In this document: positions 1-64,000 of the stretch, piece after piece
Layout of the letters: each line of letters opens with the position of its first letter
How positions within the stretch are numbered: the first letter of the stretch is position 1
Made by a program: the position numbers and the translations under genes
Notes under the pieces: model-generated
What the model saw: the letters and a program-made list of their open reading frames with translations, nothing else
Told to the model about the DNA's origin: nothing
Databases searched by the model: none
Assembly (NCBI GenBank): GCA_964608095.1
Contig: CAZSMK010000011.1
Location: 18,209-82,208 of the forward strand
DNA from: an uncultured Candidatus Sumerlaeota bacterium
Lineage (GTDB): Bacteria; Sumerlaeota; Sumerlaeia; MWCT01; JAGHBZ01
Direction: 5' to 3'
DNA length: 64,000 bases

Positions 1-1
1 A

Positions 2-226
2 GCCGGCTTCGGTCCACGTGAATTGAAAAAGTTTTTCAACGGTCATCAGTTGAGAAATGCAGGCTTTACCGCATCCGAGATGAGAACCGCCGGATTCAGT
101 GTCAGAGACCTTCTCAATTTTGGCTATAATGAAAACCAGGTCATTACGGCGGGCTTCCGTTTAACCGAGCTCGTCCAGGAAGGACTCTCTGTTCGAACCG
201 TTGACAGACATAAAATGCGTCAATGA
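2..226 (+). CDS. C-terminal fragment of a protein with ~10-aa xGF/Yxxxx(E/D/Q)Lxx repeats (5' end outside window)
   Basis: The frame is open from base 2 (AGFGPRELKKFFNGHQLRNAGFTASEMRTAGFSVRDLLNFGYNENQVITAGFRLTELVQEGLSV...) to TGA at 226. The ORF-track TTG start at 23 is internal. Confidence 0.7.
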   Translation, partial: AGFGPRELKKFFNGHQLRNAGFTASEMRTAGFSVRDLLNFGYNENQVITAGFRLTELVQEGLSVRTVDRHKMRQ

Positions 227-365
227 TAAGGTAGCACTTGTCTATCAATGACTTTGCTTTAAAGGCGATTCCTCGCGGGAGCGTCTGAAACAATAGATTT
301 CGACAACCGTATACAAATTACGAAACTATTTTTAAGAACCCCTACTCGACCTCTTGAAAACAGTT

Positions 366-1997
366 TTATTCACTTTCCAGAAAAGGATACCGATAGTTCG
401 TAGGGGGAAGGAAAGTTTCCTTTATAGCGCGAGGCGAAACCCACCGTTCGAGGTTGAGCCAACTGCCGGCTTTGTCGTTGGTTCCTGAAGCACGAGAGCC
501 TCCAAACGGTTGCTGCCCTACTACGGCTCCTGTCGGCTTATCGTTAATATAGAAATTCCCCGCAGCGTTCCGCAGTTCCCTTACCGCCTTCACTATTGCC
601 GACCTATCCCGGGCGAATATCGAACCTGTTAAACCATAAGGACTCGTTGTATTGCATAATTCAAGAGTCTCATCAAATTTTTTCTCCGGGTATACATATA
701 CGGTAAGGACAGGACCGAATATTTCCTCACACATGAGTTTTGAACGTGGATCCTTTGTGAGAATCACGGTAGGTTGAATGAAATATCCTTCCGTGTCGTC
801 ATACGTACCACCGCAAAGAATCTCCATGTTGGGATCGTTACGTGCGAACTCTATATATTCCGTTATAGTCTTGTATGCTTTGGCATCAATAACCGCGTTC
901 ATGAAATTGGAAAAGTCGAATACATCGCCGACTTTGATGGTAGCAATTTCGTCGAGCACTTTTTGCTTTACCTCATGCCAGAGTGAATCGGGGATATATG
1001 CCCGACTCGAGGCTGAACATTTCTGTCCCTGAAACTCGAATGAGCCCCGTATCAGATTAGCCACGACTACATCAACCTCGGCGGATGCATGGGCAAATAC
1101 GAAATTCTTCCCACCTGTTTCGCCTACAATCCTGGGGTATGAAAAATATTTACGGATATCAGAACCAATCGCCAGCCAGATGGTGGAAAACACGTAGGTC
1201 GAGCCGGTAAAATGTACTCCGCCGAGGTCAAGATGGTTGAGTACCGGAGGACCAAGAAGAGGACCTGGACCGGGGATCATGTTAATAACGCCGTCGGGCA
1301 TGCCCGCCTCTTGTAGAATTTTCATGATATAATAAGCAGGAAGCACCGCAGCGGAAGCGGGTTTCCACACCACCGCATTTCCCATCAACGCCGGTGCAGT
1401 TGGTAGATTTCCCGCAATCGAGGTAAAATTGAAAGGTGTGATGGCGAATACAAAACCTTCGAGGGGACGATGCTCCATATAATTCAGCACGTCCTTGGTT
1501 GATGTGGGTTGGTCATCGTAAATTTCGGTCATGAAGTAAGGATTGAAACGCCAGAAATCAATTAACTCACAGGCTGAATCTATCTCCGCCTGATGACAGC
1601 TCTTGCTCATACAGAGCATGGTTGCCGCATTGAGCGTCTGGCGGTATTTTCCGGAAAGCAACTCGGCTGCCTTTAAAAGCACCGTCGCACGCGAAGACCA
1701 GTCCATCTTACTCCACTCGACCTTTGCCTCGTTTGCCGCATCGATCGCATGATCCGCCTGTTCCGTTCCCGCTTGATGATACGCTCCAAGGCTTTTTGAT
1801 AAATTGTGCGGGCAACGCATATCGATGAGATTTCCGGTATGAACCTCCTTCCCGCCTATAAGACAGGGTATCTCAACCGGGTTCTCGAGCATCTCTTCCA
1901 ATTTTTCTTTGAGCTCTTTACGCTCTTTACTTTTCGGGGCATAGCCGAGAATAGGTTCATTGTCTGGTTTTCGAATGTGAAACATACCGTTAAACAT
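366..1997 (-). CDS. pruA: L-glutamate gamma-semialdehyde (1-pyrroline-5-carboxylate) dehydrogenase
   Basis: ALDH motifs ITPFNFTSIAGNL, FTGST, GETGGKN (catalytic E), FEFQGQKCSA (catalytic C), EEIFGP, QQPFGGSRASGTNDKAG. Confidence 0.93.
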   Translation of the reverse strand: MFNGMFHIRKPDNEPILGYAPKSKERKELKEKLEEMLENPVEIPCLIGGKEVHTGNLIDMRCPHNLSKSLGAYHQAGTEQADHAIDAANEAKVEWSKMDWSSRATVLLKAAELLSGKYRQTLNAATMLCMSKSCHQAEIDSACELIDFWRFNPYFMTEIYDDQPTSTKDVLNYMEHRPLEGFVFAITPFNFTSIAGNLPTAPALMGNAVVWKPASAAVLPAYYIMKILQEAGMPDGVINMIPGPGPLLGPPVLNHLDLGGVHFTGSTYVFSTIWLAIGSDIRKYFSYPRIVGETGGKNFVFAHASAEVDVVVANLIRGSFEFQGQKCSASSRAYIPDSLWHEVKQKVLDEIATIKVGDVFDFSNFMNAVIDAKAYKTITEYIEFARNDPNMEILCGGTYDDTEGYFIQPTVILTKDPRSKLMCEEIFGPVLTVYVYPEKKFDETLELCNTTSPYGLTGSIFARDRSAIVKAVRELRNAAGNFYINDKPTGAVVGQQPFGGSRASGTNDKAGSWLNLERWVSPRAIKETFLPPTNYRYPFLESE

Positions 1998-2102
1998 AGT
2001 CTCTTCTCCTTTGCTCTATAAGAAAATGATTTGTATTTACACCTCAAAGGTCTTTGTTATTGAAATGCTATGGATGCGATGCTCGTTAAAGACATGAAGG
2101 TA

Positions 2103-3329
2103 TTATTGGAATCGCTCGAGAATGTCCTTCACCGCGTCTTTATGCACCATTATATTCATCATCTTCAAGCGGACAAAATTTTTATGATACAACATATAGC
2201 CCTTGTTCTGTCCGTTCTGAGCCTTTGTGCCTGAATCTTTTATCAAGTACCAATCTTTTCCGTCTTTTTCGAGATACCCGACCAAATGAATGGCATGATC
2301 GTCGGTGGTGCTCTCATTGCTGAACCGGAATTGCCGCGCTTCATCGGTTATGTACTCCGAAGGAATATCAAAAGAGGGAATCATTGCTACGTCGAGTTCA
2401 TCATAAAATCCCGGTTCTGAATTGTCGCCTAACATGCATACCGTATAACCATCCCGAACCGCCTTTTTTATCACGCCCACAAAATCATCTACAGGTACGT
2501 TGTAATACTCATTGCTATGCCACCAGTTGTCCGGAACCTTATACTCCACTTTTTTGTAGAACCCCTCTTTCATCAACGAGAGGAGATCGACATAATCATC
2601 CATGTTCAATTGCACGTGATTTTTTAGATAGTCCTGCGGTGTTGTCGTTTTACCATTCACGGTTATGGAATCAGGTGGGACGCCCATGTGATGGTTCAAG
2701 ATAGACTTTATGGTTTCAATAACCTGCTCTTCGTTCCACGCGTTTTGTTCTTTTATCGACTCGAGGTATGATTTCATCTCGGCATACATAGCACGGTCGT
2801 CGTAAATGTCATCTTCGCTGTTCTTGCCCCTATAATCTTTGAAGGGGACGATGCCGTATTGTCGCCAGATACGCGGCGTTGCATTTGCCTCGGAGCCGCG
2901 CCCGAACACCGAATCGCCCCGTTCACGAACATACCGGCGCGCCTTCTCGACATATTCCCAATACACCGAGTACATCTCAGATAATTTGATTTTGCGACCG
3001 GTAAGGCGGTAAATCTCGCTCTCGAAAAAAGAAGTCGACGCAAATGACCAGCAGCTGCCGGTGAGGTCCTGAGTCACAGGTGGAAAATGCCATACCTGTC
3101 TGAACTCTTGAGCGGATTTCGGTATATCCACACCGCTAAAATCCATTTTCATTACTGTCTCGGTGCCTTCTTCATCAACCGCCTCTTTTGCCTTTTCTTT
3201 CAACTGGTTGTTGAATTCGTCTTCTACCTCGATAAAGACCGCCTTGTCGTTTATGCCATGGACTGAATATGAAAACAAAAACATACAAGAAATAATGGTA
3301 ATCAATACTGTAAGGTGCAATCCCTTCAT
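2103..3329 (-). CDS. Secreted C1-family (papain-like) cysteine peptidase / aminopeptidase C-like
   Basis: Signal peptide. QDLTGSCWSF (Gln, catalytic Cys), DDHAIHLVG (His), IKDSG (third triad position). Confidence 0.85.
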   Translation of the reverse strand: MKGLHLTVLITIISCMFLFSYSVHGINDKAVFIEVEDEFNNQLKEKAKEAVDEEGTETVMKMDFSGVDIPKSAQEFRQVWHFPPVTQDLTGSCWSFASTSFFESEIYRLTGRKIKLSEMYSVYWEYVEKARRYVRERGDSVFGRGSEANATPRIWRQYGIVPFKDYRGKNSEDDIYDDRAMYAEMKSYLESIKEQNAWNEEQVIETIKSILNHHMGVPPDSITVNGKTTTPQDYLKNHVQLNMDDYVDLLSLMKEGFYKKVEYKVPDNWWHSNEYYNVPVDDFVGVIKKAVRDGYTVCMLGDNSEPGFYDELDVAMIPSFDIPSEYITDEARQFRFSNESTTDDHAIHLVGYLEKDGKDWYLIKDSGTKAQNGQNKGYMLYHKNFVRLKMMNIMVHKDAVKDILERFQ

Positions 3330-3566
3330 TGTGTATCTCCTTACTTGATAACGTGATTTTACGAAATTTTTGTATAAAAGATTGCCACTACTTTGATAGG
3401 TGAACGGAAAAAACTCAAGTAATGATTGCTATAACGCATCGCCTATTCTCTGGTTTGGGGGAATTGCCTGCTCCCAATTCCTCTGGTTATTGACATAACG
3501 AGCGTACATGGTCAATGATGTTCTGCATTAAGGTGTTTTATTTGATTGAAGAGATAGTAGCCTAAA

Positions 3567-5693
3567 TTGGAAGATAATGAACAAAATCAGGAGGAACAAC
3601 CGGTACGCCATATCTCGGTTATTGAACGTTTTCCCGGAGTTGACCGTCCTTCTCTAATCCTCTGGGTTGTCATTCTTGGATTGAGATTTGTATCGAAAGA
3701 GGTTCTTGGCGAACAACCCGATGAACATGCGACCTCGTTTTTTTTTAAACTCATCCTGATCCTCTATCGCATTTTATCAGTTTTTATAACTCTCATCTGT
3801 GCATTTTCACTCGGTAATTTCACCCGAAGGACATTCTTCCCGTCTACGGGAGATTCCATCCCTGTTTACTTCTCCATAGGGCTCGGTTTTGTCGTTATAA
3901 GTTATGGTACTTTTCTCTTCCTCATCAAGACACCCATAACATGGATTCTCCTGCTTGTGGTCGCTGTGGGAGTCGTCCTTATTGTTATAAAGGAAACCAA
4001 ACAATTCTTATCATATCTAAATCCCCGGCATCTGTCTTCGCTCTGGAAACATGCAGGCACATTGGATTATATCCTGATTGCAGCTTTTCCCTTGCTACTT
4101 CTTCCCCCTCTTCTCGAAGTCTTTACTCCACCATATAGCTGGGATGCCGTGGTGTATCATCTGACAATTCCGAAAATCTATCTCGCCCATCAAGGGTTTG
4201 GGTACATACACCTGAACGTGTATTCAAACATGCCGATGAACGTAGACATGCTGTACGTTTTCTGTATGCGTTTAGCGGACGATGTGGTATGCAAAATGCT
4301 CCATTTCAGCCTGGGTCTGCTTCTTCTGTGTACACTGATAAATTTCTCGCGGCGTCATTTGCAATCTTGGCGACCGGGCGCACTGGCAGGCATTGTTCTT
4401 ATCACCAATCCAATGATAAATTATGAGTTCGGCGTTGCATTTATCGACGTAGGTATGACGTTCCTTATGGCGCTTGCCTTTTATGCCGCTATAGAAGCCC
4501 TTAGAGCAGAGGATAAACGTAGCGCTACCGGGTGGTTAATTCTCAGCGGGATTTTTTGCGGATTCCTGGCGGGCTCCAAATATACCGGTACTTTTTCCGC
4601 TGTCTCGATAACAGCGGTTCTCTTATCCGGATACGCAGCAAAAAAATATTTCCGCTTCACCATCACGTTACGTTCCCTCGTGACTGCAATTCTGGTCATT
4701 GCGCTTTGTGTTTTTCTGCTTCTTGTGCCGTGGCTCGCCAAAAATTATATCCTTACCCATAATCCGGTCTATCCCATGTTCTATAACCTTTTCGACGGCA
4801 AGGACTGGTCATCCTGGATGGCACGGCAACTCATCGACTGGCAACATAACATCGGTCAAGGGCGCTCCTTCATTGACTACGTTCTTTTGCCGTTTCGCAT
4901 CTTCACCATCAGCAAATACGATTACGACCATTTTGCAGGACCGATGTGTCCTGCACTACTTATAGCCCTGATTGCTTCTCTCATCCTCTGTCCACGCGAA
5001 AATCGTAAATGGCTCTTGCTGTTGCTCGCCGGATTTGCAGGCTTTTTCATCCCATGGAGTACAGGGGCACAGCAAGTACGATTCCTGATGCCTTCCCTGC
5101 CCCTTCTTGCCATGGCTTCCGCACTTTTTATTTCTCAAAAACAGCGGACAGATCTTCTAAAAGGAGTCGCTATTCTTGTCGTCCTCGTTATCATCGGATT
5201 CGGGGTGTATTATAATTTCAATCAATTCCGCTTGAACGCAAAAAACCTTTCCATGATTTTCGGTTCCACACCCAGAAGTGAATTCATCGAAAGCAGAATT
5301 CGGTCGTATAGATGTTTCAAGCATATAGAGCAATTGACGAAAAAAAACGAGACCGTAGTCCTCCTCTATGAGAACAAGGGATATTATCTCAATCGCCCTT
5401 TCCTTACTGATGCTATGTATGAAACCTCCTATTTCGTTGATCGCGCGGCTGAGTTCGGTAGTCCTGAACTGTTCAAACAGATGTTGTTGAATTCAGATAT
5501 CAGATACGTACTCATCAATGAGTTTATTCAAAAGGATGTGGTTTCTGTTGCAATGGGAGAAGGGTTTTTCGAGAAACCGGAATTGAACCGTCGCTATGCT
5601 CGCGGTATTAAGGTAATAGAATCGTTCATAGACACCTCTCTTGAACCGGTGTACTCACATTACGGCTCGACCGTCTACTTATTGAGACGCTGA
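3567..5693 (+). CDS. Large polytopic membrane protein, GT-C/ArnT-like (polyprenol-phosphate-sugar-dependent) glycosyltransferase
   Basis: 708 aa with many TM segments. Loop PPYSWDAVVYHLTIPK...YSNMP, DVGMT, GSKYTG, LAKNYILTHNPVYP, VRFLMP, and a soluble C-terminal domain. The TTG start is uncertain. Confidence 0.7.
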   Translation: MEDNEQNQEEQPVRHISVIERFPGVDRPSLILWVVILGLRFVSKEVLGEQPDEHATSFFFKLILILYRILSVFITLICAFSLGNFTRRTFFPSTGDSIPVYFSIGLGFVVISYGTFLFLIKTPITWILLLVVAVGVVLIVIKETKQFLSYLNPRHLSSLWKHAGTLDYILIAAFPLLLLPPLLEVFTPPYSWDAVVYHLTIPKIYLAHQGFGYIHLNVYSNMPMNVDMLYVFCMRLADDVVCKMLHFSLGLLLLCTLINFSRRHLQSWRPGALAGIVLITNPMINYEFGVAFIDVGMTFLMALAFYAAIEALRAEDKRSATGWLILSGIFCGFLAGSKYTGTFSAVSITAVLLSGYAAKKYFRFTITLRSLVTAILVIALCVFLLLVPWLAKNYILTHNPVYPMFYNLFDGKDWSSWMARQLIDWQHNIGQGRSFIDYVLLPFRIFTISKYDYDHFAGPMCPALLIALIASLILCPRENRKWLLLLLAGFAGFFIPWSTGAQQVRFLMPSLPLLAMASALFISQKQRTDLLKGVAILVVLVIIGFGVYYNFNQFRLNAKNLSMIFGSTPRSEFIESRIRSYRCFKHIEQLTKKNETVVLLYENKGYYLNRPFLTDAMYETSYFVDRAAEFGSPELFKQMLLNSDIRYVLINEFIQKDVVSVAMGEGFFEKPELNRRYARGIKVIESFIDTSLEPVYSHYGSTVYLLRR

Positions 5694-5877
5694 GGTCGTG
5701 GAGGAAAAACGCCTTATGGTGATTGTATGCTTATAAAAGAGTTGACACCACACCGAGTTAAATGATTGACTTGAGGGCTAAGAAAAGAGCGATAAAGAAA
5801 CGAGCCCCACGGGTATTTTATATAAAGTTTTACTTTAAATATAAGATGTTAACTAATTTATAATAAGGAGGAAATAA

Positions 5878-7038
5878 ATGGGTGAATGGATTGGGCGACG
5901 ACGTAAAGCACGCAGGGCTTATGGCTTTGATGAAATTGCTATTGTTCCCGGGAACGTAACTCTCAACCCCGACGAAGTTGACATTACCTGGAAAGTCGGC
6001 GATATAACGTTCGACATCCCTTTCATGGCAGCAGCCATGGATGGCGTGGTCGATCCCGCGTTTGCCGCGTTGATAGGAAAGTTCGGCGGTTTCGGTATCC
6101 TCAACCTTGAGGGTATTTATACACGATACGATGATCCGCAGGCAATCCTCTCTGAAATTGTGCAAGCGCCTCCGGAAAAAGCCACTGAACTTGTTCAACG
6201 TCTTTATCAACCTCCTATCAAAGAAGAGCTGATTCCTGAACGAATCCGTGAAATCAAAAAAGACGGCGCCCCTGCGGTAGTGTCGTGCGTCCCGCAATTA
6301 TGCGAGCGATACGGTCCTATTGCCCAAGAAGCAGGCGCGGATATTTTCGTCATCCAATCAACCGTCACTACTGCGAAACATATTTCCAAAGCATACAAAA
6401 GTGTCGACCTCGCCGGGTTTATAAAAAAGACCAAAATGCCGGTGATCATTGGAAATTGTGTATCCTACGAGGCGACATTGGAATTAATGGAGACGAATCC
6501 CGATGGGATTCTCATCGGTGTGGGACCGGGGGCAGCATGCACCACGCGTGGCGTCCTTGGCGTCGGCGTTCCTCAGGTAACCGCAACCGTTGACGCCGCC
6601 TGCGCACGTGATTTCCATTTCCAGCGCACCGGAAAGTACATCCCAATTATTACGGACGGGGGCATGAGCAGCGGCGGCGACGTGTGCAAAGCCTTCGCAG
6701 CAGGCGCCGATGCAGTGGTGTTGGGTTCCGCACTCGCCAAGGCGAAAGAATCACCCGGCAAGGGCTTTCATTGGGGAATGGCAACTCCTCATCATAACCT
6801 CCCACGCGGGACTCGTATCTTTGTCGGATGCACCAGTACGCTCGAAGAAATCCTTTTCGGGCCCGCACGCCTCGATGATGGCTCACAAAACTTTGTCGGT
6901 GCGCTCAGAACTTGTATGGGGTATGTCGGCGCAGAAAATATTCGCGGTATGCACCTGGCGGAACTCGTCATCGCTCCGGCTATTAAAACCGAGGGCAAGA
7001 TTTTTCAGAAAGCCCAACAGGTCGGTATGGGGAAGTAA
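5878..7038 (+). CDS. guaB: IMP dehydrogenase-family protein, short CBS-less GuaB3 type
   Basis: AYGFDEIAIVP, AAAMDGVVDP, catalytic loop GVGPGAACTTR, IITDGG, WGMA. Strong RBS AAGGAGG. Lies directly upstream of guaA. Confidence 0.9.
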   Translation: MGEWIGRRRKARRAYGFDEIAIVPGNVTLNPDEVDITWKVGDITFDIPFMAAAMDGVVDPAFAALIGKFGGFGILNLEGIYTRYDDPQAILSEIVQAPPEKATELVQRLYQPPIKEELIPERIREIKKDGAPAVVSCVPQLCERYGPIAQEAGADIFVIQSTVTTAKHISKAYKSVDLAGFIKKTKMPVIIGNCVSYEATLELMETNPDGILIGVGPGAACTTRGVLGVGVPQVTATVDAACARDFHFQRTGKYIPIITDGGMSSGGDVCKAFAAGADAVVLGSALAKAKESPGKGFHWGMATPHHNLPRGTRIFVGCTSTLEEILFGPARLDDGSQNFVGALRTCMGYVGAENIRGMHLAELVIAPAIKTEGKIFQKAQQVGMGK

Positions 7039-7155
7039 ATGTTACTTTCCATCGGTGTTTCTCGCGTGTGATTGTTCAAACATAATTTCTAACTCCAAGA
7101 AGTCGTGAGTGTACTATTATAACCACTATCCGTTCGTCAATGATGAGGTAACCAA

Positions 7156-8676
7156 ATGATATTGATCCTCGACTTCGGCTCGCAGTACAGCCAGCTCATT
7201 GCCCGCCGAATTCGTCAAATGGGCACTTATAGTGAGATTCTCCCCTACTATGCGACGCTCGATGAAATCGGCGGCACAAATCCCCACGGCATCATACTAT
7301 CGGGGGGGCCTGCAAATGTATATCTCGACACGTCGCCAAAAATCGGAAAGGATATCTTTGATCTGAATATCCCTGTCCTCGGATTGTGTTACGGCGAACA
7401 GCTCATCGCCCACCTCTTCGGTGGTAGAGTCGAATGTGCTGAACGCGGCGAATACGGTCCCGCTACTTTTTCCGTTAAGGGCGATGATCCCCTGTTCAAG
7501 GGTATCGAGCAATGCAGCACTGTGTGGATGAGTCATCGAGATAAGGTAAATCAGCTTCCCCCGACTTTCCACGTCATCGGTAAAACTGCGAACTCGCCCT
7601 ATGCCGCTATACGGCACAGCCGGTATCCCATTTACGGTTTGCAATTTCATCCTGAAGTTGCGCATACGGAAGAAGGATTGAAGATACTCAAGAATTTTGT
7701 ACGACGGATATGCAAAGCTCCCCGTGACTGGGACCTCGGCGATTTCATCGACCAGACCACACGCCAAATCCGCGACACGGTCGGTAACCATAAAGTGATA
7801 TGCGCCGTGAGCGGTGGCGTTGATTCCACTGTTATGACCGTACTCCTCTACAAGGCTATCGGCGAACAATTGAAACCCGTCTTTGTCGATAACGGGCTAC
7901 TACGGTTAAACGAAGCAGAACAGGTGATGAAGCGATTCGATAAATTCGGGATAAAAGTAGACCTCATCGATGCAGCCCAACAATTTCTGAACCGTTTACG
8001 AGGAGTGGCAGACCCGGAGAAAAAACGCCGCATTATCGGCAAAACATTCATAGACGTCTTCTTCAAGTCGTTAGGCAAACGCGATTTCCTCGCCCAGGGT
8101 ACGCTCTATCCCGACATAATTGAAAGTGTATCCACTCGGGGTCCATCAGCAACCATAAAGACACACCACAACCGCGTGAAGGAAGTGCTCTACCTGCTTA
8201 AGGAAGGACGTGTAGTTGAACCTTTCAAGCACCTGTTCAAGGACGAAGTGCGCGAGGTGGGAAAACGCCTTGGCATGCCCCGCGAAGTCTTACAACGACA
8301 ACCTTTTCCCGGTCCCGGTCTTGCCGTCCGTATCATCGGGTCAGTCACACCCGAACGGCTGACTATTCTTCGACACGCCGATAATATCGTAATTGACGAG
8401 ATGAAACGGGCGAGACTGTATTACAAAACCTGGCAAAGCTTTGCCGTATTGTTGCCCGTAAAGACAGTGGGCGTAATGGGCGATGAACGGACGTATGCGC
8501 ACGTAATCGCCATCCGGGCGGTTATGAGTCAAGACGCAATGACGGCTGATTGGGCGAAACTTCCCCCGGATTTGCTCTCCACCATTTCCACGCGAATCAT
8601 TAACGAAGTGCAGGGCGTCAACCGTGTAGTTTACGACATAAGCAGCAAACCCCCCGCCACCATTGAATGGGAGTAA
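7156..8676 (+). CDS. guaA: GMP synthase (glutamine-hydrolysing)
   Basis: ILDFGSQY, GLCYG, QFHPEV, SGGVDS, LAQGTLYPDIIES, IKTHHN, C-terminal SKPPATIEWE. Confidence 0.97.
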   Translation: MILILDFGSQYSQLIARRIRQMGTYSEILPYYATLDEIGGTNPHGIILSGGPANVYLDTSPKIGKDIFDLNIPVLGLCYGEQLIAHLFGGRVECAERGEYGPATFSVKGDDPLFKGIEQCSTVWMSHRDKVNQLPPTFHVIGKTANSPYAAIRHSRYPIYGLQFHPEVAHTEEGLKILKNFVRRICKAPRDWDLGDFIDQTTRQIRDTVGNHKVICAVSGGVDSTVMTVLLYKAIGEQLKPVFVDNGLLRLNEAEQVMKRFDKFGIKVDLIDAAQQFLNRLRGVADPEKKRRIIGKTFIDVFFKSLGKRDFLAQGTLYPDIIESVSTRGPSATIKTHHNRVKEVLYLLKEGRVVEPFKHLFKDEVREVGKRLGMPREVLQRQPFPGPGLAVRIIGSVTPERLTILRHADNIVIDEMKRARLYYKTWQSFAVLLPVKTVGVMGDERTYAHVIAIRAVMSQDAMTADWAKLPPDLLSTISTRIINEVQGVNRVVYDISSKPPATIEWE

Positions 8677-8798
8677 CCCCCGCGCAACCCGAAGAAGCTA
8701 ATTTCCGGGGTCGAACCTTAAAGTTTGCACTTCTTTTCAGCTTTTTCTTCGCTTCATGGGAACCTTTTTCAGCGAATTGTCTCTTCTCAGTTTTTGCA

Positions 8799-8825
8799 TC
8801 GGACTGATTGGACCGATCAGTCGGA
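8799..8825. other. Intergenic hairpin (GACTGAT-N7-ATCAGTC) downstream of guaA
   Basis: Inverted repeat 8802-8808 / 8816-8822, extendable with one mismatch. No clear U-tract, so its function is uncertain. Confidence 0.35.
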
Positions 8826-8956
8826 TAGGACAAATACAGAGAGAAGAACAAATGCAGGAATATAGTCTGCCTCAGTCTTTTCATTTCGCAAAGCGCTTCG
8901 TCTTGATATCTATTTTCGACTTGCGATGCCTGCGAATCGAAATCAGAATGTAGTGC

Positions 8957-10117
8957 ATGACTTTGGGCAAGATAGAAAAGATTGTAATAGCGCCGGATTC
9001 ATTCAAAGATAGCCTCGCAGCCGGTCTGGTTGCAGAAGCAATTGCAGCTGGCATTCGCTTGGTATATCCGAATATTGAAATCGTCGCGACTCCGGTTGCT
9101 GACGGCGGAGAGGGAACCATAGAAGCGCTCGTTATCTCGACCGGAGGAAGAATCGAGGACGTCCAGAATATCACCGATCCCCTTGGCGCGAAAATCACGT
9201 CAAGGTTCGGAGTGCTTGGAGACGGAACGACCGCAATTATAGAGATGGCTGCTGCAAGTGGTTTACCCCTTGTTCCTGTTGATAAAAGAAATCCAATGAA
9301 CACAACCACCTACGGAACGGGTGAGATAATCGCCGAAGCGCTGAACAGAGGATTTAAAGAGATCATCATCGGCGTAGGCGGCTCTGCGACCACCGACGGT
9401 GGAGTAGGTGCAGCTCAGGCGCTTGGCATCAAGTTCTATGACCGAAAGAATAACCCTATCAGCGAACCTGCAACCGGCAAGGACCTTGTTAAAATTTCAA
9501 GGTTCGATTTATCAGAAAAGCATCCGCAACTGGACACTGCCAATATCATGGTTGCCTGGGACGTGGATAATACACTAACGGGAGACCACGGCGCAGCACG
9601 CATCTATTCCCCGCAAAAAGGCGCTTCAGCTGAGGATGTTATTGTGCTGGAGAAGGGGCTGGTCAACCTGGCTGGGCTGGTTAAACGCACCCTCGACCGT
9701 GAAATTGCTGACATGCCGGGAAGCGGCGCTGCCGGCGGTCTTGCCGCAGGTCTCGTCGCGTTCTGCAACGCAAAACTCCACAACGGGGCTGAACTCATCC
9801 TCGACGCCATTGGATTCGAAAAAATTCTGGAGGACGCCGATCTTGTGATTACGGGCGAAGGGGCATTCAATCGCCAGACACTATATGGGAAGGCGCCTCT
9901 ATGCGTCGCCCGACGCGCAAAAAAAAGGGATATTCCTGTACTATTCCTCACCGGCTCCATCGAAGAATACGTCCCTGAAATCTATAGCCATGGTGTGACT
10001 GCTGTCTTCAGTATAGTCGAACGTCCGGTTTCTTTAGAGGAAGCTGTGAATAAAACAGATGAAAACCTGAAAAATAGTACAGAGCAGATTTTCCGTTTAT
10101 TTCATTCGTTACAGTAA
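8957..10117 (+). CDS. glxK: Glycerate kinase (GlxK/GarK family)
   Basis: IVIAPDSFKDSL, PVADGGEGT, GVGGSATTDGG, GAAGGL, DLVITGEG. Confidence 0.93.
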   Translation: MTLGKIEKIVIAPDSFKDSLAAGLVAEAIAAGIRLVYPNIEIVATPVADGGEGTIEALVISTGGRIEDVQNITDPLGAKITSRFGVLGDGTTAIIEMAAASGLPLVPVDKRNPMNTTTYGTGEIIAEALNRGFKEIIIGVGGSATTDGGVGAAQALGIKFYDRKNNPISEPATGKDLVKISRFDLSEKHPQLDTANIMVAWDVDNTLTGDHGAARIYSPQKGASAEDVIVLEKGLVNLAGLVKRTLDREIADMPGSGAAGGLAAGLVAFCNAKLHNGAELILDAIGFEKILEDADLVITGEGAFNRQTLYGKAPLCVARRAKKRDIPVLFLTGSIEEYVPEIYSHGVTAVFSIVERPVSLEEAVNKTDENLKNSTEQIFRLFHSLQ

Positions 10118-10149
10118 TCTGGTTACGGGAATAGAACCTTTTTTACGAC

Positions 10150-11169
10150 TTACAATTTCAAGCGGCTGGATGCGTTGGTGGTAAAATCTATGAACTTGCC
10201 TTTTTTGAGATAATGGAGTCCCTGACCCGCAATCATTGCAGCGTTGTCTGTACATAGAGAACGAGGTGGAATGAAGAGTTCACATGTTTTCAACCGCGTT
10301 CTGGACTGTTCTCGTAGTTGACTGTTGCTCGCCACGCCGCCCGCAATCACTACCCTCTTTAACCCAAAATGGTTTGCTGCGGCTTCCACCTTGGTAAGAA
10401 GCGAGTCGATAACAGCCTCCTGAAACGATGCACAAATATCGCGCAGTCGCATATCGTTGTTCTTTATTGTTTCCAAGCCTTCTTTACGGACATAGTTAAC
10501 AACGGCAGTTTTCAACCCGCTGAACGAAAAATTAAAATCGCCGGATTTGATGTGAGGACGAGGAAAGCTAACCGCGTTGGGATCGCCTTCATGCGCAAGG
10601 CAGTCGATAACCGGACCGCCCGGATAGCCCAGTTCGAGGAGTTTTGCCACCTTGTCGTATGCTTCGCCTGCCGCATCATCGAGGGTCTGCCCTACCTGTC
10701 GAAAATCGGTTGCCGAATACACCATCACAAGACTTGTATGACCCCCGGACACCACTAACCCCAGGTAAGGATACTCGGGCGCCTGACGAACGGAACTATC
10801 TTCCTGAAGGAATACGGAATAGAGATGTGCCGCCACATGGTTAATCCCGATAAGGGGTTTGTGGTAGGTAAAGCCGAGCGACTTTGCGGTCTCGAGTCCG
10901 ACGAGGAGCGACCCTATCAATCCTGGTCCGATAGTCACGGCAATGGCGTCAATACGGTCGAGCGAGACGTCGGCAGATTTCAAAGCCTCGTCGAGTACTG
11001 GTAGAATATTTCTTATATGCTCGCGCGATGCAAGCTCAGGTACAACTCCACCGTAAGGCGAATGAACCTTCACCTGCGACGATACCACATTGGAAACAAT
11101 CCAGATACCATCGCGGACAATTGCAGCCGCGGTCTCGTCGCATGAAGTTTCTATTCCCAGAATCAACAT
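10150..11169 (-). CDS. tsaD: tRNA N6-adenosine threonylcarbamoyltransferase TsaD
   Basis: LGIETSCDETAAA, GGVVPELASREH, HVAAH, VSGGHT, DDAAGEAYDKVAK, CTDNAAMIA. Confidence 0.97.
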   Translation of the reverse strand: MLILGIETSCDETAAAIVRDGIWIVSNVVSSQVKVHSPYGGVVPELASREHIRNILPVLDEALKSADVSLDRIDAIAVTIGPGLIGSLLVGLETAKSLGFTYHKPLIGINHVAAHLYSVFLQEDSSVRQAPEYPYLGLVVSGGHTSLVMVYSATDFRQVGQTLDDAAGEAYDKVAKLLELGYPGGPVIDCLAHEGDPNAVSFPRPHIKSGDFNFSFSGLKTAVVNYVRKEGLETIKNNDMRLRDICASFQEAVIDSLLTKVEAAANHFGLKRVVIAGGVASNSQLREQSRTRLKTCELFIPPRSLCTDNAAMIAGQGLHYLKKGKFIDFTTNASSRLKL

Positions 11170-11212
11170 TTTACTTTATTTTTCCCTCTCCATCACAGAA
11201 GAATCTATTGTT

Positions 11213-12667
11213 ATGGATTCTGTTAAAAAAAGTAAAGTGCGTATTGGCTTTGTGCTCTTTCTACTTGCGTTTGTGAACTACTCGTATTTTTTTCATCGTT
11301 CGCCCGGATGGAACGTTAATTCCCGCCTTGCGTTAACGTATGCTATAGTCGACGAAGGCATCTTAAAGATAGACCGCTACCACGAAGAAGGAGCGGTCGC
11401 GACAGGAGACAAGGCTTTTTTCGAGGGACATTATTATTCGGACAAAATGATCGGTGTATCGCTTCTCGGCGTTATCCCCTACGGATTGTCCCGTGTTTTT
11501 CTTGGTAAAGACGTTGCGCTGAGATTTCCTCATTATGCTCGGTATATCACGCGCGTATTCAGCGTTTCCCTCTGCGGCGCTCTGGCTGTTGTCGTTATGT
11601 ACCATATCCTTTTGCTCTTCGGTAGCGATATAGGTACTGCTGCATTTCTGGCGCTTCTTTTTGCATTCGGCACCATGTTTTTCCCCTATAGCACCGTCTT
11701 TTTCCCTTATGCGCCTGCGGTGCTTCTCAGTCTCCTTGCGTTCAGAAGCATTCTGAAATTAAAACCCGAGAGCCACACATTCAGCGACTTTTTTTTGATA
11801 GGTCTTTTTCTGGGCTTGACACTCCTCTTTGAATACATCTTCGGCTTGGTTGTCGCCGCATTACTCGTATACTTGATCGCGCTCAAGAAACCCCGCCCTG
11901 ATGAAATCCTGCTGTGCGGCGCAGGTATCTTTGCCGGACTAATACCTTTTTTCATATACTCGGTGGCAATTTTCGGAACTATTACGATTCCGTATAGCCA
12001 TGAAGCAGACCCTCTTTTCCGCGAAGGCATGTCCCGGGGATTTATGGGAATAACCGCACCGCGCCTTACCGTGCTCTATTATCTTACGATACACCCGTAC
12101 CGTGGGCTCTTTTTTCTTTCGCCCTTTCTCCTATTTTCGTTGTTGGGCGGCGTGGTGTGGCTGGCTCAAAAAAAGTTCGTACCGGAAACCATCCTGTGTC
12201 TTTCCCTTATAGTTTTGTACCTCTTGTTCAATTCTGCGTATTATATGTGGTGGGGAGGCTGGACAGCGGTACCCCGACACCTTATACCGATGATTCCGTT
12301 CATGATTCCTCTTCTCATACCAATCCTAAAAAGCAAGCGGTTGGTCAGGTACTTACTATACATTGGAATTTTTCTCGGTGTGTTCTTTTCCATTATTATA
12401 GCGGCAACAGACCCGCAAGAACCACAGGGCTACCAGACAGTATTTCTCCTCAACCCGCGCATCTCGTATAATTTCCAGAGCAGGGTCTTGTTTCGCCAGG
12501 CTCCTGACTTTATTCGCGGCGATATCGATCCAAACATCGGCTCTTTTATAGGTCTTCGAGGATTAACCACCCTTTTACCGCTTCTGCTCATTTCCGTCGT
12601 TCTCATTATCTGGATACGTATAAAGGTCATAGAGAAAGAGAGAGCGCCTGTTGAAAGACAGCACTGA
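11213..12667 (+). CDS. Polytopic membrane protein, GT-C-like
   Basis: The start is moved from the track's 11090 (which overlaps tsaD) to the in-frame ATG at 11213. First loop WNVNSRLALTYAIVDEG...GDKA...YYSDK, many TM helices, WWGGW..PRHL.P motif. Confidence 0.65.
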   Translation: MDSVKKSKVRIGFVLFLLAFVNYSYFFHRSPGWNVNSRLALTYAIVDEGILKIDRYHEEGAVATGDKAFFEGHYYSDKMIGVSLLGVIPYGLSRVFLGKDVALRFPHYARYITRVFSVSLCGALAVVVMYHILLLFGSDIGTAAFLALLFAFGTMFFPYSTVFFPYAPAVLLSLLAFRSILKLKPESHTFSDFFLIGLFLGLTLLFEYIFGLVVAALLVYLIALKKPRPDEILLCGAGIFAGLIPFFIYSVAIFGTITIPYSHEADPLFREGMSRGFMGITAPRLTVLYYLTIHPYRGLFFLSPFLLFSLLGGVVWLAQKKFVPETILCLSLIVLYLLFNSAYYMWWGGWTAVPRHLIPMIPFMIPLLIPILKSKRLVRYLLYIGIFLGVFFSIIIAATDPQEPQGYQTVFLLNPRISYNFQSRVLFRQAPDFIRGDIDPNIGSFIGLRGLTTLLPLLLISVVLIIWIRIKVIEKERAPVERQH

Positions 12668-12680
12668 ACAGTACCTGCAT

Positions 12681-14468
12681 TTAGTTTACGCTGTATAGAA
12701 CATAGCGATCGTTTTCATACAGTTTGCTGAAATCATAAGGTCGCAGGTCTGAAAAGGTCAGGAAATAATGCGCGCCAAATCGATGCGATAGACTGACGAC
12801 ATCCCCCTCAGACAGCATACGATAGCCACGATCAAGGAGAACCTTGACAGGCGCGGCAAAACGGATTTTATGAAGTAGCTCGAGGTAATGGTGACCATTG
12901 GCTTCATCTCCCGGTTCTGAGATATGAAAGTCTGCGGCTTGAAGCACGTTTCCCACCCTGCTGATACGATCAAACCAGCGAGCAAGTGCGGCGTTAGTGA
13001 ACGGCACCGCCTTGAAATCAACGACGCAGGAGCGTTCGGCATATACCCGGAAACCCTCCATATTCGGTGGTATTATAAAGATGGTTGTCGCCGATGTGTT
13101 CTCCTCAATCCAGGTGCAGATATCCTGATATGCTGATTCATCTGGTGCGATGCTTCGCCGGAAATGTTCATCGCGTCCCGTGAGCGCAGCTATCGGCGGA
13201 TTAAGGACACCGCGTCCGGCGCACACAAGAAGAAGCATTGCCGCCAGAGAAATATACACCATACTTTTTTGAAAGGAAGCGGGAACAGTCGGCAGCGAAA
13301 CAGATTTTGACGGAATTTTTCTGACAAACAGAAGATAAAAAACGAGGCTGAGAACGGCAAGAGGAATAAATATCCGTGGGATGCGGTACATAGCAATGAG
13401 GAGGATGCCGGGAATCGCTCCGCGATAACCAGAACGATCTATAAAATCAACCGCAAACCGTCCCAGATAAATGGATATAAATATAGTAAAAAGTACTGTC
13501 TGGCGAAAGCTTTGCAAATATGCAATAAATCCAACCGGAAAAATCTCCACAAAGATGACATGTATTAGACACATGATTGTGATATAGGCGAAGATTATGC
13601 GCTCGACAATTTTACCCTGCGATGGATACAAGACGCTCAACACCAACCAGAAGAGGGTGTAGCACGCAAATTCCGCTGTCATTAATGGGTGCCATGTGAA
13701 GGGGGAATGATGATGGGGATGACGAAACGCCAATATCTCGGCAACGGCGCTCCCGGATATTATGCGTTCCTGGGTCATATACTGCACTGCGGTGCTGAGG
13801 AGCGTCGGTGCACCCACAAGCAGACTTATGACAACGGCTGTCAGGATTGCGCGCTTGTGATGAGACATAAAGGGTATGAGAAGCACAAGAACAGCGAACA
13901 TGTGAAGACCGATAAAAAGATGTGCGTTGAACAAAATGCCCAGCGCAATTCCGGCATACAAAAAATAGGTTTTATTCTTCTCTGACATAATCAGGAAAGC
14001 GAGCATGAGAACGGCAAGAGAGAAGCCAAGAAAGTTCGCCTCGAAATGTGCAGCATGGGCATAATGACCACCCAACGATATGCGTGGAAAAAGAACAACT
14101 GCGATAAGGGCAAGATATCCGATCACCGCGCGACCGAACATCGCGTATGCCATCATAAATACTCCCGCACACAACAGGATACGTGTCACAATGTGTGAGA
14201 GAAGAAATGCAACATCTACCGGTATAAATCGCGATATATAACTCAAAGGAACAACAATGTTTGCATGCAGCATCGAAGTTGAAAGATAGAAATCGTGAGA
14301 AAGAAATTCGCCGGATGAGTTATACCACCATATCCAGGAAAGATATTCTATTGTATTCCCGGTGCCGAACTGATGACCCTGGAACAGAACAGATGCAAGA
14401 GCCAATATAATAATCCATAGAGCGAGATACAGCGTATGATCAAATGTTTTGTTCCCGGCTTTTTGCAT
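12681..14468 (-). CDS. Polytopic membrane protein with C-terminal soluble domain (GT-C-like, DUF6798-like C-terminus)
   Basis: Many TM segments. RHPHH loop. C-terminal WIEENT...FIIPP..EGFRVYAERSCVVDFKAVPF. Confidence 0.6.
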   Translation of the reverse strand: MQKAGNKTFDHTLYLALWIIILALASVLFQGHQFGTGNTIEYLSWIWWYNSSGEFLSHDFYLSTSMLHANIVVPLSYISRFIPVDVAFLLSHIVTRILLCAGVFMMAYAMFGRAVIGYLALIAVVLFPRISLGGHYAHAAHFEANFLGFSLAVLMLAFLIMSEKNKTYFLYAGIALGILFNAHLFIGLHMFAVLVLLIPFMSHHKRAILTAVVISLLVGAPTLLSTAVQYMTQERIISGSAVAEILAFRHPHHHSPFTWHPLMTAEFACYTLFWLVLSVLYPSQGKIVERIIFAYITIMCLIHVIFVEIFPVGFIAYLQSFRQTVLFTIFISIYLGRFAVDFIDRSGYRGAIPGILLIAMYRIPRIFIPLAVLSLVFYLLFVRKIPSKSVSLPTVPASFQKSMVYISLAAMLLLVCAGRGVLNPPIAALTGRDEHFRRSIAPDESAYQDICTWIEENTSATTIFIIPPNMEGFRVYAERSCVVDFKAVPFTNAALARWFDRISRVGNVLQAADFHISEPGDEANGHHYLELLHKIRFAAPVKVLLDRGYRMLSEGDVVSLSHRFGAHYFLTFSDLRPYDFSKLYENDRYVLYSVN

Positions 14469-14474
14469 AAACTA

Positions 14475-16841
14475 TTATTGTTCGCTATCCTCTATATTTT
14501 GAGTTCCCCTCAAGTCCATAGAGCCCTGGATTGGACTGCGTCTGACAGAATCGGCACCGCGTCTCGTCACTTTCTGTTGATATTCCTTTATATCTTCCTC
14601 TGAGAGAATCTCAATTTCGCCGAGTGCAATCCCAAGTTTATCGGCAGGTGTAATAATCGGTGGATCGACCCAGAACTCTATCAACTGATTATTGAGCGAA
14701 AAATCGTCGAAAACCACGACCGAAGATGAAAGCCCGCCGCCTTCCGAAGGCGGTATTGTCCTGTGGTGCGCTCTTTCGTTAAAAAGCAGCAGGATTGATT
14801 GACCGTCTTCGCAAATATAAATCAATCTCAAACCCTTTATCCCTTCGACAGAAGGCAGGATGATACGAAAATATTGTGAAGTCCAGCGGTAAGTGAACTC
14901 GAGCCCTCCCCAGACGCTACGCCCGCGAAAATCATCGAGGCAAAGAAACACGCTATCGCCGGGCACACCAACATCAAGCAAATGCGGTGTCTTGTCTGGA
15001 AGAACTATATCAGGCAGGTATTCGAACACGTAAGAATTTCCGCTCTTGAAGGCAAGTTTAAAGCCGGGTGAGAAGAAGAGATCGTCGGCATTGAGTTGAG
15101 GCACACGTCCCACCACATTTTTTGACGCACAAAATGCGTATGATATTCCCAGCCTTTTTGCTGCTTGACGTGCCTCGGGATTTTGTGCCAACAATGCGGC
15201 ATATCGCTGAACGATAAATATATCCTTGAGTACCTCATCACGTTTATCCGACGGCGCGGTTCCCCAGAGATAGGTCGTTGCCTTTCTATGCGTCAGAAAC
15301 GTAATCCATTCACCGATATCCTCACGCAAATTCGTGAGGACAATCGTATTCGGAGGTGTGTTATTCTTTATCCATTCAAAACATTCGAAATCCGATTCGG
15401 TTTGTGGAGCGTATTTGTCACGTGCCCCAACAAGAAACTGAATCATTGTCGGCGTAGTAATGCAGAGAGTCACTATACAGATGATGAGTAACAATATCAT
15501 AGCGAGCGATTGTGCTCGCTTGCTCAGGATATAGTACAATCCCGCTATGGAGAATAGAGGAAGAAAAAAGACCCAAAGGTAAAGGAGTCTGCCAGCCATG
15601 GGCCAGGGATGAATTCTCACCAGGAACGGCTTAAGCCAGGGAACAAGCCACAGAAACATGGAGATAACGACCGCTGCAAACGCAGTAAGCCAGAAAAGAT
15701 GTCTGCGTTTAAATAGTAAATACAGGATTCCGAAAAGAGCCAAAAAAGGCATGACATAGTTATTGTTCTCGGAAAAAGGGTGATACCAGAAGAAAAGTAT
15801 AAATTGCTGGATGTTCCCCGGCGATTCCTGATTCAGTTCCCAGATTTTTTGTGAACGCGGCATGAAAACACCGCCTTCTGATATTGACAACAAATCCGGT
15901 ATCGCAGGCAGAACAAGGATGAAAAACAGGAGTGAAGAAATGAAGAGAAGTTTTATAATATGCCCAAACTTACGAGACAAATAGCGAAAATGAAAGGGCA
16001 ATATAACCATGCCTATGAGAAATACCGAGAGGATATCAACTGGATGACTATAGATGAGGGCAACACTGAGAAGTACAAAGATGAACCAATTGGAAAGACA
16101 TTGTTTTTTTAGAGCGCTGAGAAGGGCATAAATAGAAGCGCCGACATACAGCACTCCCAGGGTTACCGTCCACCCCCCACCCCAGTAGACAATCATCGGG
16201 AACACAAAGGTGGTTGAGAAAAGAGCTGTCAGAAATGCGATCCGCCTATTTTGGACAATTACAGAAGTGAGCAAAAAAGCCGCGATCGGGAAAAGCGCCG
16301 CATGAAAGATGCTTAACTGCAGAATGAGCCGGGGCAGGGGTACCGGTACAAGTGAATATGCAAGTGCATTGACACAATGGAATGCATTGGGGTAAGGACG
16401 CGCTAAATGTACTGTACGGTTCTCCCATATATAATACGTGTACTCGCTGTGATTATAGGCATCGTCAACATGAGGCGGGACTATCTGCCCCGCAGCTACA
16501 ACTTCAAGTGTAAAGACAATAATAAGTGAAGGAATTAGAAGGTAGAAGTCGCGAAGAGCAGGTTTATCCAGATGTATCCTGTTTCTTGTCCAGAGATAGA
16601 TGAATGGAATCAGAAGAATAATGAGCAACACACCAAACGATAAAAGCGTGAACGGGAGATCGACAAAAGAAAGAAGAATCCCCCAGATAATGACGACGCC
16701 AAAGGAAAGAAGGACACCGTATAGAATCGCCTCCATGAGCGAGCGTATGCCCAGCATCAATGCAACGAGAAATCCGGGCATAACTGCGCACACTAAAAAC
16801 GCCATAAACGAGAGGATTACGTCTATAATGAAAGGATGCAT
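14475..16841 (-). CDS. Large polytopic membrane protein, GT-C-like (DUF6541-like), with extracytoplasmic C-terminal domains
   Basis: 788 aa. PPHVDDAYNH...YPNAFH loop, many TM helices, C-terminal WIKNNTPPNTIVLTN. Lies 6 nt upstream of the previous gene. Confidence 0.6.
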   Translation of the reverse strand: MHPFIIDVILSFMAFLVCAVMPGFLVALMLGIRSLMEAILYGVLLSFGVVIIWGILLSFVDLPFTLLSFGVLLIILLIPFIYLWTRNRIHLDKPALRDFYLLIPSLIIVFTLEVVAAGQIVPPHVDDAYNHSEYTYYIWENRTVHLARPYPNAFHCVNALAYSLVPVPLPRLILQLSIFHAALFPIAAFLLTSVIVQNRRIAFLTALFSTTFVFPMIVYWGGGWTVTLGVLYVGASIYALLSALKKQCLSNWFIFVLLSVALIYSHPVDILSVFLIGMVILPFHFRYLSRKFGHIIKLLFISSLLFFILVLPAIPDLLSISEGGVFMPRSQKIWELNQESPGNIQQFILFFWYHPFSENNNYVMPFLALFGILYLLFKRRHLFWLTAFAAVVISMFLWLVPWLKPFLVRIHPWPMAGRLLYLWVFFLPLFSIAGLYYILSKRAQSLAMILLLIICIVTLCITTPTMIQFLVGARDKYAPQTESDFECFEWIKNNTPPNTIVLTNLREDIGEWITFLTHRKATTYLWGTAPSDKRDEVLKDIFIVQRYAALLAQNPEARQAAKRLGISYAFCASKNVVGRVPQLNADDLFFSPGFKLAFKSGNSYVFEYLPDIVLPDKTPHLLDVGVPGDSVFLCLDDFRGRSVWGGLEFTYRWTSQYFRIILPSVEGIKGLRLIYICEDGQSILLLFNERAHHRTIPPSEGGGLSSSVVVFDDFSLNNQLIEFWVDPPIITPADKLGIALGEIEILSEEDIKEYQQKVTRRGADSVRRSPIQGSMDLRGTQNIEDSEQ

Positions 16842-16933
16842 ATTGTAACCGATAGTCTTATACCTTTATCAACACTCATCGTGTTTGGATAACTTTTTAC
16901 CTGCTCATTAACTGTAGCGGCTGCCTTTCACTT

Positions 16934-17395
16934 CTATTCCGTGTCTCGCTCTATGTTTTTTCTCTCCACATTACCTGATCCAAGTTCCTTAATCCGGTCC
17001 TGCAACATCTTTACCTCTGACAAAAGTATCGCCTGTTGTGACGCCATCTTGCGAATCGATCTTCTTTGTGAGGTAATAACAATCGAATACTGAACCTGAA
17101 GAGCAAGGAGAAAAAGTATACTGGATATAAACACTGTCGTTGTGGGAGCGACCGCACCAATCATGCGAGTCAAGAGTTCGAGCAAGCCAAACCAGACTAC
17201 TATCAAAAAAGTCGAGAGGATGGCAAAGAGCCAGAGCAAAGAGTACTCTTCAGCGATTTTGTGCCGCACGACCAGTGAAAGGATAAAGAGAAAAAGCATC
17301 GTCAGAATCACGAGCATAGCGATTTTTTGATGTAAAGTCGGACGAAACATTTCAGGCGTTGCGGAAGACAACGCATACATAAGAAAGATACTCAT
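16934..17395 (-). CDS. DUF2304-family small membrane protein (GacJ/Rv3632-like partner of GT2)
   Basis: Three TM segments, EYSLLW motif and a coiled-coil tail (IRKMASQQAIL). Overlaps the GT2 stop by 4 nt; the true start may be a later Met. Confidence 0.75.
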   Translation of the reverse strand: MSIFLMYALSSATPEMFRPTLHQKIAMLVILTMLFLFILSLVVRHKIAEEYSLLWLFAILSTFLIVVWFGLLELLTRMIGAVAPTTTVFISSILFLLALQVQYSIVITSQRRSIRKMASQQAILLSEVKMLQDRIKELGSGNVERKNIERDTE

Positions 17396-18186
17396 TTTGA
17401 ACCTCCTCGCGAGTTGAATGAACGAGGTTTTTCACGAAGCAGCGTCATAATCATAGACATAGTGACCCTTAATATATAGTAAATAACCCCTAAAGGATTG
17501 CTGTGCATCGACTTGCCGCTCTGGCGGGGAATGAATTTCGCTCCTACCTCGCACAACTTAAAACCCGCTCGATGCAACATCAAAAGAAAATTAGCATCCG
17601 GATAATCGCCCGGAAACAACTCCGAGATATAGAGACGCAATACATGTCGGCGAATTGCCTGAAATCCACTGGTAGGATCAGTGACGCGTATTCCTGTCAT
17701 GAGCCACAGAAGATATGAGAAAAACTTCTGACCGAGTCGTCGAAAAAAAGGCATTTGATATTCAATCTCACCCTTGAAACGACTCCCGAGTACCATATCG
17801 CACTCGTGTTCTCTGAGGTGGGATATCAGAGCAGGGATGGAATCTGGACTGTGTTGTCCATCAGCATCCATCAAGACTACTGTTTCGTATCCCTTTTGCC
17901 ATGCGTACGTCAAGCCTGTTTGCACCGCACAGCCATAACCCATATTTACCGAGTGAGGCAGGACAATGACGCCTTTTCTTTCTGATTCTGATGCAGTGGT
18001 GTCTTCCGATCCATCGTCGACAACAATAATATCCGCTCTCTCGTCGTCGAGGACGTTACGGACCTGCTGTAGCACCTTTGAGATAATTCCTCCCTCATTG
18101 TATGCGGGCATTACTATTGCAATTTTTCCCATAACGGAGGTTCGGTTACTGCCTTTCTCTGGAGACATTGACGCATAATTCACCAT
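17392..18186 (-). CDS. GT2 glycosyltransferase, polyprenol-phosphate-sugar synthase (DPM1/GacI-like)
   Basis: VMPAYNE, VDDGSED, NMGYG, MDADGQH, LGSRF, TDPTSGF. The start is probably near MGKIAIV. Confidence 0.88.
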   Translation of the reverse strand: MVNYASMSPEKGSNRTSVMGKIAIVMPAYNEGGIISKVLQQVRNVLDDERADIIVVDDGSEDTTASESERKGVIVLPHSVNMGYGCAVQTGLTYAWQKGYETVVLMDADGQHSPDSIPALISHLREHECDMVLGSRFKGEIEYQMPFFRRLGQKFFSYLLWLMTGIRVTDPTSGFQAIRRHVLRLYISELFPGDYPDANFLLMLHRAGFKLCEVGAKFIPRQSGKSMHSNPLGVIYYILRVTMSMIMTLLREKPRSFNSRGGSK

Positions 18187-18418
18187 CGCTGTATGTCACC
18201 ACCCCGGCTATCCGACTGATTATAACAAACACCACACCTGCTACCTTTGTTAAAGGAAAAGAACGGCACCCAACCGTTGTGTCATCATTCTTGAAAACGA
18301 ATCTGCAATTGGATTTTCAATCTACAAAGAAATTCTCTATGCCACTCCATATACGCAGGAATGGATCACTCACAATCGACTCAACTGACTAACTACCTTC
18401 TCGTCAGAGAATCAATGA

Positions 18419-18691
18419 TTAGTCCAGGACCCAATCTACTCTATATACTTTCACACTATCCCGAAGTTGTATAAGAAACGTATGCTGGTCGCCAAGCGTT
18501 ATAACTTCCTTGATATCCTCCGCAGGGAGTGTACTGATGTGGAACACATCGACGTTGGGTTTACTTGATTTGGAAGTCCGCGCCTCAGCAGAACTGGAAA
18601 AGACGTCTATGCCTGTTTGTAACACAAGAGCAACCAAACACAGGGCAATTATTGTGAGTAGTATTTTGGTATACACTTCACTGAATTTCAT
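18419..18691 (-). CDS. Small secreted/membrane hypothetical protein
   Basis: GGAGG RBS upstream and an N-terminal hydrophobic segment YTKILLTIIALCLVALVL. Alternative GTG start at 18703. Confidence 0.7.
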   Translation of the reverse strand: MKFSEVYTKILLTIIALCLVALVLQTGIDVFSSSAEARTSKSSKPNVDVFHISTLPAEDIKEVITLGDQHTFLIQLRDSVKVYRVDWVLD

Positions 18692-18821
18692 TCTCGTAAT
18701 CACCTCCTGTACAAAATGTATCTCATCTGGTTCGTAAATTAGTTCACTCTAAAATACACAATTTATTCATATAATCGTGACAGGCGCCTGAGTATGTACG
18801 ATTCCATGTAAAACCACGCAT

Positions 18822-19202
18822 TCACTCACCGCGATAGATTTCTATTTTTTCTCCTTCTTTTGCTCTCTTGAGTAACGCAGGGTCACCCTCAATTTTTCCA
18901 ATGACATCGACTGGACTTGCCGGGCGAATCTCGTTACCCGAACTTATAGGGGTCGGTCCAAAGAAAAGACATAACGCCTTTCCCAACGGCCAGTACCCGA
19001 TATCGCCATAGGAAACAATATCCTTGGGTTCTTGAACTTTCAACTCCAGGGGAATAGTAAAATATATCTCATCGCCCCAGGTAGTGACTTTTCCCGATAT
19101 CGGAAGTGCGGCGAATATCTTACGTGCTAAGGTGGTATCATTAAGATGCGCATCAATATTCAGCCCCGCGACTTTTATTTCAATCTTTTTACCTGCCTGC
19201 AT
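18822..19202 (-). CDS. Cyclophilin-like fold protein (DUF369/TM1367-like)
   Basis: ALPI.G.V.TWGDEIYF, GDIGYWP.G.ALCLFFGPTP, PASPVDVIG. Confidence 0.85.
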   Translation of the reverse strand: MQAGKKIEIKVAGLNIDAHLNDTTLARKIFAALPISGKVTTWGDEIYFTIPLELKVQEPKDIVSYGDIGYWPLGKALCLFFGPTPISSGNEIRPASPVDVIGKIEGDPALLKRAKEGEKIEIYRGE

Positions 19203-19217
19203 GATCTTCTCGTCTCA

Positions 19218-20921
19218 TTATTCCGTTCCCCAATCTACAAATGTGATCATGCCGGGTTTGACAACAATTTCGCGCAGTCCATAAATCGTCGTCAATCCAT
19301 AAGTGCCGGGGATGACATCGCAAATTGCAAAGTTCTCATTCCATGCATCAGTACTATTGACTCCCTTGCCATACGTCATAGAAAATTGGTAACTCTGGCA
19401 ATAATCAGGCTTGGAAACCCCGGTTAGTCTTAATCCCGGTATGGGATCCCCATCCGGTTCAGCAATATGCCCCAGTATATATCCGACACTATCTCCCACG
19501 TGTTCAATATACAACTCGGGATTTCTGACAAAGTCACCTGTTTCGCCCCCTATTCGAACTTCAAATTCCAGTTCATTGTCTCTCGACTGCGCGTCAGCAT
19601 AGGAGGCGCCCGTTACACCAATCTCATCTCCCGCTTCCACTTGATCGCCCTTGGCGACTTTGATGGAAGCCAACTGTGCATATAAGGTATAGACATTATC
19701 ACCGTTCAGTTTTTCGTCATGCTCGATAAGCACATAATTGGGATAGGAACTCAAGGAACCTGCTTTTCCTGAATCATCCGCTTCAATAACTTTCCCGTTC
19801 GCCACTGCGCAAACAGGGGTTCCTGAATCCACCCTGAAAGAAATACCTTTTTTAACTGGCCATTCACCCCATGATTCTCCATAGAGCCATGTCTGATCGA
19901 TATGCCCATTCACCGGATTGAGAAAGGGAGGGATGAATTCTTCAGAAGGTTCGTCCCTGATCTCAACCTTTGTTTCAAGAGGAACGACAGGGGTAAAAGG
20001 CGTCGGGGTAGCAATCTCAGTCAACGGTTTAAGAACCGGTGTTGGTGGTGTCGCCTCGGGCAATAGTAAAGGTGATTCCGGCAAGGGACGAATCGGTTCT
20101 GCTGGTCTAATAGGTTTGAGTCCCGGAAGTGATGGGGGTAGAACCGTCTCCTGGGGAGCGGGTTCCGGTGCCTCGAGTTCAAAAGGAGATTCATAAAGCG
20201 AGGGGGTTGGTGTAGGAACTTTAATAGGCTTCAAAACCGGCGTTGGTTCTCCTATCTCGATACGTTCCTTCTTTTGCTCCATGTCAAGAATCGCCTTAAA
20301 AAGCGCTATGGCTATCCGATGGTTCTCCTCAAGATCATCTGCCGCTTTTCGACATTTCTTATTCGTGATAAATCCCACTGAAATTATTACCGCCGGGGAG
20401 ACTACATAATCGAATAGGGGGCGTTTGCCTGTATCCAGATACCGATAACTTGTGCCAAGTTCTCCTGCCATTTGTGTTAACATGTTTGAAATAGGCTCTT
20501 GCAAACTCACTTGATTCACATAGGCAGTGATATAATTAACGCTTTTGTCGCGGCTATAGTTATGATGTATTCCAATAAAGAGGTCGGGGTTATGAGGGGC
20601 ACTAATTTCGGCTCGCTCTTTTAGCCCTGGAAAAGGAGGCGTATGTGTCTTTCGGGTAAGAATAACCTCTGCACCGGCATCTTCGAGATAAGAACGAAGG
20701 AAAAATGCAATACGAAGGTTGGCTTCCCTCTCCATTCTTTGCAACTTGTCGGTCACAAGCGCTGTCCTGTCCTCACCTGAATACATCTCACCACCCTCAC
20801 CGGCATCGAGACAATATGTCATATCTTTCAACGGCTTTTCGAGCATTTGTCCCATACAGAGTGAGAACACCATGACAAAAAGACCCATAGTACAAATAAT
20901 ATTTCGATTTCGGGAAACCAT
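19218..20921 (-). CDS. Secreted amidase_3 + Pro-rich linker + M23/LytM + beta-sandwich fusion; both catalytic domains degenerate
   Basis: Amidase scaffold LDAGEGG/EREANL/FIGIHHN/PAVIISVGF. M23 scaffold KKGISF..GTPVCAV/YAQL/ELEFEVR. N-terminal signal-like segment. Confidence 0.8.
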   Translation of the reverse strand: MVSRNRNIICTMGLFVMVFSLCMGQMLEKPLKDMTYCLDAGEGGEMYSGEDRTALVTDKLQRMEREANLRIAFFLRSYLEDAGAEVILTRKTHTPPFPGLKERAEISAPHNPDLFIGIHHNYSRDKSVNYITAYVNQVSLQEPISNMLTQMAGELGTSYRYLDTGKRPLFDYVVSPAVIISVGFITNKKCRKAADDLEENHRIAIALFKAILDMEQKKERIEIGEPTPVLKPIKVPTPTPSLYESPFELEAPEPAPQETVLPPSLPGLKPIRPAEPIRPLPESPLLLPEATPPTPVLKPLTEIATPTPFTPVVPLETKVEIRDEPSEEFIPPFLNPVNGHIDQTWLYGESWGEWPVKKGISFRVDSGTPVCAVANGKVIEADDSGKAGSLSSYPNYVLIEHDEKLNGDNVYTLYAQLASIKVAKGDQVEAGDEIGVTGASYADAQSRDNELEFEVRIGGETGDFVRNPELYIEHVGDSVGYILGHIAEPDGDPIPGLRLTGVSKPDYCQSYQFSMTYGKGVNSTDAWNENFAICDVIPGTYGLTTIYGLREIVVKPGMITFVDWGTE

Positions 20922-20966
20922 TATTCTCCTCCTCGTAGTGAAATTGTATTAATATGATGCTTCATT

Positions 20967-21644
20967 TTAATCATCTACTCTTCCACCTTCCAGCTTAATC
21001 TTGTTAAGGTAGGCGATAAGAGATTTTTTTGAAATAGCAAGATGCTTCTGCACAAGTTTCTGAATTCGTTTACTATCATGATCCTTGAATGCATCTATAA
21101 TATTTTTATGTTCGAATAACGCAGAGTTAACGCGACTTTTATCGGTAAACACAAACCGCCGGTATCTATCGAGTTTATGGTTCAAATTAACCACCATTTC
21201 TCTCAAGAGATCGTTGCTACACAAAGAGATGTACCATTGATGGAAAGCACTGTTGGCCTCGATTTTTTCCATCTGGTCATCTACCTGTTCGAAGCTTTTT
21301 TCAAGAACTTCGAGATGCCGGATGTGTTCTCCCTTCATGCGATCAGAAGCCACTTTTGCCGCAAGCGGTTCGAGAGATATCAGGACATCATAGATTTCCC
21401 CCACCTCTTTTATTGAATAGGGCGCAACTATTGCACCTTTACGCGGAAAAAATTTGACCAATCCTTCGGTCTCGAGTTTGAGAAGCGCCTCGCGTACCGG
21501 TGTACGGCTCACTCCCAGTTTATCTGCGATTTCCGGCTCGATTAAGCGTTCGCCAGGTGACAAATCACCCCTGATAATCGCATCTCGTAATAAGCGCGTA
21601 ATATCCTTTCGTAAAGGATCATGTCTGCTCAAATCAAGTTTCAT
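20967..21644 (-). CDS. GntR-family transcriptional regulator (FCD domain)
   Basis: wHTH PGERLIEPEIADKLGVSRTPVREAL; FCD-type NSAFH and EHKNII. Confidence 0.9.
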   Translation of the reverse strand: MKLDLSRHDPLRKDITRLLRDAIIRGDLSPGERLIEPEIADKLGVSRTPVREALLKLETEGLVKFFPRKGAIVAPYSIKEVGEIYDVLISLEPLAAKVASDRMKGEHIRHLEVLEKSFEQVDDQMEKIEANSAFHQWYISLCSNDLLREMVVNLNHKLDRYRRFVFTDKSRVNSALFEHKNIIDAFKDHDSKRIQKLVQKHLAISKKSLIAYLNKIKLEGGRVDD

Positions 21645-21660
21645 GTCTATACCACCATTG

Positions 21661-22662
21661 CTATTGTTTATCCCAATGGATACACCGTACTTTGTGTCCG
21701 GGAGTTACCTCCTCCATCGGGGGGATTTCCTTTATACATTCAGGAGTCATCAAAGGGCATCTCGGATGAAAGCGGCATCCGGCTGGATAATGAACAGGGT
21801 CGGGAACCATTCCCGGAATCACGGACAAATCCTTTCCTTCAATAACACGCTCAAGGTTGGGCATCGACTCGAGTAATAATCTGGTATAGGGATGGAGCGG
21901 TTTGTTGAACAACTCGGTTGTCGATGCTTCTTCGACAATCATACCCGCATACATGACGAGCACTGAATCGGCGATTTCGGCTATGATCCCGAAATTATGC
22001 GTAATAATCAGAATCGCGGTCTGAAATTCCTCCTGGAGTTCTTTCATAAGGTCGAGAACCTGAGCTTGCACAGTAACATCGAGAGCGGTCGTTGGTTCAT
22101 CTGCAATAAGGAGAGCAGGTTTACACGCAAGCGCCATGGCAATCATGGCGCGTTGCAGCATGCCACCGCTTAACTGATGAGGATAATCGTCCACACGTTG
22201 CTCAGGAGAAGGAATCCTGACCCGGTCAAGCAGTCGAATCGACTCCTCCCGTGCCTGACGTCGCGTCATGCCCTGGTGTAATCGCAACACCTCCGATATC
22301 TGGCTGCCTATCGTATAGACAGGATTGAAAGAGGTCATGGGTTCCTGAAAAATCATTGATATATCATTACCCCGGATTCTTCTCAACTCTCGAGTCGGAA
22401 GCGCAAGCAAATCTTTTCCACGCAAAAAAATCTTACCATCTATTATTTTCCCCGGTGGTTCCGGAACAAGGCGCAGAATTGATAATGCAGTCATGGTTTT
22501 CCCTGAACCGGATTCTCCTACCAGACCGATTGTCCGCTGTTCATAAACCTCGAATGATACACCATCCACTGCTCTCGCAGTGCCTTCGAGGGTTTTGAAA
22601 TAGGTACGAAGGTTGCGTATCTCGAGCAACGTCGGAGAATCACTATGTACGTCTGCAATCAC
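21661..22662 (-). CDS. Oligopeptide/dipeptide ABC transporter ATP-binding subunit (OppD/DppD)
   Basis: GESGSGKT, YPHQLSGGM, DEPTTALD, PLHPYT, C-terminal CRFHPRC..C. Confidence 0.92.
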   Translation of the reverse strand: MIADVHSDSPTLLEIRNLRTYFKTLEGTARAVDGVSFEVYEQRTIGLVGESGSGKTMTALSILRLVPEPPGKIIDGKIFLRGKDLLALPTRELRRIRGNDISMIFQEPMTSFNPVYTIGSQISEVLRLHQGMTRRQAREESIRLLDRVRIPSPEQRVDDYPHQLSGGMLQRAMIAMALACKPALLIADEPTTALDVTVQAQVLDLMKELQEEFQTAILIITHNFGIIAEIADSVLVMYAGMIVEEASTTELFNKPLHPYTRLLLESMPNLERVIEGKDLSVIPGMVPDPVHYPAGCRFHPRCPLMTPECIKEIPPMEEVTPGHKVRCIHWDKQ

Positions 22663-22767
22663 ACTATATGCCCTGTGGTTATATTGAACCTTTATTCAAA
22701 AATCCAAGCAATACTCTGAAATAGTCACGAAAAATGTCAAGCCTAAACACATTATTTCGCTGTCCTA

Positions 22768-23883
22768 TCACCGTCCGAGTTCATGACGTGGGTCCAGCGC
22801 ATCACGTATCCCGTCTCCAAGAAAGTTGAACGCAAACACGGTTATAAAAATCATTACACCCGGTATGAGTATCCATGGGTAGTTGGTAAGTACGATCACA
22901 TTCTGGGCTTGTTTCAACATATTCCCCCAGCTGGCATAAGGTTCATCGATGCCCACACCCAGATAGCTCAAGGCGACTTCCCCGAGAATATAGCCGGGTA
23001 CCGAAAGAGTCGAAGCGATAATCACATAGGTTAAGGTATTGGGTATAATATGCCGTATAATGATTCTAACGCTTGAAGCGCCCAGCGCACGAGCGCTCAA
23101 TACATATTGTTCCTCCCTTATTCTTAATGTCATTCCGCGTATGACCCTTGCAGGACCGACCCAGTAAATCAAACCCAGCACCGCTACAATCAGAAGATAT
23201 ATCTGTGTTGCTGACAGGTCCTCAGGAAACGTAGCCCGAATGGCAATAATCAGATAGAGACCCGGTATGGAGAGAATAAACTCGACGAAACGCATCATGA
23301 TGATATCAAAAACGCCGCCGAAATATCCGGAGAGTCCTCCCATGACCATGGCAAGCGTAAACGTGATTAAAATCCCTATTAAACCAATGGATAGAGATAT
23401 CTGCGAACCCTCGAGGAGGCGTGAAAAGACATCCCGCCCCAGCTCATCCGTACCCGCAAGGTGTATACTTGCCGGCTTTTCCACACCGAAAAGATGTATA
23501 TCACATGGTATTAAGCCGAAAAGGTTATATTCATATCCTCTAACAAAAAATTTGACCAAATATTTCTTGTCCTCGACTGGCTCGTACCGACCGCTGTCAA
23601 GATCTATCATTTCATAGCGGTATACAAAGGGACGGAGGGAAAATCCACCTTCCCGGTCAACAAAATGTAATGATGTGGGCGGATGATAAAAATCGATGAG
23701 GTCCTGTTCGTGCGGATGGTAGGGACTAAGAAAAGGAGCAAACAAGGCGCCGAAATAGAGAATAATCAATACAACCCCGCCTATGATGGCAATTTTATTT
23801 CGAACCAACCGGCGAAACATCAATGCCCAGGGCGAGTAGCTGTGCGTTCTCACTCTCTTTTCTATATTTGAGTTGATCTTCAT
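22768..23883 (-). CDS. Oligopeptide/dipeptide ABC permease (OppC/DppC) with long extracytoplasmic loop
   Basis: GTDELGRDVFSR, EEQYVLSARALGAS, SYLGVG..PYASWG, NFLGDGIRDALDP. Confidence 0.9.
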   Translation of the reverse strand: MKINSNIEKRVRTHSYSPWALMFRRLVRNKIAIIGGVVLIILYFGALFAPFLSPYHPHEQDLIDFYHPPTSLHFVDREGGFSLRPFVYRYEMIDLDSGRYEPVEDKKYLVKFFVRGYEYNLFGLIPCDIHLFGVEKPASIHLAGTDELGRDVFSRLLEGSQISLSIGLIGILITFTLAMVMGGLSGYFGGVFDIIMMRFVEFILSIPGLYLIIAIRATFPEDLSATQIYLLIVAVLGLIYWVGPARVIRGMTLRIREEQYVLSARALGASSVRIIIRHIIPNTLTYVIIASTLSVPGYILGEVALSYLGVGIDEPYASWGNMLKQAQNVIVLTNYPWILIPGVMIFITVFAFNFLGDGIRDALDPRHELGR

Positions 23884-23892
23884 TTGTTCTGT

Positions 23893-24864
23893 TTATTCGA
23901 GCCTGATTCGCGGATCGGAAACCGCGGTGAGTATATCCGCAATGAGATTACCTATTATCAACATCACTGAAGACATAAGCACCGTTGCAACCACCAGGTA
24001 CATATCCTTGGTGAAAAGGGCTTCGATGGTGGTTCTCCCGAGCCCCGGATAACTGAATACAACCTCCACCAGAAAAGAGCCCGCAAGAAGACTGGACAGA
24101 GAATATCCGAACATCGTAATAAGAGGGTTGATAGCATTACGAGTTGCATGTTTGACAACTACGGTAAATTCCGGTAAGCCTTTAGCCCGTGCGACTGTCA
24201 CAAAATCCGCTCGAAGATAGTCAAGGAGGTTCCCCCGCATCTGGCGCATGTAACTCGCCATACCTGACGTCCCAAGTACTATAGTCGGCAAGACCAGGTG
24301 ATGCGCGATGTCCAGCATTTTTCCCAATGTCCCGAGTTCTTCGTAATTTATCGAACGCAGTCCACCGGTGGGAAACCAGCCGCTCACCTTAGCAAACAAG
24401 ACCATCAAGAGTGCGAAAAAGACATTCGGTATAGACAAGCCGAAAAAGGCTATCGCCGATGATATTTTATCGATCCACCGATATTGATATACCGCGCTCA
24501 AAATACCCAGGGGGATTGACACTATCCATGCAAACAGGATTGCGCTCGCGGAGAGAAGCAAAGTATTCAAGGCGCGCTCCTTGATTACACGGAACACAGG
24601 TTGGTTTGTGCTAAAAGAATACCCGAAATCAAGGTGAAACACCACATTCTTCAACCACCTACCATACCTGACATACCAGTGAGGATTATCAAGTCCCAAC
24701 CGTTTCATCTCCTGATCGATAACTTCCTGGCTTATCTGTGGATTCATCTTCATCGTGGAAAGAAAATCTCCGGGTGTTCGGTTAATGAGAAAAAAGGTCA
24801 CCAGCGAGATAAAAAATAGCAACGGTATGGCATGAAGAAATCTTTTCAGGATAAAAGTTTTCAT
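23893..24864 (-). CDS. Oligopeptide/dipeptide ABC permease (OppB/DppB)
   Basis: LGLDNP.YVRY, DFGYS, ADFVTVARAKGL, HATRNA, GNLIADIL..DPRIR. Confidence 0.92.
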   Translation of the reverse strand: MKTFILKRFLHAIPLLFFISLVTFFLINRTPGDFLSTMKMNPQISQEVIDQEMKRLGLDNPHWYVRYGRWLKNVVFHLDFGYSFSTNQPVFRVIKERALNTLLLSASAILFAWIVSIPLGILSAVYQYRWIDKISSAIAFFGLSIPNVFFALLMVLFAKVSGWFPTGGLRSINYEELGTLGKMLDIAHHLVLPTIVLGTSGMASYMRQMRGNLLDYLRADFVTVARAKGLPEFTVVVKHATRNAINPLITMFGYSLSSLLAGSFLVEVVFSYPGLGRTTIEALFTKDMYLVVATVLMSSVMLIIGNLIADILTAVSDPRIRLE

Positions 24865-24882
24865 GGTTTCGCTTCTTATGAA

Positions 24883-24897
24883 CGTATCCTGGATACG
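24883..24897. promoter_or_regulatory. 15-bp palindrome CGTATCC-T-GGATACG, candidate operator upstream of the opp genes
   Basis: Perfect 7-bp inverted repeat about 20 nt upstream of the oppB start. Confidence 0.35.
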
Positions 24898-24960
24898 CGT
24901 TATAAACCCGATTGAATCAGCCTGTATTGAAATCGAAAGTATGCCACGCCCTTTTTCTTC

Positions 24961-25980
24961 TTACAACAAAAGGTTTTTTCTCCTTTTATATTGAAGCAGC
25001 AGGAAGAGAAAAAAAGGACCGCCTGATAAAGCCGTAATCACCCCAACCGGAAGTTCGAGTGGCGCTATTATTGTACGCGCCAGTGTATCGGCAATCATCA
25101 AAAACGCCCCTCCGGTTAACCCGCTACAAGGAATCAGCAACCTATGATCCGAACCGACGATAAAGCGAACTATATGCGGGATTATTAAACCCACGAAGCC
25201 GATAGGTCCACATACCGACACCACACCTGCGGTTATGACGGAAGCGGCAAGAAATATCAATTTCTGCGCATGGTTGACATCAATACCGAGATGCTGAGCC
25301 GTGGACTCGTCAAGGGTCAATATATTGAGAGCACGCGTGTGCAGCAAAAGAACAGCGCTTCCTGCGAAAAGTGTAATTGCCACTATGCCGAGCTGGCTAT
25401 AGCCGGCAATGTCGACTGCACCCATCATCCAGCGTATCATCTGGTATGCTTCGCCCGGCGCGCTGATATACTGAATAAGCAGAATTACGGCGGAAAAGAG
25501 AAAGTTCAGGGTCACGCCGGCAAGGAGCAACGTAGCAGGATTCAAGCCGCCACGCTCTTTTGACAACAGGTAGACAACACTGACGGCGATCAAAGCACCA
25601 ACGAGGGCAAAGAGAAAAAGAGCCGGCGCCGCCATCAGGGTAAATGCTAAACCGATTTTAATCGCGATAACCGCACCCAGGCTGCTTCCTGCAGAAATGC
25701 CAAGAACATAGGGACTGGCAAGAGGATTTTTGAGCAACGCCTGGAACGCGGCTCCTGCAAGCGCCAAACCAAAGCCCGCAAAGGCTGCGAGCACCATGCG
25801 CGGAATCCTTAACTGCCAGAATATCACCTGCTGTGGACTTGTTTCATGAACAGCAAAGACTTGCGGGGGTGTGAGAAATGTCGCACCTATCCACGGCGTT
25901 ATTATTCCCGCCACTATAAACAGGATCAAACACACACCGACATTGATGATAAATCGCCTATATGTGAGCTCCCTTCCCAT
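24961..25980 (-). CDS. FecCD/BtuC-family iron-chelate/cobalamin ABC permease
   Basis: WQLRIPR, FQALLKNPLASPYVLGISAG, GPIGFVGLIIPH, ELPVG.ITAL.GGPFF. Confidence 0.9.
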   Translation of the reverse strand: MGRELTYRRFIINVGVCLILFIVAGIITPWIGATFLTPPQVFAVHETSPQQVIFWQLRIPRMVLAAFAGFGLALAGAAFQALLKNPLASPYVLGISAGSSLGAVIAIKIGLAFTLMAAPALFLFALVGALIAVSVVYLLSKERGGLNPATLLLAGVTLNFLFSAVILLIQYISAPGEAYQMIRWMMGAVDIAGYSQLGIVAITLFAGSAVLLLHTRALNILTLDESTAQHLGIDVNHAQKLIFLAASVITAGVVSVCGPIGFVGLIIPHIVRFIVGSDHRLLIPCSGLTGGAFLMIADTLARTIIAPLELPVGVITALSGGPFFLFLLLQYKRRKNLLL

Positions 25981-26175
25981 GCCTTAGGAATGTAATTCCT
26001 TTTCTCTCGTCATGAATAGAGGAACATTATGGAGAAGTATCGCACTGAAGGCAAGTAACTTGAATAATATGCCCGGCTGCAATAGTTTGTATAGGACATA
26101 TAAGCCTTATAAGACAAATTAATCGTTCGTTTCACGCAAGAATAACCCTGAAGAGAATGAGCAGAATTTTGAGAG

Positions 26176-26592
26176 TTAGTAGTTGCGAATTACGTGATCA
26201 TCATCACGATCAAGCGTGCCGTTGTCTCCGATACTACACCGTGGCAGAATGCCCTGGGGACTTAAGGTATACGTTCCACCGCTGGGACATTTGGGAGGCT
26301 CTTTCCATCCCATGGTCTTGCATATATCTTCCCACGTAAACCGTGCTCCCGCGCCGTATCCTTTTTCTTCCGCAACTCTTCGTTTGGCAGATTCAATCAT
26401 TTTTAAATTCGCACGGCACTGGGCAGCCTGATTCAAATCTCCCTTTTCCGGTCCGCTCAACATCTCGGGAGCTCGATAAAATATCGACCTGACTTTACCG
26501 TACACTTCTTCCCAGTCCAAAATTCCGGTTGCGAAAAGACCACCGATCACCGCAATTATTACCACAATGACAATGATTTCCTTGAACTTCAT
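26176..26592 (-). CDS. Pilin-like protein (C..N.....SAK / CPSGGTY / PRCS) without a classical prepilin leader
   Basis: AAGGA RBS precedes the ATG at 26592 (track start 26655 is less likely). Begins MKFKEIIVIVVIIAVIGG. Contains QCRANLKMIESAK and KCPSGGTYTL..PRCS. Confidence 0.65.
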   Translation of the reverse strand: MKFKEIIVIVVIIAVIGGLFATGILDWEEVYGKVRSIFYRAPEMLSGPEKGDLNQAAQCRANLKMIESAKRRVAEEKGYGAGARFTWEDICKTMGWKEPPKCPSGGTYTLSPQGILPRCSIGDNGTLDRDDDHVIRNY

Positions 26593-26668
26593 AATACATC
26601 CTTTCACAACAATATTTTTAATATATTTAAATATCCCCCAAAAAAGAAATGTCAACTTGTAAATCTAA

Positions 26669-26719
26669 GTCATTCGCGAATCGTGGTCATTCGCGAATCG
26701 TGGTCATTCGCGTAATCGG
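26669..26719. repeat. Tandem 17-bp repeat GTCATTCGCGAATCGTG (2 exact + 1 imperfect copy) with internal palindrome ATTCGCGAAT
   Basis: Units at 26669-26685, 26686-26702 and 26703-26719, read directly from the sequence. Confidence 0.85.
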
Positions 26720-26875
26720 GAGTTTATGGGAAAATAAACTCTCATCTCGGCGAGAACGCTATTCTCAGATTGGTCGGATACTGTCAGTCACTTTAAAGTC
26801 GCGATTAGCACCTGAATATTAACTTTAATACCACGAAGTAAAATCTATAGGGTGGAAGTCTTGTTTCCCAACTAC

Positions 26876-28999
26876 TTATTCATCGTCTGAGGTTTCGATA
26901 GGAATGTCTTTGAGAAGTTCTCCAAGTTTGATTCCGCCGGAATCCTTGGACTTTAAAAATTGAGCAACTTCTTTTTTCTCCTGTTCGAGAAGGTAGTCGC
27001 GGCGGCTAAGCGAAATTTTCTCCTTTTCTCTGTCGATATTCTTTACTTTTAGAAAGACAGTTTGTCCCATCTGAAGAACGTCTTTGGGGTCCTGAATACG
27101 TTTGAGATCAATCTGTGACACATGCACCAATCCTTCAATCCCGAGATCGAGAGAAACAAAGGCGCCAAAAGATGTCAATTTTACGACCTTTCCTCTGACA
27201 GTAGAGCCTTCCGGATGAAGCTTGATATACTGATCAAAGGGATTTTCCGAAAGTTGTTTTATCCCGAGTTTCAATATCCTTTGGGCATCATCATAACCAA
27301 TGATCATAGCCTCAACCTCTTCACCCTGTTTGAACATACTCTTTGGTTTAGGGAGACGTTTATCCCAGCTCAATTCTGAAGGCATAATAAAACCACGGAC
27401 ATCATCTTCAATCTGTAGACTGACTCCTTTATCGTTTACCGAGCGAATGGTTCCCTTTACTCTTGTCCCCGGGGGATAATTTTCTTTTGCGTCTTCCCAG
27501 GGATCAGGAGAAAGTTGCTTGAGCCCGAGTGAAAGACGTTGCCGCTCTTTATTCACACCAAGAACAACACATCGTACACGTTGTCCTTCTTTGAGATGCT
27601 CTCGAGGATTTGTCACGTGCTCTGTCCAGCTAAGGTCCGAAATGTGAACCAAGCCGGTTAGGCCTTCGGCGAGTCTCACAAACGCCCCGTAATCCTGGAG
27701 CGCAACCACCTCGCCGCGCACCACTTTTCCTTCAGGATAGTGCTCTGTGACATTATCCCACGGATTGGGCTTGAGCTGACGGCGACTCAGCGTTATCTTT
27801 CCTGTTTCCTTATCAACAGATATAACTTTCACTTTAGCCTGCCGCCCCTCTTTGAAGAACTCTGAAGGGTGCGCCGCCTTTTCCCAGGAACACTCTTCAC
27901 GAGGAATAAATCCATCTATCCCGCCGAGATCGACGAACACGCCGAATTCCATAACCGCTTTCACTTTCCCTGTTACCTCATCACCCTCTGATAATGTGTT
28001 GAGTATCAGGGTGCGCTGTTTCTCATTCTCTTCCTCGAGTAATCGCCTTCGAGAAAGAATAAGTCGTTTCCCTGCAGGGTCGGCATCAATTACGAAAGCC
28101 GATACTTCCTTACCTATCATGCTGCTGAGGTCATCGACTCTTTTAATATCAATCTGTGAAGCCGGCATAAAACATCGAATATCATTTACATCGACAATAA
28201 CACCTGATTTGACTACATCTTCAACCGTTCCAGACACAGGCAGATGGTCTTCAAAGGCGTTAAGAATTGAATCAAGTGATTCTTTCGCTTTCGCTTTTAA
28301 ATGTGATACGATAACCTGTCCGCTCTCTTCATCAGAGCCCATAATCATTACCTTGACAAAGTCTCCCACGTGTAAATTGATGTCACCTTTTTCATCGGCG
28401 AATTCCATTATGTCCACCACTGCCTCTGCTTTACCGCCAAGATCCACGAGGGCATAATCAGGCCGAACTACCACTACAGGTACTTCCATAACCTCTCCCA
28501 CATCGACGCTCTGAATTTTGGGAATATATTCCTCGAGCATTTCTTGAAATTCAGACAACTCCTTGTCCATTATTTCTGCTTGCTCGACCTCGTCTTGCTC
28601 AGATTCGGTTGTTTGCTCATAGGATTCAGCAAGCGCCTGGAGTACATCGAGTTTGTTCATCTGTTTTACCACTTCCTCATGCGTTTCTACAGGTGTGGAT
28701 TCTGTTTCCTTCTCGGCTTTTTCCGCTTCCTTTTCCTCTCCCACTAAGGATGCTTCTTTTTTCTCAACAGGTGACTCTACTTCTGGTTTTTGCTTTTGCG
28801 CTGGTTCAGGGGGTGGCTCAGAATCAGGAGGTATACGCTTTTCTTCCCCCTCTTCTTCTCTCTCTTGAGAAAAAGGCATTGATATAGGCTTTAGCTCATC
28901 TTCGACCAGCGATTGATACTCTGAAATTTCTCGACGTATTCTCTCTTCTTCCGAGAGACCTTCTTCCTCCTTTTTATTGTTTAAAGACTCATCGGTCAT
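26876..28999 (-). CDS. rpsA: 30S ribosomal protein S1 (six S1 domains) with ~150-aa acidic N-terminal extension
   Basis: Repeated S1 motifs (FGVFVDLGGIDG, YGAFVRL..GLTGLVHISDLSW, FGAFVSL..GIEGLVHVSQ). Lies downstream of cmk; GGAGG RBS. Confidence 0.9.
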   Translation of the reverse strand: MTDESLNNKKEEEGLSEEERIRREISEYQSLVEDELKPISMPFSQEREEEGEEKRIPPDSEPPPEPAQKQKPEVESPVEKKEASLVGEEKEAEKAEKETESTPVETHEEVVKQMNKLDVLQALAESYEQTTESEQDEVEQAEIMDKELSEFQEMLEEYIPKIQSVDVGEVMEVPVVVVRPDYALVDLGGKAEAVVDIMEFADEKGDINLHVGDFVKVMIMGSDEESGQVIVSHLKAKAKESLDSILNAFEDHLPVSGTVEDVVKSGVIVDVNDIRCFMPASQIDIKRVDDLSSMIGKEVSAFVIDADPAGKRLILSRRRLLEEENEKQRTLILNTLSEGDEVTGKVKAVMEFGVFVDLGGIDGFIPREECSWEKAAHPSEFFKEGRQAKVKVISVDKETGKITLSRRQLKPNPWDNVTEHYPEGKVVRGEVVALQDYGAFVRLAEGLTGLVHISDLSWTEHVTNPREHLKEGQRVRCVVLGVNKERQRLSLGLKQLSPDPWEDAKENYPPGTRVKGTIRSVNDKGVSLQIEDDVRGFIMPSELSWDKRLPKPKSMFKQGEEVEAMIIGYDDAQRILKLGIKQLSENPFDQYIKLHPEGSTVRGKVVKLTSFGAFVSLDLGIEGLVHVSQIDLKRIQDPKDVLQMGQTVFLKVKNIDREKEKISLSRRDYLLEQEKKEVAQFLKSKDSGGIKLGELLKDIPIETSDDE

Positions 29000-29325
29000 T
29001 GAAAATAATTCACCTCCATAAAACTTTTCCGCTGTTATCTTATAAGGCGGTTTTCAAAAGATTCACTCTAATGTATCAAGGAGAACAGCACACAAAAGGG
29101 GGCATATCTTCCCGCAAAACCTCAGAAAATGAATTCTCGAATTGCGCTGTTTACACCTCCTCAAATACAAGAAACTAATAGTAAGATTATGAAATTCCGA
29201 CGTCCTCGTCAACATATTTGACTTGTTTCTTCAGTGCAAATAAGGCTTTTATTCCTATCGCTACACATGTACAGAACCATTCTTATTTCTATATATCCGA
29301 ATGAAAAGAAAGCGTCTCTTTGTCT

Positions 29326-30039
29326 TCAGAGCTCAACCTGAACCATATTCGCAATAAGGGATATCACATCATTCTCGGAAATATTGGTAGTATCGATAAC
29401 TATTGCGTCTTGCGCAACGCGCAAGGGACCGAATGCCCTTGAGCGGTCACGTCTGTCTCTTTCAATAATCGATGACCTGATCTCTTCAAAACTCAACATC
29501 GTCTCAGCGCCTCGGTTTTCCTGGAGTTGGAGAAGCCGACGCCGTGTCCTTTCTTCCACCGAGGCGTCAAGATAAAATTTCCATGGCGTTCCAGGAAAGA
29601 CCACCGTACCCATATCGCGTCCCTCAGCAACCACGCCTTTATGTTGTTTAGCGATCGACCTCTGCTGAAAGACCATCTGTTCCCTTACGCCTTGAGCATC
29701 GGAGACAGGCGATGTGTTCTTGCTGACTTCGGGCGTACGAATATCCATCGACACATCACGCTCATCACACATGACCACTAATTGTTCATTTTTGTAAAAA
29801 AGGGAAATTTTTATCTCAGAAGCGATATGCCTAAGTGCATCCCTGTCAAGAAGATCGACCCCGCGTCTCATGGCTTCAAGTGTAACCGTACGGTACATCG
29901 CTCCTGTGTCCAGGTGAAAAAAACCAAGGCGTCTTGCAAGATGTTTTGCGACCGTGCTCTTACCGACTCCTACAGGTCCGTCAATTGCAATTATTATGTT
30001 TTTTGATATGCTCATCACCGACTTTGGCATGGCAGCCAC
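29326..30039 (-). CDS. cmk: Cytidylate kinase
   Basis: IAIDGPVGVGKST, LDTGAMYR, EGRDMGTVVFP, KFYLDASVEER, ERDRRD, IDTT. The start is probably a later Met. Confidence 0.93.
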   Translation of the reverse strand: MAAMPKSVMSISKNIIIAIDGPVGVGKSTVAKHLARRLGFFHLDTGAMYRTVTLEAMRRGVDLLDRDALRHIASEIKISLFYKNEQLVVMCDERDVSMDIRTPEVSKNTSPVSDAQGVREQMVFQQRSIAKQHKGVVAEGRDMGTVVFPGTPWKFYLDASVEERTRRRLLQLQENRGAETMLSFEEIRSSIIERDRRDRSRAFGPLRVAQDAIVIDTTNISENDVISLIANMVQVEL

Positions 30040-30232
30040 ATGGCGGCAAAATGCGATACCTTCGTCCGGAATGATTCATCGTCTGTAGAAAAATACGGAT
30101 ACCTAACACCCGCTTACCTATTAATGTCAAGACTAATAACGCTCCGCTCCCAAAAAACAGGATTGACTTTTCAAGGTAGATATATGAAAAATCAGTTTCA
30201 TTTTTTAGCGATGGTTCGCAAAGGTTCATAAA

Positions 30233-30919
30233 TTGAAATTATCCGTAATAATACCTATATATAACGAAGAAAAGCTGATTGAACAAGTTTTGAAGCGAGT
30301 TCGAAAACTTCCTTACGAACTCGAGCTCATCCTCGTTAACGACGCTTCAATCGATGGTACCCTGGACATTCTCAAAAAAGAAGTAGAAACACATCCTGAA
30401 AATACAACCCTTCTCAATCATGAGCTGAACCGGGGAAAGGGGGCGGCAATACGCACCGGATTGAAAAAGGCAACCGGTGATATCGTCATAATTCAAGATG
30501 CTGATCTTGAATATAACCCTGAAGAAATCCCTTCCGTCATTCAGCCTATCCTCGATGGTAAGACCAACGTAGCGTACGGGTCGCGTTTTATGGGTGATGT
30601 AAAGAAGATGCGACTTGCCAATTATATCGCAAACAAGTTTCTGGCATTGCTTGTGAGCATCCTTTACGGACAGAAAATAACCGATGAAGCGACCGCCTAT
30701 AAAGCATTCAAACGACCCATAATCCAGAATATCGACCTCAAATGCCAGGGGTTCGAGTTCTGTCCGGAAGTTACGGCAAAGGTTCTGCGAAAAGGCGAGA
30801 AGATTATCGAGGTGCCGGTTACCTTTACTGCACGGAGTTTCTGGGAAGGAAAGAAGATTGGGTGGAAAGATTTTTTTGTTGCCGTATGCACCCTTCTAAA
30901 GTATCGTTTTGTAAAATAA
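30233..30919 (+). CDS. GT2 glycosyltransferase (DPM1-like)
   Basis: VIIPIYNE, VNDASIDG, NRGKGAA, IQDADLEY, YGSRF, FEFCPEVTAK. Confidence 0.9.
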   Translation: MKLSVIIPIYNEEKLIEQVLKRVRKLPYELELILVNDASIDGTLDILKKEVETHPENTTLLNHELNRGKGAAIRTGLKKATGDIVIIQDADLEYNPEEIPSVIQPILDGKTNVAYGSRFMGDVKKMRLANYIANKFLALLVSILYGQKITDEATAYKAFKRPIIQNIDLKCQGFEFCPEVTAKVLRKGEKIIEVPVTFTARSFWEGKKIGWKDFFVAVCTLLKYRFVK

Positions 30920-31005
30920 AAAAATTGCAAGATGAACCGGCAAAACATGAGTTTAGAACCCTGAGTTTTTATTCAAAAACGCTACAAAGATTATGAGAAT
31001 GCTGC

Positions 31006-31695
31006 ATGGGTAAAAAGAAAAAAGTCAAAGAAGTAAAAGAGACAAAGACAACCTTTATTGTCATTGGCATAGTCGGAGGTTTTCTCCTTATTTTACTCAT
31101 TTCTCAGGCAATAGTGGGTTTTCGACGACTCGATCTTCAACATTGCATTTTAACCATGGTTTCAATCCAGGAAGCCATAAAAACAATGGAAGAAGAGTTA
31201 GGATTTGATTTCGACCCGAGCACAACCGACGACAAATACCGCCTGAACAGCCTCATCCTTTATTTCAGGTACGGTAAAGACGCATTCGTTCGAGATGACA
31301 AGGGCTATTTAATTCACAAGCCCACTGATGAGATTCAACAAATGGAAGAAGTCACGCGTTCAGACAACTATTTCCCAGAGTATCCGGAATGCCCGGGAGG
31401 AGGGACTTATTCATTAATACCCACAAATGAAGAAGGCATATTCTATATACGATGTTCAAAACACGGTACACTTGAACCCCCTGACTCGAAGGGACGCTAT
31501 GTTTTTGACGGCAAGTTCTCACTTCTCAACGCTGAGCAAACCGCTATGGGGTGGGAAGCACGAATTGTCGTTCCTTCAACACATGAAATCGGGATGGACA
31601 CAATATTTGTGATACCGGCTACGCAACAGAAAAAGAGCGAGTCGAACGATACGATCACGTCTCCTACCCTTGAGAGCAGAAGCGGCGCAAAATAG
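31006..31695 (+). CDS. Single-pass membrane protein with pilin/ComGC-like CPGGGTY...CSKHG motif
   Basis: Basic N-terminus, one TM helix, HCILTM, then ECPGGGTYSL...RCSKHG. Confidence 0.6.
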   Translation: MGKKKKVKEVKETKTTFIVIGIVGGFLLILLISQAIVGFRRLDLQHCILTMVSIQEAIKTMEEELGFDFDPSTTDDKYRLNSLILYFRYGKDAFVRDDKGYLIHKPTDEIQQMEEVTRSDNYFPEYPECPGGGTYSLIPTNEEGIFYIRCSKHGTLEPPDSKGRYVFDGKFSLLNAEQTAMGWEARIVVPSTHEIGMDTIFVIPATQQKKSESNDTITSPTLESRSGAK

Positions 31696-32650
31696 AGAGT
31701 ACTCCTGCAAAATCATCTGCAAGTTCGACCTCAAAATGCAAATCTTCTCCTGTTTCAGGATGCGTAAATCCCAGTGAATACGCATGCAGCATCTGCCTGC
31801 TTATCCCGCGAATTGTCTCTTTTACCTCATCGGGAAGCTCTCGAGGTAGCTGTCCGAAAAGTCGCGATGCTCGTATTCCGTATTGAGAATCACCCACGAT
31901 AGGAAACCCTATTTGTGAAAGATGCACTCGAATCTGATGAGTCCTTCCTGTATGAAGAGCAACCTCGAGAAGGCTCATATATCTGTAGGATTCTATAACC
32001 TTGTACCGGGTAAGTGCAGGTCTGCCATTTATCAGGTTAACCGCCATTTTCGTCCGATGTTGCTGGTGTCTGCCGATAGGGAGATCTATCTGGTTCTCCG
32101 ATGGATATGGTATGCCGAGGACCAAAGCCTTATAACGTCGCCTAACTTTGCGAGAGGAAATCTGCTCGACCAGATTTGCATACGCCCTATGCGTTTTTGC
32201 CACCATCATGATACCGGACGTATCCTTATCCAGCCTGTGCACAATGCCGGGACGCTGTGCATTGCCGGATAGTTCTATCTCCGGGCAATGGAAAAGTAAT
32301 GCGTTGACCAGGGTGTTCTCTTTATTACCTGCTGCGGGATGTACCACGAGACCCGGCGGTTTATTTATAACAATTAAAGAACCGTCTTCATAGACTATGT
32401 CGAGTTTTATCTCCTGGGCTGGAGGAACCTCAGGTTCGGGCGGCGGTACATGAATGACGACTTCTTCACCCCGCTTGAGAACATGATTAGGTTTAACTCG
32501 TTTTCCGTTGACAAGAACCTTGCCGGCCCTGATTACCTGTTGCCAGAAACTACGACTCCGTTCAGGACGTAGTTCATGTACAAACTTATCGATCCGAATT
32601 TTCCGTTTTCCGGTATACGTTTCATGCAGAATATTCTCATCCTTTGTCAT
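31664..32650 (-). CDS. rluD: RluA-family pseudouridine synthase with N-terminal S4 domain (RluD-like)
   Basis: S4 region RIDKFV..SRS, INKPPGLVVHPAAG, GIVHRLDKDTSG, TGRTHQIRVH, QMLHA. Confidence 0.88.
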   Translation of the reverse strand: MTKDENILHETYTGKRKIRIDKFVHELRPERSRSFWQQVIRAGKVLVNGKRVKPNHVLKRGEEVVIHVPPPEPEVPPAQEIKLDIVYEDGSLIVINKPPGLVVHPAAGNKENTLVNALLFHCPEIELSGNAQRPGIVHRLDKDTSGIMMVAKTHRAYANLVEQISSRKVRRRYKALVLGIPYPSENQIDLPIGRHQQHRTKMAVNLINGRPALTRYKVIESYRYMSLLEVALHTGRTHQIRVHLSQIGFPIVGDSQYGIRASRLFGQLPRELPDEVKETIRGISRQMLHAYSLGFTHPETGEDLHFEVELADDFAGVLSILRRFCSQG

Positions 32651-32929
32651 AACATTTTAATTTTATTCTATTTACCAGTCTTGATTCAAGAAGGTAAGAA
32701 CTATCTTATTGACTACAAAAATTTAGATACGTTTTACTTTCAATTACCGTACTCATGGAACGGTAGTTATGAAGACGATGAGATTTTTCTAAAAGCACAT
32801 TCAGGCGCTTTTATTACCGACTCCCTATCAAGTCTTCTGTTGCTTTTGCATTTCTTGAAGGTAACAATAATATCCCTTGATGAATTGACCATAGAAACCG
32901 TGGATTCAATTTTGTAAAGAAAGGTTGGC

Positions 32930-33820
32930 ATGAACAAGAAAACACTGCAGCGGATAGGATTTCAGATAGCTACTTTTCCAGTTGACTCACGGGATGAAGC
33001 AATCGAGCACTATCATCGGTTAATTGACCTGCTGAATCTTGAAACGATTGAGATATTGTTCGAACGAGCCCGTGATCGTTTATGGTTCAACGTTGAAGAG
33101 GCGCCTCCTGATGATCTTCGCAGGTTACTGAATCGCCTTCCTGTAAAGGGCGCTCATCTTCCTTTCATATACATCAATCCCATAGCGCCTGAACCGACGT
33201 TGAGAAAAGCGTCTCTTCAGATAATAAAAAGGTCTATAGACTTCGCCGCTGAGTGTGGAATCGATTATGTGGTGATGCATTGCCGTGGATTCAATTATTA
33301 CGTGGAACCGGACGAAAGATTTGCGCAATGGAGAGCAGCGGTCGAGGAAATAAACGAGTATGCAACGGCGCGTTCTATAATCCTCTCATTAGAGAATGCC
33401 GATTTTTTATTCGAACTTAAACGCTTATCCGAGTTCATCGCCTCACTCAGCCGAGAGGAGGTGAAGATCACCCTCGACATCGGACACGCACATTTCAGGC
33501 TTTTCAGACCTCGATGGCGATATTACGCCCTCAAAGGCATCGACCGTTACGTTCCCTTCAGATTTTTCAAAAACTATTTTGCACACAGCAGCTATGGCGG
33601 CGTTACTCAATTCATCCAGCATGAATCAGGTCGAATCAACAACCTCCATCTTCATGATCATGACGGAAAGAGTGATCATCTTCCCCCGGGAAAAGGTAAA
33701 CTTCGATTTGAATTCTTACATCTCTTACCGCACCATATTAACGTCATTATCGAAGCAAGATTCAACGATCTGGATGAAATCATACAATGCCATCGATTCG
33801 TTAAGGAGAAACTCAACTGA
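32930..33820 (+). CDS. Sugar-phosphate isomerase/epimerase-family (AP endonuclease 2) TIM-barrel protein
   Basis: Metal ligands LEN, LDIGH, HLHD..D-H, IIE. The stop overlaps the next ATG by one base. Confidence 0.8.
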   Translation: MNKKTLQRIGFQIATFPVDSRDEAIEHYHRLIDLLNLETIEILFERARDRLWFNVEEAPPDDLRRLLNRLPVKGAHLPFIYINPIAPEPTLRKASLQIIKRSIDFAAECGIDYVVMHCRGFNYYVEPDERFAQWRAAVEEINEYATARSIILSLENADFLFELKRLSEFIASLSREEVKITLDIGHAHFRLFRPRWRYYALKGIDRYVPFRFFKNYFAHSSYGGVTQFIQHESGRINNLHLHDHDGKSDHLPPGKGKLRFEFLHLLPHHINVIIEARFNDLDEIIQCHRFVKEKLN

Positions 33821-35133
33821 TGGGTATAGCCCGTAAAAGTACATTTGACCTTGCAAGCCAGGTAGGCATTGTCATAGTCAATGGTATAGCGGGCATCATA
33901 ATCGCCCGAGCGTTTCATCCGGAAGGATATGGTGCATTTCGCCTGGTTCTGCTTGCCAACACTCTTTGCCTCAACTTCACCAACCTGGGCTTGAGCATCG
34001 CAAACACCTATTTTATCGGAAAAGATGTCCGCCGCTTACCCGAAGCTCACACTATCTCTATCTTTCTCTCATTCCTCTTTACGGTTACTCTCTTCGTGAT
34101 CTTGATAGTCTCCGGCGATTTTATTCGTATCAATTTTTTTCGCGATATTCCCATTGCTTACCTCCTGATTGCTGTCGGACTCCTTCCCTTTTCTCTTTAC
34201 TATGCGGTGTGGACGGGCATACTTATCGGGCTGGGAAAGATAGTGCTTCTCGCTATCTTCAATTTTTGTTATCAACTCGCCCAGTCAACGGGATTCATCA
34301 TACTGATTGTGGTGTTCAAACAACAGTTGACGGCGCTCATAATTTACTGGGCTACGATCCAGATAGGCGCAGTCATCCTGATGCTTTTGATCCTCTGGCG
34401 TCAGCACAGAAACCTTTTTGCCCCGCTCAATTTCCCTCTGATGAAAAAATTCGTAACGTTCGGATTTACTGCGTATTTCGGCAACGTGGCATCAAATCTT
34501 CTCACTCGCATCGATACCCTTATTGTGAGCAATTTGCTTGGCGTAACCAGTGTGGGATTTTACATGCTGGCGGGAACATTTGCCGAAAAAGTCTGGCTTT
34601 TTGCCGCTGCTATGGAGAAAGCCTCCTATTCAAAAGTCATCTCCGCTACAAAAGAAGAAGCAATATTCCTGATACAGAAAATTCTGAGAAACACTCTGTT
34701 TATCTCCTTTGTGGGAATTGCCGTAGTATTCATTATCGCGCCATTCCTGATCACCTTTTTGTATGGTTCGGAATATGCTCCCAGCATAGACCTTCTGAGA
34801 ATCTTTCTCATAGGTGCGATGCTGTTCGGGGGTTGCCGAATCTATGCAATGTATTTTACGGGTTTCAAAGGAAAACCTCAAATCCCTACGGCTATTGCAT
34901 GGGTGATGTTTATCATCAATGCGTCGCTCTGTTATATTTTTACCCGCTTTTTTGGCATCCTGGGAGCGGCAGCAGCTACCGCCTCCAGCTACTTCGTAAT
35001 GTTTCTCATATATACGACATTATTCATTCGTGACAGTGGGATTAAACAGATTGCGCCCCTCTTTATTATTAACCGCGGGGATATCAAAGCTTACATACAG
35101 TTCATAAAATCGCTCATATCACGTCGCCGATGA
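33820..35133 (+). CDS. Oligosaccharide flippase (Wzx / MOP superfamily)
   Basis: About 12 TM segments. PEGYGAF, NLGLSIANTYF, RIDTLIV..LG...VGFY, YGSEYAPS, FGILGAAAAT. Confidence 0.85.
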   Translation: MGIARKSTFDLASQVGIVIVNGIAGIIIARAFHPEGYGAFRLVLLANTLCLNFTNLGLSIANTYFIGKDVRRLPEAHTISIFLSFLFTVTLFVILIVSGDFIRINFFRDIPIAYLLIAVGLLPFSLYYAVWTGILIGLGKIVLLAIFNFCYQLAQSTGFIILIVVFKQQLTALIIYWATIQIGAVILMLLILWRQHRNLFAPLNFPLMKKFVTFGFTAYFGNVASNLLTRIDTLIVSNLLGVTSVGFYMLAGTFAEKVWLFAAAMEKASYSKVISATKEEAIFLIQKILRNTLFISFVGIAVVFIIAPFLITFLYGSEYAPSIDLLRIFLIGAMLFGGCRIYAMYFTGFKGKPQIPTAIAWVMFIINASLCYIFTRFFGILGAAAATASSYFVMFLIYTTLFIRDSGIKQIAPLFIINRGDIKAYIQFIKSLISRRR

Positions 35134-35981
35134 TATTCTTCAAGCCCTTCTCGCCAATGAGGTAACAGGGGAAGACCAATCTCTTTGAGACGCGCATTCT
35201 TGAGAACTGAATTCATGGGACGACGCGCCGGACGCTCGAGATCGCCACTCTTCACCGGCTTTATAGTCGCTTCTTCAAACCCAAATTCATCCGCAATTGC
35301 ACGGGCAAATTCATACCAGCTGCATACACCCTGATTGGTCACATGATATATGCCGAAAAGGGCGATATCGAGCAAACGATAGAGCTGCTCTGCAAGGTGA
35401 AAGGTAAACGTAGGGTGTCCCTTCTGGTCGTCGACCACAGTCAGCGCCTTCCCTTTCTTCAATGCCTTCAAAATGGATTCAATAAAGTTCGAGCTATACG
35501 TGCAATGTGTGCCGGAAAGCGTAGAAGTTCGTATTATTTTATAGCGAGGAACCAGGATACGCACATATTCCTCACCTTTGAGTTTGGATATGCCGTAAAC
35601 ATTCAGGGGATTCGGCTCATCCGTTTCAAGATAAGGTGCGTCCTTTTGACCGTCAAAGACATAATCTGTACTTATGAGGAATAATTCCGCATCGATTTCA
35701 CGGCAAAAAAAAGCCAGGTTTTTAGTCCCTTCTGCATTGATGGACATGCATAATTCAGGGTGTGTTTCCGCTTCGTCTACTGCAGTATATGCGGCTGTAT
35801 GTATGACTGTATCGGGTTTATGATGAAGGATATAGTCCCGCACCTGTTTGAGGTCCGTAAGGTTCATATCCTTTATAGTCGACGGGATGACCTCAACAGA
35901 GCCCTGTGCCTTGAAATAAGTAACGACATCTGTTCCGAGCATCCCATCAGCGCCCGTTACCAGAATTTTTTTTCGGGGCAT
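35091..35981 (-). CDS. rfbD: dTDP-4-dehydrorhamnose reductase
   Basis: VTGADGMLG, HTAAYTAVDEAE, ISTDYVFDG, PLNVYGISK, VDDQKGHPT, ARRPMNS.L. Confidence 0.93.
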   Translation of the reverse strand: MPRKKILVTGADGMLGTDVVTYFKAQGSVEVIPSTIKDMNLTDLKQVRDYILHHKPDTVIHTAAYTAVDEAETHPELCMSINAEGTKNLAFFCREIDAELFLISTDYVFDGQKDAPYLETDEPNPLNVYGISKLKGEEYVRILVPRYKIIRTSTLSGTHCTYSSNFIESILKALKKGKALTVVDDQKGHPTFTFHLAEQLYRLLDIALFGIYHVTNQGVCSWYEFARAIADEFGFEEATIKPVKSGDLERPARRPMNSVLKNARLKEIGLPLLPHWREGLEEYHRRRDMSDFMNCM

Positions 35982-36093
35982 ACGCTTCCCTTCCGCAACA
36001 AATCTTGAATCTCCAATTTGATTGGAGGATGTCTATAATGCAAGAAAAATTCAATGTTGCATACTCTGACTTTATGTTCCCCAAAAACTCGGA

Positions 36094-37212
36094 TTAGAGC
36101 AATCGATTGTAAATGCTGCGAAGGTGTTCAATCATGTGCGTGGAATCGAACATGTCGTGAGCGCGTCGGCGTGCCTGCTCTCCAAATCTTCTGCGTTCTT
36201 CTTCATTGTTCAGAAGTAAATTGAGCACCTCAGCAAGTGCAGAGGGGTCCGCAGGGGGGACTATAATGCCGGAAACGTTATGTTTATTAACGAAAGGAAC
36301 GCCGGTATCAAGCCTGGTGCTCACCACGGGTTTGCCGCACGCCATAGCTTCGATCTGGCTCAGTCCATAAGCCTCGCTCGGTAAATGCGACGGAAGACAG
36401 AAAACATCGCTTGCGTGGATATAACGGACCTTCTCTTCCTCGCTCACTTCTCCTTTATAGTGTACCCTGTCACCGATGCCGAGTTCTATTGTCAGATGCT
36501 GCAACCTTTCTTTCTCAGGTCCGGTGCCTATCACTATAAGGTGTGCATTTACTTTTTTCATCGCCCGCAAGAGAAAATCAATTCCCTTATAATAACGCAA
36601 TACACCGACAAAGATTACTATGGGTGTTCCAACATTTGCACGAATGGTATCGGCTTCTTTTTTAACCTGCTCAGTGTCTCTGAAGGGTTCAAGATCGATT
36701 CCGAGCGGAACAGTTTCACATTTGTCCCTGTACCTGCGCAGGAATTCCGAATGGTCGATGTAATTATCGGATGTAGGCATGATCACATCCACCGCATCAA
36801 GAAAACGATATAAAAATGACCGATACAACCATAACCCTACTTTTTGACGTACTATATCGCTATGATACGTAACCAGAACTTTGCCGGGCGGTTTTGCAAG
36901 GAGATATGATAGTTCTCCTGTCGGATTAGGAAAATGGAAATGGAGCAAATGATACGCCTTCTTTTTCAGAAAAAGCGGAAACGCAGGACACAACGGCGCA
37001 CTGCTCAATCTTCCCAGACACCCCGCCTCGTAAATCTCGACCCCCTCAGTTGAATAACTTCGTCCCTTTATGCTTTTCGTGCGTCGTGCTATAAGCACAG
37101 AAACTTCAAACTCATCTTTAAGCCCATTACACATGATATTCATGCTTTTTTCGACTCCGCCCACCACCGGCGGATAATAATCTTTATATATATGGAGTAC
37201 GGAAGGTTTCAT
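36094..37212 (-). CDS. GT4 glycosyltransferase
   Basis: KDYYPPVVGGVE, HFPNP, YHSDIVRQK, YYKG, EAYGLSQIEAMACGKPVV. Confidence 0.88.
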   Translation of the reverse strand: MKPSVLHIYKDYYPPVVGGVEKSMNIMCNGLKDEFEVSVLIARRTKSIKGRSYSTEGVEIYEAGCLGRLSSAPLCPAFPLFLKKKAYHLLHFHFPNPTGELSYLLAKPPGKVLVTYHSDIVRQKVGLWLYRSFLYRFLDAVDVIMPTSDNYIDHSEFLRRYRDKCETVPLGIDLEPFRDTEQVKKEADTIRANVGTPIVIFVGVLRYYKGIDFLLRAMKKVNAHLIVIGTGPEKERLQHLTIELGIGDRVHYKGEVSEEEKVRYIHASDVFCLPSHLPSEAYGLSQIEAMACGKPVVSTRLDTGVPFVNKHNVSGIIVPPADPSALAEVLNLLLNNEEERRRFGEQARRRAHDMFDSTHMIEHLRSIYNRLL

Positions 37213-37261
37213 TTATCATTACTCATATTCACTCATAATCAAAAAACATGTATATATACGA

Positions 37262-38440
37262 TTATTTTTTGTTCAGAGATTCTTCGATAAGTGCGCTCAA
37301 TTCATCAAGCCTGCGATTCCAGGTATTCTTCTTTGCAAGTTCAAGTCGTTCCTCTTGCATGGTATCCCCATCTTTGAGAATGTTGTCTGCCGCATTCATA
37401 AAACCCTGATAAGTTGACGACATATTGACCGCATGAGCATAAGGTTCCAGACTCGGCAACGCCGTGGTAACAACAGGTTTTCCCGTTGCCAAAAACTCGA
37501 AGAATTTGATCGGGAAAATGCACGCCGTGTAGTCAGTAAGATGATAAGGGATGATGAGAATATCCGCCGCCTTTAAATAGCGCGGGAGTTCCGTATATGG
37601 CACCGGGGGGATAAGATAAAGGTTATGGACTTTTTTCAGGCGCTCGAGTGTAAGAGGGGAAACATCGTTCCAAAGAGGTCCAATAAGCACAACCGACCAG
37701 TCAATGCGCTTATTTGCAAGATACTCAATGAGTTCGAAATTTACCTTTGAAGCTGCCAGGTTTCCGGCAAACATAAGGATAGGATGTGGTATCTGAGCAA
37801 CCGCATCTGCAATCGGCGTTGCACTTTTCATCACCTTGTTGAAATGCTCAAAATCCCCGACATTTGTTTGAAGGTGTGTGTTCTGATTAAACGCCCGGCA
37901 TTTTCTCACCAATGCAGGAGATGTTGCAAACACGAGATCGGCTCTTTCGAGAAGCGCTTTCTCCGCATGATAAATCTCATCCGTCTTTACATCCTCTATT
38001 TCTGTCAGATCATCAACGCAGTGGTAGATTAACAGACTATGGGGAATTCCCTTCAGGTAATGGACGGCATAAGGATTGAATATCCAGACTATGGGTTCTT
38101 TTGCATGCCACATCTTAAGAGTTCTCTTCAAACGCGGTAAAAACAAGAGGCGGTTGAGTTTAAGGGCAAGACCACTTCCTCTCGATGGAAGAACCATGGG
38201 TGATAGTAAAACAAGTCCAGGGATTTTTTCATGTGGTTTTGTGATGGCTCGCTTGAATCTTCTTATTACGCGTTTGATGTCTGGCCTGTTAATTCCGGGA
38301 CTTCTTATTCCTATGGTCTCAACATAAAATATACGATTATGGGCTCTGGCAAGTCGCACCATGAGCTGATGTTTATTTGTCGGTAACGGAGTGTCCCAAT
38401 CTTCGGTCGAGAAACATACTATATTCCGGCGAGTCAACAT
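37262..38440 (-). CDS. GT-B glycosyltransferase (GT4-like, TuaH type)
   Basis: DW..P.NKHQLM, YHCVDD, ADLVFATS, YTELPRYL, PIKFFEFLATGKPVV. Confidence 0.85.
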   Translation of the reverse strand: MLTRRNIVCFSTEDWDTPLPTNKHQLMVRLARAHNRIFYVETIGIRSPGINRPDIKRVIRRFKRAITKPHEKIPGLVLLSPMVLPSRGSGLALKLNRLLFLPRLKRTLKMWHAKEPIVWIFNPYAVHYLKGIPHSLLIYHCVDDLTEIEDVKTDEIYHAEKALLERADLVFATSPALVRKCRAFNQNTHLQTNVGDFEHFNKVMKSATPIADAVAQIPHPILMFAGNLAASKVNFELIEYLANKRIDWSVVLIGPLWNDVSPLTLERLKKVHNLYLIPPVPYTELPRYLKAADILIIPYHLTDYTACIFPIKFFEFLATGKPVVTTALPSLEPYAHAVNMSSTYQGFMNAADNILKDGDTMQEERLELAKKNTWNRRLDELSALIEESLNKK

Positions 38441-38464
38441 AGGGCCCTTAGAGAGATAAGATAC

Positions 38465-39253
38465 TCACATACCTCCAGTTAAAAACAGAATCCAGGAGGT
38501 TAAAATATAATCGAAAATAAGAATAGAAACGAGACAAAAGACTACGGCTGAGGTAGTTGACTTCCCTACCCCTTGAGCGCCCCCACTGGTGCGAAATCCG
38601 AAGAAACAACCGACAAGACCAATAATAGCGCCGAAGAAAAGGGTTTTAAGAAGACCGGAGACTACATCGCGCAGGAGAAGAAATCTAATAGAGTAGTTAT
38701 AATATAATCTTGGCGGCAGATCCAGTAGAATGGTTCCGACAAGAAGACCGCCAAGATATCCCACGATATTCGCATAAATAGCAATGAGTGGAAGGCTTAT
38801 GGTCGCGGCAACCACGCGCGGAGCAACAAGATATTTGAACGGATTGACCGATAAAGTCCACATAGCGTCGATTTGTTCCGTAATCTTCATCGACCCCAAC
38901 TCAGCAGCCATTGAAGCGGCAACCCTTGAACCAACTACCATCGCCGTAAAGACCGGCACCATTTCTACGGCAAGCGCCACTGATGTTATTCCTGCCGCAT
39001 AAAGCTTTGCCCCGAACTTTTCCAGCTGATATCCGGTCTGAAGCAAAATCACCATTCCCACAAATAATGCGGTCAGATTTGCTATAGGCATCGAACTGAC
39101 CCCTATGCGAATCATCTGATCGGTGTAAAGATGATTGACAAAGGGACGAGTAATAAGAGCCCGCAGCGTATCAAGAGAAAAATATGCAACCTCGCCGAAC
39201 AGACGGACTGTGCTAATTACACAATTCCCTATTTTTTGAAAAAGATTAAGCAT
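38465..39253 (-). CDS. mlaE: MlaE-family lipid asymmetry ABC permease
   Basis: EMVPVFTAMVV.SRVAAS.AAELGSMKITEQIDAM..L.VNP..YLVAPR, GGAQGVGKSTT. Confidence 0.9.
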   Translation of the reverse strand: MLNLFQKIGNCVISTVRLFGEVAYFSLDTLRALITRPFVNHLYTDQMIRIGVSSMPIANLTALFVGMVILLQTGYQLEKFGAKLYAAGITSVALAVEMVPVFTAMVVGSRVAASMAAELGSMKITEQIDAMWTLSVNPFKYLVAPRVVAATISLPLIAIYANIVGYLGGLLVGTILLDLPPRLYYNYSIRFLLLRDVVSGLLKTLFFGAIIGLVGCFFGFRTSGGAQGVGKSTTSAVVFCLVSILIFDYILTSWILFLTGGM

Positions 39254-39405
39254 TCTCCTCTATGGTCGATACATTATGATATGACTATGTTAAACATAAG
39301 AAAACGACCATTTTTCAAGCTAAATTTCGTTGCATTTATTTTCATTCAGAACTATACTTATATAGATTATCTTACTTAATTATAGTCGTAGCGATAGATT
39401 ATATA

Positions 39406-39972
39406 ATGAATCGGGGGAATCAAATAGGACTACATCATATATATCTAAAACGAGCAATGACCTTATTTGAACTCCTTGTCGGTGTAACGGTCATTTTTCT
39501 TCTCGTTATTTTCTTTCTCATCTCATTACCCCAAATGCTGATTACGACCAAGATATCACGTGTCAAAGAAGAGCACACAGTTCTCGTAAGGGCATTGACC
39601 CATTATCACATGGATTATGGTAGTTTCCCATCAAGCGCTCGGGGATTACGTTCTTTAAGCGCCCCTACTGCTTACCTCGCCTCTATTCCCATTGATCCTT
39701 TCTCTAAAGAGGGAAAACAATCACAGTATTTCTACATTTCAAATATTTCTTCTGATATCAGCTATGTGATTATCAGTTTAGGACCGGATGGTGATAATGA
39801 TCTGCTGAACATTGTCTCAAAATTTCCCGAGTATCTAACGTCAACACATACAACACCACAGGAGAGAACCATGAACCTGCGTGAAATCGTCAATTTGTAT
39901 GTGCTGACAAAATCCTACGATCCCACCAATGGGATAATGAGTGACGGGGATCTCATCTTTGTCGGAAAATAA
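39406..39972 (+). CDS. Prepilin-type (GspG-like) pseudopilin/pilin
   Basis: Cleavage/methylation-like site KRA|MTLFELL, hydrophobic helix, YHMDYGSFP, PTAYLASIPIDPF, SLGPDG, YDPTNG. Confidence 0.78.
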   Translation: MNRGNQIGLHHIYLKRAMTLFELLVGVTVIFLLVIFFLISLPQMLITTKISRVKEEHTVLVRALTHYHMDYGSFPSSARGLRSLSAPTAYLASIPIDPFSKEGKQSQYFYISNISSDISYVIISLGPDGDNDLLNIVSKFPEYLTSTHTTPQERTMNLREIVNLYVLTKSYDPTNGIMSDGDLIFVGK

Positions 39973-39992
39973 GGAAGTGCTGGAGTACGCGT

Positions 39993-42113
39993 ATGAATCT
40001 ATCCCCACACACGAAAAAACTCCTCTTCTTCATCATCATCCTCGGTTTGTTGAACCTTTTCAGCATTCAACTCATTCCCGCACCCACTATCATAATTGCC
40101 TTACTTACCTTGCTACCCGCATGGTTCTTCATTGACCGCCAGGACTTTCCCAAACTCTATTACCTGCTCTGGATGATTTTGACCTTCCTTTCCTTAATAT
40201 TCCTCTTACTTTATATGATACTTACACGGTCATCGCCCCTCGTCATTTTTCCCCTTATACTCGTAATTCTACAGATCGGTCGTGTCTTTACGATAAGTAA
40301 CCACCGCGCCCTATTTCAATCATGGCTTATCGCACTTTCTATGATCACCATCGCTGCCATTCACGGATATTCCTTATTTTCTCTTATCCTCATCGTGCCT
40401 TTTCTTTTTGTCTCCGTTGCTTTTTTAGTAAACATTATGCTTCTTGCATCTCCTATAAATACACAGCGATTTCCCTCTTCTTTGGTAATCAGGTTGAACT
40501 GCACCGCCTTCCTGATCGCCTTGATCTTTTTTCTCTTCCTTCCCCGCCACCGACTCTTAAATTTTCAATACGACTTGCATTCGATCACAAGTAGACACTT
40601 AAATTTTGCCTCTTCAGGATTTTCAGACACATTTTATCTCGGGACATTCCGCCATCTTCTGAATGATGAACGGGAAGCGTTAAGACTGGACATCGATTCC
40701 GCCTACCAGAATATGATTGTATATTTGCGTGGCGACGTCATGGATGAATTTGATGGATTGTCGTGGCGAAAAAACGAAGGATATTCGGAACAAAGAGCCT
40801 TGTTTCCACCACGGGGAACCTCAAAAATCAAATTGACCTATGAGGCGAGCTCCGACTATGACTCATCACAAAAACGCGTACAATATCGCGTCAAATATAC
40901 AGGGTTGAATACCGATCTCGTCTTTTATATTCCCGTACTCGATACCGTCTACACCAGCGGGATTCCTCTCATTACCGACAATTCAAAGAGTCTTCGCCTT
41001 GAGAGAAAGTCCTCTTTAGCAGAGTACACTGCTATCTCGCATCCGGTGTATAGTAGCAACGACCTTTTGTATGAAGAGTCTCTTCCCGAGGATGAGAGAA
41101 CTATGTATCTCAACATACCCGATATTGAAGGGCTTGATGAAATACAGGGCATTGCAACCCGAATAGTACGGGAATCAGATTCAGACCACGCCAAAGCCCG
41201 CGCTATCAGCGATTATCTAAGAAGTACCTATATATATAGCCTTCGTTCGGATATAACTCTCGGGAAAAAAAGTCTCTATCATTTTCTCTTTTACAATAGA
41301 AAAGGTCATTGTGAATTTTTCGGCACCGCCATGGCTGTCATGCTGAGATCAATCGGGATACCTTCACGAATAGCCGTGGGGTTCATCAAGGAAACCAAAA
41401 AAAACAAAAACACTCCCCTCATAATCCAGAACCGTGACGCACACGTATGGGTAGAGGCTTATTGTGACGGGCGGGGTTGGTATCAGTTTGATCCTACACC
41501 ACCTGCGCCCCTTCTCGTTGAAACTCATAATATTTTTGTCACTCGAATCATCAAGTGGTTCAAAAAAATAAGTGACCGAACCCAAGTCTTTCTCAGCGAT
41601 TACAGTACCAAATTGCAGCAACAGATTTTTACTTTTATAGGTAGCAGATTGTTGAACCTTTCCGCCTCCATGCCTTCTGGAGATAAATGGATTACTCTGT
41701 GGAGCAGACTACGTTCTTCATTCTTACAAAGGGGCTTTTTCTTATTTATTTTATTGGTGCTATGTATAGATTCAATTCTTGTCTTGACTTACCTGAAATT
41801 CCGACATCGCTTGAGAAAAACGGCCGAAAGAAGGCCAGAAAGAGTGTTAAAGGAATCGGTCACACTATTCCGATTATACAAGAGAATCCTGCGTTGGTTG
41901 GATTTCCGTCCTGAGGGTAGAAAAACGACACTCACCTTACGAGAAATTGCGGCACGCTACAAAACCACTCATCCTGCATTTTACTTTAAAGCCATCGAGG
42001 TTATTGACCTTTATTATGCCGCCAGGTACAGCCCCCAATGCGATACAGAATCTCTTGAAAACGAAATTCTGGGGTTAATCAGGTCTTCCCCCCGTCATAC
42101 CACTGCGACATGA
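39993..42113 (+). CDS. TgpA-family membrane transglutaminase (DUF3488 + transglutaminase core)
   Basis: N-terminal TM bundle ending FLFLPR, SGFSD, triad GHCEFF / DAHVWVEAY / FDPTP, C-terminal TM helix. Confidence 0.85.
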   Translation: MNLSPHTKKLLFFIIILGLLNLFSIQLIPAPTIIIALLTLLPAWFFIDRQDFPKLYYLLWMILTFLSLIFLLLYMILTRSSPLVIFPLILVILQIGRVFTISNHRALFQSWLIALSMITIAAIHGYSLFSLILIVPFLFVSVAFLVNIMLLASPINTQRFPSSLVIRLNCTAFLIALIFFLFLPRHRLLNFQYDLHSITSRHLNFASSGFSDTFYLGTFRHLLNDEREALRLDIDSAYQNMIVYLRGDVMDEFDGLSWRKNEGYSEQRALFPPRGTSKIKLTYEASSDYDSSQKRVQYRVKYTGLNTDLVFYIPVLDTVYTSGIPLITDNSKSLRLERKSSLAEYTAISHPVYSSNDLLYEESLPEDERTMYLNIPDIEGLDEIQGIATRIVRESDSDHAKARAISDYLRSTYIYSLRSDITLGKKSLYHFLFYNRKGHCEFFGTAMAVMLRSIGIPSRIAVGFIKETKKNKNTPLIIQNRDAHVWVEAYCDGRGWYQFDPTPPAPLLVETHNIFVTRIIKWFKKISDRTQVFLSDYSTKLQQQIFTFIGSRLLNLSASMPSGDKWITLWSRLRSSFLQRGFFLFILLVLCIDSILVLTYLKFRHRLRKTAERRPERVLKESVTLFRLYKRILRWLDFRPEGRKTTLTLREIAARYKTTHPAFYFKAIEVIDLYYAARYSPQCDTESLENEILGLIRSSPRHTTAT

Positions 42114-42164
42114 GATTTCAAGGATTTCCCCTTTAGATGAGACCAGGTAGAGGCTTAGGACACC

Positions 42165-43295
42165 CTAACTCTGACGTGACGAGATCGCCCGACATGATTC
42201 GCGTTCAATTAATTGAGTGCCGATAAGCAAGGTGGTGGGCAATGAACCCGGATTCTCGATTTTATCTATAAGTCTGTTCGCCGCCTTCTCTCCCATTTCG
42301 TCCGTCAGTACACGTATGGTAGTCAATGGCGGCTGTGACCATGCGGAACTCTCGATGTCATCAAACCCAACGATACTGAATTCATCAGGGATGCCTATAT
42401 CGTGCTCCTTACAATAGTTTATGATATCAAGAGCAAAAGAATCGTTGCACGCAACTATAGCAGTAGGACGAACCTTTGCGCTAAGAATTTTTTTGAATGC
42501 GGAGACACCATCTTTCGCATCCATGATAATCCATTCTTCATGAGGCTTCATTCTCATCATCTTTGAACCCAGAATAAAACCATTGAGACGTTCTCGAAAC
42601 GATGAGTGAATTGGGCTACCCATCAAAAAAGCCATCTTCCGGTGACCAAGCGAGTACAAATATTCAACTAAATTGATCGCCGCAGATTGATTGTTGGCTG
42701 CGATGTAGTCGATATCTTCTATCGCCTCGGTTTTCCCGGGATCCTGGCATAGATAATTTGAAATCGTCACCACTGGCAGGATTTTGTTTATCTGCCGATA
42801 CACATTTAAATATACCCCTTCGAGGATTGCACCATCTACTTTCCCTTGCTCTATGATCGATGGAAGGGAATTGGGCGTATGCTGGGTAGGGTCGAAACTC
42901 GAGATGATCAGGTGGTAATTGGATTTTCTTGCCTCTCGTTCCGCTCCGGCGACTATATGCGCAAAATAGGGAATCTTTATTATAGACCTATCTCCCCCCC
43001 AGAAGATATAGGCAAGATTGTAGGTCTTCTCCCTCGAACGTTTGATACCTGAAATTATGCCTTTCACAAATGTTCCCTTTCCCGGTACCGTGTAAAGAAA
43101 TCCTTCCCCAATCAGGTCTTTCAGTCCTTTCCTGACGGATATTCGGCTTATATTAAATTGCTCTGACAGTAAACGTTCGCTCAATATTCGGTCATCCGGT
43201 TTGAGCGTTCGATTCTTTATCTCTCTTATAATTGTATCCTTGAGCTTTTTATATACAGGCTCTTTTGTTCTTTTTGCTCTGACCATTACCATCAT
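42165..43295 (-). CDS. Transcriptional regulator with GntR wHTH + LacI-type sugar-binding domain (AraR-like architecture)
   Basis: SERLLSEQFNISRISVRKGL...GKGTFV, then RPTAIVACND, SIVGFDD, PPLTTI. Confidence 0.88.
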   Translation of the reverse strand: MMVMVRAKRTKEPVYKKLKDTIIREIKNRTLKPDDRILSERLLSEQFNISRISVRKGLKDLIGEGFLYTVPGKGTFVKGIISGIKRSREKTYNLAYIFWGGDRSIIKIPYFAHIVAGAEREARKSNYHLIISSFDPTQHTPNSLPSIIEQGKVDGAILEGVYLNVYRQINKILPVVTISNYLCQDPGKTEAIEDIDYIAANNQSAAINLVEYLYSLGHRKMAFLMGSPIHSSFRERLNGFILGSKMMRMKPHEEWIIMDAKDGVSAFKKILSAKVRPTAIVACNDSFALDIINYCKEHDIGIPDEFSIVGFDDIESSAWSQPPLTTIRVLTDEMGEKAANRLIDKIENPGSLPTTLLIGTQLIERESCRAISSRQS

Positions 43296-43423
43296 CTCTC
43301 CCTTTTATAAAAAACAAATTTGTGCAATTCAAACGCATCTCCATGGTTCTGTCAACTTTGATTTTCATACATAGTCCCAAATCATTCAAATACATAAGCT
43401 CCGATATAATGTGACGTTCACCT

Positions 43424-44365
43424 CTATACCTTCAACCCTGTCAATGTGATTCCCTGCATAATCTTTTTCTGAAAAATAAGGAAAAAGATGATAGCAGGTA
43501 TAGCTGCCAGCATTGATGCCGCGAGGGTAATGTTCCACGGAATCGTTCCTTGTTGCGAAAAGAAATAGAGCTGCACCATGACGGTATACCAATCAGAATG
43601 GAGAACAAGAAACGGCCAGAAAAAGTCGTTCCAGGTAGCAATGAAAGAGAAAATGGAAAGAACCGCCACTATGGATTGAGAGAGAGGCAGAATAATCCTG
43701 AGAAAGATACGTAATTCACCGGCACCATCAACGCGTGCGGCTTCCAGAAGATCGTTTGGGATTTCGTCGAAAAATGTCTTGAACACAAAGATATTAAAGG
43801 CATTAACACCCGCGGGCAGGATGACCGCTAATATCCCACCCAACAGACCTCTTCCTGCAAGGTTTATATGCAAGATGGGAAGGTCGGTAACCGTCAGGTA
43901 AAGGGGAATGAAAATAACAAAAAAAGGCACCATCAAGGTGACGAAAAAAAGGTATGAAAAGATTTTGAGCGCACCGAGTCGAAGTTTGCTCAGTGCATAT
44001 CCCGCAAGACCCGCAGGAAATATCTGAAAAAACCACACTCCTATGACAATAATAATCGTGTTGAAAAAATAGCGCGCATAATTGAATTTTTCCCATGCCT
44101 CCGAATAATTATCCCACTGCCATTTTAACGGGTCAGTCGTGGGTTCCGGAAAAAATTTCGGCGGATAACTGAACACCTCAACCGACTCCTTCAACGCACT
44201 TAATAGTCCCCATAAGAAAGGCAGAAAGGTAGTAAATACTCCGATGGCAAGCAGCGCTATTATGGTGTAATATAATCCTTTTCCTTTAGGCGTTTTGAGG
44301 TCCGCCTCTGAAATCAAGGTTCTTTCTCGATGTAGCGGCTTTCTTTTATTCCAGAATGCCATCAC
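43424..44365 (-). CDS. Carbohydrate ABC permease (MalG-like)
   Basis: WDNYSEAW, EIPNDLLEAARVDGAG, WNDFFWP. Confidence 0.9.
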   Translation of the reverse strand: MMAFWNKRKPLHRERTLISEADLKTPKGKGLYYTIIALLAIGVFTTFLPFLWGLLSALKESVEVFSYPPKFFPEPTTDPLKWQWDNYSEAWEKFNYARYFFNTIIIVIGVWFFQIFPAGLAGYALSKLRLGALKIFSYLFFVTLMVPFFVIFIPLYLTVTDLPILHINLAGRGLLGGILAVILPAGVNAFNIFVFKTFFDEIPNDLLEAARVDGAGELRIFLRIILPLSQSIVAVLSIFSFIATWNDFFWPFLVLHSDWYTVMVQLYFFSQQGTIPWNITLAASMLAAIPAIIFFLIFQKKIMQGITLTGLKV

Positions 44366-45255
44366 TGCTCCTTACGTAGTTTTTTCAATATCACAAAATA
44401 AGAGACTGCAATCACGACCAGGAAGATGAAGAGAGTAAAATTGATTGCAGATGCCATGCCGAAATTATAATAACGGAACGCGGTATTATAGATATATAAC
44501 AGCACGGTCAAAGTAGCATTGTTAGGACCTCCCCCTGTCATAATAAAAGGCTCGACAAATACCTGAGAGGTTCCAATAATTTGCAGAATAAAAATGATAA
44601 GCATAACGGGTAAAATCTGGGGGATGGTAATATGCCGAATCCGCTGCCAGATTGATGCTCCATCGATCTCGGCGGCTTCATAAAGTTGCGGAGGCACCCC
44701 TTGAAGCGCCGCAAGATAAATAATCATGGTCGCGCCTGCATTCTTCCACGTGCTCATTATGACAAGACTTAGCAATGCCATCTTTTCGTTTATAAGCCAT
44801 CGCAACGAGGGGAAACCAATCATACGGAGTAACGAATCGAAAAGGCCTTCCTCCGGACGATAGAGAAACTTCCAAACCAGGATAACGACGACGAGAGGAA
44901 TGATAACGGGGAGATAGAAACCAAGACGGAAAAAGCCCGTTGCACGTCGGACCTCATTAATAGCGATGGCGAGTATTACCGGTATAAAGTATCCAATCCC
45001 TATGCATAATCCCATAAAAATCAACGTGTTTTGCCATGATTGATAGAAGAGTGGATCATGCAGGATTCGCTCGAAATTTCCTAAGCCTATGAATTCGGGT
45101 GGCACCAAAGGAGATTGATACTCGAAAAAGGAAAGCCATAGACCATAAAGAATGGGACGCCAGCTGAAAAGGATAAAGAATACGATAGCGGGTAAGAGGA
45201 AAAAGAAAGCGGCGATATGCTGTTTTTTTATTGCGTTATGTTTGAAAAAATTCAT
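44362..45255 (-). CDS. Carbohydrate ABC permease (MalF-like)
   Basis: FIGLGNF, YLAALQGVPPQLYEAAEIDGA, TGGGPNNAT. Overlaps the next gene by 4 nt. Confidence 0.9.
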   Translation of the reverse strand: MNFFKHNAIKKQHIAAFFFLLPAIVFFILFSWRPILYGLWLSFFEYQSPLVPPEFIGLGNFERILHDPLFYQSWQNTLIFMGLCIGIGYFIPVILAIAINEVRRATGFFRLGFYLPVIIPLVVVILVWKFLYRPEEGLFDSLLRMIGFPSLRWLINEKMALLSLVIMSTWKNAGATMIIYLAALQGVPPQLYEAAEIDGASIWQRIRHITIPQILPVMLIIFILQIIGTSQVFVEPFIMTGGGPNNATLTVLLYIYNTAFRYYNFGMASAINFTLFIFLVVIAVSYFVILKKLRKEQ

Positions 45256-45295
45256 AATGCATGGAAAAAATTCAATTTTTTCTTGCTTTTTTTAG

Positions 45296-45315
45296 TACCA
45301 GTATATTAACTGGTA
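45296..45315. promoter_or_regulatory. Candidate operator TACCAGT-N6-ACTGGTA in the divergent promoter of the sugar ABC locus
   Basis: Perfect 7-bp inverted repeat between the permease start (45255, -) and the SBP start (45376, +). Confidence 0.5.
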
Positions 45316-45375
45316 TTTTTACATGATTGCAAATGCTATTTGTCAATTCTAAAATTTATAGTATGGAGTAACGAT

Positions 45376-46782
45376 ATGAAATCTTTGAACAGAAACCAAC
45401 TAAAAATTGGGGCTCTTCTTCTTTTTTCGTGCGCTATCTTTTTCTTTTCAGGATGCGGTTCTCAGCAAGACGAATCTCTGCCTGAGAGCCTTTCTGAAAA
45501 GACCCAATATGTGCTATCTCTCAACAACGGCGCAACCGAAGATGATAAACCACGTCTTGCCGAACAAGAAATGTTTAAAAGGTTATTCCGTTCACATTAT
45601 CCCAATCTCGATGTCGAATTTGATACCTGGCAATTTACACCGGAAACCTTTATCGCTAAAATTACAGCAGGTACAGCCACAGACATTATGGGGGTTTATG
45701 CCACTGAAGGTGCCATCGTCATTGAAAAAAAACTTGCTGCCGAGATCACTGATCTGGTGAAAAACTGGGAACTTTATCCTTATATCAATAAGGAACTCCT
45801 CGAACCCTTCACCAATGAAGGAAAAATATACGGGGTTCCGGTCGGTGGTCTTGGGGGCGCCTATGTGATGACGCTTTTTTACAATATCGACATGTTCAAG
45901 GAAGCGGGGATCGTTGATGAAAACGGTGAGCCTACACCACCGCAGACATGGGAAGAATTCGCCCAGATCGCCCAGCAATTAACCGACCAGGAAAAAGGTG
46001 TGGCGGGGTTTGGCATTCTCGGCGATTCGCAGGCCTCGGGATGGCATTTTCTAAACTGGGTATGGCAGGCAGGTGGTTCCTTTGAAGAAAAAATCGACGG
46101 TAAATGGCAGGCGACTTTCGACTCACCTGAAGCGATTCGGGCTCTTCAATTTATTAAAGACCTCCGCTGGAAATACGATGTGCTCCAGAAAGATGTAACC
46201 GCTAATAATGACGACCTGTTTGAACTCTTCGTGTCGGAACGAATCGCCATGGCGATTTTCACTCCCGAGTATCTTTTCTATCTCGTCGAAAAGTTGCAAT
46301 TCCCCTTAGAAAAGATAGGAATCTGTCTTTTACCGGCAGGACCGGGAGGTCGCGCAAACCAGATGGGTGGCTCCTTTTTTATTATTAATCCTTCTATACC
46401 CAAAGATAAACAGGAAGCCGCTTTCAAACTCATCACCTTCCACTTCAATCTTGATTACATCGAGGCTGCATGTAAATTGCGAGTGGAATGGGACCGTTTA
46501 GTTGGTGTTCCCTCGCTTCCGGTGTTTGTCCCGGAATATCAGAAAAAATTCGATGCAGTTATCGATAAATACCGCAACGTTCCACCACTTACCGCGCTTA
46601 TGGCTGAAGCGGTCAAATATATGCGTCCCGAACCTCCCTTTTACTGCCAGGTACTCTATAGTGAATATCTGAGCCCTGCTATTCAGAAAGTCTTGACCGA
46701 CAAGGATGCAGACCCGGAAAAAATCCTGACAAGAGCAGCAAAAGATTTTCAAGAACGCTTTCTCGAAAATATGAGGTTCTGA
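45376..46782 (+). CDS. Sugar ABC transporter substrate-binding lipoprotein
   Basis: Lipobox FSGC, YGVP, FYNIDMFKEAG, PQTWEE, GGSFFIINP. The start is set at the in-frame ATG 45376 behind GGAG. Confidence 0.88.
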   Translation: MKSLNRNQLKIGALLLFSCAIFFFSGCGSQQDESLPESLSEKTQYVLSLNNGATEDDKPRLAEQEMFKRLFRSHYPNLDVEFDTWQFTPETFIAKITAGTATDIMGVYATEGAIVIEKKLAAEITDLVKNWELYPYINKELLEPFTNEGKIYGVPVGGLGGAYVMTLFYNIDMFKEAGIVDENGEPTPPQTWEEFAQIAQQLTDQEKGVAGFGILGDSQASGWHFLNWVWQAGGSFEEKIDGKWQATFDSPEAIRALQFIKDLRWKYDVLQKDVTANNDDLFELFVSERIAMAIFTPEYLFYLVEKLQFPLEKIGICLLPAGPGGRANQMGGSFFIINPSIPKDKQEAAFKLITFHFNLDYIEAACKLRVEWDRLVGVPSLPVFVPEYQKKFDAVIDKYRNVPPLTALMAEAVKYMRPEPPFYCQVLYSEYLSPAIQKVLTDKDADPEKILTRAAKDFQERFLENMRF

Positions 46783-46901
46783 TACCTTGTGTTTTGAGCC
46801 TCAGTATATAGATTGTTGGTGTGCACTCATAAAAAAAAGCCGTCATAAAATATAAATGAATTTTCTTTCATCTCATAGTTATTACTTTTTCGATTTTAGA
46901 A

Positions 46902-48854
46902 GTGCAGGGATTACATCATTTTATGATCAAAGATAAGAGTAATATGTATATAGGATGGGCAATGGAAGCCTATCCGAATATGAACGAAGCGGAGTTAGCC
47001 CGCCATGTGGAGAGACAGCGAAAACATGGGTCCTCCTTTATATGGATAGGTCACAACAATCCCGGCGAAGTGGATAAATATAAGATAGAGCCGGGACTTT
47101 CCTACGCAATCTACGAGGCTTTTATCGATAAAGAAGACCCGCGACACGATGATGCATGTCAGTTGGTCAGCGGATTTCATCGCTTGCTGAATGTTTGTCA
47201 AAAACTGGATATGCCGGTCGTTTTCCCTGTCGGCTACCAGCTCCAGATGGGTGAACGATGGAATCAAGTCAATCAAGAGCATCTTCGACGCAATTTTTCA
47301 GGAAAAATTGTCAATTGGGGGGGAGTAAGTGCCACTTATCTTTCACCGCGGTATCAAGAGGATATCATTCGTTACTACTCCTGGACTCTTGAAGAATTCA
47401 TTCGACCCTATAAAGACAATATCAAACTCATCAACCTCGCTGATGAACCATTCGGGGGAGATTTTTCTTTCTGGGCAAGAGAAAAATTTCGAACCATCTA
47501 TGGCATCAGCATGGAAGATGCGCTGAAGAGTGGAGGAGACTATGTAAAGAAACTTGGTGAATTTCAATCCAGATATATTGTGGAATATGCCCGATGGAGT
47601 GCCGAAACATGGCACAACATGTACCCGGAAATTCCTACCACCATGAGTTTCTGTGGACATCACGGTCGTGAAGAAAACCACATGCCTGATGTGGTTGCCT
47701 TATTTGAAGACACACCCGATCATTTCGAGCCGACATTCGATGTGTATCCCCGCGACGGCTCGTTCAAAGACCCTATAGCTGAGTCGGATATTACCATGCT
47801 GGTGATTTTTCTTCGACAGATTGCGTACCTTTCTCACACACATTCCAAACCCTATTGGCTATGGACAACGGGTAACAGCTGGGGGCTCGGTCAAAACAGC
47901 AGCGACAAAGGGAACATAAGCGATGCTCTGGCAAATCAGTTTTTTGCAGTCAGTTCAGCCGCCCTTAACGGTGGAAATCTTCGCGGCATCGCTATCTGGA
48001 ATTACAATATTAAGCACCAGGGCTTATACAACGATACCAATCCCATAGTCTACGATCCGGACGACTTGTTTGCCAAAAATACGCGTTTTTTGAACTGGCT
48101 TACATGTTATGTACAAGGCAGTGATATGCAACAACCTGCTGAAGCTGCCCTGATCTTACCCCGAGAGTTTGGATATAAAAAAATCGGTGAATCGAAACGG
48201 TGTGTCTGGATTCGCTTTTATGGACTTCAACATCTTCATGCACTTGCCAAACAAGCGAAAAATTTTATTGTCGCTGCATCGTTCGATGATGTTCTGAACT
48301 ATGAGGATTCCCATCTCGGCGAGCTGAAGGTTATCATTTACCTTTCCGATGATGGAAGCGAACTCTCTGAAACAACAATAAAACGAATCGCCACATTTTT
48401 GAAACAACGAGATGAGATTCACAAATGCCCTCAACTCATTATACCCTCTCAAATTGTTGCTCATCTAGGGAAAGCAGTGAATCTCCGAATCACTCAGCAT
48501 TTGATAGCCTTACCCGGCACGCCTGAACACGTTCCTCCCGAGTTCTGGAATGAAAACCTGAACGATATTCTCGACTATTCTTTCTTGAATAACATCTACA
48601 TTGCCGGTATGGATGACCTGCGACTGTTCTATAATTTGAGTAGTTGTAAAAATCCTCTTTTCATGAAAAATGAATTGGGGAAATGGTATTATCTTATTGA
48701 TCCTGCGGGTAATGTCAGGGAGAAAGTCACAATCAACAATTCGGACGTGCAACATGCTATTCATATCAATCATCACGGTTTCGTACTCACATTCAATAGT
48801 CTAAACCTGATAGAAGATCCCTCAACATTCTTAAAAAAATCCGTTACCGTATAA
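46902..48854 (+). CDS. Unassigned cytoplasmic TIM-barrel protein, probable glycoside hydrolase
   Basis: 650 aa, no signal peptide. LINLADEPFGG, FDVYP, PYWLW, GIAIWNY. Lies directly downstream of the sugar SBP. Confidence 0.55.
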   Translation: MQGLHHFMIKDKSNMYIGWAMEAYPNMNEAELARHVERQRKHGSSFIWIGHNNPGEVDKYKIEPGLSYAIYEAFIDKEDPRHDDACQLVSGFHRLLNVCQKLDMPVVFPVGYQLQMGERWNQVNQEHLRRNFSGKIVNWGGVSATYLSPRYQEDIIRYYSWTLEEFIRPYKDNIKLINLADEPFGGDFSFWAREKFRTIYGISMEDALKSGGDYVKKLGEFQSRYIVEYARWSAETWHNMYPEIPTTMSFCGHHGREENHMPDVVALFEDTPDHFEPTFDVYPRDGSFKDPIAESDITMLVIFLRQIAYLSHTHSKPYWLWTTGNSWGLGQNSSDKGNISDALANQFFAVSSAALNGGNLRGIAIWNYNIKHQGLYNDTNPIVYDPDDLFAKNTRFLNWLTCYVQGSDMQQPAEAALILPREFGYKKIGESKRCVWIRFYGLQHLHALAKQAKNFIVAASFDDVLNYEDSHLGELKVIIYLSDDGSELSETTIKRIATFLKQRDEIHKCPQLIIPSQIVAHLGKAVNLRITQHLIALPGTPEHVPPEFWNENLNDILDYSFLNNIYIAGMDDLRLFYNLSSCKNPLFMKNELGKWYYLIDPAGNVREKVTINNSDVQHAIHINHHGFVLTFNSLNLIEDPSTFLKKSVTV

Positions 48855-48978
48855 CCCAGAACGCATCTTGTGTCCCTTTTGTAATAACAACCACCACGTC
48901 GAATGGTAAATTATTTCGTCACTTACGAGATATAATCTTTTTCAGATTTTTCTATAATAACCGATAAGATAAATAGAG

Positions 48979-49007
48979 TTGACATTTGATAGAGCGTAAG
49001 ATATGTT
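48979..49007 (+). promoter_or_regulatory. Sigma70-type promoter TTGACA-N17-TATGTT
   Basis: Perfect -35 box and 17-nt spacer, about 40 nt upstream of the ATG at 49048. Confidence 0.55.
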
Positions 49008-49047
49008 AAAAGTAATTTTTCGACATTATTAAGAAAGGAGATCTGTA

Positions 49048-49686
49048 ATGGTCGACAAAGAGCAAGAAAAAGGGAAAAAGGAAGAACCAGAGAAGGAGCA
49101 GGAGGCTACCCCTCAAGAACCGGTTATTACCGCTGAACAATTGGAGAAGGCAAAAAAAGTTTCCAGGAATGTATTTAACGATGCCATCGCCCTTTTATTC
49201 GACTCTGATAACCGAATTAAACCTCTTGCACAAACCAAGGATATGGCATTCTCTCTCATTGTTGCTGCGGTGTTTATCCTCCTCATCACTATCTTCAACA
49301 GGGCGGTCTTTCCTTTTCAATGGAGCGGATTGAAGATGTTCCTATCCGGCGTGATTCTCTACTTTGCCGGGGCATTGAGCATCTACATTGTCATCCGGTT
49401 TATGGCGGCTAAAGAAGCCCTTATTACCGAAGGTCTGAATATCATGAGCATCTCCTTTATCCCGCTGATCGTTGCGCTCATCCTGGCATTCATCTTTGGC
49501 CTTGCCAAAGCATATGAAATCGCACTATTCCTTTTATACTTCGGTTCGATAATGTCCTTTATCCTCTTCTATAACGCCATTAGAATCTGTTACCAGATCA
49601 CAATACGTTCTTCTCTTTACATGATACCCATTATATTGACTGTGATTGCCATAATCGTACGTATCCTTCTCCAGATATTATTTTAG
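49048..49686 (+). CDS. YIP1-like polytopic membrane protein
   Basis: Charged N-terminus followed by about 5 TM helices; AAGGAG RBS. Confidence 0.6.
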   Translation: MVDKEQEKGKKEEPEKEQEATPQEPVITAEQLEKAKKVSRNVFNDAIALLFDSDNRIKPLAQTKDMAFSLIVAAVFILLITIFNRAVFPFQWSGLKMFLSGVILYFAGALSIYIVIRFMAAKEALITEGLNIMSISFIPLIVALILAFIFGLAKAYEIALFLLYFGSIMSFILFYNAIRICYQITIRSSLYMIPIILTVIAIIVRILLQILF

Positions 49687-49756
49687 TAAGCCGGACACCT
49701 TTGCTGATTATGTATAACTGAGCTGGATAAATCGGAGAGATTATTCATAGAGGCAG

Positions 49757-49790
49757 GGGTAGCGGAATTAATCCTGTGCTCTCGCTACCC
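49757..49790. terminator. Possible terminator hairpin GGGTAGCG-N18-CGCTACCC between convergent genes
   Basis: 8-bp GC-rich stem followed by a pyrimidine-rich tract; the loop is unusually long. Confidence 0.35.
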
Positions 49791-49931
49791 TACCCTCTTT
49801 TCCTTCGTTTAAAGTACCATTTCGGCTTTCCCCAATAGAAACTCCTCCCTTATATGAACGAGTTCAGCCCTTTTCCCGTTTGTTTCAAGAAATTTCCCCC
49901 AGCCTCGAGAACAGTATCACGATCACAATCG

Positions 49932-51062
49932 TCATCGTTTGCTGCTTGTTCTTTTCCGTGTGCTCATTTTTTCCTGCAGTTCAATATACTTCATGGCGGC
50001 AAACACCTCGGCAAATCTGGCTCTCCGCCCTGTTGACAATTCAACTGTTCTGTCAAGGTAAGGACCTATGACGAGGTTGACACCTTCAAATCCCTCGGGC
50101 GCTTTTGAATAAAGTTCTTCAAGCACGGAAGAGAGCTCTTTTTCCTTTTCAATATCGAGTGATTTAAGTTCCTGAACCAGTTCTGCAAGCTCAGGTGGAG
50201 GGTCGTGCTTAGCGTTACTCCACGCGGCAACAATGGGTAAGTAGACAGATGTCATCGATCCGGATTTAATATCCACTTTCCCCGAAGCGAAGCCGGGCTT
50301 GTTATCGTTTGCAAAAAGACTGATGTACACTGTCCCTTCGGGAAGTCCATAAATAGTAGAGCGTCCTGCAGGCATGCGGTTTCCGCCGATCATGTTTTTC
50401 ATAAACTCACCACCCCATGCGGCAAAACCCAAAATCGGATCTGCTCGCGGCGGTGCTGTGCTTATCACCATGTAGATGTCATCATTGGGCGCATCTTCGT
50501 CGATTCGCAGTATACCGTTTCCTGAAGGTGAAATCCTCATTGTCACTACCGAACCGGTGGTGAGTCTTATATTATCTGCCACTCCGAAGAGTGCTATTTC
50601 CTCACCATTGACATCGAGCAAGCTCTTGACTGAATCCGCATCCTTCCATGTTTGGGCGACCAGACGATAACGTCCGATAGGAATGTGCTCGAACGCGAAA
50701 GCACCGTTATCGTCAGTTGTCCTGTGCTCGAGTTTATCCGTAAATGTACCGAGCATAATGGAGAATGTGAAAGGAATATACGAGTCGCGTGCGATAGGAA
50801 TTCCCGTGCCCTCATCGCATAGCGCCACTTGAACACCCGCAGCAGGTTTCCCTTCTCTATCAAAAACAAATCCCTTTATGGTTCCTTTTGCTTCCGGCAC
50901 TTCACGTTTAATATAAGAGGGTATAGGCCGCTCCGTTTTCTCAGACCTTGATGGTGTGCTTCTCTGTCCTGCAGCGTGGTAAGTACTTAAGGATAAAAGC
51001 ACAAAAGAAAAGATCAAATGAACCCAACTGTATCCTTTGAAGAAATTATGTGTTCGACACAT
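49932..51062 (-). CDS. Secreted protein with carboxypeptidase-regulatory-like beta-sandwich domain(s)
   Basis: Signal peptide; GTIKGFVFDREGKPAAGVQV...TTDDNGAFAFEHIPIGRYRLVA. Confidence 0.65.
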   Translation of the reverse strand: MCRTHNFFKGYSWVHLIFSFVLLSLSTYHAAGQRSTPSRSEKTERPIPSYIKREVPEAKGTIKGFVFDREGKPAAGVQVALCDEGTGIPIARDSYIPFTFSIMLGTFTDKLEHRTTDDNGAFAFEHIPIGRYRLVAQTWKDADSVKSLLDVNGEEIALFGVADNIRLTTGSVVTMRISPSGNGILRIDEDAPNDDIYMVISTAPPRADPILGFAAWGGEFMKNMIGGNRMPAGRSTIYGLPEGTVYISLFANDNKPGFASGKVDIKSGSMTSVYLPIVAAWSNAKHDPPPELAELVQELKSLDIEKEKELSSVLEELYSKAPEGFEGVNLVIGPYLDRTVELSTGRRARFAEVFAAMKYIELQEKMSTRKRTSSKR

Positions 51063-51121
51063 TCTTGAACCTCCTATAACAGAATAATTAAAACGCTCAT
51101 ACTATTCTGAGAAATAAGCCC

Positions 51122-52345
51122 TCAATCTTTTGATTTCCGTATATCTTCAATCAATGCAACCGGATTGATGATTTTCCCAAAAGAGTATTTTTGATTTCTA
51201 TGTTCCAACGAAATACTTTGCCCCGCGTTAAGTGCGCTATGCCAGAATTCTTCGGAGGAAATATCTGGCTTCACCTGAACAGCAAGAGCATACATTCCGG
51301 CAATATAGGGTATTGCCCAACTCAGACCTCCCACCCGATAAAACACATACTCTTCCTTACCGGTCGGACTTGCGGTGGTTCTGGAATCCATAGGAACCAT
51401 GAGGCAATCATCAAAAACGTCCGGTGAAAAATAGAATCCCGCATCCCAGAAAAAACCGGGTCTATATGAGTTGATGTTATCGGGCTCAGACCGTGGGTCA
51501 CGGTTCATTCCCATGAACTTGAAGCCATGAATTTGAGCCGATGAGGAACATAGGACGAACATGTTATCCGCTCGGGCACGTTCAATCGCAGAGGTAATTT
51601 CGTCGTATCCCTTCACGCCGGGAGCAAAGCCGAGAGAAATGGAAAGTACGCGGATTTTTCTGTCGTCAGGCAGCATGCGGTTTATCTCCAGAATCCTTTC
51701 GATACCCCGGGTATAATAATTGTAATCATAGACGAATTCTTTCGTTTCCAAATTTTGCTTACCCGCAATGGTTGCAATGTAATAAAGGTCAACTTCGGGA
51801 GCGACACCGACACTTTTGCCGGCGGCAATAGATGCCACGGCTGCTCCATGCATCTGAGCATTCCAGTATTCTGGAATTTCAATTTCTTCATACAAACGTA
51901 AACGTTCTGCATATTCAGCATGATCAACGAGAAGCCTCTGATCGATTATGGCAATTCCCACGCCCTTACCCGTTATCCCCTGTTCATGAAGTCTACGAAC
52001 ACCAAGTCCCGGGTTCTTCCCGTTTTGCAGAATCTGCTTCACATCGAAATCTTCAGGCATACGATTAGAAGAGGGCCAGATTGTGCGCTCATCAAAATCC
52101 GCCATAAGAAGTTCCCCACGCGAATCCCGTAAATCCAGACCTGAAACATCGTAACTTCGTAAATCAACCTGAAACGGCTCGCCGCTTTCTAATTTAAACG
52201 TTGGCAGCTCCTTTAACCTGCCCCTGAAATAATTCGCAGCGGGTGGAACACAATCAATTTTGGGAAATGCTATCCCCTCATCAGTGGCATATAAAGCGCC
52301 TCCCACAACGAGAAAGAAAACGAATATGAAAACTAAGGTTCTCAT
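51122..52345 (-). CDS. Secreted S8 (subtilase) serine peptidase
   Basis: Signal peptide; triad GIAIID / MHGAAVASIAAG / GGLSWAIPYIAG; SISLG. Confidence 0.85.
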   Translation of the reverse strand: MRTLVFIFVFFLVVGGALYATDEGIAFPKIDCVPPAANYFRGRLKELPTFKLESGEPFQVDLRSYDVSGLDLRDSRGELLMADFDERTIWPSSNRMPEDFDVKQILQNGKNPGLGVRRLHEQGITGKGVGIAIIDQRLLVDHAEYAERLRLYEEIEIPEYWNAQMHGAAVASIAAGKSVGVAPEVDLYYIATIAGKQNLETKEFVYDYNYYTRGIERILEINRMLPDDRKIRVLSISLGFAPGVKGYDEITSAIERARADNMFVLCSSSAQIHGFKFMGMNRDPRSEPDNINSYRPGFFWDAGFYFSPDVFDDCLMVPMDSRTTASPTGKEEYVFYRVGGLSWAIPYIAGMYALAVQVKPDISSEEFWHSALNAGQSISLEHRNQKYSFGKIINPVALIEDIRKSKD

Positions 52346-52514
52346 TTTACTTATATTCCTTATAAAGCCATTATCTCTCGGGTTGAATATAATAAATCAA
52401 CTACATAGCACTGTAATTTTTATGACGTCAATAACGTTCCCTCTTCAAGTCTAATCCTTTTGTGTCGTTTTGCGAGTAGTGAAAATCGTAGCGAAATAGG
52501 CTTCTGAAGGGTGC

Positions 52515-54359
52515 TCATGGCTGAATCCATTCTTCATAGGCAAGCGGTCCGTTGAATTCGGCTGCACGGTTCTCATATTCCGTGCCCGACGTCACGGCAT
52601 GGATAAAGCCATTCATGTCGCCGACAAGGACTGTATGTAAAATTTTGTTCTCCGGGTTTTTATGAAGTATGATATCTACCTGGTCGTTTAAGCCTCGATA
52701 GCGAATCAAATCCTTCTCATCGCGCCGCGCAAGGTGTATATCCTCTAATAACCGCCGGACCATTTTGAGAGTCTTCCGATACGTTCCTCCCGTCGGTCCT
52801 ACCACAAGTTTTCCATTAACACGAATGTTCCGATCATCGTAGCAGATCACATTAAGGTGATGATTCGGACACCTGAGCAACCACGGAATCAATGTATCGC
52901 CATGCTTCTCGTCATCGTCATAACCATAGTTTGCATCGAGGAAGGAAATTCGTTCTATCTCAGAAGGGAGCTCGTCAAATCCGTTTAGGTAACCGAAAAT
53001 AAGACTTCCGCCGCCGCTGTGAGCCGAGAGATGAATCTTGACGTTCGACCAGGGGAAATGCTCTCTTACAGAATCAATCAAACGCTTGATCAGCTCAGTT
53101 TCGTCGGGATGAGTTCGCCGCCAGGTCGGCCAGCTCTTTCCGCCCGCCTCGAGGTATGCCACGACAATATTCCAATCCTTGATGACCTGGCGAAGACGCC
53201 GTGTTTGTGCACCTATGTGCTGAATCCCGAAATGCCAGTCTACTCCCTCAACTACCTTCTTCCCGATGGTCTGTTCGATGGTGTTGCCATTCGGAAGTGC
53301 AAAGAAAATTAGTTTTGTGGGTCGCGACGGATCGAACGACTCAACTGATGGCGCATTGATAACCACTCGAACGTCAGGTTCAAAAGAATAGGTTTTTACC
53401 TGTTCGTTCCAATGAGGACTTATATCGAATCCATCAAGACGTCCGTTCGGCTTTGCGGCTGTTAATGACGTCTTCCGGAACAAATCGGAAAGAGCATAAA
53501 AATGTTCAAAATGATCCTGCGTGGTCATCCCTGCATATCCCAACAAATGGAAATTTCCTTTTTCGGTTCGATAGAGCAGGCGCGCCCCGCGCGTGTTGCA
53601 GTCAAATGCGGGAATACGAACCAGCCCCAGATCGTTAAGCAGATAGTCGGCAGCAAGCGTTGTCGTATTGCCTCGATGCTCTTCGAGTGGGGGGAAGAGA
53701 TGAGTGAACCACATCGAGCATTCGCCTTTTACCGCTCGACGCGCAAAACGCACAAACGGTTCCATGGCTGCGGGTTCGAGCTCGTTCTCTCTTCCTTCAA
53801 CTCGAGGAGCATAAAGAGAATCTGCCAGCACGACATCGCTTATCAGATTCTCGAATTGAGGTAACCGAAGTATTTCACGAATAGCGGAATATCCTCCGCT
53901 GAATGATGTGAGGCACACCTTGCCGATTGGTTTTGTTGTTATCTTCTCACGAACAAGGGTTGTGGTCGTCTCTTCCAAAACCTGCAGGAATTTCTCCGGG
54001 TCATTGAAGACTAAAGGATAGCCATAGTTTTTTACCGTAATGCTTACAATGACGGCGTTTTTGAAAGCGTCATAGAATGTCTGTTCGGAACACCACGAGG
54101 CACCGTGGAAGAAGACGACTACCTCAGTGGCTACGGAAAGATCAGGATTGAAAAAGTCGGGAACAAAGAGAGTGCCAAGCGAGAGATCGAAATGTTTTCC
54201 GGGCACATCTCTCTGCGCGGGCGGCACCGGAAATTGTTGCTCGCTCCGCTTATTCAATGCACTCTTCTCATCCGCTGTTGCAGAATGAATTATCAACACT
54301 GCAAGCATGCTTATAACCACAAAAAGCCTTACAAACCCATACATAGTATCATTATTCAT
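52515..54359 (-). CDS. Secreted protein with two tandem alpha/beta-hydrolase-like domains
   Basis: Signal peptide; nucleophile elbows LTSFSGG and LSAHSGG, each followed by L(A)D(S/A).Y. Confidence 0.6.
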   Translation of the reverse strand: MNNDTMYGFVRLFVVISMLAVLIIHSATADEKSALNKRSEQQFPVPPAQRDVPGKHFDLSLGTLFVPDFFNPDLSVATEVVVFFHGASWCSEQTFYDAFKNAVIVSITVKNYGYPLVFNDPEKFLQVLEETTTTLVREKITTKPIGKVCLTSFSGGYSAIREILRLPQFENLISDVVLADSLYAPRVEGRENELEPAAMEPFVRFARRAVKGECSMWFTHLFPPLEEHRGNTTTLAADYLLNDLGLVRIPAFDCNTRGARLLYRTEKGNFHLLGYAGMTTQDHFEHFYALSDLFRKTSLTAAKPNGRLDGFDISPHWNEQVKTYSFEPDVRVVINAPSVESFDPSRPTKLIFFALPNGNTIEQTIGKKVVEGVDWHFGIQHIGAQTRRLRQVIKDWNIVVAYLEAGGKSWPTWRRTHPDETELIKRLIDSVREHFPWSNVKIHLSAHSGGGSLIFGYLNGFDELPSEIERISFLDANYGYDDDEKHGDTLIPWLLRCPNHHLNVICYDDRNIRVNGKLVVGPTGGTYRKTLKMVRRLLEDIHLARRDEKDLIRYRGLNDQVDIILHKNPENKILHTVLVGDMNGFIHAVTSGTEYENRAAEFNGPLAYEEWIQP

Positions 54360-54677
54360 TTCGATAAACTATGACTCCGCACTGCGTATAAATTGTTGTA
54401 TTCTTTTTTAAAACAGGTCACAATAGAAATATAAGATGGTATAGTTCAAATGAATTTTTGTGAAAAATGAGCATTGATGTAAAAATGCGTCAGCAGGGAA
54501 AATGTTCCCACCTCATCTGAAACCGGGAGGTAAATTGTAAATCAGGATAACTTTGTACTATATGATATATGAAAATTCTTGCGTGGAACTTGAAATATAG
54601 TAAGAGTTATTGTCATCTTTTATCATTAAAAAGGGATCGTAGAAAAATTTTCATAAAACAGCCGGACAAAATGCATC

Positions 54678-56585
54678 ATGGGAACTAAAAACAACAATCA
54701 CAAAGGAAAGATTTCTCTGAGGTATTACCTTACTTTTTATATTCTCCTGTTGTTGATTCCGATATTAATCACGCTATCGATTATCGATTATTTTGATAGC
54801 CGTATGGACTTGAAGAATCATTATCAGCTCATACAGGAACAATCCGAGAACGAGATCAAGAACGTAATATCCCTTGTCGACAGCGGCTATAAAATGTTTG
54901 GAAAAACGCTTGATGACGAATTGAAAAAGGCGTTTGAGCCGTTTATCGCTGCCTACAAAGAGGCGGGAAACGATCCGTCGAAAATCGATCTCGAGGCGCT
55001 TAAGGAAAAACTCGGCGGCAATATGGACCTCTATATAATTAACAAAGTCGGCGTTGTCGTGTATTCAACATACCAGACCGATATCGGTCTTGATTTCAAT
55101 ATCTATCCCGATTTCGTCGATTACCTCGACAAAATCAGGTTGGGGAATAGCTACTCATCGGATAGAATTACGCCTGAAATAAGAACCGGCATCTTACGAA
55201 AATACGCCTATATACCAAGCCCTGACCACGAATACATCCTCGAACTCGGACTGGTGTCCGAAGAGTTTAAGACCAATATTCAAGAACTTGACTTTACCAA
55301 GGTTGCGTCTGAACTCACAGATATAAATCCTTCGTTGAATAACGTACGCATTTTCGACCGGGCAGGCAACTTGATTGGAAGACCCGAAGTCAAAGTCAGC
55401 AACGAGGTCAGAAATATGGTTGTTGAAGTTTACAGAGACCGAGAGTCCTGTGTGTTTTATAAAGAAGACCAAAAAGAAGTGGTAAAGTATCTTTTTGTTG
55501 ATCTATCGGACCCGGATTATCCCACCGATGTAAGTAAGATCGTAGAATTGACTTATAGCACCCGCCCTATGGAACAGCGCCTGAAAAGCAAAAAGATTTA
55601 TCATATCAGCGCCACCTTAATCGCCATGCTTCTTGGTTTTGTCCTTACGCCCATTGTCGCAGGGAAAATCACCAGCCCTATACGCAAAATTGTTCATAGC
55701 ATCAACCGTATCGCTCAGGGCGAGCTTGATCATAAACTGCGTGTAAAGACACATTCAGAACTCCTGACCCTCGAAAAAAGCATCAACACCATGGTGCAAA
55801 CCCTCAAGGATAATATTACTAAGATAAAGGAGTCCGAGGAAAAGATTCGCCAATACAGCCAGCGTCTGGACGAACTTGTCGAGGCGCGCACCGCTGAACT
55901 TGAAGAAGCAAATGAAGACCTCAAGGCATTTGCTCATTCAATTTCTCACGACCTCCGCGCTCCTCTTGTGATACTGCAAAAACATGCTTCTGTCTTGCTT
56001 GAGCAAAACGCCGACCGGCTCGACGAAAAAGGTAGAGAACGCGCTGAGAAAATTCTGGAGACCAGCCGAAGAATCGACCGCTTGATCCAGGATTTGCTCG
56101 ATTATAATTACCTGGGCAGAGCGGACATCAAACTCGAACCTGTCAACCTGGAAAACCTTATGGAGGAAGTCCTCACTCAGATTGAACCACAGATAAATGA
56201 AAAAAATGCCGTCATCAAGGTCAACGAACCCCTTCCCGATGTCATGGGACACAGGGCTACATTGTTTACCGTCATAACCAATCTCGTGACCAATGCGCTG
56301 AAATATGTTGCTCCTGATGTTAGACCTGGTGTGAAGATATACACAGAAGCAAAAAATGGCTGGATACGATTGTGGGTCGAGGATAACGGAATCGGCATCG
56401 CATCCGAAGACCAGGAACGTATCTTCCACCTCTTCGAGCGGGTAAAAGAAACAGAGGACTATTCAGGTACCGGAATCGGTCTGGCGATCGTTAGAAAAGG
56501 CATTCAACGAATGGGTGGGCACCTTGGGCTCGAATCCGAGCCGGGTAAAGGAAGTAAATTCTGGATTGAACTTCGACGCGCGTGA
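54678..56585 (+). CDS. Membrane sensor histidine kinase (TM-sensor-TM-HAMP-HisKA-HATPase)
   Basis: H-box AFAHSISHDLRAPL, N-box NLVTNALKY, DNGIGI, GTGIGLAIV, GKGSKF. Confidence 0.92.
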   Translation: MGTKNNNHKGKISLRYYLTFYILLLLIPILITLSIIDYFDSRMDLKNHYQLIQEQSENEIKNVISLVDSGYKMFGKTLDDELKKAFEPFIAAYKEAGNDPSKIDLEALKEKLGGNMDLYIINKVGVVVYSTYQTDIGLDFNIYPDFVDYLDKIRLGNSYSSDRITPEIRTGILRKYAYIPSPDHEYILELGLVSEEFKTNIQELDFTKVASELTDINPSLNNVRIFDRAGNLIGRPEVKVSNEVRNMVVEVYRDRESCVFYKEDQKEVVKYLFVDLSDPDYPTDVSKIVELTYSTRPMEQRLKSKKIYHISATLIAMLLGFVLTPIVAGKITSPIRKIVHSINRIAQGELDHKLRVKTHSELLTLEKSINTMVQTLKDNITKIKESEEKIRQYSQRLDELVEARTAELEEANEDLKAFAHSISHDLRAPLVILQKHASVLLEQNADRLDEKGRERAEKILETSRRIDRLIQDLLDYNYLGRADIKLEPVNLENLMEEVLTQIEPQINEKNAVIKVNEPLPDVMGHRATLFTVITNLVTNALKYVAPDVRPGVKIYTEAKNGWIRLWVEDNGIGIASEDQERIFHLFERVKETEDYSGTGIGLAIVRKGIQRMGGHLGLESEPGKGSKFWIELRRA

Positions 56586-56683
56586 GATTATTTTTTCGTT
56601 CTATAAATTACGCCCTTCATGACAAATCGCGGCTTTCAAGATTTTAATTCTTTAAAAGGATATTTTTACATCGAACTCCATGA

Positions 56684-57811
56684 TTGCTCGTGCCTGAAAA
56701 AATGAACGCGGAATCCACGAATAGAAGAAACGACACCATCGCGTTTTTTGTTACACCCCATGGGTACGGACATGCAGCGCGTGCGTGTGCCGTAATGGAG
56801 TCCCTTCGCATGCGCGATGAAACCGTCCGCTTTGAAATCTTTTCTCGAGTTCCACAGTGGTTTTTTCTCGATTCCATCTCCGGCGAATTAGGCTACCACG
56901 AAACCCTCACGGATATCGGTTTGGTGCAGCGTACACCATTGCACGAAGACATTCCCGCCACACTCGAGCGGCTCGTTTCTTTTATGCCTTTCCAACCCGA
57001 CGTGGTTAAAAGCCTTGCTCAAACACTACATCAAATGAAAACCAGCCTCGTGGTCTGCGACATCTCACCGCTCGGTATTGTGGTGGCGCAAGAAGCCGGG
57101 ATTCCTTCTGTCCTCATCGAAAATTTCACCTGGGATTGGATCTATCGAGGATACCTTGACACCGAGCCCCGCTTGCGACTTTTCGCGGAATTCCTTACAG
57201 AAATCTACACGTCCGCAGTGTACCATATCGCCACAGAGCCTGTCTGCAACCGTTTCCAAGCCGATGTAATCACGCCGCCTGTCAGCCGTTCGCCTCGCAC
57301 ATCATCAAAGAAAGTTCGTGAACAACTCAATATTCCGGCTCAGGCAAAAATGATACTCATAACCATGGGCGGCGTGCCTTCAAACCATGATTTCACCCAG
57401 CACCTCCGCAAACGAGACGACGTTTTCTTCGTAATACCGGGTGGCGCTCAACGCAGAAAAAAAACACGCAACGTCCTCCTTCTACCCAACCATTCGGAAT
57501 TTTATCACCCTGACCTTGTCAACGCATCCGACTGTGTGATTTCCAAACTCGGCTACAGCACCCTTACCGAGACTTACCACGCAGGCGTCCCATTCGGCTA
57601 TATCATGCGTAGCAAGTTTCGCGAGGCGAAATGCCTTAAAAAATTCATCGAAGCAGAGATGCAAGGCATACAAATCGAAGAAACTGCTTTCTACAATGGC
57701 GAATGGATGGACGAGCTGGACGAACTAATATCCATGCCGCGCATCTCGCCACACGAACCCAACGGCGCCACCCCAACCGCCGCCTTCCTCTTGAGTCTTC
57801 TTAAAATCTAA
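56684..57811 (+). CDS. GT-B fold protein resembling the glycosyltransferase-like N-terminal domain of L-arabinokinases
   Basis: FFVTPHGYGHAAR, VVCDISP, NFTWDWIY, HPDLVNASDCVISKLGYST. Confidence 0.65.
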   Translation: MLVPEKMNAESTNRRNDTIAFFVTPHGYGHAARACAVMESLRMRDETVRFEIFSRVPQWFFLDSISGELGYHETLTDIGLVQRTPLHEDIPATLERLVSFMPFQPDVVKSLAQTLHQMKTSLVVCDISPLGIVVAQEAGIPSVLIENFTWDWIYRGYLDTEPRLRLFAEFLTEIYTSAVYHIATEPVCNRFQADVITPPVSRSPRTSSKKVREQLNIPAQAKMILITMGGVPSNHDFTQHLRKRDDVFFVIPGGAQRRKKTRNVLLLPNHSEFYHPDLVNASDCVISKLGYSTLTETYHAGVPFGYIMRSKFREAKCLKKFIEAEMQGIQIEETAFYNGEWMDELDELISMPRISPHEPNGATPTAAFLLSLLKI

Positions 57812-57971
57812 CTCGGAAAAATCTTACCATTCTGAAAATTTAGATATAATTGTCGCACTTCTGCACTGTTTTTCTGACTTACTTTCAAAAAAAACATTGA
57901 TAATTAGCGTTCGGCAAAATAAGAAAGAATTGATATTTTCATAGGATTGAAGTTCGAAAGGAGAAGGGCGT

Positions 57972-59288
57972 ATGACTTATTTTAGCCCCGATGACCATAT
58001 AAAAGAACTGGGCCTCACGCTGGAAGACCTGGTCACAGAGGATGGGTGGGGCGAGCTCTGGCGGGGCGAAGATGAGAAACTCGGGATGGTGCTGATATGT
58101 GCCTTCACCACTGATGAAGGTAAACAAGCGTTTCGAGACACCTTACCGTCCTACAAAAAATGGCAATCCCTCGCCGCGACATACTGTTCCGGTCTTCTCA
58201 AGGTTCATCGAATCATCGATGAGGGCGAAATACCGATGCTCATCATGGAAAATCCGGGCGGCGAGACCGCACGCGAACATTTTATCGCCGGGTGGGAGGA
58301 TATAAAAGAGGGTGGACTTCTTGCCGTTGCATGTCTCGACGCAATTGCCCATGCCCGTAATAATGCACTCGCTCCCATCGGCATTACTCCAGATACCATT
58401 TTTAGAAATCCGGACGGCAAAGAATGTCCCTGGAAACTCCTGCCCGTGGTCCCGGAATCATCGGAGTATTTTCATCTGCTCCATGGCGGGCGCTACGTTC
58501 CGCCGGAACTCAAAGACACCCACCATCCGGAAGAACTCAACCCGGATACTTATTCCGTATATTGGATTTGGGCTGAAATCGTTGCGCAGGATACCACCAT
58601 TCCTCATGACCTCGAACGTCTCAAAGAGTTTATCCCCTACCATGTGCTCCATACGTTGTTGACTAATGGTCTTATTCCGCTGAAGGGGAGTTACTTCGAG
58701 GCGCGAGTAGCAGTGACGGCTATCCAGTATTGGCTGAAATACGACGCACGAGATGACCGTATCGACAGAAAGAAGAAGATAGAAGCCGAAAAACGCACTC
58801 CGGCTCAAGAAAAAATGTACAAGGCAAAAGAGAAAATCTGGGAACGAAGGAAAATAATAATCCAGGTAGCGGCGCTGCTCATTATAATTGGTGTTATTGG
58901 ACTTGCAGGAATTTCTATCAAGAACACGTTTAAGGCACAAAAGACACCGCAAACCGCTTATGGCCTGATCGCCCTTTACTTTGACGCGTTAATCGACCGC
59001 AACCTGGAAGAAGCCCTGAAGTATACACAAGGTGAGGGCAACATGGGTACAAATCTAATGTTCGAAAAGATCAAATGGATGGAAGAAAAGCATCTGGCAA
59101 GCAGATTTGCCCAAGCCGCGCCCGAGATTCGCGGCTCAGGAAGTCCAAGACTTATTCGCGTCGCTTTGAAAGGTGAAAACGGCGACCTGTTTATGCGAGC
59201 CGAGGTTACGGTCAAAAAGATGGACTCGGGTGAGTGGATCGTGGAAAAGGTATTCTTCGAACCGCTTCGGAAACTCGAAGAAGAATAG
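57972..59288 (+). CDS. Membrane-anchored Hanks-type pseudokinase with extracytoplasmic C-terminal domain
   Basis: Kinase scaffold DGWGELWRG / LLKVHRI..MLIME / GITPDTI / YVPPE / PDTYS, with VAIK, HRD and DFG absent. One TM helix near aa 295-315. Confidence 0.65.
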   Translation: MTYFSPDDHIKELGLTLEDLVTEDGWGELWRGEDEKLGMVLICAFTTDEGKQAFRDTLPSYKKWQSLAATYCSGLLKVHRIIDEGEIPMLIMENPGGETAREHFIAGWEDIKEGGLLAVACLDAIAHARNNALAPIGITPDTIFRNPDGKECPWKLLPVVPESSEYFHLLHGGRYVPPELKDTHHPEELNPDTYSVYWIWAEIVAQDTTIPHDLERLKEFIPYHVLHTLLTNGLIPLKGSYFEARVAVTAIQYWLKYDARDDRIDRKKKIEAEKRTPAQEKMYKAKEKIWERRKIIIQVAALLIIIGVIGLAGISIKNTFKAQKTPQTAYGLIALYFDALIDRNLEEALKYTQGEGNMGTNLMFEKIKWMEEKHLASRFAQAAPEIRGSGSPRLIRVALKGENGDLFMRAEVTVKKMDSGEWIVEKVFFEPLRKLEEE

Positions 59289-59342
59289 CATACACATGCA
59301 TCGTTTTCAGGTAACTTAATTCCATAAGGATATAATCGCGAT

Positions 59343-60290
59343 ATGAGACCTAAACCCACACTCCAGGATATTGAGGAAGCAGCGGAAAGAATACAGCCTT
59401 ACGCACACCGTACACCGGTTCTTACCTGTCATAGTTTGAACGAGATGACCGGTACGACCTTATTTTTCAAATGCGAAAATTTTCAGAAGGTTGGTGCGTT
59501 TAAATTCCGTGGCGCATGCAACACAGTGTTTCACCTAACACCCGAAGAGCTGCGTTACGGTGTGGCGACACACTCGTCCGGTAATCATGGGGCGGCGCTC
59601 GCTCTTGCTGCACGACTGCGCGGGGCACAGGCACATATAGTCATGCCACGAACCGCACCGGCGGTTAAGAGAGCCGCAGTCGAGAGTTACGGTGCACATA
59701 TTGTCACCTGCGAACCGACACTCGAATCACGCGAGGCAACACTTCAAGACCTGGTTAAACACACCGGCTCTGTTGTGGTTCATCCCTACAACGACCACCG
59801 CATTATGGCGGGACAGGGAACCGCGGCGCTTGAATTAGTTCAAGACGTACCCGACCTCGATGCGGTCATCTGTCCGGTTGGCGGCGGTGGCCTTATCAGC
59901 GGTACCGCTGTCGCGGTAAGCAATAGTTCTCCCTACACCTTAATTATCGGCGCGGAACCCACGGCCGCCGACGATGCGTACCGCTCGCTCCAGGAGGGGA
60001 AGATAGTTCCATCGCATAATCCGCAGACCATAGCCGATGGTCTTCGAACATCACTTGGCGACCTCACGTTTCCTGTTATAAAAATGCTTGTCCATGAAAT
60101 CGTCACCGTATCGGAAAAAGGAATAGTAGACGCCATGCGCCATGTATGGGAACGGATGAAAATAATCATCGAAGCCTCGTCAGCGGTTCCAGTTGCTGCC
60201 ATTTTCGAGCGCCCCGAGATGTTCAAATCACGTCGTGTAGGCATAATCATATCCGGCGGAAACGTCGATCTCGATAATCTCCCGTGGTAA
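59343..60290 (+). CDS. PLP-dependent threonine/serine dehydratase (serine racemase-like, no ACT domain)
   Basis: FKCENFQKVGAFKFRGA, SSGNHG, GQGT, GGGGLISG, TIADGL, ISGGNVD. Confidence 0.9.
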   Translation: MRPKPTLQDIEEAAERIQPYAHRTPVLTCHSLNEMTGTTLFFKCENFQKVGAFKFRGACNTVFHLTPEELRYGVATHSSGNHGAALALAARLRGAQAHIVMPRTAPAVKRAAVESYGAHIVTCEPTLESREATLQDLVKHTGSVVVHPYNDHRIMAGQGTAALELVQDVPDLDAVICPVGGGGLISGTAVAVSNSSPYTLIIGAEPTAADDAYRSLQEGKIVPSHNPQTIADGLRTSLGDLTFPVIKMLVHEIVTVSEKGIVDAMRHVWERMKIIIEASSAVPVAAIFERPEMFKSRRVGIIISGGNVDLDNLPW

Positions 60291-60371
60291 CATTATCACC
60301 GATCTTCTATTACATTGTTTCAAATAGCCCATAGCCTTTTTTTATTCAACGCAACGACATAGTACTATAGA

Positions 60372-60797
60372 ATGAATGATATGATTCAGTCTTGTTCAAT
60401 AAATATATTTCTCGCAGACTTACTCGTTATAGGGCACGCTCTTTATGTCGCATTTGTGGTATTGGGATTTATTATTACGTGGGTAGGATATCTTTTCGGC
60501 TGGAGTTTTGTTCATAATTTCTACTTCAGAATCGCTCACCTCATTGCCATCGGTATCGTTGTCTTACAAGCCCTTGTTGGTACCATCTGCCCTTTGACCG
60601 TCTGGGAAGATCGGTTGAGGCTTGCCGGAGGCGAGGGCGCCAGATATGAGGGATCATTTATTCAGCATTGGTTGCACAAGGTTTTATATTATGATATAAG
60701 TCTTGAGGTTTTCGCAGTTATTTATACAGCCTTCTTTTTACTCGTCATCGCCACATTTTTCATCATTAAAACCCATCGCCCGAAGAGAAAACAATGA
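60372..60797 (+). CDS. DUF2784-family membrane protein
   Basis: LADLLVIGH.LYVAFVVLG, RIAHL, CPLTVWE..LR..GG, FIQHW..Y. Confidence 0.8.
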   Translation: MNDMIQSCSINIFLADLLVIGHALYVAFVVLGFIITWVGYLFGWSFVHNFYFRIAHLIAIGIVVLQALVGTICPLTVWEDRLRLAGGEGARYEGSFIQHWLHKVLYYDISLEVFAVIYTAFFLLVIATFFIIKTHRPKRKQ

Positions 60798-61075
60798 CCA
60801 TACAGTCCCGCTTTTTATTGTCCATAAAAGTCCTCAAATCTTTAGCCTGTAAGGCTGAGAATGGCGGCATGTTTCCTTGACTGCTGTTCAGTCCTTAACA
60901 AGTGTTCATACCTTCACGTACCCTGAGTCTGGCTAAATCGCTGGTGCGACAATTTCATTAAAGTTTTTTTTCTATAATGAAGGGCAGAAAAATTACACAA
61001 TTTTCCTGATTGCATTTTGACTCTCCTGCGTTATCATTTTAATTTATATTCTTTTCAAACACAGGAGGCGTACCA

Positions 61076-62059
61076 ATGGAGTTAGATTTCAGCGTAAAAC
61101 TTCCCGCCACCATGGCGAAAGAAAAGGCGGTTCCGCTCGATACTACAAAGATATACGACGTAATCATCATTGGCGGAGGCGCCGCGGGACTTACCGCCGC
61201 CATTTATTGCCTTCGGAAAGGCGCCAAGACTGGTCTAATTGCAAAAAAAATCGGCGGTCAGATCCTTGAAACCAGCACGATCGAAAATTATATGGGCTAC
61301 ATGTATATTGAAGGAGCCGAGCTGGTGAAGAAATTCAGCGAGCAGGTGGAACAGTTCGAAATCGGAATCAATGAAGGGCTCAACGTTGTATCCTTAACCG
61401 CTGATCCTATAAAGCAGGTAAAAGCCGAAGACGGGAGTGTTTATCAAGCACGTGCAGTCATAGTTGCCACCGGTATGTCATATCGGCACCTTAACGTGCC
61501 CGGTGAAGAGGAACTCAAAGGCAAAGGAGTAGCCTATTGCGCTACCTGTGACGCACCTCTTTATGAGGATAAACGTGTCGCCGTTATAGGCGGAGGAAAT
61601 TCCGGTGTGGATGCCGCCATCGATCTCGCACGCATCGCAACACATGTGCATCTTATACAAGACCTTGAAGACCTTACCGCAGACAAAATCCTGATCAGTA
61701 AACTCGGCGAGTTCAACAATGTTGAAATCCTGTTTGGACACTTGGCGGACTCAATTAAGGGTACCAATAAAGTAGAATCCCTTGTGGTAAAGAACCGTTC
61801 TACCGGTGAGAAGAAAGAAATCCCGCTTGACGGTATATTCGTTGAAATCGGACTCAAACCGAACACCGCTTTTCTCAAGGGTTTGCTTGACCTGACCAAA
61901 ATGGGTGAAATCAAGGTTGATTATTCATGCCGGACGAACCGCGCAGGAATATTTGCAGCAGGGGATGTCAGCTCTGTTCCCTATAAACAAATCATCATCG
62001 CTGCAGGTGAAGGAGCTAAAGCGGGTCTTTCTGCATACGACTACGTGCTTAGAACCTGA
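61076..62059 (+). CDS. trxB: Thioredoxin-disulfide reductase-family flavoprotein
   Basis: IIGGGAAG, GKGVAYCATCD, VIGGGNSG, GIFAAGD, YKQIIIAAGEGA; GGAGG RBS. Confidence 0.82.
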   Translation: MELDFSVKLPATMAKEKAVPLDTTKIYDVIIIGGGAAGLTAAIYCLRKGAKTGLIAKKIGGQILETSTIENYMGYMYIEGAELVKKFSEQVEQFEIGINEGLNVVSLTADPIKQVKAEDGSVYQARAVIVATGMSYRHLNVPGEEELKGKGVAYCATCDAPLYEDKRVAVIGGGNSGVDAAIDLARIATHVHLIQDLEDLTADKILISKLGEFNNVEILFGHLADSIKGTNKVESLVVKNRSTGEKKEIPLDGIFVEIGLKPNTAFLKGLLDLTKMGEIKVDYSCRTNRAGIFAAGDVSSVPYKQIIIAAGEGAKAGLSAYDYVLRT

Positions 62060-62217
62060 AAAATATGAACCTCTCCTCACCCCTTCTCGCTCACGTGAAT
62101 AACTTCGTGCAATGACTTCGTGCAACCCGCCCTTGAAAGAGAACCATATCGGAATTGTGGTGTAGAAGGAGCGAAGTCTTTTTTGTATGTAGAGTCAGTC
62201 AAGTCTGCTTCCAGTAT

Positions 62218-64000
62218 TTAGAACATATCAAGCTGGATAGCATCGTTGGTAGATTTTTTGTGTGTGCGTGTCTTGCTCTGTTCTATCAGCGAACGTTCGA
62301 TTCTGTCAACAAACGGGCTTCGTTTAAAATGGAACTCCTTGCCGTGAAGAAACCGCTTGCGAGCATAGGTCAAGAAAAGCATCTCTTTGGCGCGCGTCAT
62401 ACCAACATAAAGCAGACGTCTTTCTTCGTTCAGGTCCGTTTCTGTACTTTTGAACAATCCATACGGAATAAGCCTGTCTTCGCATCCGGTAATAAACACA
62501 CACGGAAACTCGAGTCCCTTGGCTGCATGAAGCGTCATGAGAACAACACTCTCTGTTTCAGACACGTAGCCGTCCGCAGCAATACCGAGCATTGTATGCT
62601 CAAGAAACCGTTGAATATCATGACCGAATTCCTCAGCCATGGAGAGCAGTCTGCGAAACGATGGTTCGTATTCCATTTCTATTACAATAGGAACACGTTC
62701 TTTCACGCGAAGTATCATCTCCTTTACCGACGCACCCTTTACGAGCGTTTTCAAGGGCTCGACATCGCTACTTTTTTTCAAGATTCCATTGTGAATCAGG
62801 TGTGATACCAACCAGAGATTCCCTGGATTCGCCGCAAGATTTACAACGTCAATAATGCTCTTCACGGGTTCAGTCTTGAAGAAAGGAGTTTCGCCCACTA
62901 CCTGATACGGTATGCTATGGTCATGAAATGCCTTTTCGAGGGCGCCCATCTGTCGGCTTGTTCTAACAAGCACGGCAAAATCCGAAAGGCTCGAAATTAT
63001 TTCATTCTGCTCGCCCTCAGATATGTCACTATCCATCGAGAAGAAACGTAAACCGCCGATCATCTGTTCAATGGATCGCGCAACAAATTCCGCTTCGCTT
63101 TTATCGGTAGCGTTTTCGACGATCTTAATTTTTACGCCCGAGTTGAGTCCACGGATAATTTTGTCCGTTCCATCTTGAACCGACACGATCACGCCCTGAG
63201 AAGCGCGTAAAATATGGTCGGAACAACGGTAACTCCGTATAAGATGGAACACGGCGGCGCCTGGATAATCGTCGACAAATTGTTGTATGAATCTTACATT
63301 CGCGCCACGAAAGCCATAAATCGCCTGATTCGGGTCGCCGATCACGCAAAGGTTGGCGTCGCTGTCAGGCATAAGCAAGCGGATTAATTGATATTGGGCG
63401 AAGTTCACATCCTGGTACTCATCTACCATAATCCATCGAAACCGTTGCCTGTATAATTCACGTAGATCAGGATAGTCGCCAAAGAGGCGCACCAGCTGAT
63501 AGATCAGATCATCGAGGTCAAAAGCATTATGCGTGCGAAGATATGATTCATACTCGGTAAATGTGTGTTCAAAATCTTCGTCGGCATCTATTGGAAAGTC
63601 TTTTGCCTCAAAACCGCGCACACCATAGAGATGTTGCTTTGCTCTGGTGATAGATGCTGCGACTTTTCTCCCTTCGGCTGAAGGAACACCCATTTCGCGA
63701 AGCAATACCTTACGAGCCTCTTCGTCAATCAGGCTAAAACCCTCAGTGCGATGGCATCTCTCTAAATGTTGTTTAAGAATCTCAAGCCCAAGCCCATGGA
63801 AAGTAAATATATTAACCGCATTTACTAATGACGTATCTTCAATAATGGTGTTTATCCGGTTACGCATCTCCCGGGCGGCTTTGTTTGTAAAAGTTACCGC
63901 GAGTATAGAGGAGGGCTCAACTCTTTGTTCTCGTATGAGATACGCAACTCTGCAGGCAAGCGTCCGCGTCTTGCCTGAACCCGGTCCGGCGATAATGAGT
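62218..64000 (-). CDS. UvrD/PcrA-like SF1A helicase, 5' end outside the window; short 2B subdomain, ends in QLDMF
   Basis: The frame is open to the window edge: IIAGPGSGKT, TFTNKAA, VDEYQD, GDPNQAIYGFRGA, SYRC, LVRT, TLHAAKGLEF, EERRLLYVGMTRA. Confidence 0.92.
   Translation of the reverse strand, partial: LIIAGPGSGKTRTLACRVAYLIREQRVEPSSILAVTFTNKAAREMRNRINTIIEDTSLVNAVNIFTFHGLGLEILKQHLERCHRTEGFSLIDEEARKVLLREMGVPSAEGRKVAASITRAKQHLYGVRGFEAKDFPIDADEDFEHTFTEYESYLRTHNAFDLDDLIYQLVRLFGDYPDLRELYRQRFRWIMVDEYQDVNFAQYQLIRLLMPDSDANLCVIGDPNQAIYGFRGANVRFIQQFVDDYPGAAVFHLIRSYRCSDHILRASQGVIVSVQDGTDKIIRGLNSGVKIKIVENATDKSEAEFVARSIEQMIGGLRFFSMDSDISEGEQNEIISSLSDFAVLVRTSRQMGALEKAFHDHSIPYQVVGETPFFKTEPVKSIIDVVNLAANPGNLWLVSHLIHNGILKKSSDVEPLKTLVKGASVKEMILRVKERVPIVIEMEYEPSFRRLLSMAEEFGHDIQRFLEHTMLGIAADGYVSETESVVLMTLHAAKGLEFPCVFITGCEDRLIPYGLFKSTETDLNEERRLLYVGMTRAKEMLFLTYARKRFLHGKEFHFKRSPFVDRIERSLIEQSKTRTHKKSTNDAIQLDMF

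Follow-up and report, generated by a model that had tools for sequence, protein, structure and literature searches.

The gene studied here lies on the minus strand of the window (the whole 64-kb stretch of DNA that was analysed), downstream of genes for OppB, OppC, OppD and a GntR/FCD regulator and immediately upstream of a cyclophilin-like gene. Its frame contains a single stop, at the end, and the encoded protein starts with a signal segment, continues with an Amidase_3 domain and a Pro-rich linker, and ends with a Peptidase_M23/LytM domain followed by a beta-sandwich of the transthyretin/CnaB-like type. Pfam identified the Amidase_3 and M23 domains and no further ones, and the AF2 model of the 567-residue protein has a mean pLDDT of 82.8. 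Table 1 gives the positions of all features.

Table 1. Positions in the window of the studied gene, the parts of its protein and the neighbouring genes.
Feature	Positions	Strand	Basis or remark
Whole CDS, 567 aa + stop	19218..20921	minus	ORF list, Pfam, AF2 model
Ribosome-binding site GAGGAGGAG	20926..20934	minus	4 nt 5' of ATG, read from the upstream sequence
Predicted N-terminal signal/anchor segment, residues 1-25	20847..20921	minus	hydrophobicity, AF2 helix, orthologue comparison
Dead Amidase_3 domain, residues 37-212	20286..20813	minus	Pfam, CwlD/CwlV alignments, Foldseek
E42 in place of the first Zn-ligand His	20796-20798	minus	codon GAG
E64, retained ligand Glu	20730-20732	minus	CwlD alignment
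H119, retained ligand His, in GIHHN	20565-20567	minus	CwlD alignment
S181 in place of the catalytic Glu	20379-20381	minus	CwlD alignment, codons
Pro-rich disordered linker, residues 223-335	19917..20255	minus	composition, motifs, pLDDT
Dead LytM/Peptidase_M23 domain, residues 336-470	19512..19916	minus	Pfam, alignments, Foldseek
K357 in place of H	19851-19853	minus	alignments to active M23 peptidases and DipM
S361 in place of D	19839-19841	minus	alignments to active M23 peptidases and DipM
Q416 in place of H	19674-19676	minus	alignments to active M23 peptidases and DipM
E450 in place of H	19572-19574	minus	alignments to active M23 peptidases and DipM
E452 in place of H	19566-19568	minus	alignments to active M23 peptidases and DipM
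C-terminal transthyretin/CnaB/carboxypeptidase-regulatory-like beta-sandwich, residues 476-567	19221..19496	minus	AF2, Foldseek
Cyclophilin-like gene (PF04126)	18822..19202	minus	15 bp downstream of the target; Pfam E 1.7e-41
GntR/FCD regulator	20967-21644	minus	Pfam; upstream of the target
OppD	21661-22662	minus	Pfam; NCBIfam best match of the ATPase is OppD
OppC	22768-23883	minus	Pfam; upstream of the target
OppB	23893-24864	minus	Pfam; upstream of the target

The N-terminal segment has a basic n-region, a hydrophobic core at residues 8-24 and the small residues C-M-G before Q25; residues 8-26 form the most hydrophobic 19-mer and the sole strongly hydrophobic segment of the protein, and the AF2 model shows a helix spanning residues 2-28. 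At the equivalent position the orthologues have the AXA-like ends SIA/Q and SFA/Q, no lipobox was found at the signal end, and we infer that the predicted segment is cleaved. The long helices of the model are confined to the N-terminus and the amidase domain, and neither a coiled coil nor a LysM domain was found in the target protein by Pfam or in the model. The linker comprises 113 residues, 27% of them Pro, with two copies each of PVLKP and TPTP, and a pLDDT below 50 across about residues 242-320 of the AF2 model predicts disorder; we found no tandem repeats in its DNA, and its length ranges from 44 to 293 residues among the relatives that share the losses described below. At the C-terminus, residues 472-567 are modelled as a seven-strand beta-sandwich (pLDDT 89.6), for which the best Foldseek matches are CnaB-type pilin domains and the regulatory domains of carboxypeptidases D, N and M, with TM scores of 0.5-0.64 and E-values of 2e-3 or weaker. 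An equivalent domain follows an active M23 domain in Chloroflexota proteins of about 350 residues. The signal segment, the Pro/Thr linker of about 110 residues, the C-terminal beta-sandwich and the frame without frameshifts that an earlier note on this DNA had described were all found.

The first of the two enzyme folds matches Pfam Amidase_3 (PF01520) over profile positions 2-173 of 174, with an E-value of 2.1e-20 and 73.9 bits against a cut-off of 27, and Foldseek matched it to 1jwq, 7rag, 7tj4 and 5emi with TM scores of 0.71-0.79 relative to the target (E 8e-12 and TM 0.76, likewise relative to the target, in the case of CwlV). Active Amidase_3 enzymes combine the Zn ligands His-Glu-His with a catalytic Glu; the target has their fold and lacks this set. 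In the alignment to C. difficile CwlD (7rag), DAGHGG is replaced by DAGEGG, which places E42 at the first Zn-ligand His, and PsvlIEcGF by PAVIISVGF, which places S181 at the catalytic Glu; since EREANL and GIHHN are kept, the domain still has two of its three Zn ligands. The Pfam match is continuous, with no AmiA/B/C-type regulatory insert, and this helix or insert is absent from every family member, live or dead, the second His and the catalytic-Glu position being separated by 62-77 residues across the family. The best NCBIfam match of the domain is CwlD (TIGR02883), at 45.4 bits against an equivalog cut-off of 221.55, so that the domain falls outside that family.

The second fold matches Pfam Peptidase_M23 at residues 357-460 (E 7.7e-19, 68.1 bits against a cut-off of 28.7), and Foldseek matched it to LytM, EnvC and DipM at TM 0.72-0.80 (0.76-0.80 in the case of LytM and EnvC). 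Here the fold is again present and the active-site set (HxxxD, HxH and the His of YxHL) is missing in full, five of five metal or catalytic residues: when the domain is aligned with 9gy1, an active M23 peptidase, hnGiD corresponds to KKGIS, YgHv to YAQL and HLHFE to ELEFE. Active M23-only relatives have H, D/E, H, H and H at the five positions. The earlier note had called both domains catalytically degenerate, reading DxGH as DAGE and PAVLxE as PAVIIS with only EREANL and GIHHN left in the amidase, and HxxxD as KKGIS, YAHL as YAQL and HxH as ELE in the M23 domain; the alignments to CwlD and CwlV and to active M23 peptidases, 9gy1 among them, bear out each of these substitutions.

The double loss is not peculiar to this copy. 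It is old and common to 21 diverged cluster representatives (the dead clade), and all taxon-named family members that show it are Candidatus Sumerlaeota; orthologues at 47-51% identity have identical losses, and all full-length family members have open frames although they are less than 50% identical. In the closest pair (L001 and L006), dN/dS was 0.108 for the amidase, 0.031 for the M23 domain and 0.23 for the linker, values that are rough because dS is near saturation; for most pairs dS is saturated and the ratio is not computable. Since the double loss recurs in the 21 representatives and dN/dS is 0.11 and 0.03 for the two domains of the closest pair, the gene is, judging from these comparisons, under purifying selection and not decaying, as the earlier note had argued. 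A recent pseudogene or a decaying, functionless copy might have been suspected from the absence of all canonical M23 catalytic residues and of two of the four amidase ones. This explanation is refuted by the shared losses in orthologues and representatives together with the dN/dS of about 0.1, and the intact frame of 567 codons, the strong ribosome-binding site and the confident AF2 prediction of both folds also count against it, which leaves it a negligible probability.

The two dead sites have had different fates. In the 21 dead members position 42 is occupied by 12 different residues and never by His, and position 181 by S, V, N, C, I or D and never by Glu; these catalytic positions of the amidase are hypervariable and drifted freely after the death of the amidase, while D39, G41, G43, E64, H120 and P176 of its active-site loop are conserved. 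The LytM groove, on the other hand, acquired new conserved residues: K/R357 in 21 of the 21 (14 Lys and 7 Arg), S361 in 21, E450 in 20 and E452 in 18. These four positions are variable in the seven live-amidase relatives and are H, D/E, H and H in the M23-only relatives, and no other part of the protein has become as conserved as the groove. In pairwise comparisons within the dead clade the amidase domains are on average 31% identical and the M23 domains 45%; the corresponding means in the live group are 38% and 34%. It is important to consider that the conserved set could be purely structural, a Lys/Arg cation paired with two carboxylates in the place of the lost Zn; it would then have no bearing on a docking function.

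Near-invariance of four groove positions is also what would be expected of a catalytic site, and the protein might then still be an enzyme, in which K/R, Ser and the two Glu make up a new catalytic centre that works without metal or with a different metallation, or in which E42, E64 and H119 hold a metal. In the target copy alone among the 21 representatives, position 42 carries a carboxylate, and residual metal binding by its amidase is possible because E42 is such a residue and E64 and H119 are retained. However, the alternation of Lys and Arg at position 357 argues against a Ser-Lys dyad, the variety of residues at position 181, where the general base of the amidase should stand, and at position 42 also speaks against an enzyme, and we know of no precedent for carboxylate-based catalysis on a LytM fold. 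We therefore regard a surviving enzymatic activity as highly improbable.

Seven related fusions have an intact amidase (H/E/H/E) and a LytM domain that is already dead. These live-amidase fusions (P0089, P0092-P0095 and P0097/P0098/P0225, with P0098 annotated as Candidatus Sumerlaeia) share the architecture of the target from the signal to the beta-sandwich, with a gene context that differs from the target's. Proteins with both an amidase and a LytM domain, the target included, are monophyletic in 100% of bootstraps, and the live forms are basal in the tree with an M23-only outgroup, P0089, P0092 and P0094 making up the basal live group. Given these seven relatives, the ancestral form reconstructed from the sequences is a live amidase joined to a dead LytM domain; compared with the LytM factors discussed below, the closest relatives are the active M23 and sandwich proteins of Chloroflexota. 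With the catalytic columns removed, the split between dead and live forms has a bootstrap of 91% on the amidase and 86% on the concatenated domains. The M23 and C-terminal domains on their own give 11.5%, and for this reason we have softened the claim of a single loss event: it is supported chiefly by the amidase domain, in which a relaxation common to dead amidases could imitate kinship. Both forms may occur side by side, as one contig (logan SRR14699989_7304) carries the dead/dead copy P0003, an orthologue of the target, together with the live/dead copy P0225, whose amidase reads H/E/H/E. The window itself holds no paralogue of the target, and Pfam recovered neither a further amidase or M23 gene nor an SBP_bac_5 gene from the ORFs scanned. 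These were 26 of the 35 ORFs that reach 300 aa or more, all below position 56,600, and nine shorter neighbours; the other nine large ORFs are five beyond 56,600, the target (scanned separately) and three that overlap larger ORFs.

The order OppB-OppC-OppD-(GntR)-target-cyclophilin-like, on one strand and with short gaps, is kept in the window and in six Sumerlaeota loci, even though the target proteins are now 29-49% identical. The cyclophilin-like gene is the tightest conserved neighbour and follows the target in L001 and L006-L010, all within the subclade of the window. This persistence would fit an accessory of the adjacent oligopeptide ABC importer that captures or presents wall peptides so that they can be imported and recycled, perhaps jointly with the cyclophilin-like protein and controlled by GntR. 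Several observations make such a role very unlikely: three other dead-amidase subclades (P0082, P0090 and P0084) have unrelated neighbours, the cyclophilin-like gene being absent there, only three of the six loci have GntR, the release of peptides from the wall is impossible with both hydrolase sites dead, and the counts of the promoter/terminator scan are not above the shuffled expectation. The transporter of L009 moreover has its own binding protein, encoded by an ordinary SBP_bac_5 gene that lies upstream of the OppB gene, and a replacement of a missing Opp binding protein by the target was rejected on this ground. A functional reason for both paralogues following ABC permeases (L049) was likewise discarded, as the P0098 locus has no permeases. 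Because the conserved order is limited to one subclade, we downgraded the Opp/cyclophilin-like linkage as a clue to function, and the gene neighbourhood yields no family-wide partner.

The LytM factors EnvC, NlpD and ActS of E. coli and DipM of Caulobacter are autolysin activators of the LytM/M23 type that have no catalytic activity of their own. Like them, the target is predicted to be exported and has an M23 fold whose metal and catalytic residues are lost, with the groove around the degenerate site as its most conserved part. In DipM, AmiC, SdpA/B and CrbA all dock in the groove of the degenerate LytM domain (PMC10336132). Unlike these factors, the target has no coiled coil (EnvC), LysM domain (NlpD, DipM) or lipoprotein signal (NlpD, ActS), and its LytM domain shares one polypeptide with an amidase fold and a transthyretin-like sandwich. 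Its NCBIfam scores place it outside all four families (EnvC, 30.7 bits against 270; NlpD, 19.1 against 311; ActS, 29.8 against 375; DipM, 33.1 against 740), and its degenerate pattern, K..S/Q/E-x-E, differs from the N..N/H/Q-L-H of DipM, which indicates that the degeneration was independent. The amidases that EnvC, NlpD and DipM act on have an autoinhibitory or interaction helix, which docks in the groove of the dead LytM domain, and neither the amidase of the target nor that of any family member is of this type. For this reason the target cannot pull such a helix from its own amidase, and an EnvC-style activation of the fused domain was rejected. The Helicobacter pair Csd1-Csd2, an enzyme with its pseudoenzyme, and the dead LytM protein SpoIIQ are further cases in which the dead protein acts by protein-protein contact, with a live relative or with some other partner; both are single-domain LytM proteins, unlike the target fusion, and SpoIIQ is among the weak sequence matches of the target.

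For the amidase half, a parallel is offered by CwlM of Mycobacterium, which carries PG_binding_1 repeats. The two share an Amidase_3 fold with a non-hydrolytic, regulatory role, proposed in the case of the target, which differs in having no PG_binding_1 repeats, no first Zn ligand and no catalytic Glu. CwlM is an amidase homologue that regulates MurA and does not hydrolyse the wall, and it is cytoplasmic (PMC4946905). The target, in contrast to this cytoplasmic and phospho-regulated protein, has a hydrophobic N-terminal export segment and a LytM domain. The best matches of the target amidase in both sequence and fold are short Amidase_3 enzymes of the CwlD/CwlV/LytH type, which are equally compact and have no AmiA/B/C insert; these enzymes keep the H/E/H ligands and the Glu, whereas the target has lost the first His and the Glu. 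In LytH the Zn ligands are H128, E145 and H193 and the conserved Glu is E255, and both LytH (with ActH) and CwlD (with GerS) are amidases that depend on a partner without helix displacement (PMC9245657). In agreement with the earlier note, which knew of no characterised protein joining a dead amidase to a dead LytM domain, our full-text literature searches found no such protein described.

Taken together, we consider that there is an even chance that the target is a secreted, non-catalytic, peptidoglycan-associated double pseudoenzyme, acting as a LytM-factor-like regulator or as a peptidoglycan-binding adaptor. This retains, as the best reading, the general proposal of the earlier note of a peptidoglycan-binding regulator or scaffold; its more specific suggestion, an EnvC-like activator that carries an amidase as a decoy, is not supported, given the missing AmiA/B/C insert and scores far under the EnvC, NlpD, ActS and DipM cut-offs. 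The working part would be the re-specified LytM groove with the beta-sandwich that always follows it, and the groove may serve as a docking surface for a peptidoglycan hydrolase in trans, for another envelope partner or for peptidoglycan itself, comparable to EnvC, NlpD and DipM. The dead amidase may have been kept as a substrate-binding or targeting module that does not cut, and the variable Pro-rich linker could act as an extended spacer, allowing either end of the protein to reach its own site in the wall.

A rival reading is a passive peptidoglycan binder. The dead domains of such a tether, shield or decoy would both have kept their affinity for substrate and would occupy stem peptides and cross-links, and so limit where the live paralogue and endopeptidases can act, with no protein-protein regulation. 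The dead clade conserves both scaffolds and much of the active-site loop of the amidase and has kept two of the three Zn ligands, a long spacer separates the two wall-binding ends, and a live paralogue of equal architecture is available as a competitor. Nevertheless, the amidase is the least conserved folded part in the dead clade, which is odd for a main substrate-binding role, the K/R-S-E-E set specific to this clade points to a gained interaction and not to an old substrate site, and the membrane or outer-membrane anchor that tethering calls for is absent. We regard the passive binder as possible but doubtful. With regard to the regulator or adaptor that we favour, the likeliest partner would be the live amidase-dead LytM paralogue or another autolysin. 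In its strongest form, the dead/dead protein would be one half of an enzyme/pseudoenzyme pair, with K/R357, S361, E450 and E452 forming a newly evolved dock that switches the live paralogue or another autolysin on or off; this is a speculative version, which we think unlikely.

The functional role of the dead/dead family is therefore a prediction drawn from sequences and models. Dead LytM domains (EnvC, NlpD, DipM) and a regulator homologous to amidases (CwlM) have been known separately, and here both are found in one polypeptide. The family preserves an evolutionary series that leads from an active M23 domain with a sandwich, through a live amidase with a dead LytM domain, to a dead/dead protein with a re-specified groove. 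It constitutes a natural experiment in the passage from hydrolase to regulator, in which one site decays without restraint and the other is rebuilt and comes to be the most constrained, and the pair of live and dead paralogues is a concrete, expressible target for biochemistry. As the amidases of this family do not have the autoinhibitory helix of the proteobacterial systems, any regulation would have to proceed by another mechanism. If the pair reading is true, the control of wall cleavage in Sumerlaeota would be built unlike FtsEX-EnvC/NlpD-AmiABC, without an autoinhibitory helix. The family also shows how this uncultivated phylum may control autolysis.

Our analysis identified a single open reading frame preceded by the ribosome-binding site GAGGAGGAG, 4 nt ahead of its ATG, and confirmed that both of its enzymatic domains have lost catalytic residues, as the earlier note had claimed. 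Aligned to CwlD (7rag), the DAGHGG motif reads DAGEGG (E42, codon GAG) and the catalytic Glu of PsvlIEcGF is replaced by Ser (S181), while E64 (the ligand Glu) and H119 (the second His) are retained; the amidase family positions were set by the LytH ligands H128/E145/H193 and by E255 (PMC9245657). Against the active M23 peptidase 9gy1, HxxxD has become K357...S361, the His of YxHL is Q416, and HxH reads E450-L-E452. Pfam scores for both domains are well over the curated cut-offs. In an AlphaFold2 model with an input alignment of 72 sequences, the N-terminal helix (residues 2-28), the amidase, the M23 and the C-terminal domains are confident, and residues ~242-320 are disordered. Foldseek searches of the PDB matched the amidase to CwlV, CwlD, LytH and AmiC2, and the M23 domain to LytM, EnvC and DipM. 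The signal segment and the Pro-rich linker described previously were likewise recovered, the former as the helix and the sole strongly hydrophobic stretch of the protein (residues 8-26). Modelled separately, the C-terminal 96 residues form a seven-stranded sandwich (pLDDT 89.6); its resemblances, at weak E-values, are to CnaB pilin domains and to transthyretin-like regulatory domains in carboxypeptidases D, N and M. Elsewhere in the window, a protein with a CarboxypepD_reg domain, of the same general beta-sandwich class, adjoins a subtilase, a different hydrolase context.

Locations of the target, its domains and the genes discussed
Feature	Location	Remarks
Target ORF	19218-20921 (-)	567 aa
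Amidase_3 domain	residues 37-212	Pfam E 2.1e-20, profile positions 2-173 of 174
Linker	residues 223-335	27% Pro; PVLKP twice, TPTP twice
Peptidase_M23 domain	residues 357-460	Pfam E 7.7e-19
Cyclophilin-like protein	18822-19202 (-)	PF04126, E 1.7e-41; no signal peptide, no NCBIfam name
94-aa ORF	18419-18703 (-)	N-terminal hydrophobic segment; no Pfam or NCBIfam match
Peptide ABC cluster	21661-25980	Two permeases, one ATPase (OppB, OppC, OppD)
GT2 glycosyltransferase, DUF2304, 788-aa ORF, DUF6798 protein (595 aa)	12681-17395 (-)	788-aa ORF without Pfam match
PMT-like glycosyltransferase	11090-12667 (+)	
CarboxypepD_reg protein, subtilase	49932-52345 (-)	376 aa (CarboxypepD_reg protein); Peptidase_S8 (subtilase)
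P0225 (live amidase, dead LytM)	L049:8001-9497	
P0003 (both domains dead)	L001:8001-9674	~44 kb from P0225
NlpD-like lipoprotein	L049:3389-4234	281 aa
RecD2-like helicase genes	L050:5561-7873 and L055:3925-6177	Upstream of family members

A word-indexed search recovered six two-domain relatives, and an exhaustive phmmer search of 1.84 billion cluster representatives gave 28 proteins at E <= 1e-30, most of them two-domain, so that the family is thinly sampled. All taxon-named members belong to Candidatus Sumerlaeota, and the two-domain loci in GTDB species genomes all lie in Sumerlaeota MAGs (5/5). The amidase lacks both the first His and the catalytic Glu in 21 representatives, and the M23 domain is degenerate in every one of these. 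L001 and L006 (72% amino-acid identity) are the closest loci whose synonymous divergence is usable, and their Nei-Gojobori dN/dS came to 0.107 overall, with 0.108 in the dead amidase, 0.031 in the dead LytM domain and 0.23 in the linker; these values are rough, with dS at 1.4-3.4, and every other pair was saturated. Because the losses are common to 21 representatives and dN/dS is low, a recent pseudogene is refuted, in agreement with the earlier claim of selection rather than decay.

The residue counts show that the two former active sites have met opposite fates: the amidase site drifted, whereas the LytM site gained a new, near-fixed set that is absent from live-amidase relatives.

Residues at former catalytic positions in the dead clade (n=21), the live-amidase group (n=7) and M23-only relatives (n=6)
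Position	Dead clade	Live-amidase group	M23-only
Amidase 42 (His1)	12 different residues, never His	H 7/7	
Amidase 119 (His2)	H 15/21	H 7/7	
Amidase 181 (catalytic Glu)	S9, V4, N3, C2, I2, D1	E 7/7	
M23 357	K14, R7	Q5, R2	H 6/6
M23 361	S 21/21	S, C, I, D, Y	E4, D2
M23 450	E 20/21	A, N, Q, T	H 6/6
M23 452	E 18/21	Q, V, R, K, L	H 6/6

Mean pairwise identity is 31% (amidase), 45% (M23) and 39% (sandwich) in the dead clade, against 38%, 34% and 28% in the live group. Since counts and identities agree, the functional centre of the doubly dead proteins appears to be the LytM groove together with the sandwich, the dead amidase scaffold being retained (dN/dS ~0.1) under weaker constraint. The K/R-S-E-E set admits two readings: it may be a new docking or ligand site, or a structural salt bridge between the Lys/Arg cation and two carboxylates, which together would fill the old Zn site.

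The nearest single-domain relatives, of ~350 aa and almost all from Chloroflexota, carry the same M23 and sandwich module, and nearly all retain H...D/E, H and HxH. Many otherwise intact ones (among P0008-P0064) have HxxxE instead of the canonical HxxxD, and a few (P0016, P0024) have independently lost several catalytic residues. Seven two-domain representatives that are more distant (P0089, P0092-P0095, P0097 and P0098, the last annotated as Candidatus Sumerlaeia) combine a fully intact amidase H, E, H, E with an already dead LytM domain. P0225, at 98% identity to P0097 and with an intact amidase set, shares a 91,087-bp contig (logan SRR14699989_7304) with P0003, a doubly dead orthologue of the target; therefore, a single genome can hold both forms. 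A KARI/ilvC-type gene comes next after P0225, and a 332-aa gene after its orthologue P0098 (L053). In our trees, all of them NJ, the bootstraps without exception (100%) group the two-domain proteins apart from M23-only proteins as a monophyletic set, and the outgroup-rooted point estimate places the live forms as basal and the dead forms as one clade. With all catalytic columns removed, support for the dead/live split was 91% with the amidase domain, 86% with the domains concatenated and only 11.5% with M23 plus sandwich alone. The best reading, though not a settled one, is that amidase function was lost once; shared relaxation in the dead amidases could inflate this support. Immediately upstream of the live-amidase P0089, and likewise of the dead-amidase P0090, is a RecD2-like helicase gene; it may be a trace of gene order common to the two lineages and, if real, would bear on whether the loss happened once or several times.

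The target belongs to a same-strand run of a FecCD-type permease, OppB, OppC, OppD, a GntR/FCD regulator, the target, the cyclophilin-like gene, the 94-aa ORF, a GT2 glycosyltransferase and DUF2304, with gaps of 15-45 bp flanking the target. The order OppB-OppC-OppD-target-cyclophilin-like is kept in six Sumerlaeota loci (L001, L006-L010), three of them with GntR, and across these the neighbours are 52-80% identical, versus 29-49% for the target. Within the target's subclade the cyclophilin-like gene is the tightest conserved neighbour; downstream of it, the 94-aa ORF is conserved in L001, L006 and L007 (57-66% identity) and not in L008-L010. A functional link to these genes is countered by the L009 transporter, which has its own SBP_bac_5 protein, and by the unrelated neighbours of three other dead-amidase subclades (P0082, P0090, P0084); we therefore regard the linkage as lineage-specific gene order and weak evidence of function. 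Neither an SBP_bac_5 binding protein nor a second ATPase for the peptide ABC cluster was found among the window ORFs scanned, and a lone FecCD/BtuC-type permease occupies the place of L009's OppA-type gene. Downstream, the genes from the GT2 glycosyltransferase to the DUF6798 protein may form an envelope-glycan module; a PMT-like glycosyltransferase gene is also present in the window.

The earlier proposal, an EnvC-like activator joined to an amidase decoy, has to be corrected, as all family members, live or dead, lack the regulatory insert of AmiA/B/C, the element displaced by EnvC-type activators. The Amidase_3 profile match is continuous, with 62-77 residues separating the second His and the position of the catalytic Glu across the family, and the target amidase is nearest to the short type of CwlD, CwlV and LytH. 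The protein scores well under the curated models of EnvC, NlpD, ActS and DipM and lacks their accessory modules; its degenerate pattern is unlike that of DipM and hence arose independently. An NlpD-like lipoprotein, with a LIGC lipobox, a LysM-like N-terminal segment and a degenerate M23 domain (N..D, Y-L-H), is encoded 4 kb upstream of P0225; this Sumerlaeota genome thus encodes a LytM factor of conventional appearance as well.

Dead LytM domains, which are established regulators, and a regulatory amidase homologue were already known separately. The latter is CwlM (PMC4946905); full-text literature searches turned up no natural protein described as an Amidase_3-dLytM fusion, nor one with both domains dead, the latter in line with the earlier note. 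In DipM, the groove around the degenerate site is the docking site of AmiC, of the lytic transglycosylases SdpA/B and of CrbA, and mutating it abolishes function (PMC10336132). By analogy, the target is most likely a secreted LytM-factor-like adaptor or regulator acting in trans on a hydrolase, for which the live paralogue would be the obvious candidate; the dead amidase would serve to bind the wall, and the Pro-rich linker, whose length varies from 44 to 293 residues in dead-clade relatives, would be an extended spacer. Although the phylum is uncultivated, the proteins can be expressed, and the documented evolutionary series, together with the coexisting live paralogue, makes testable a family whose biological role we infer here.
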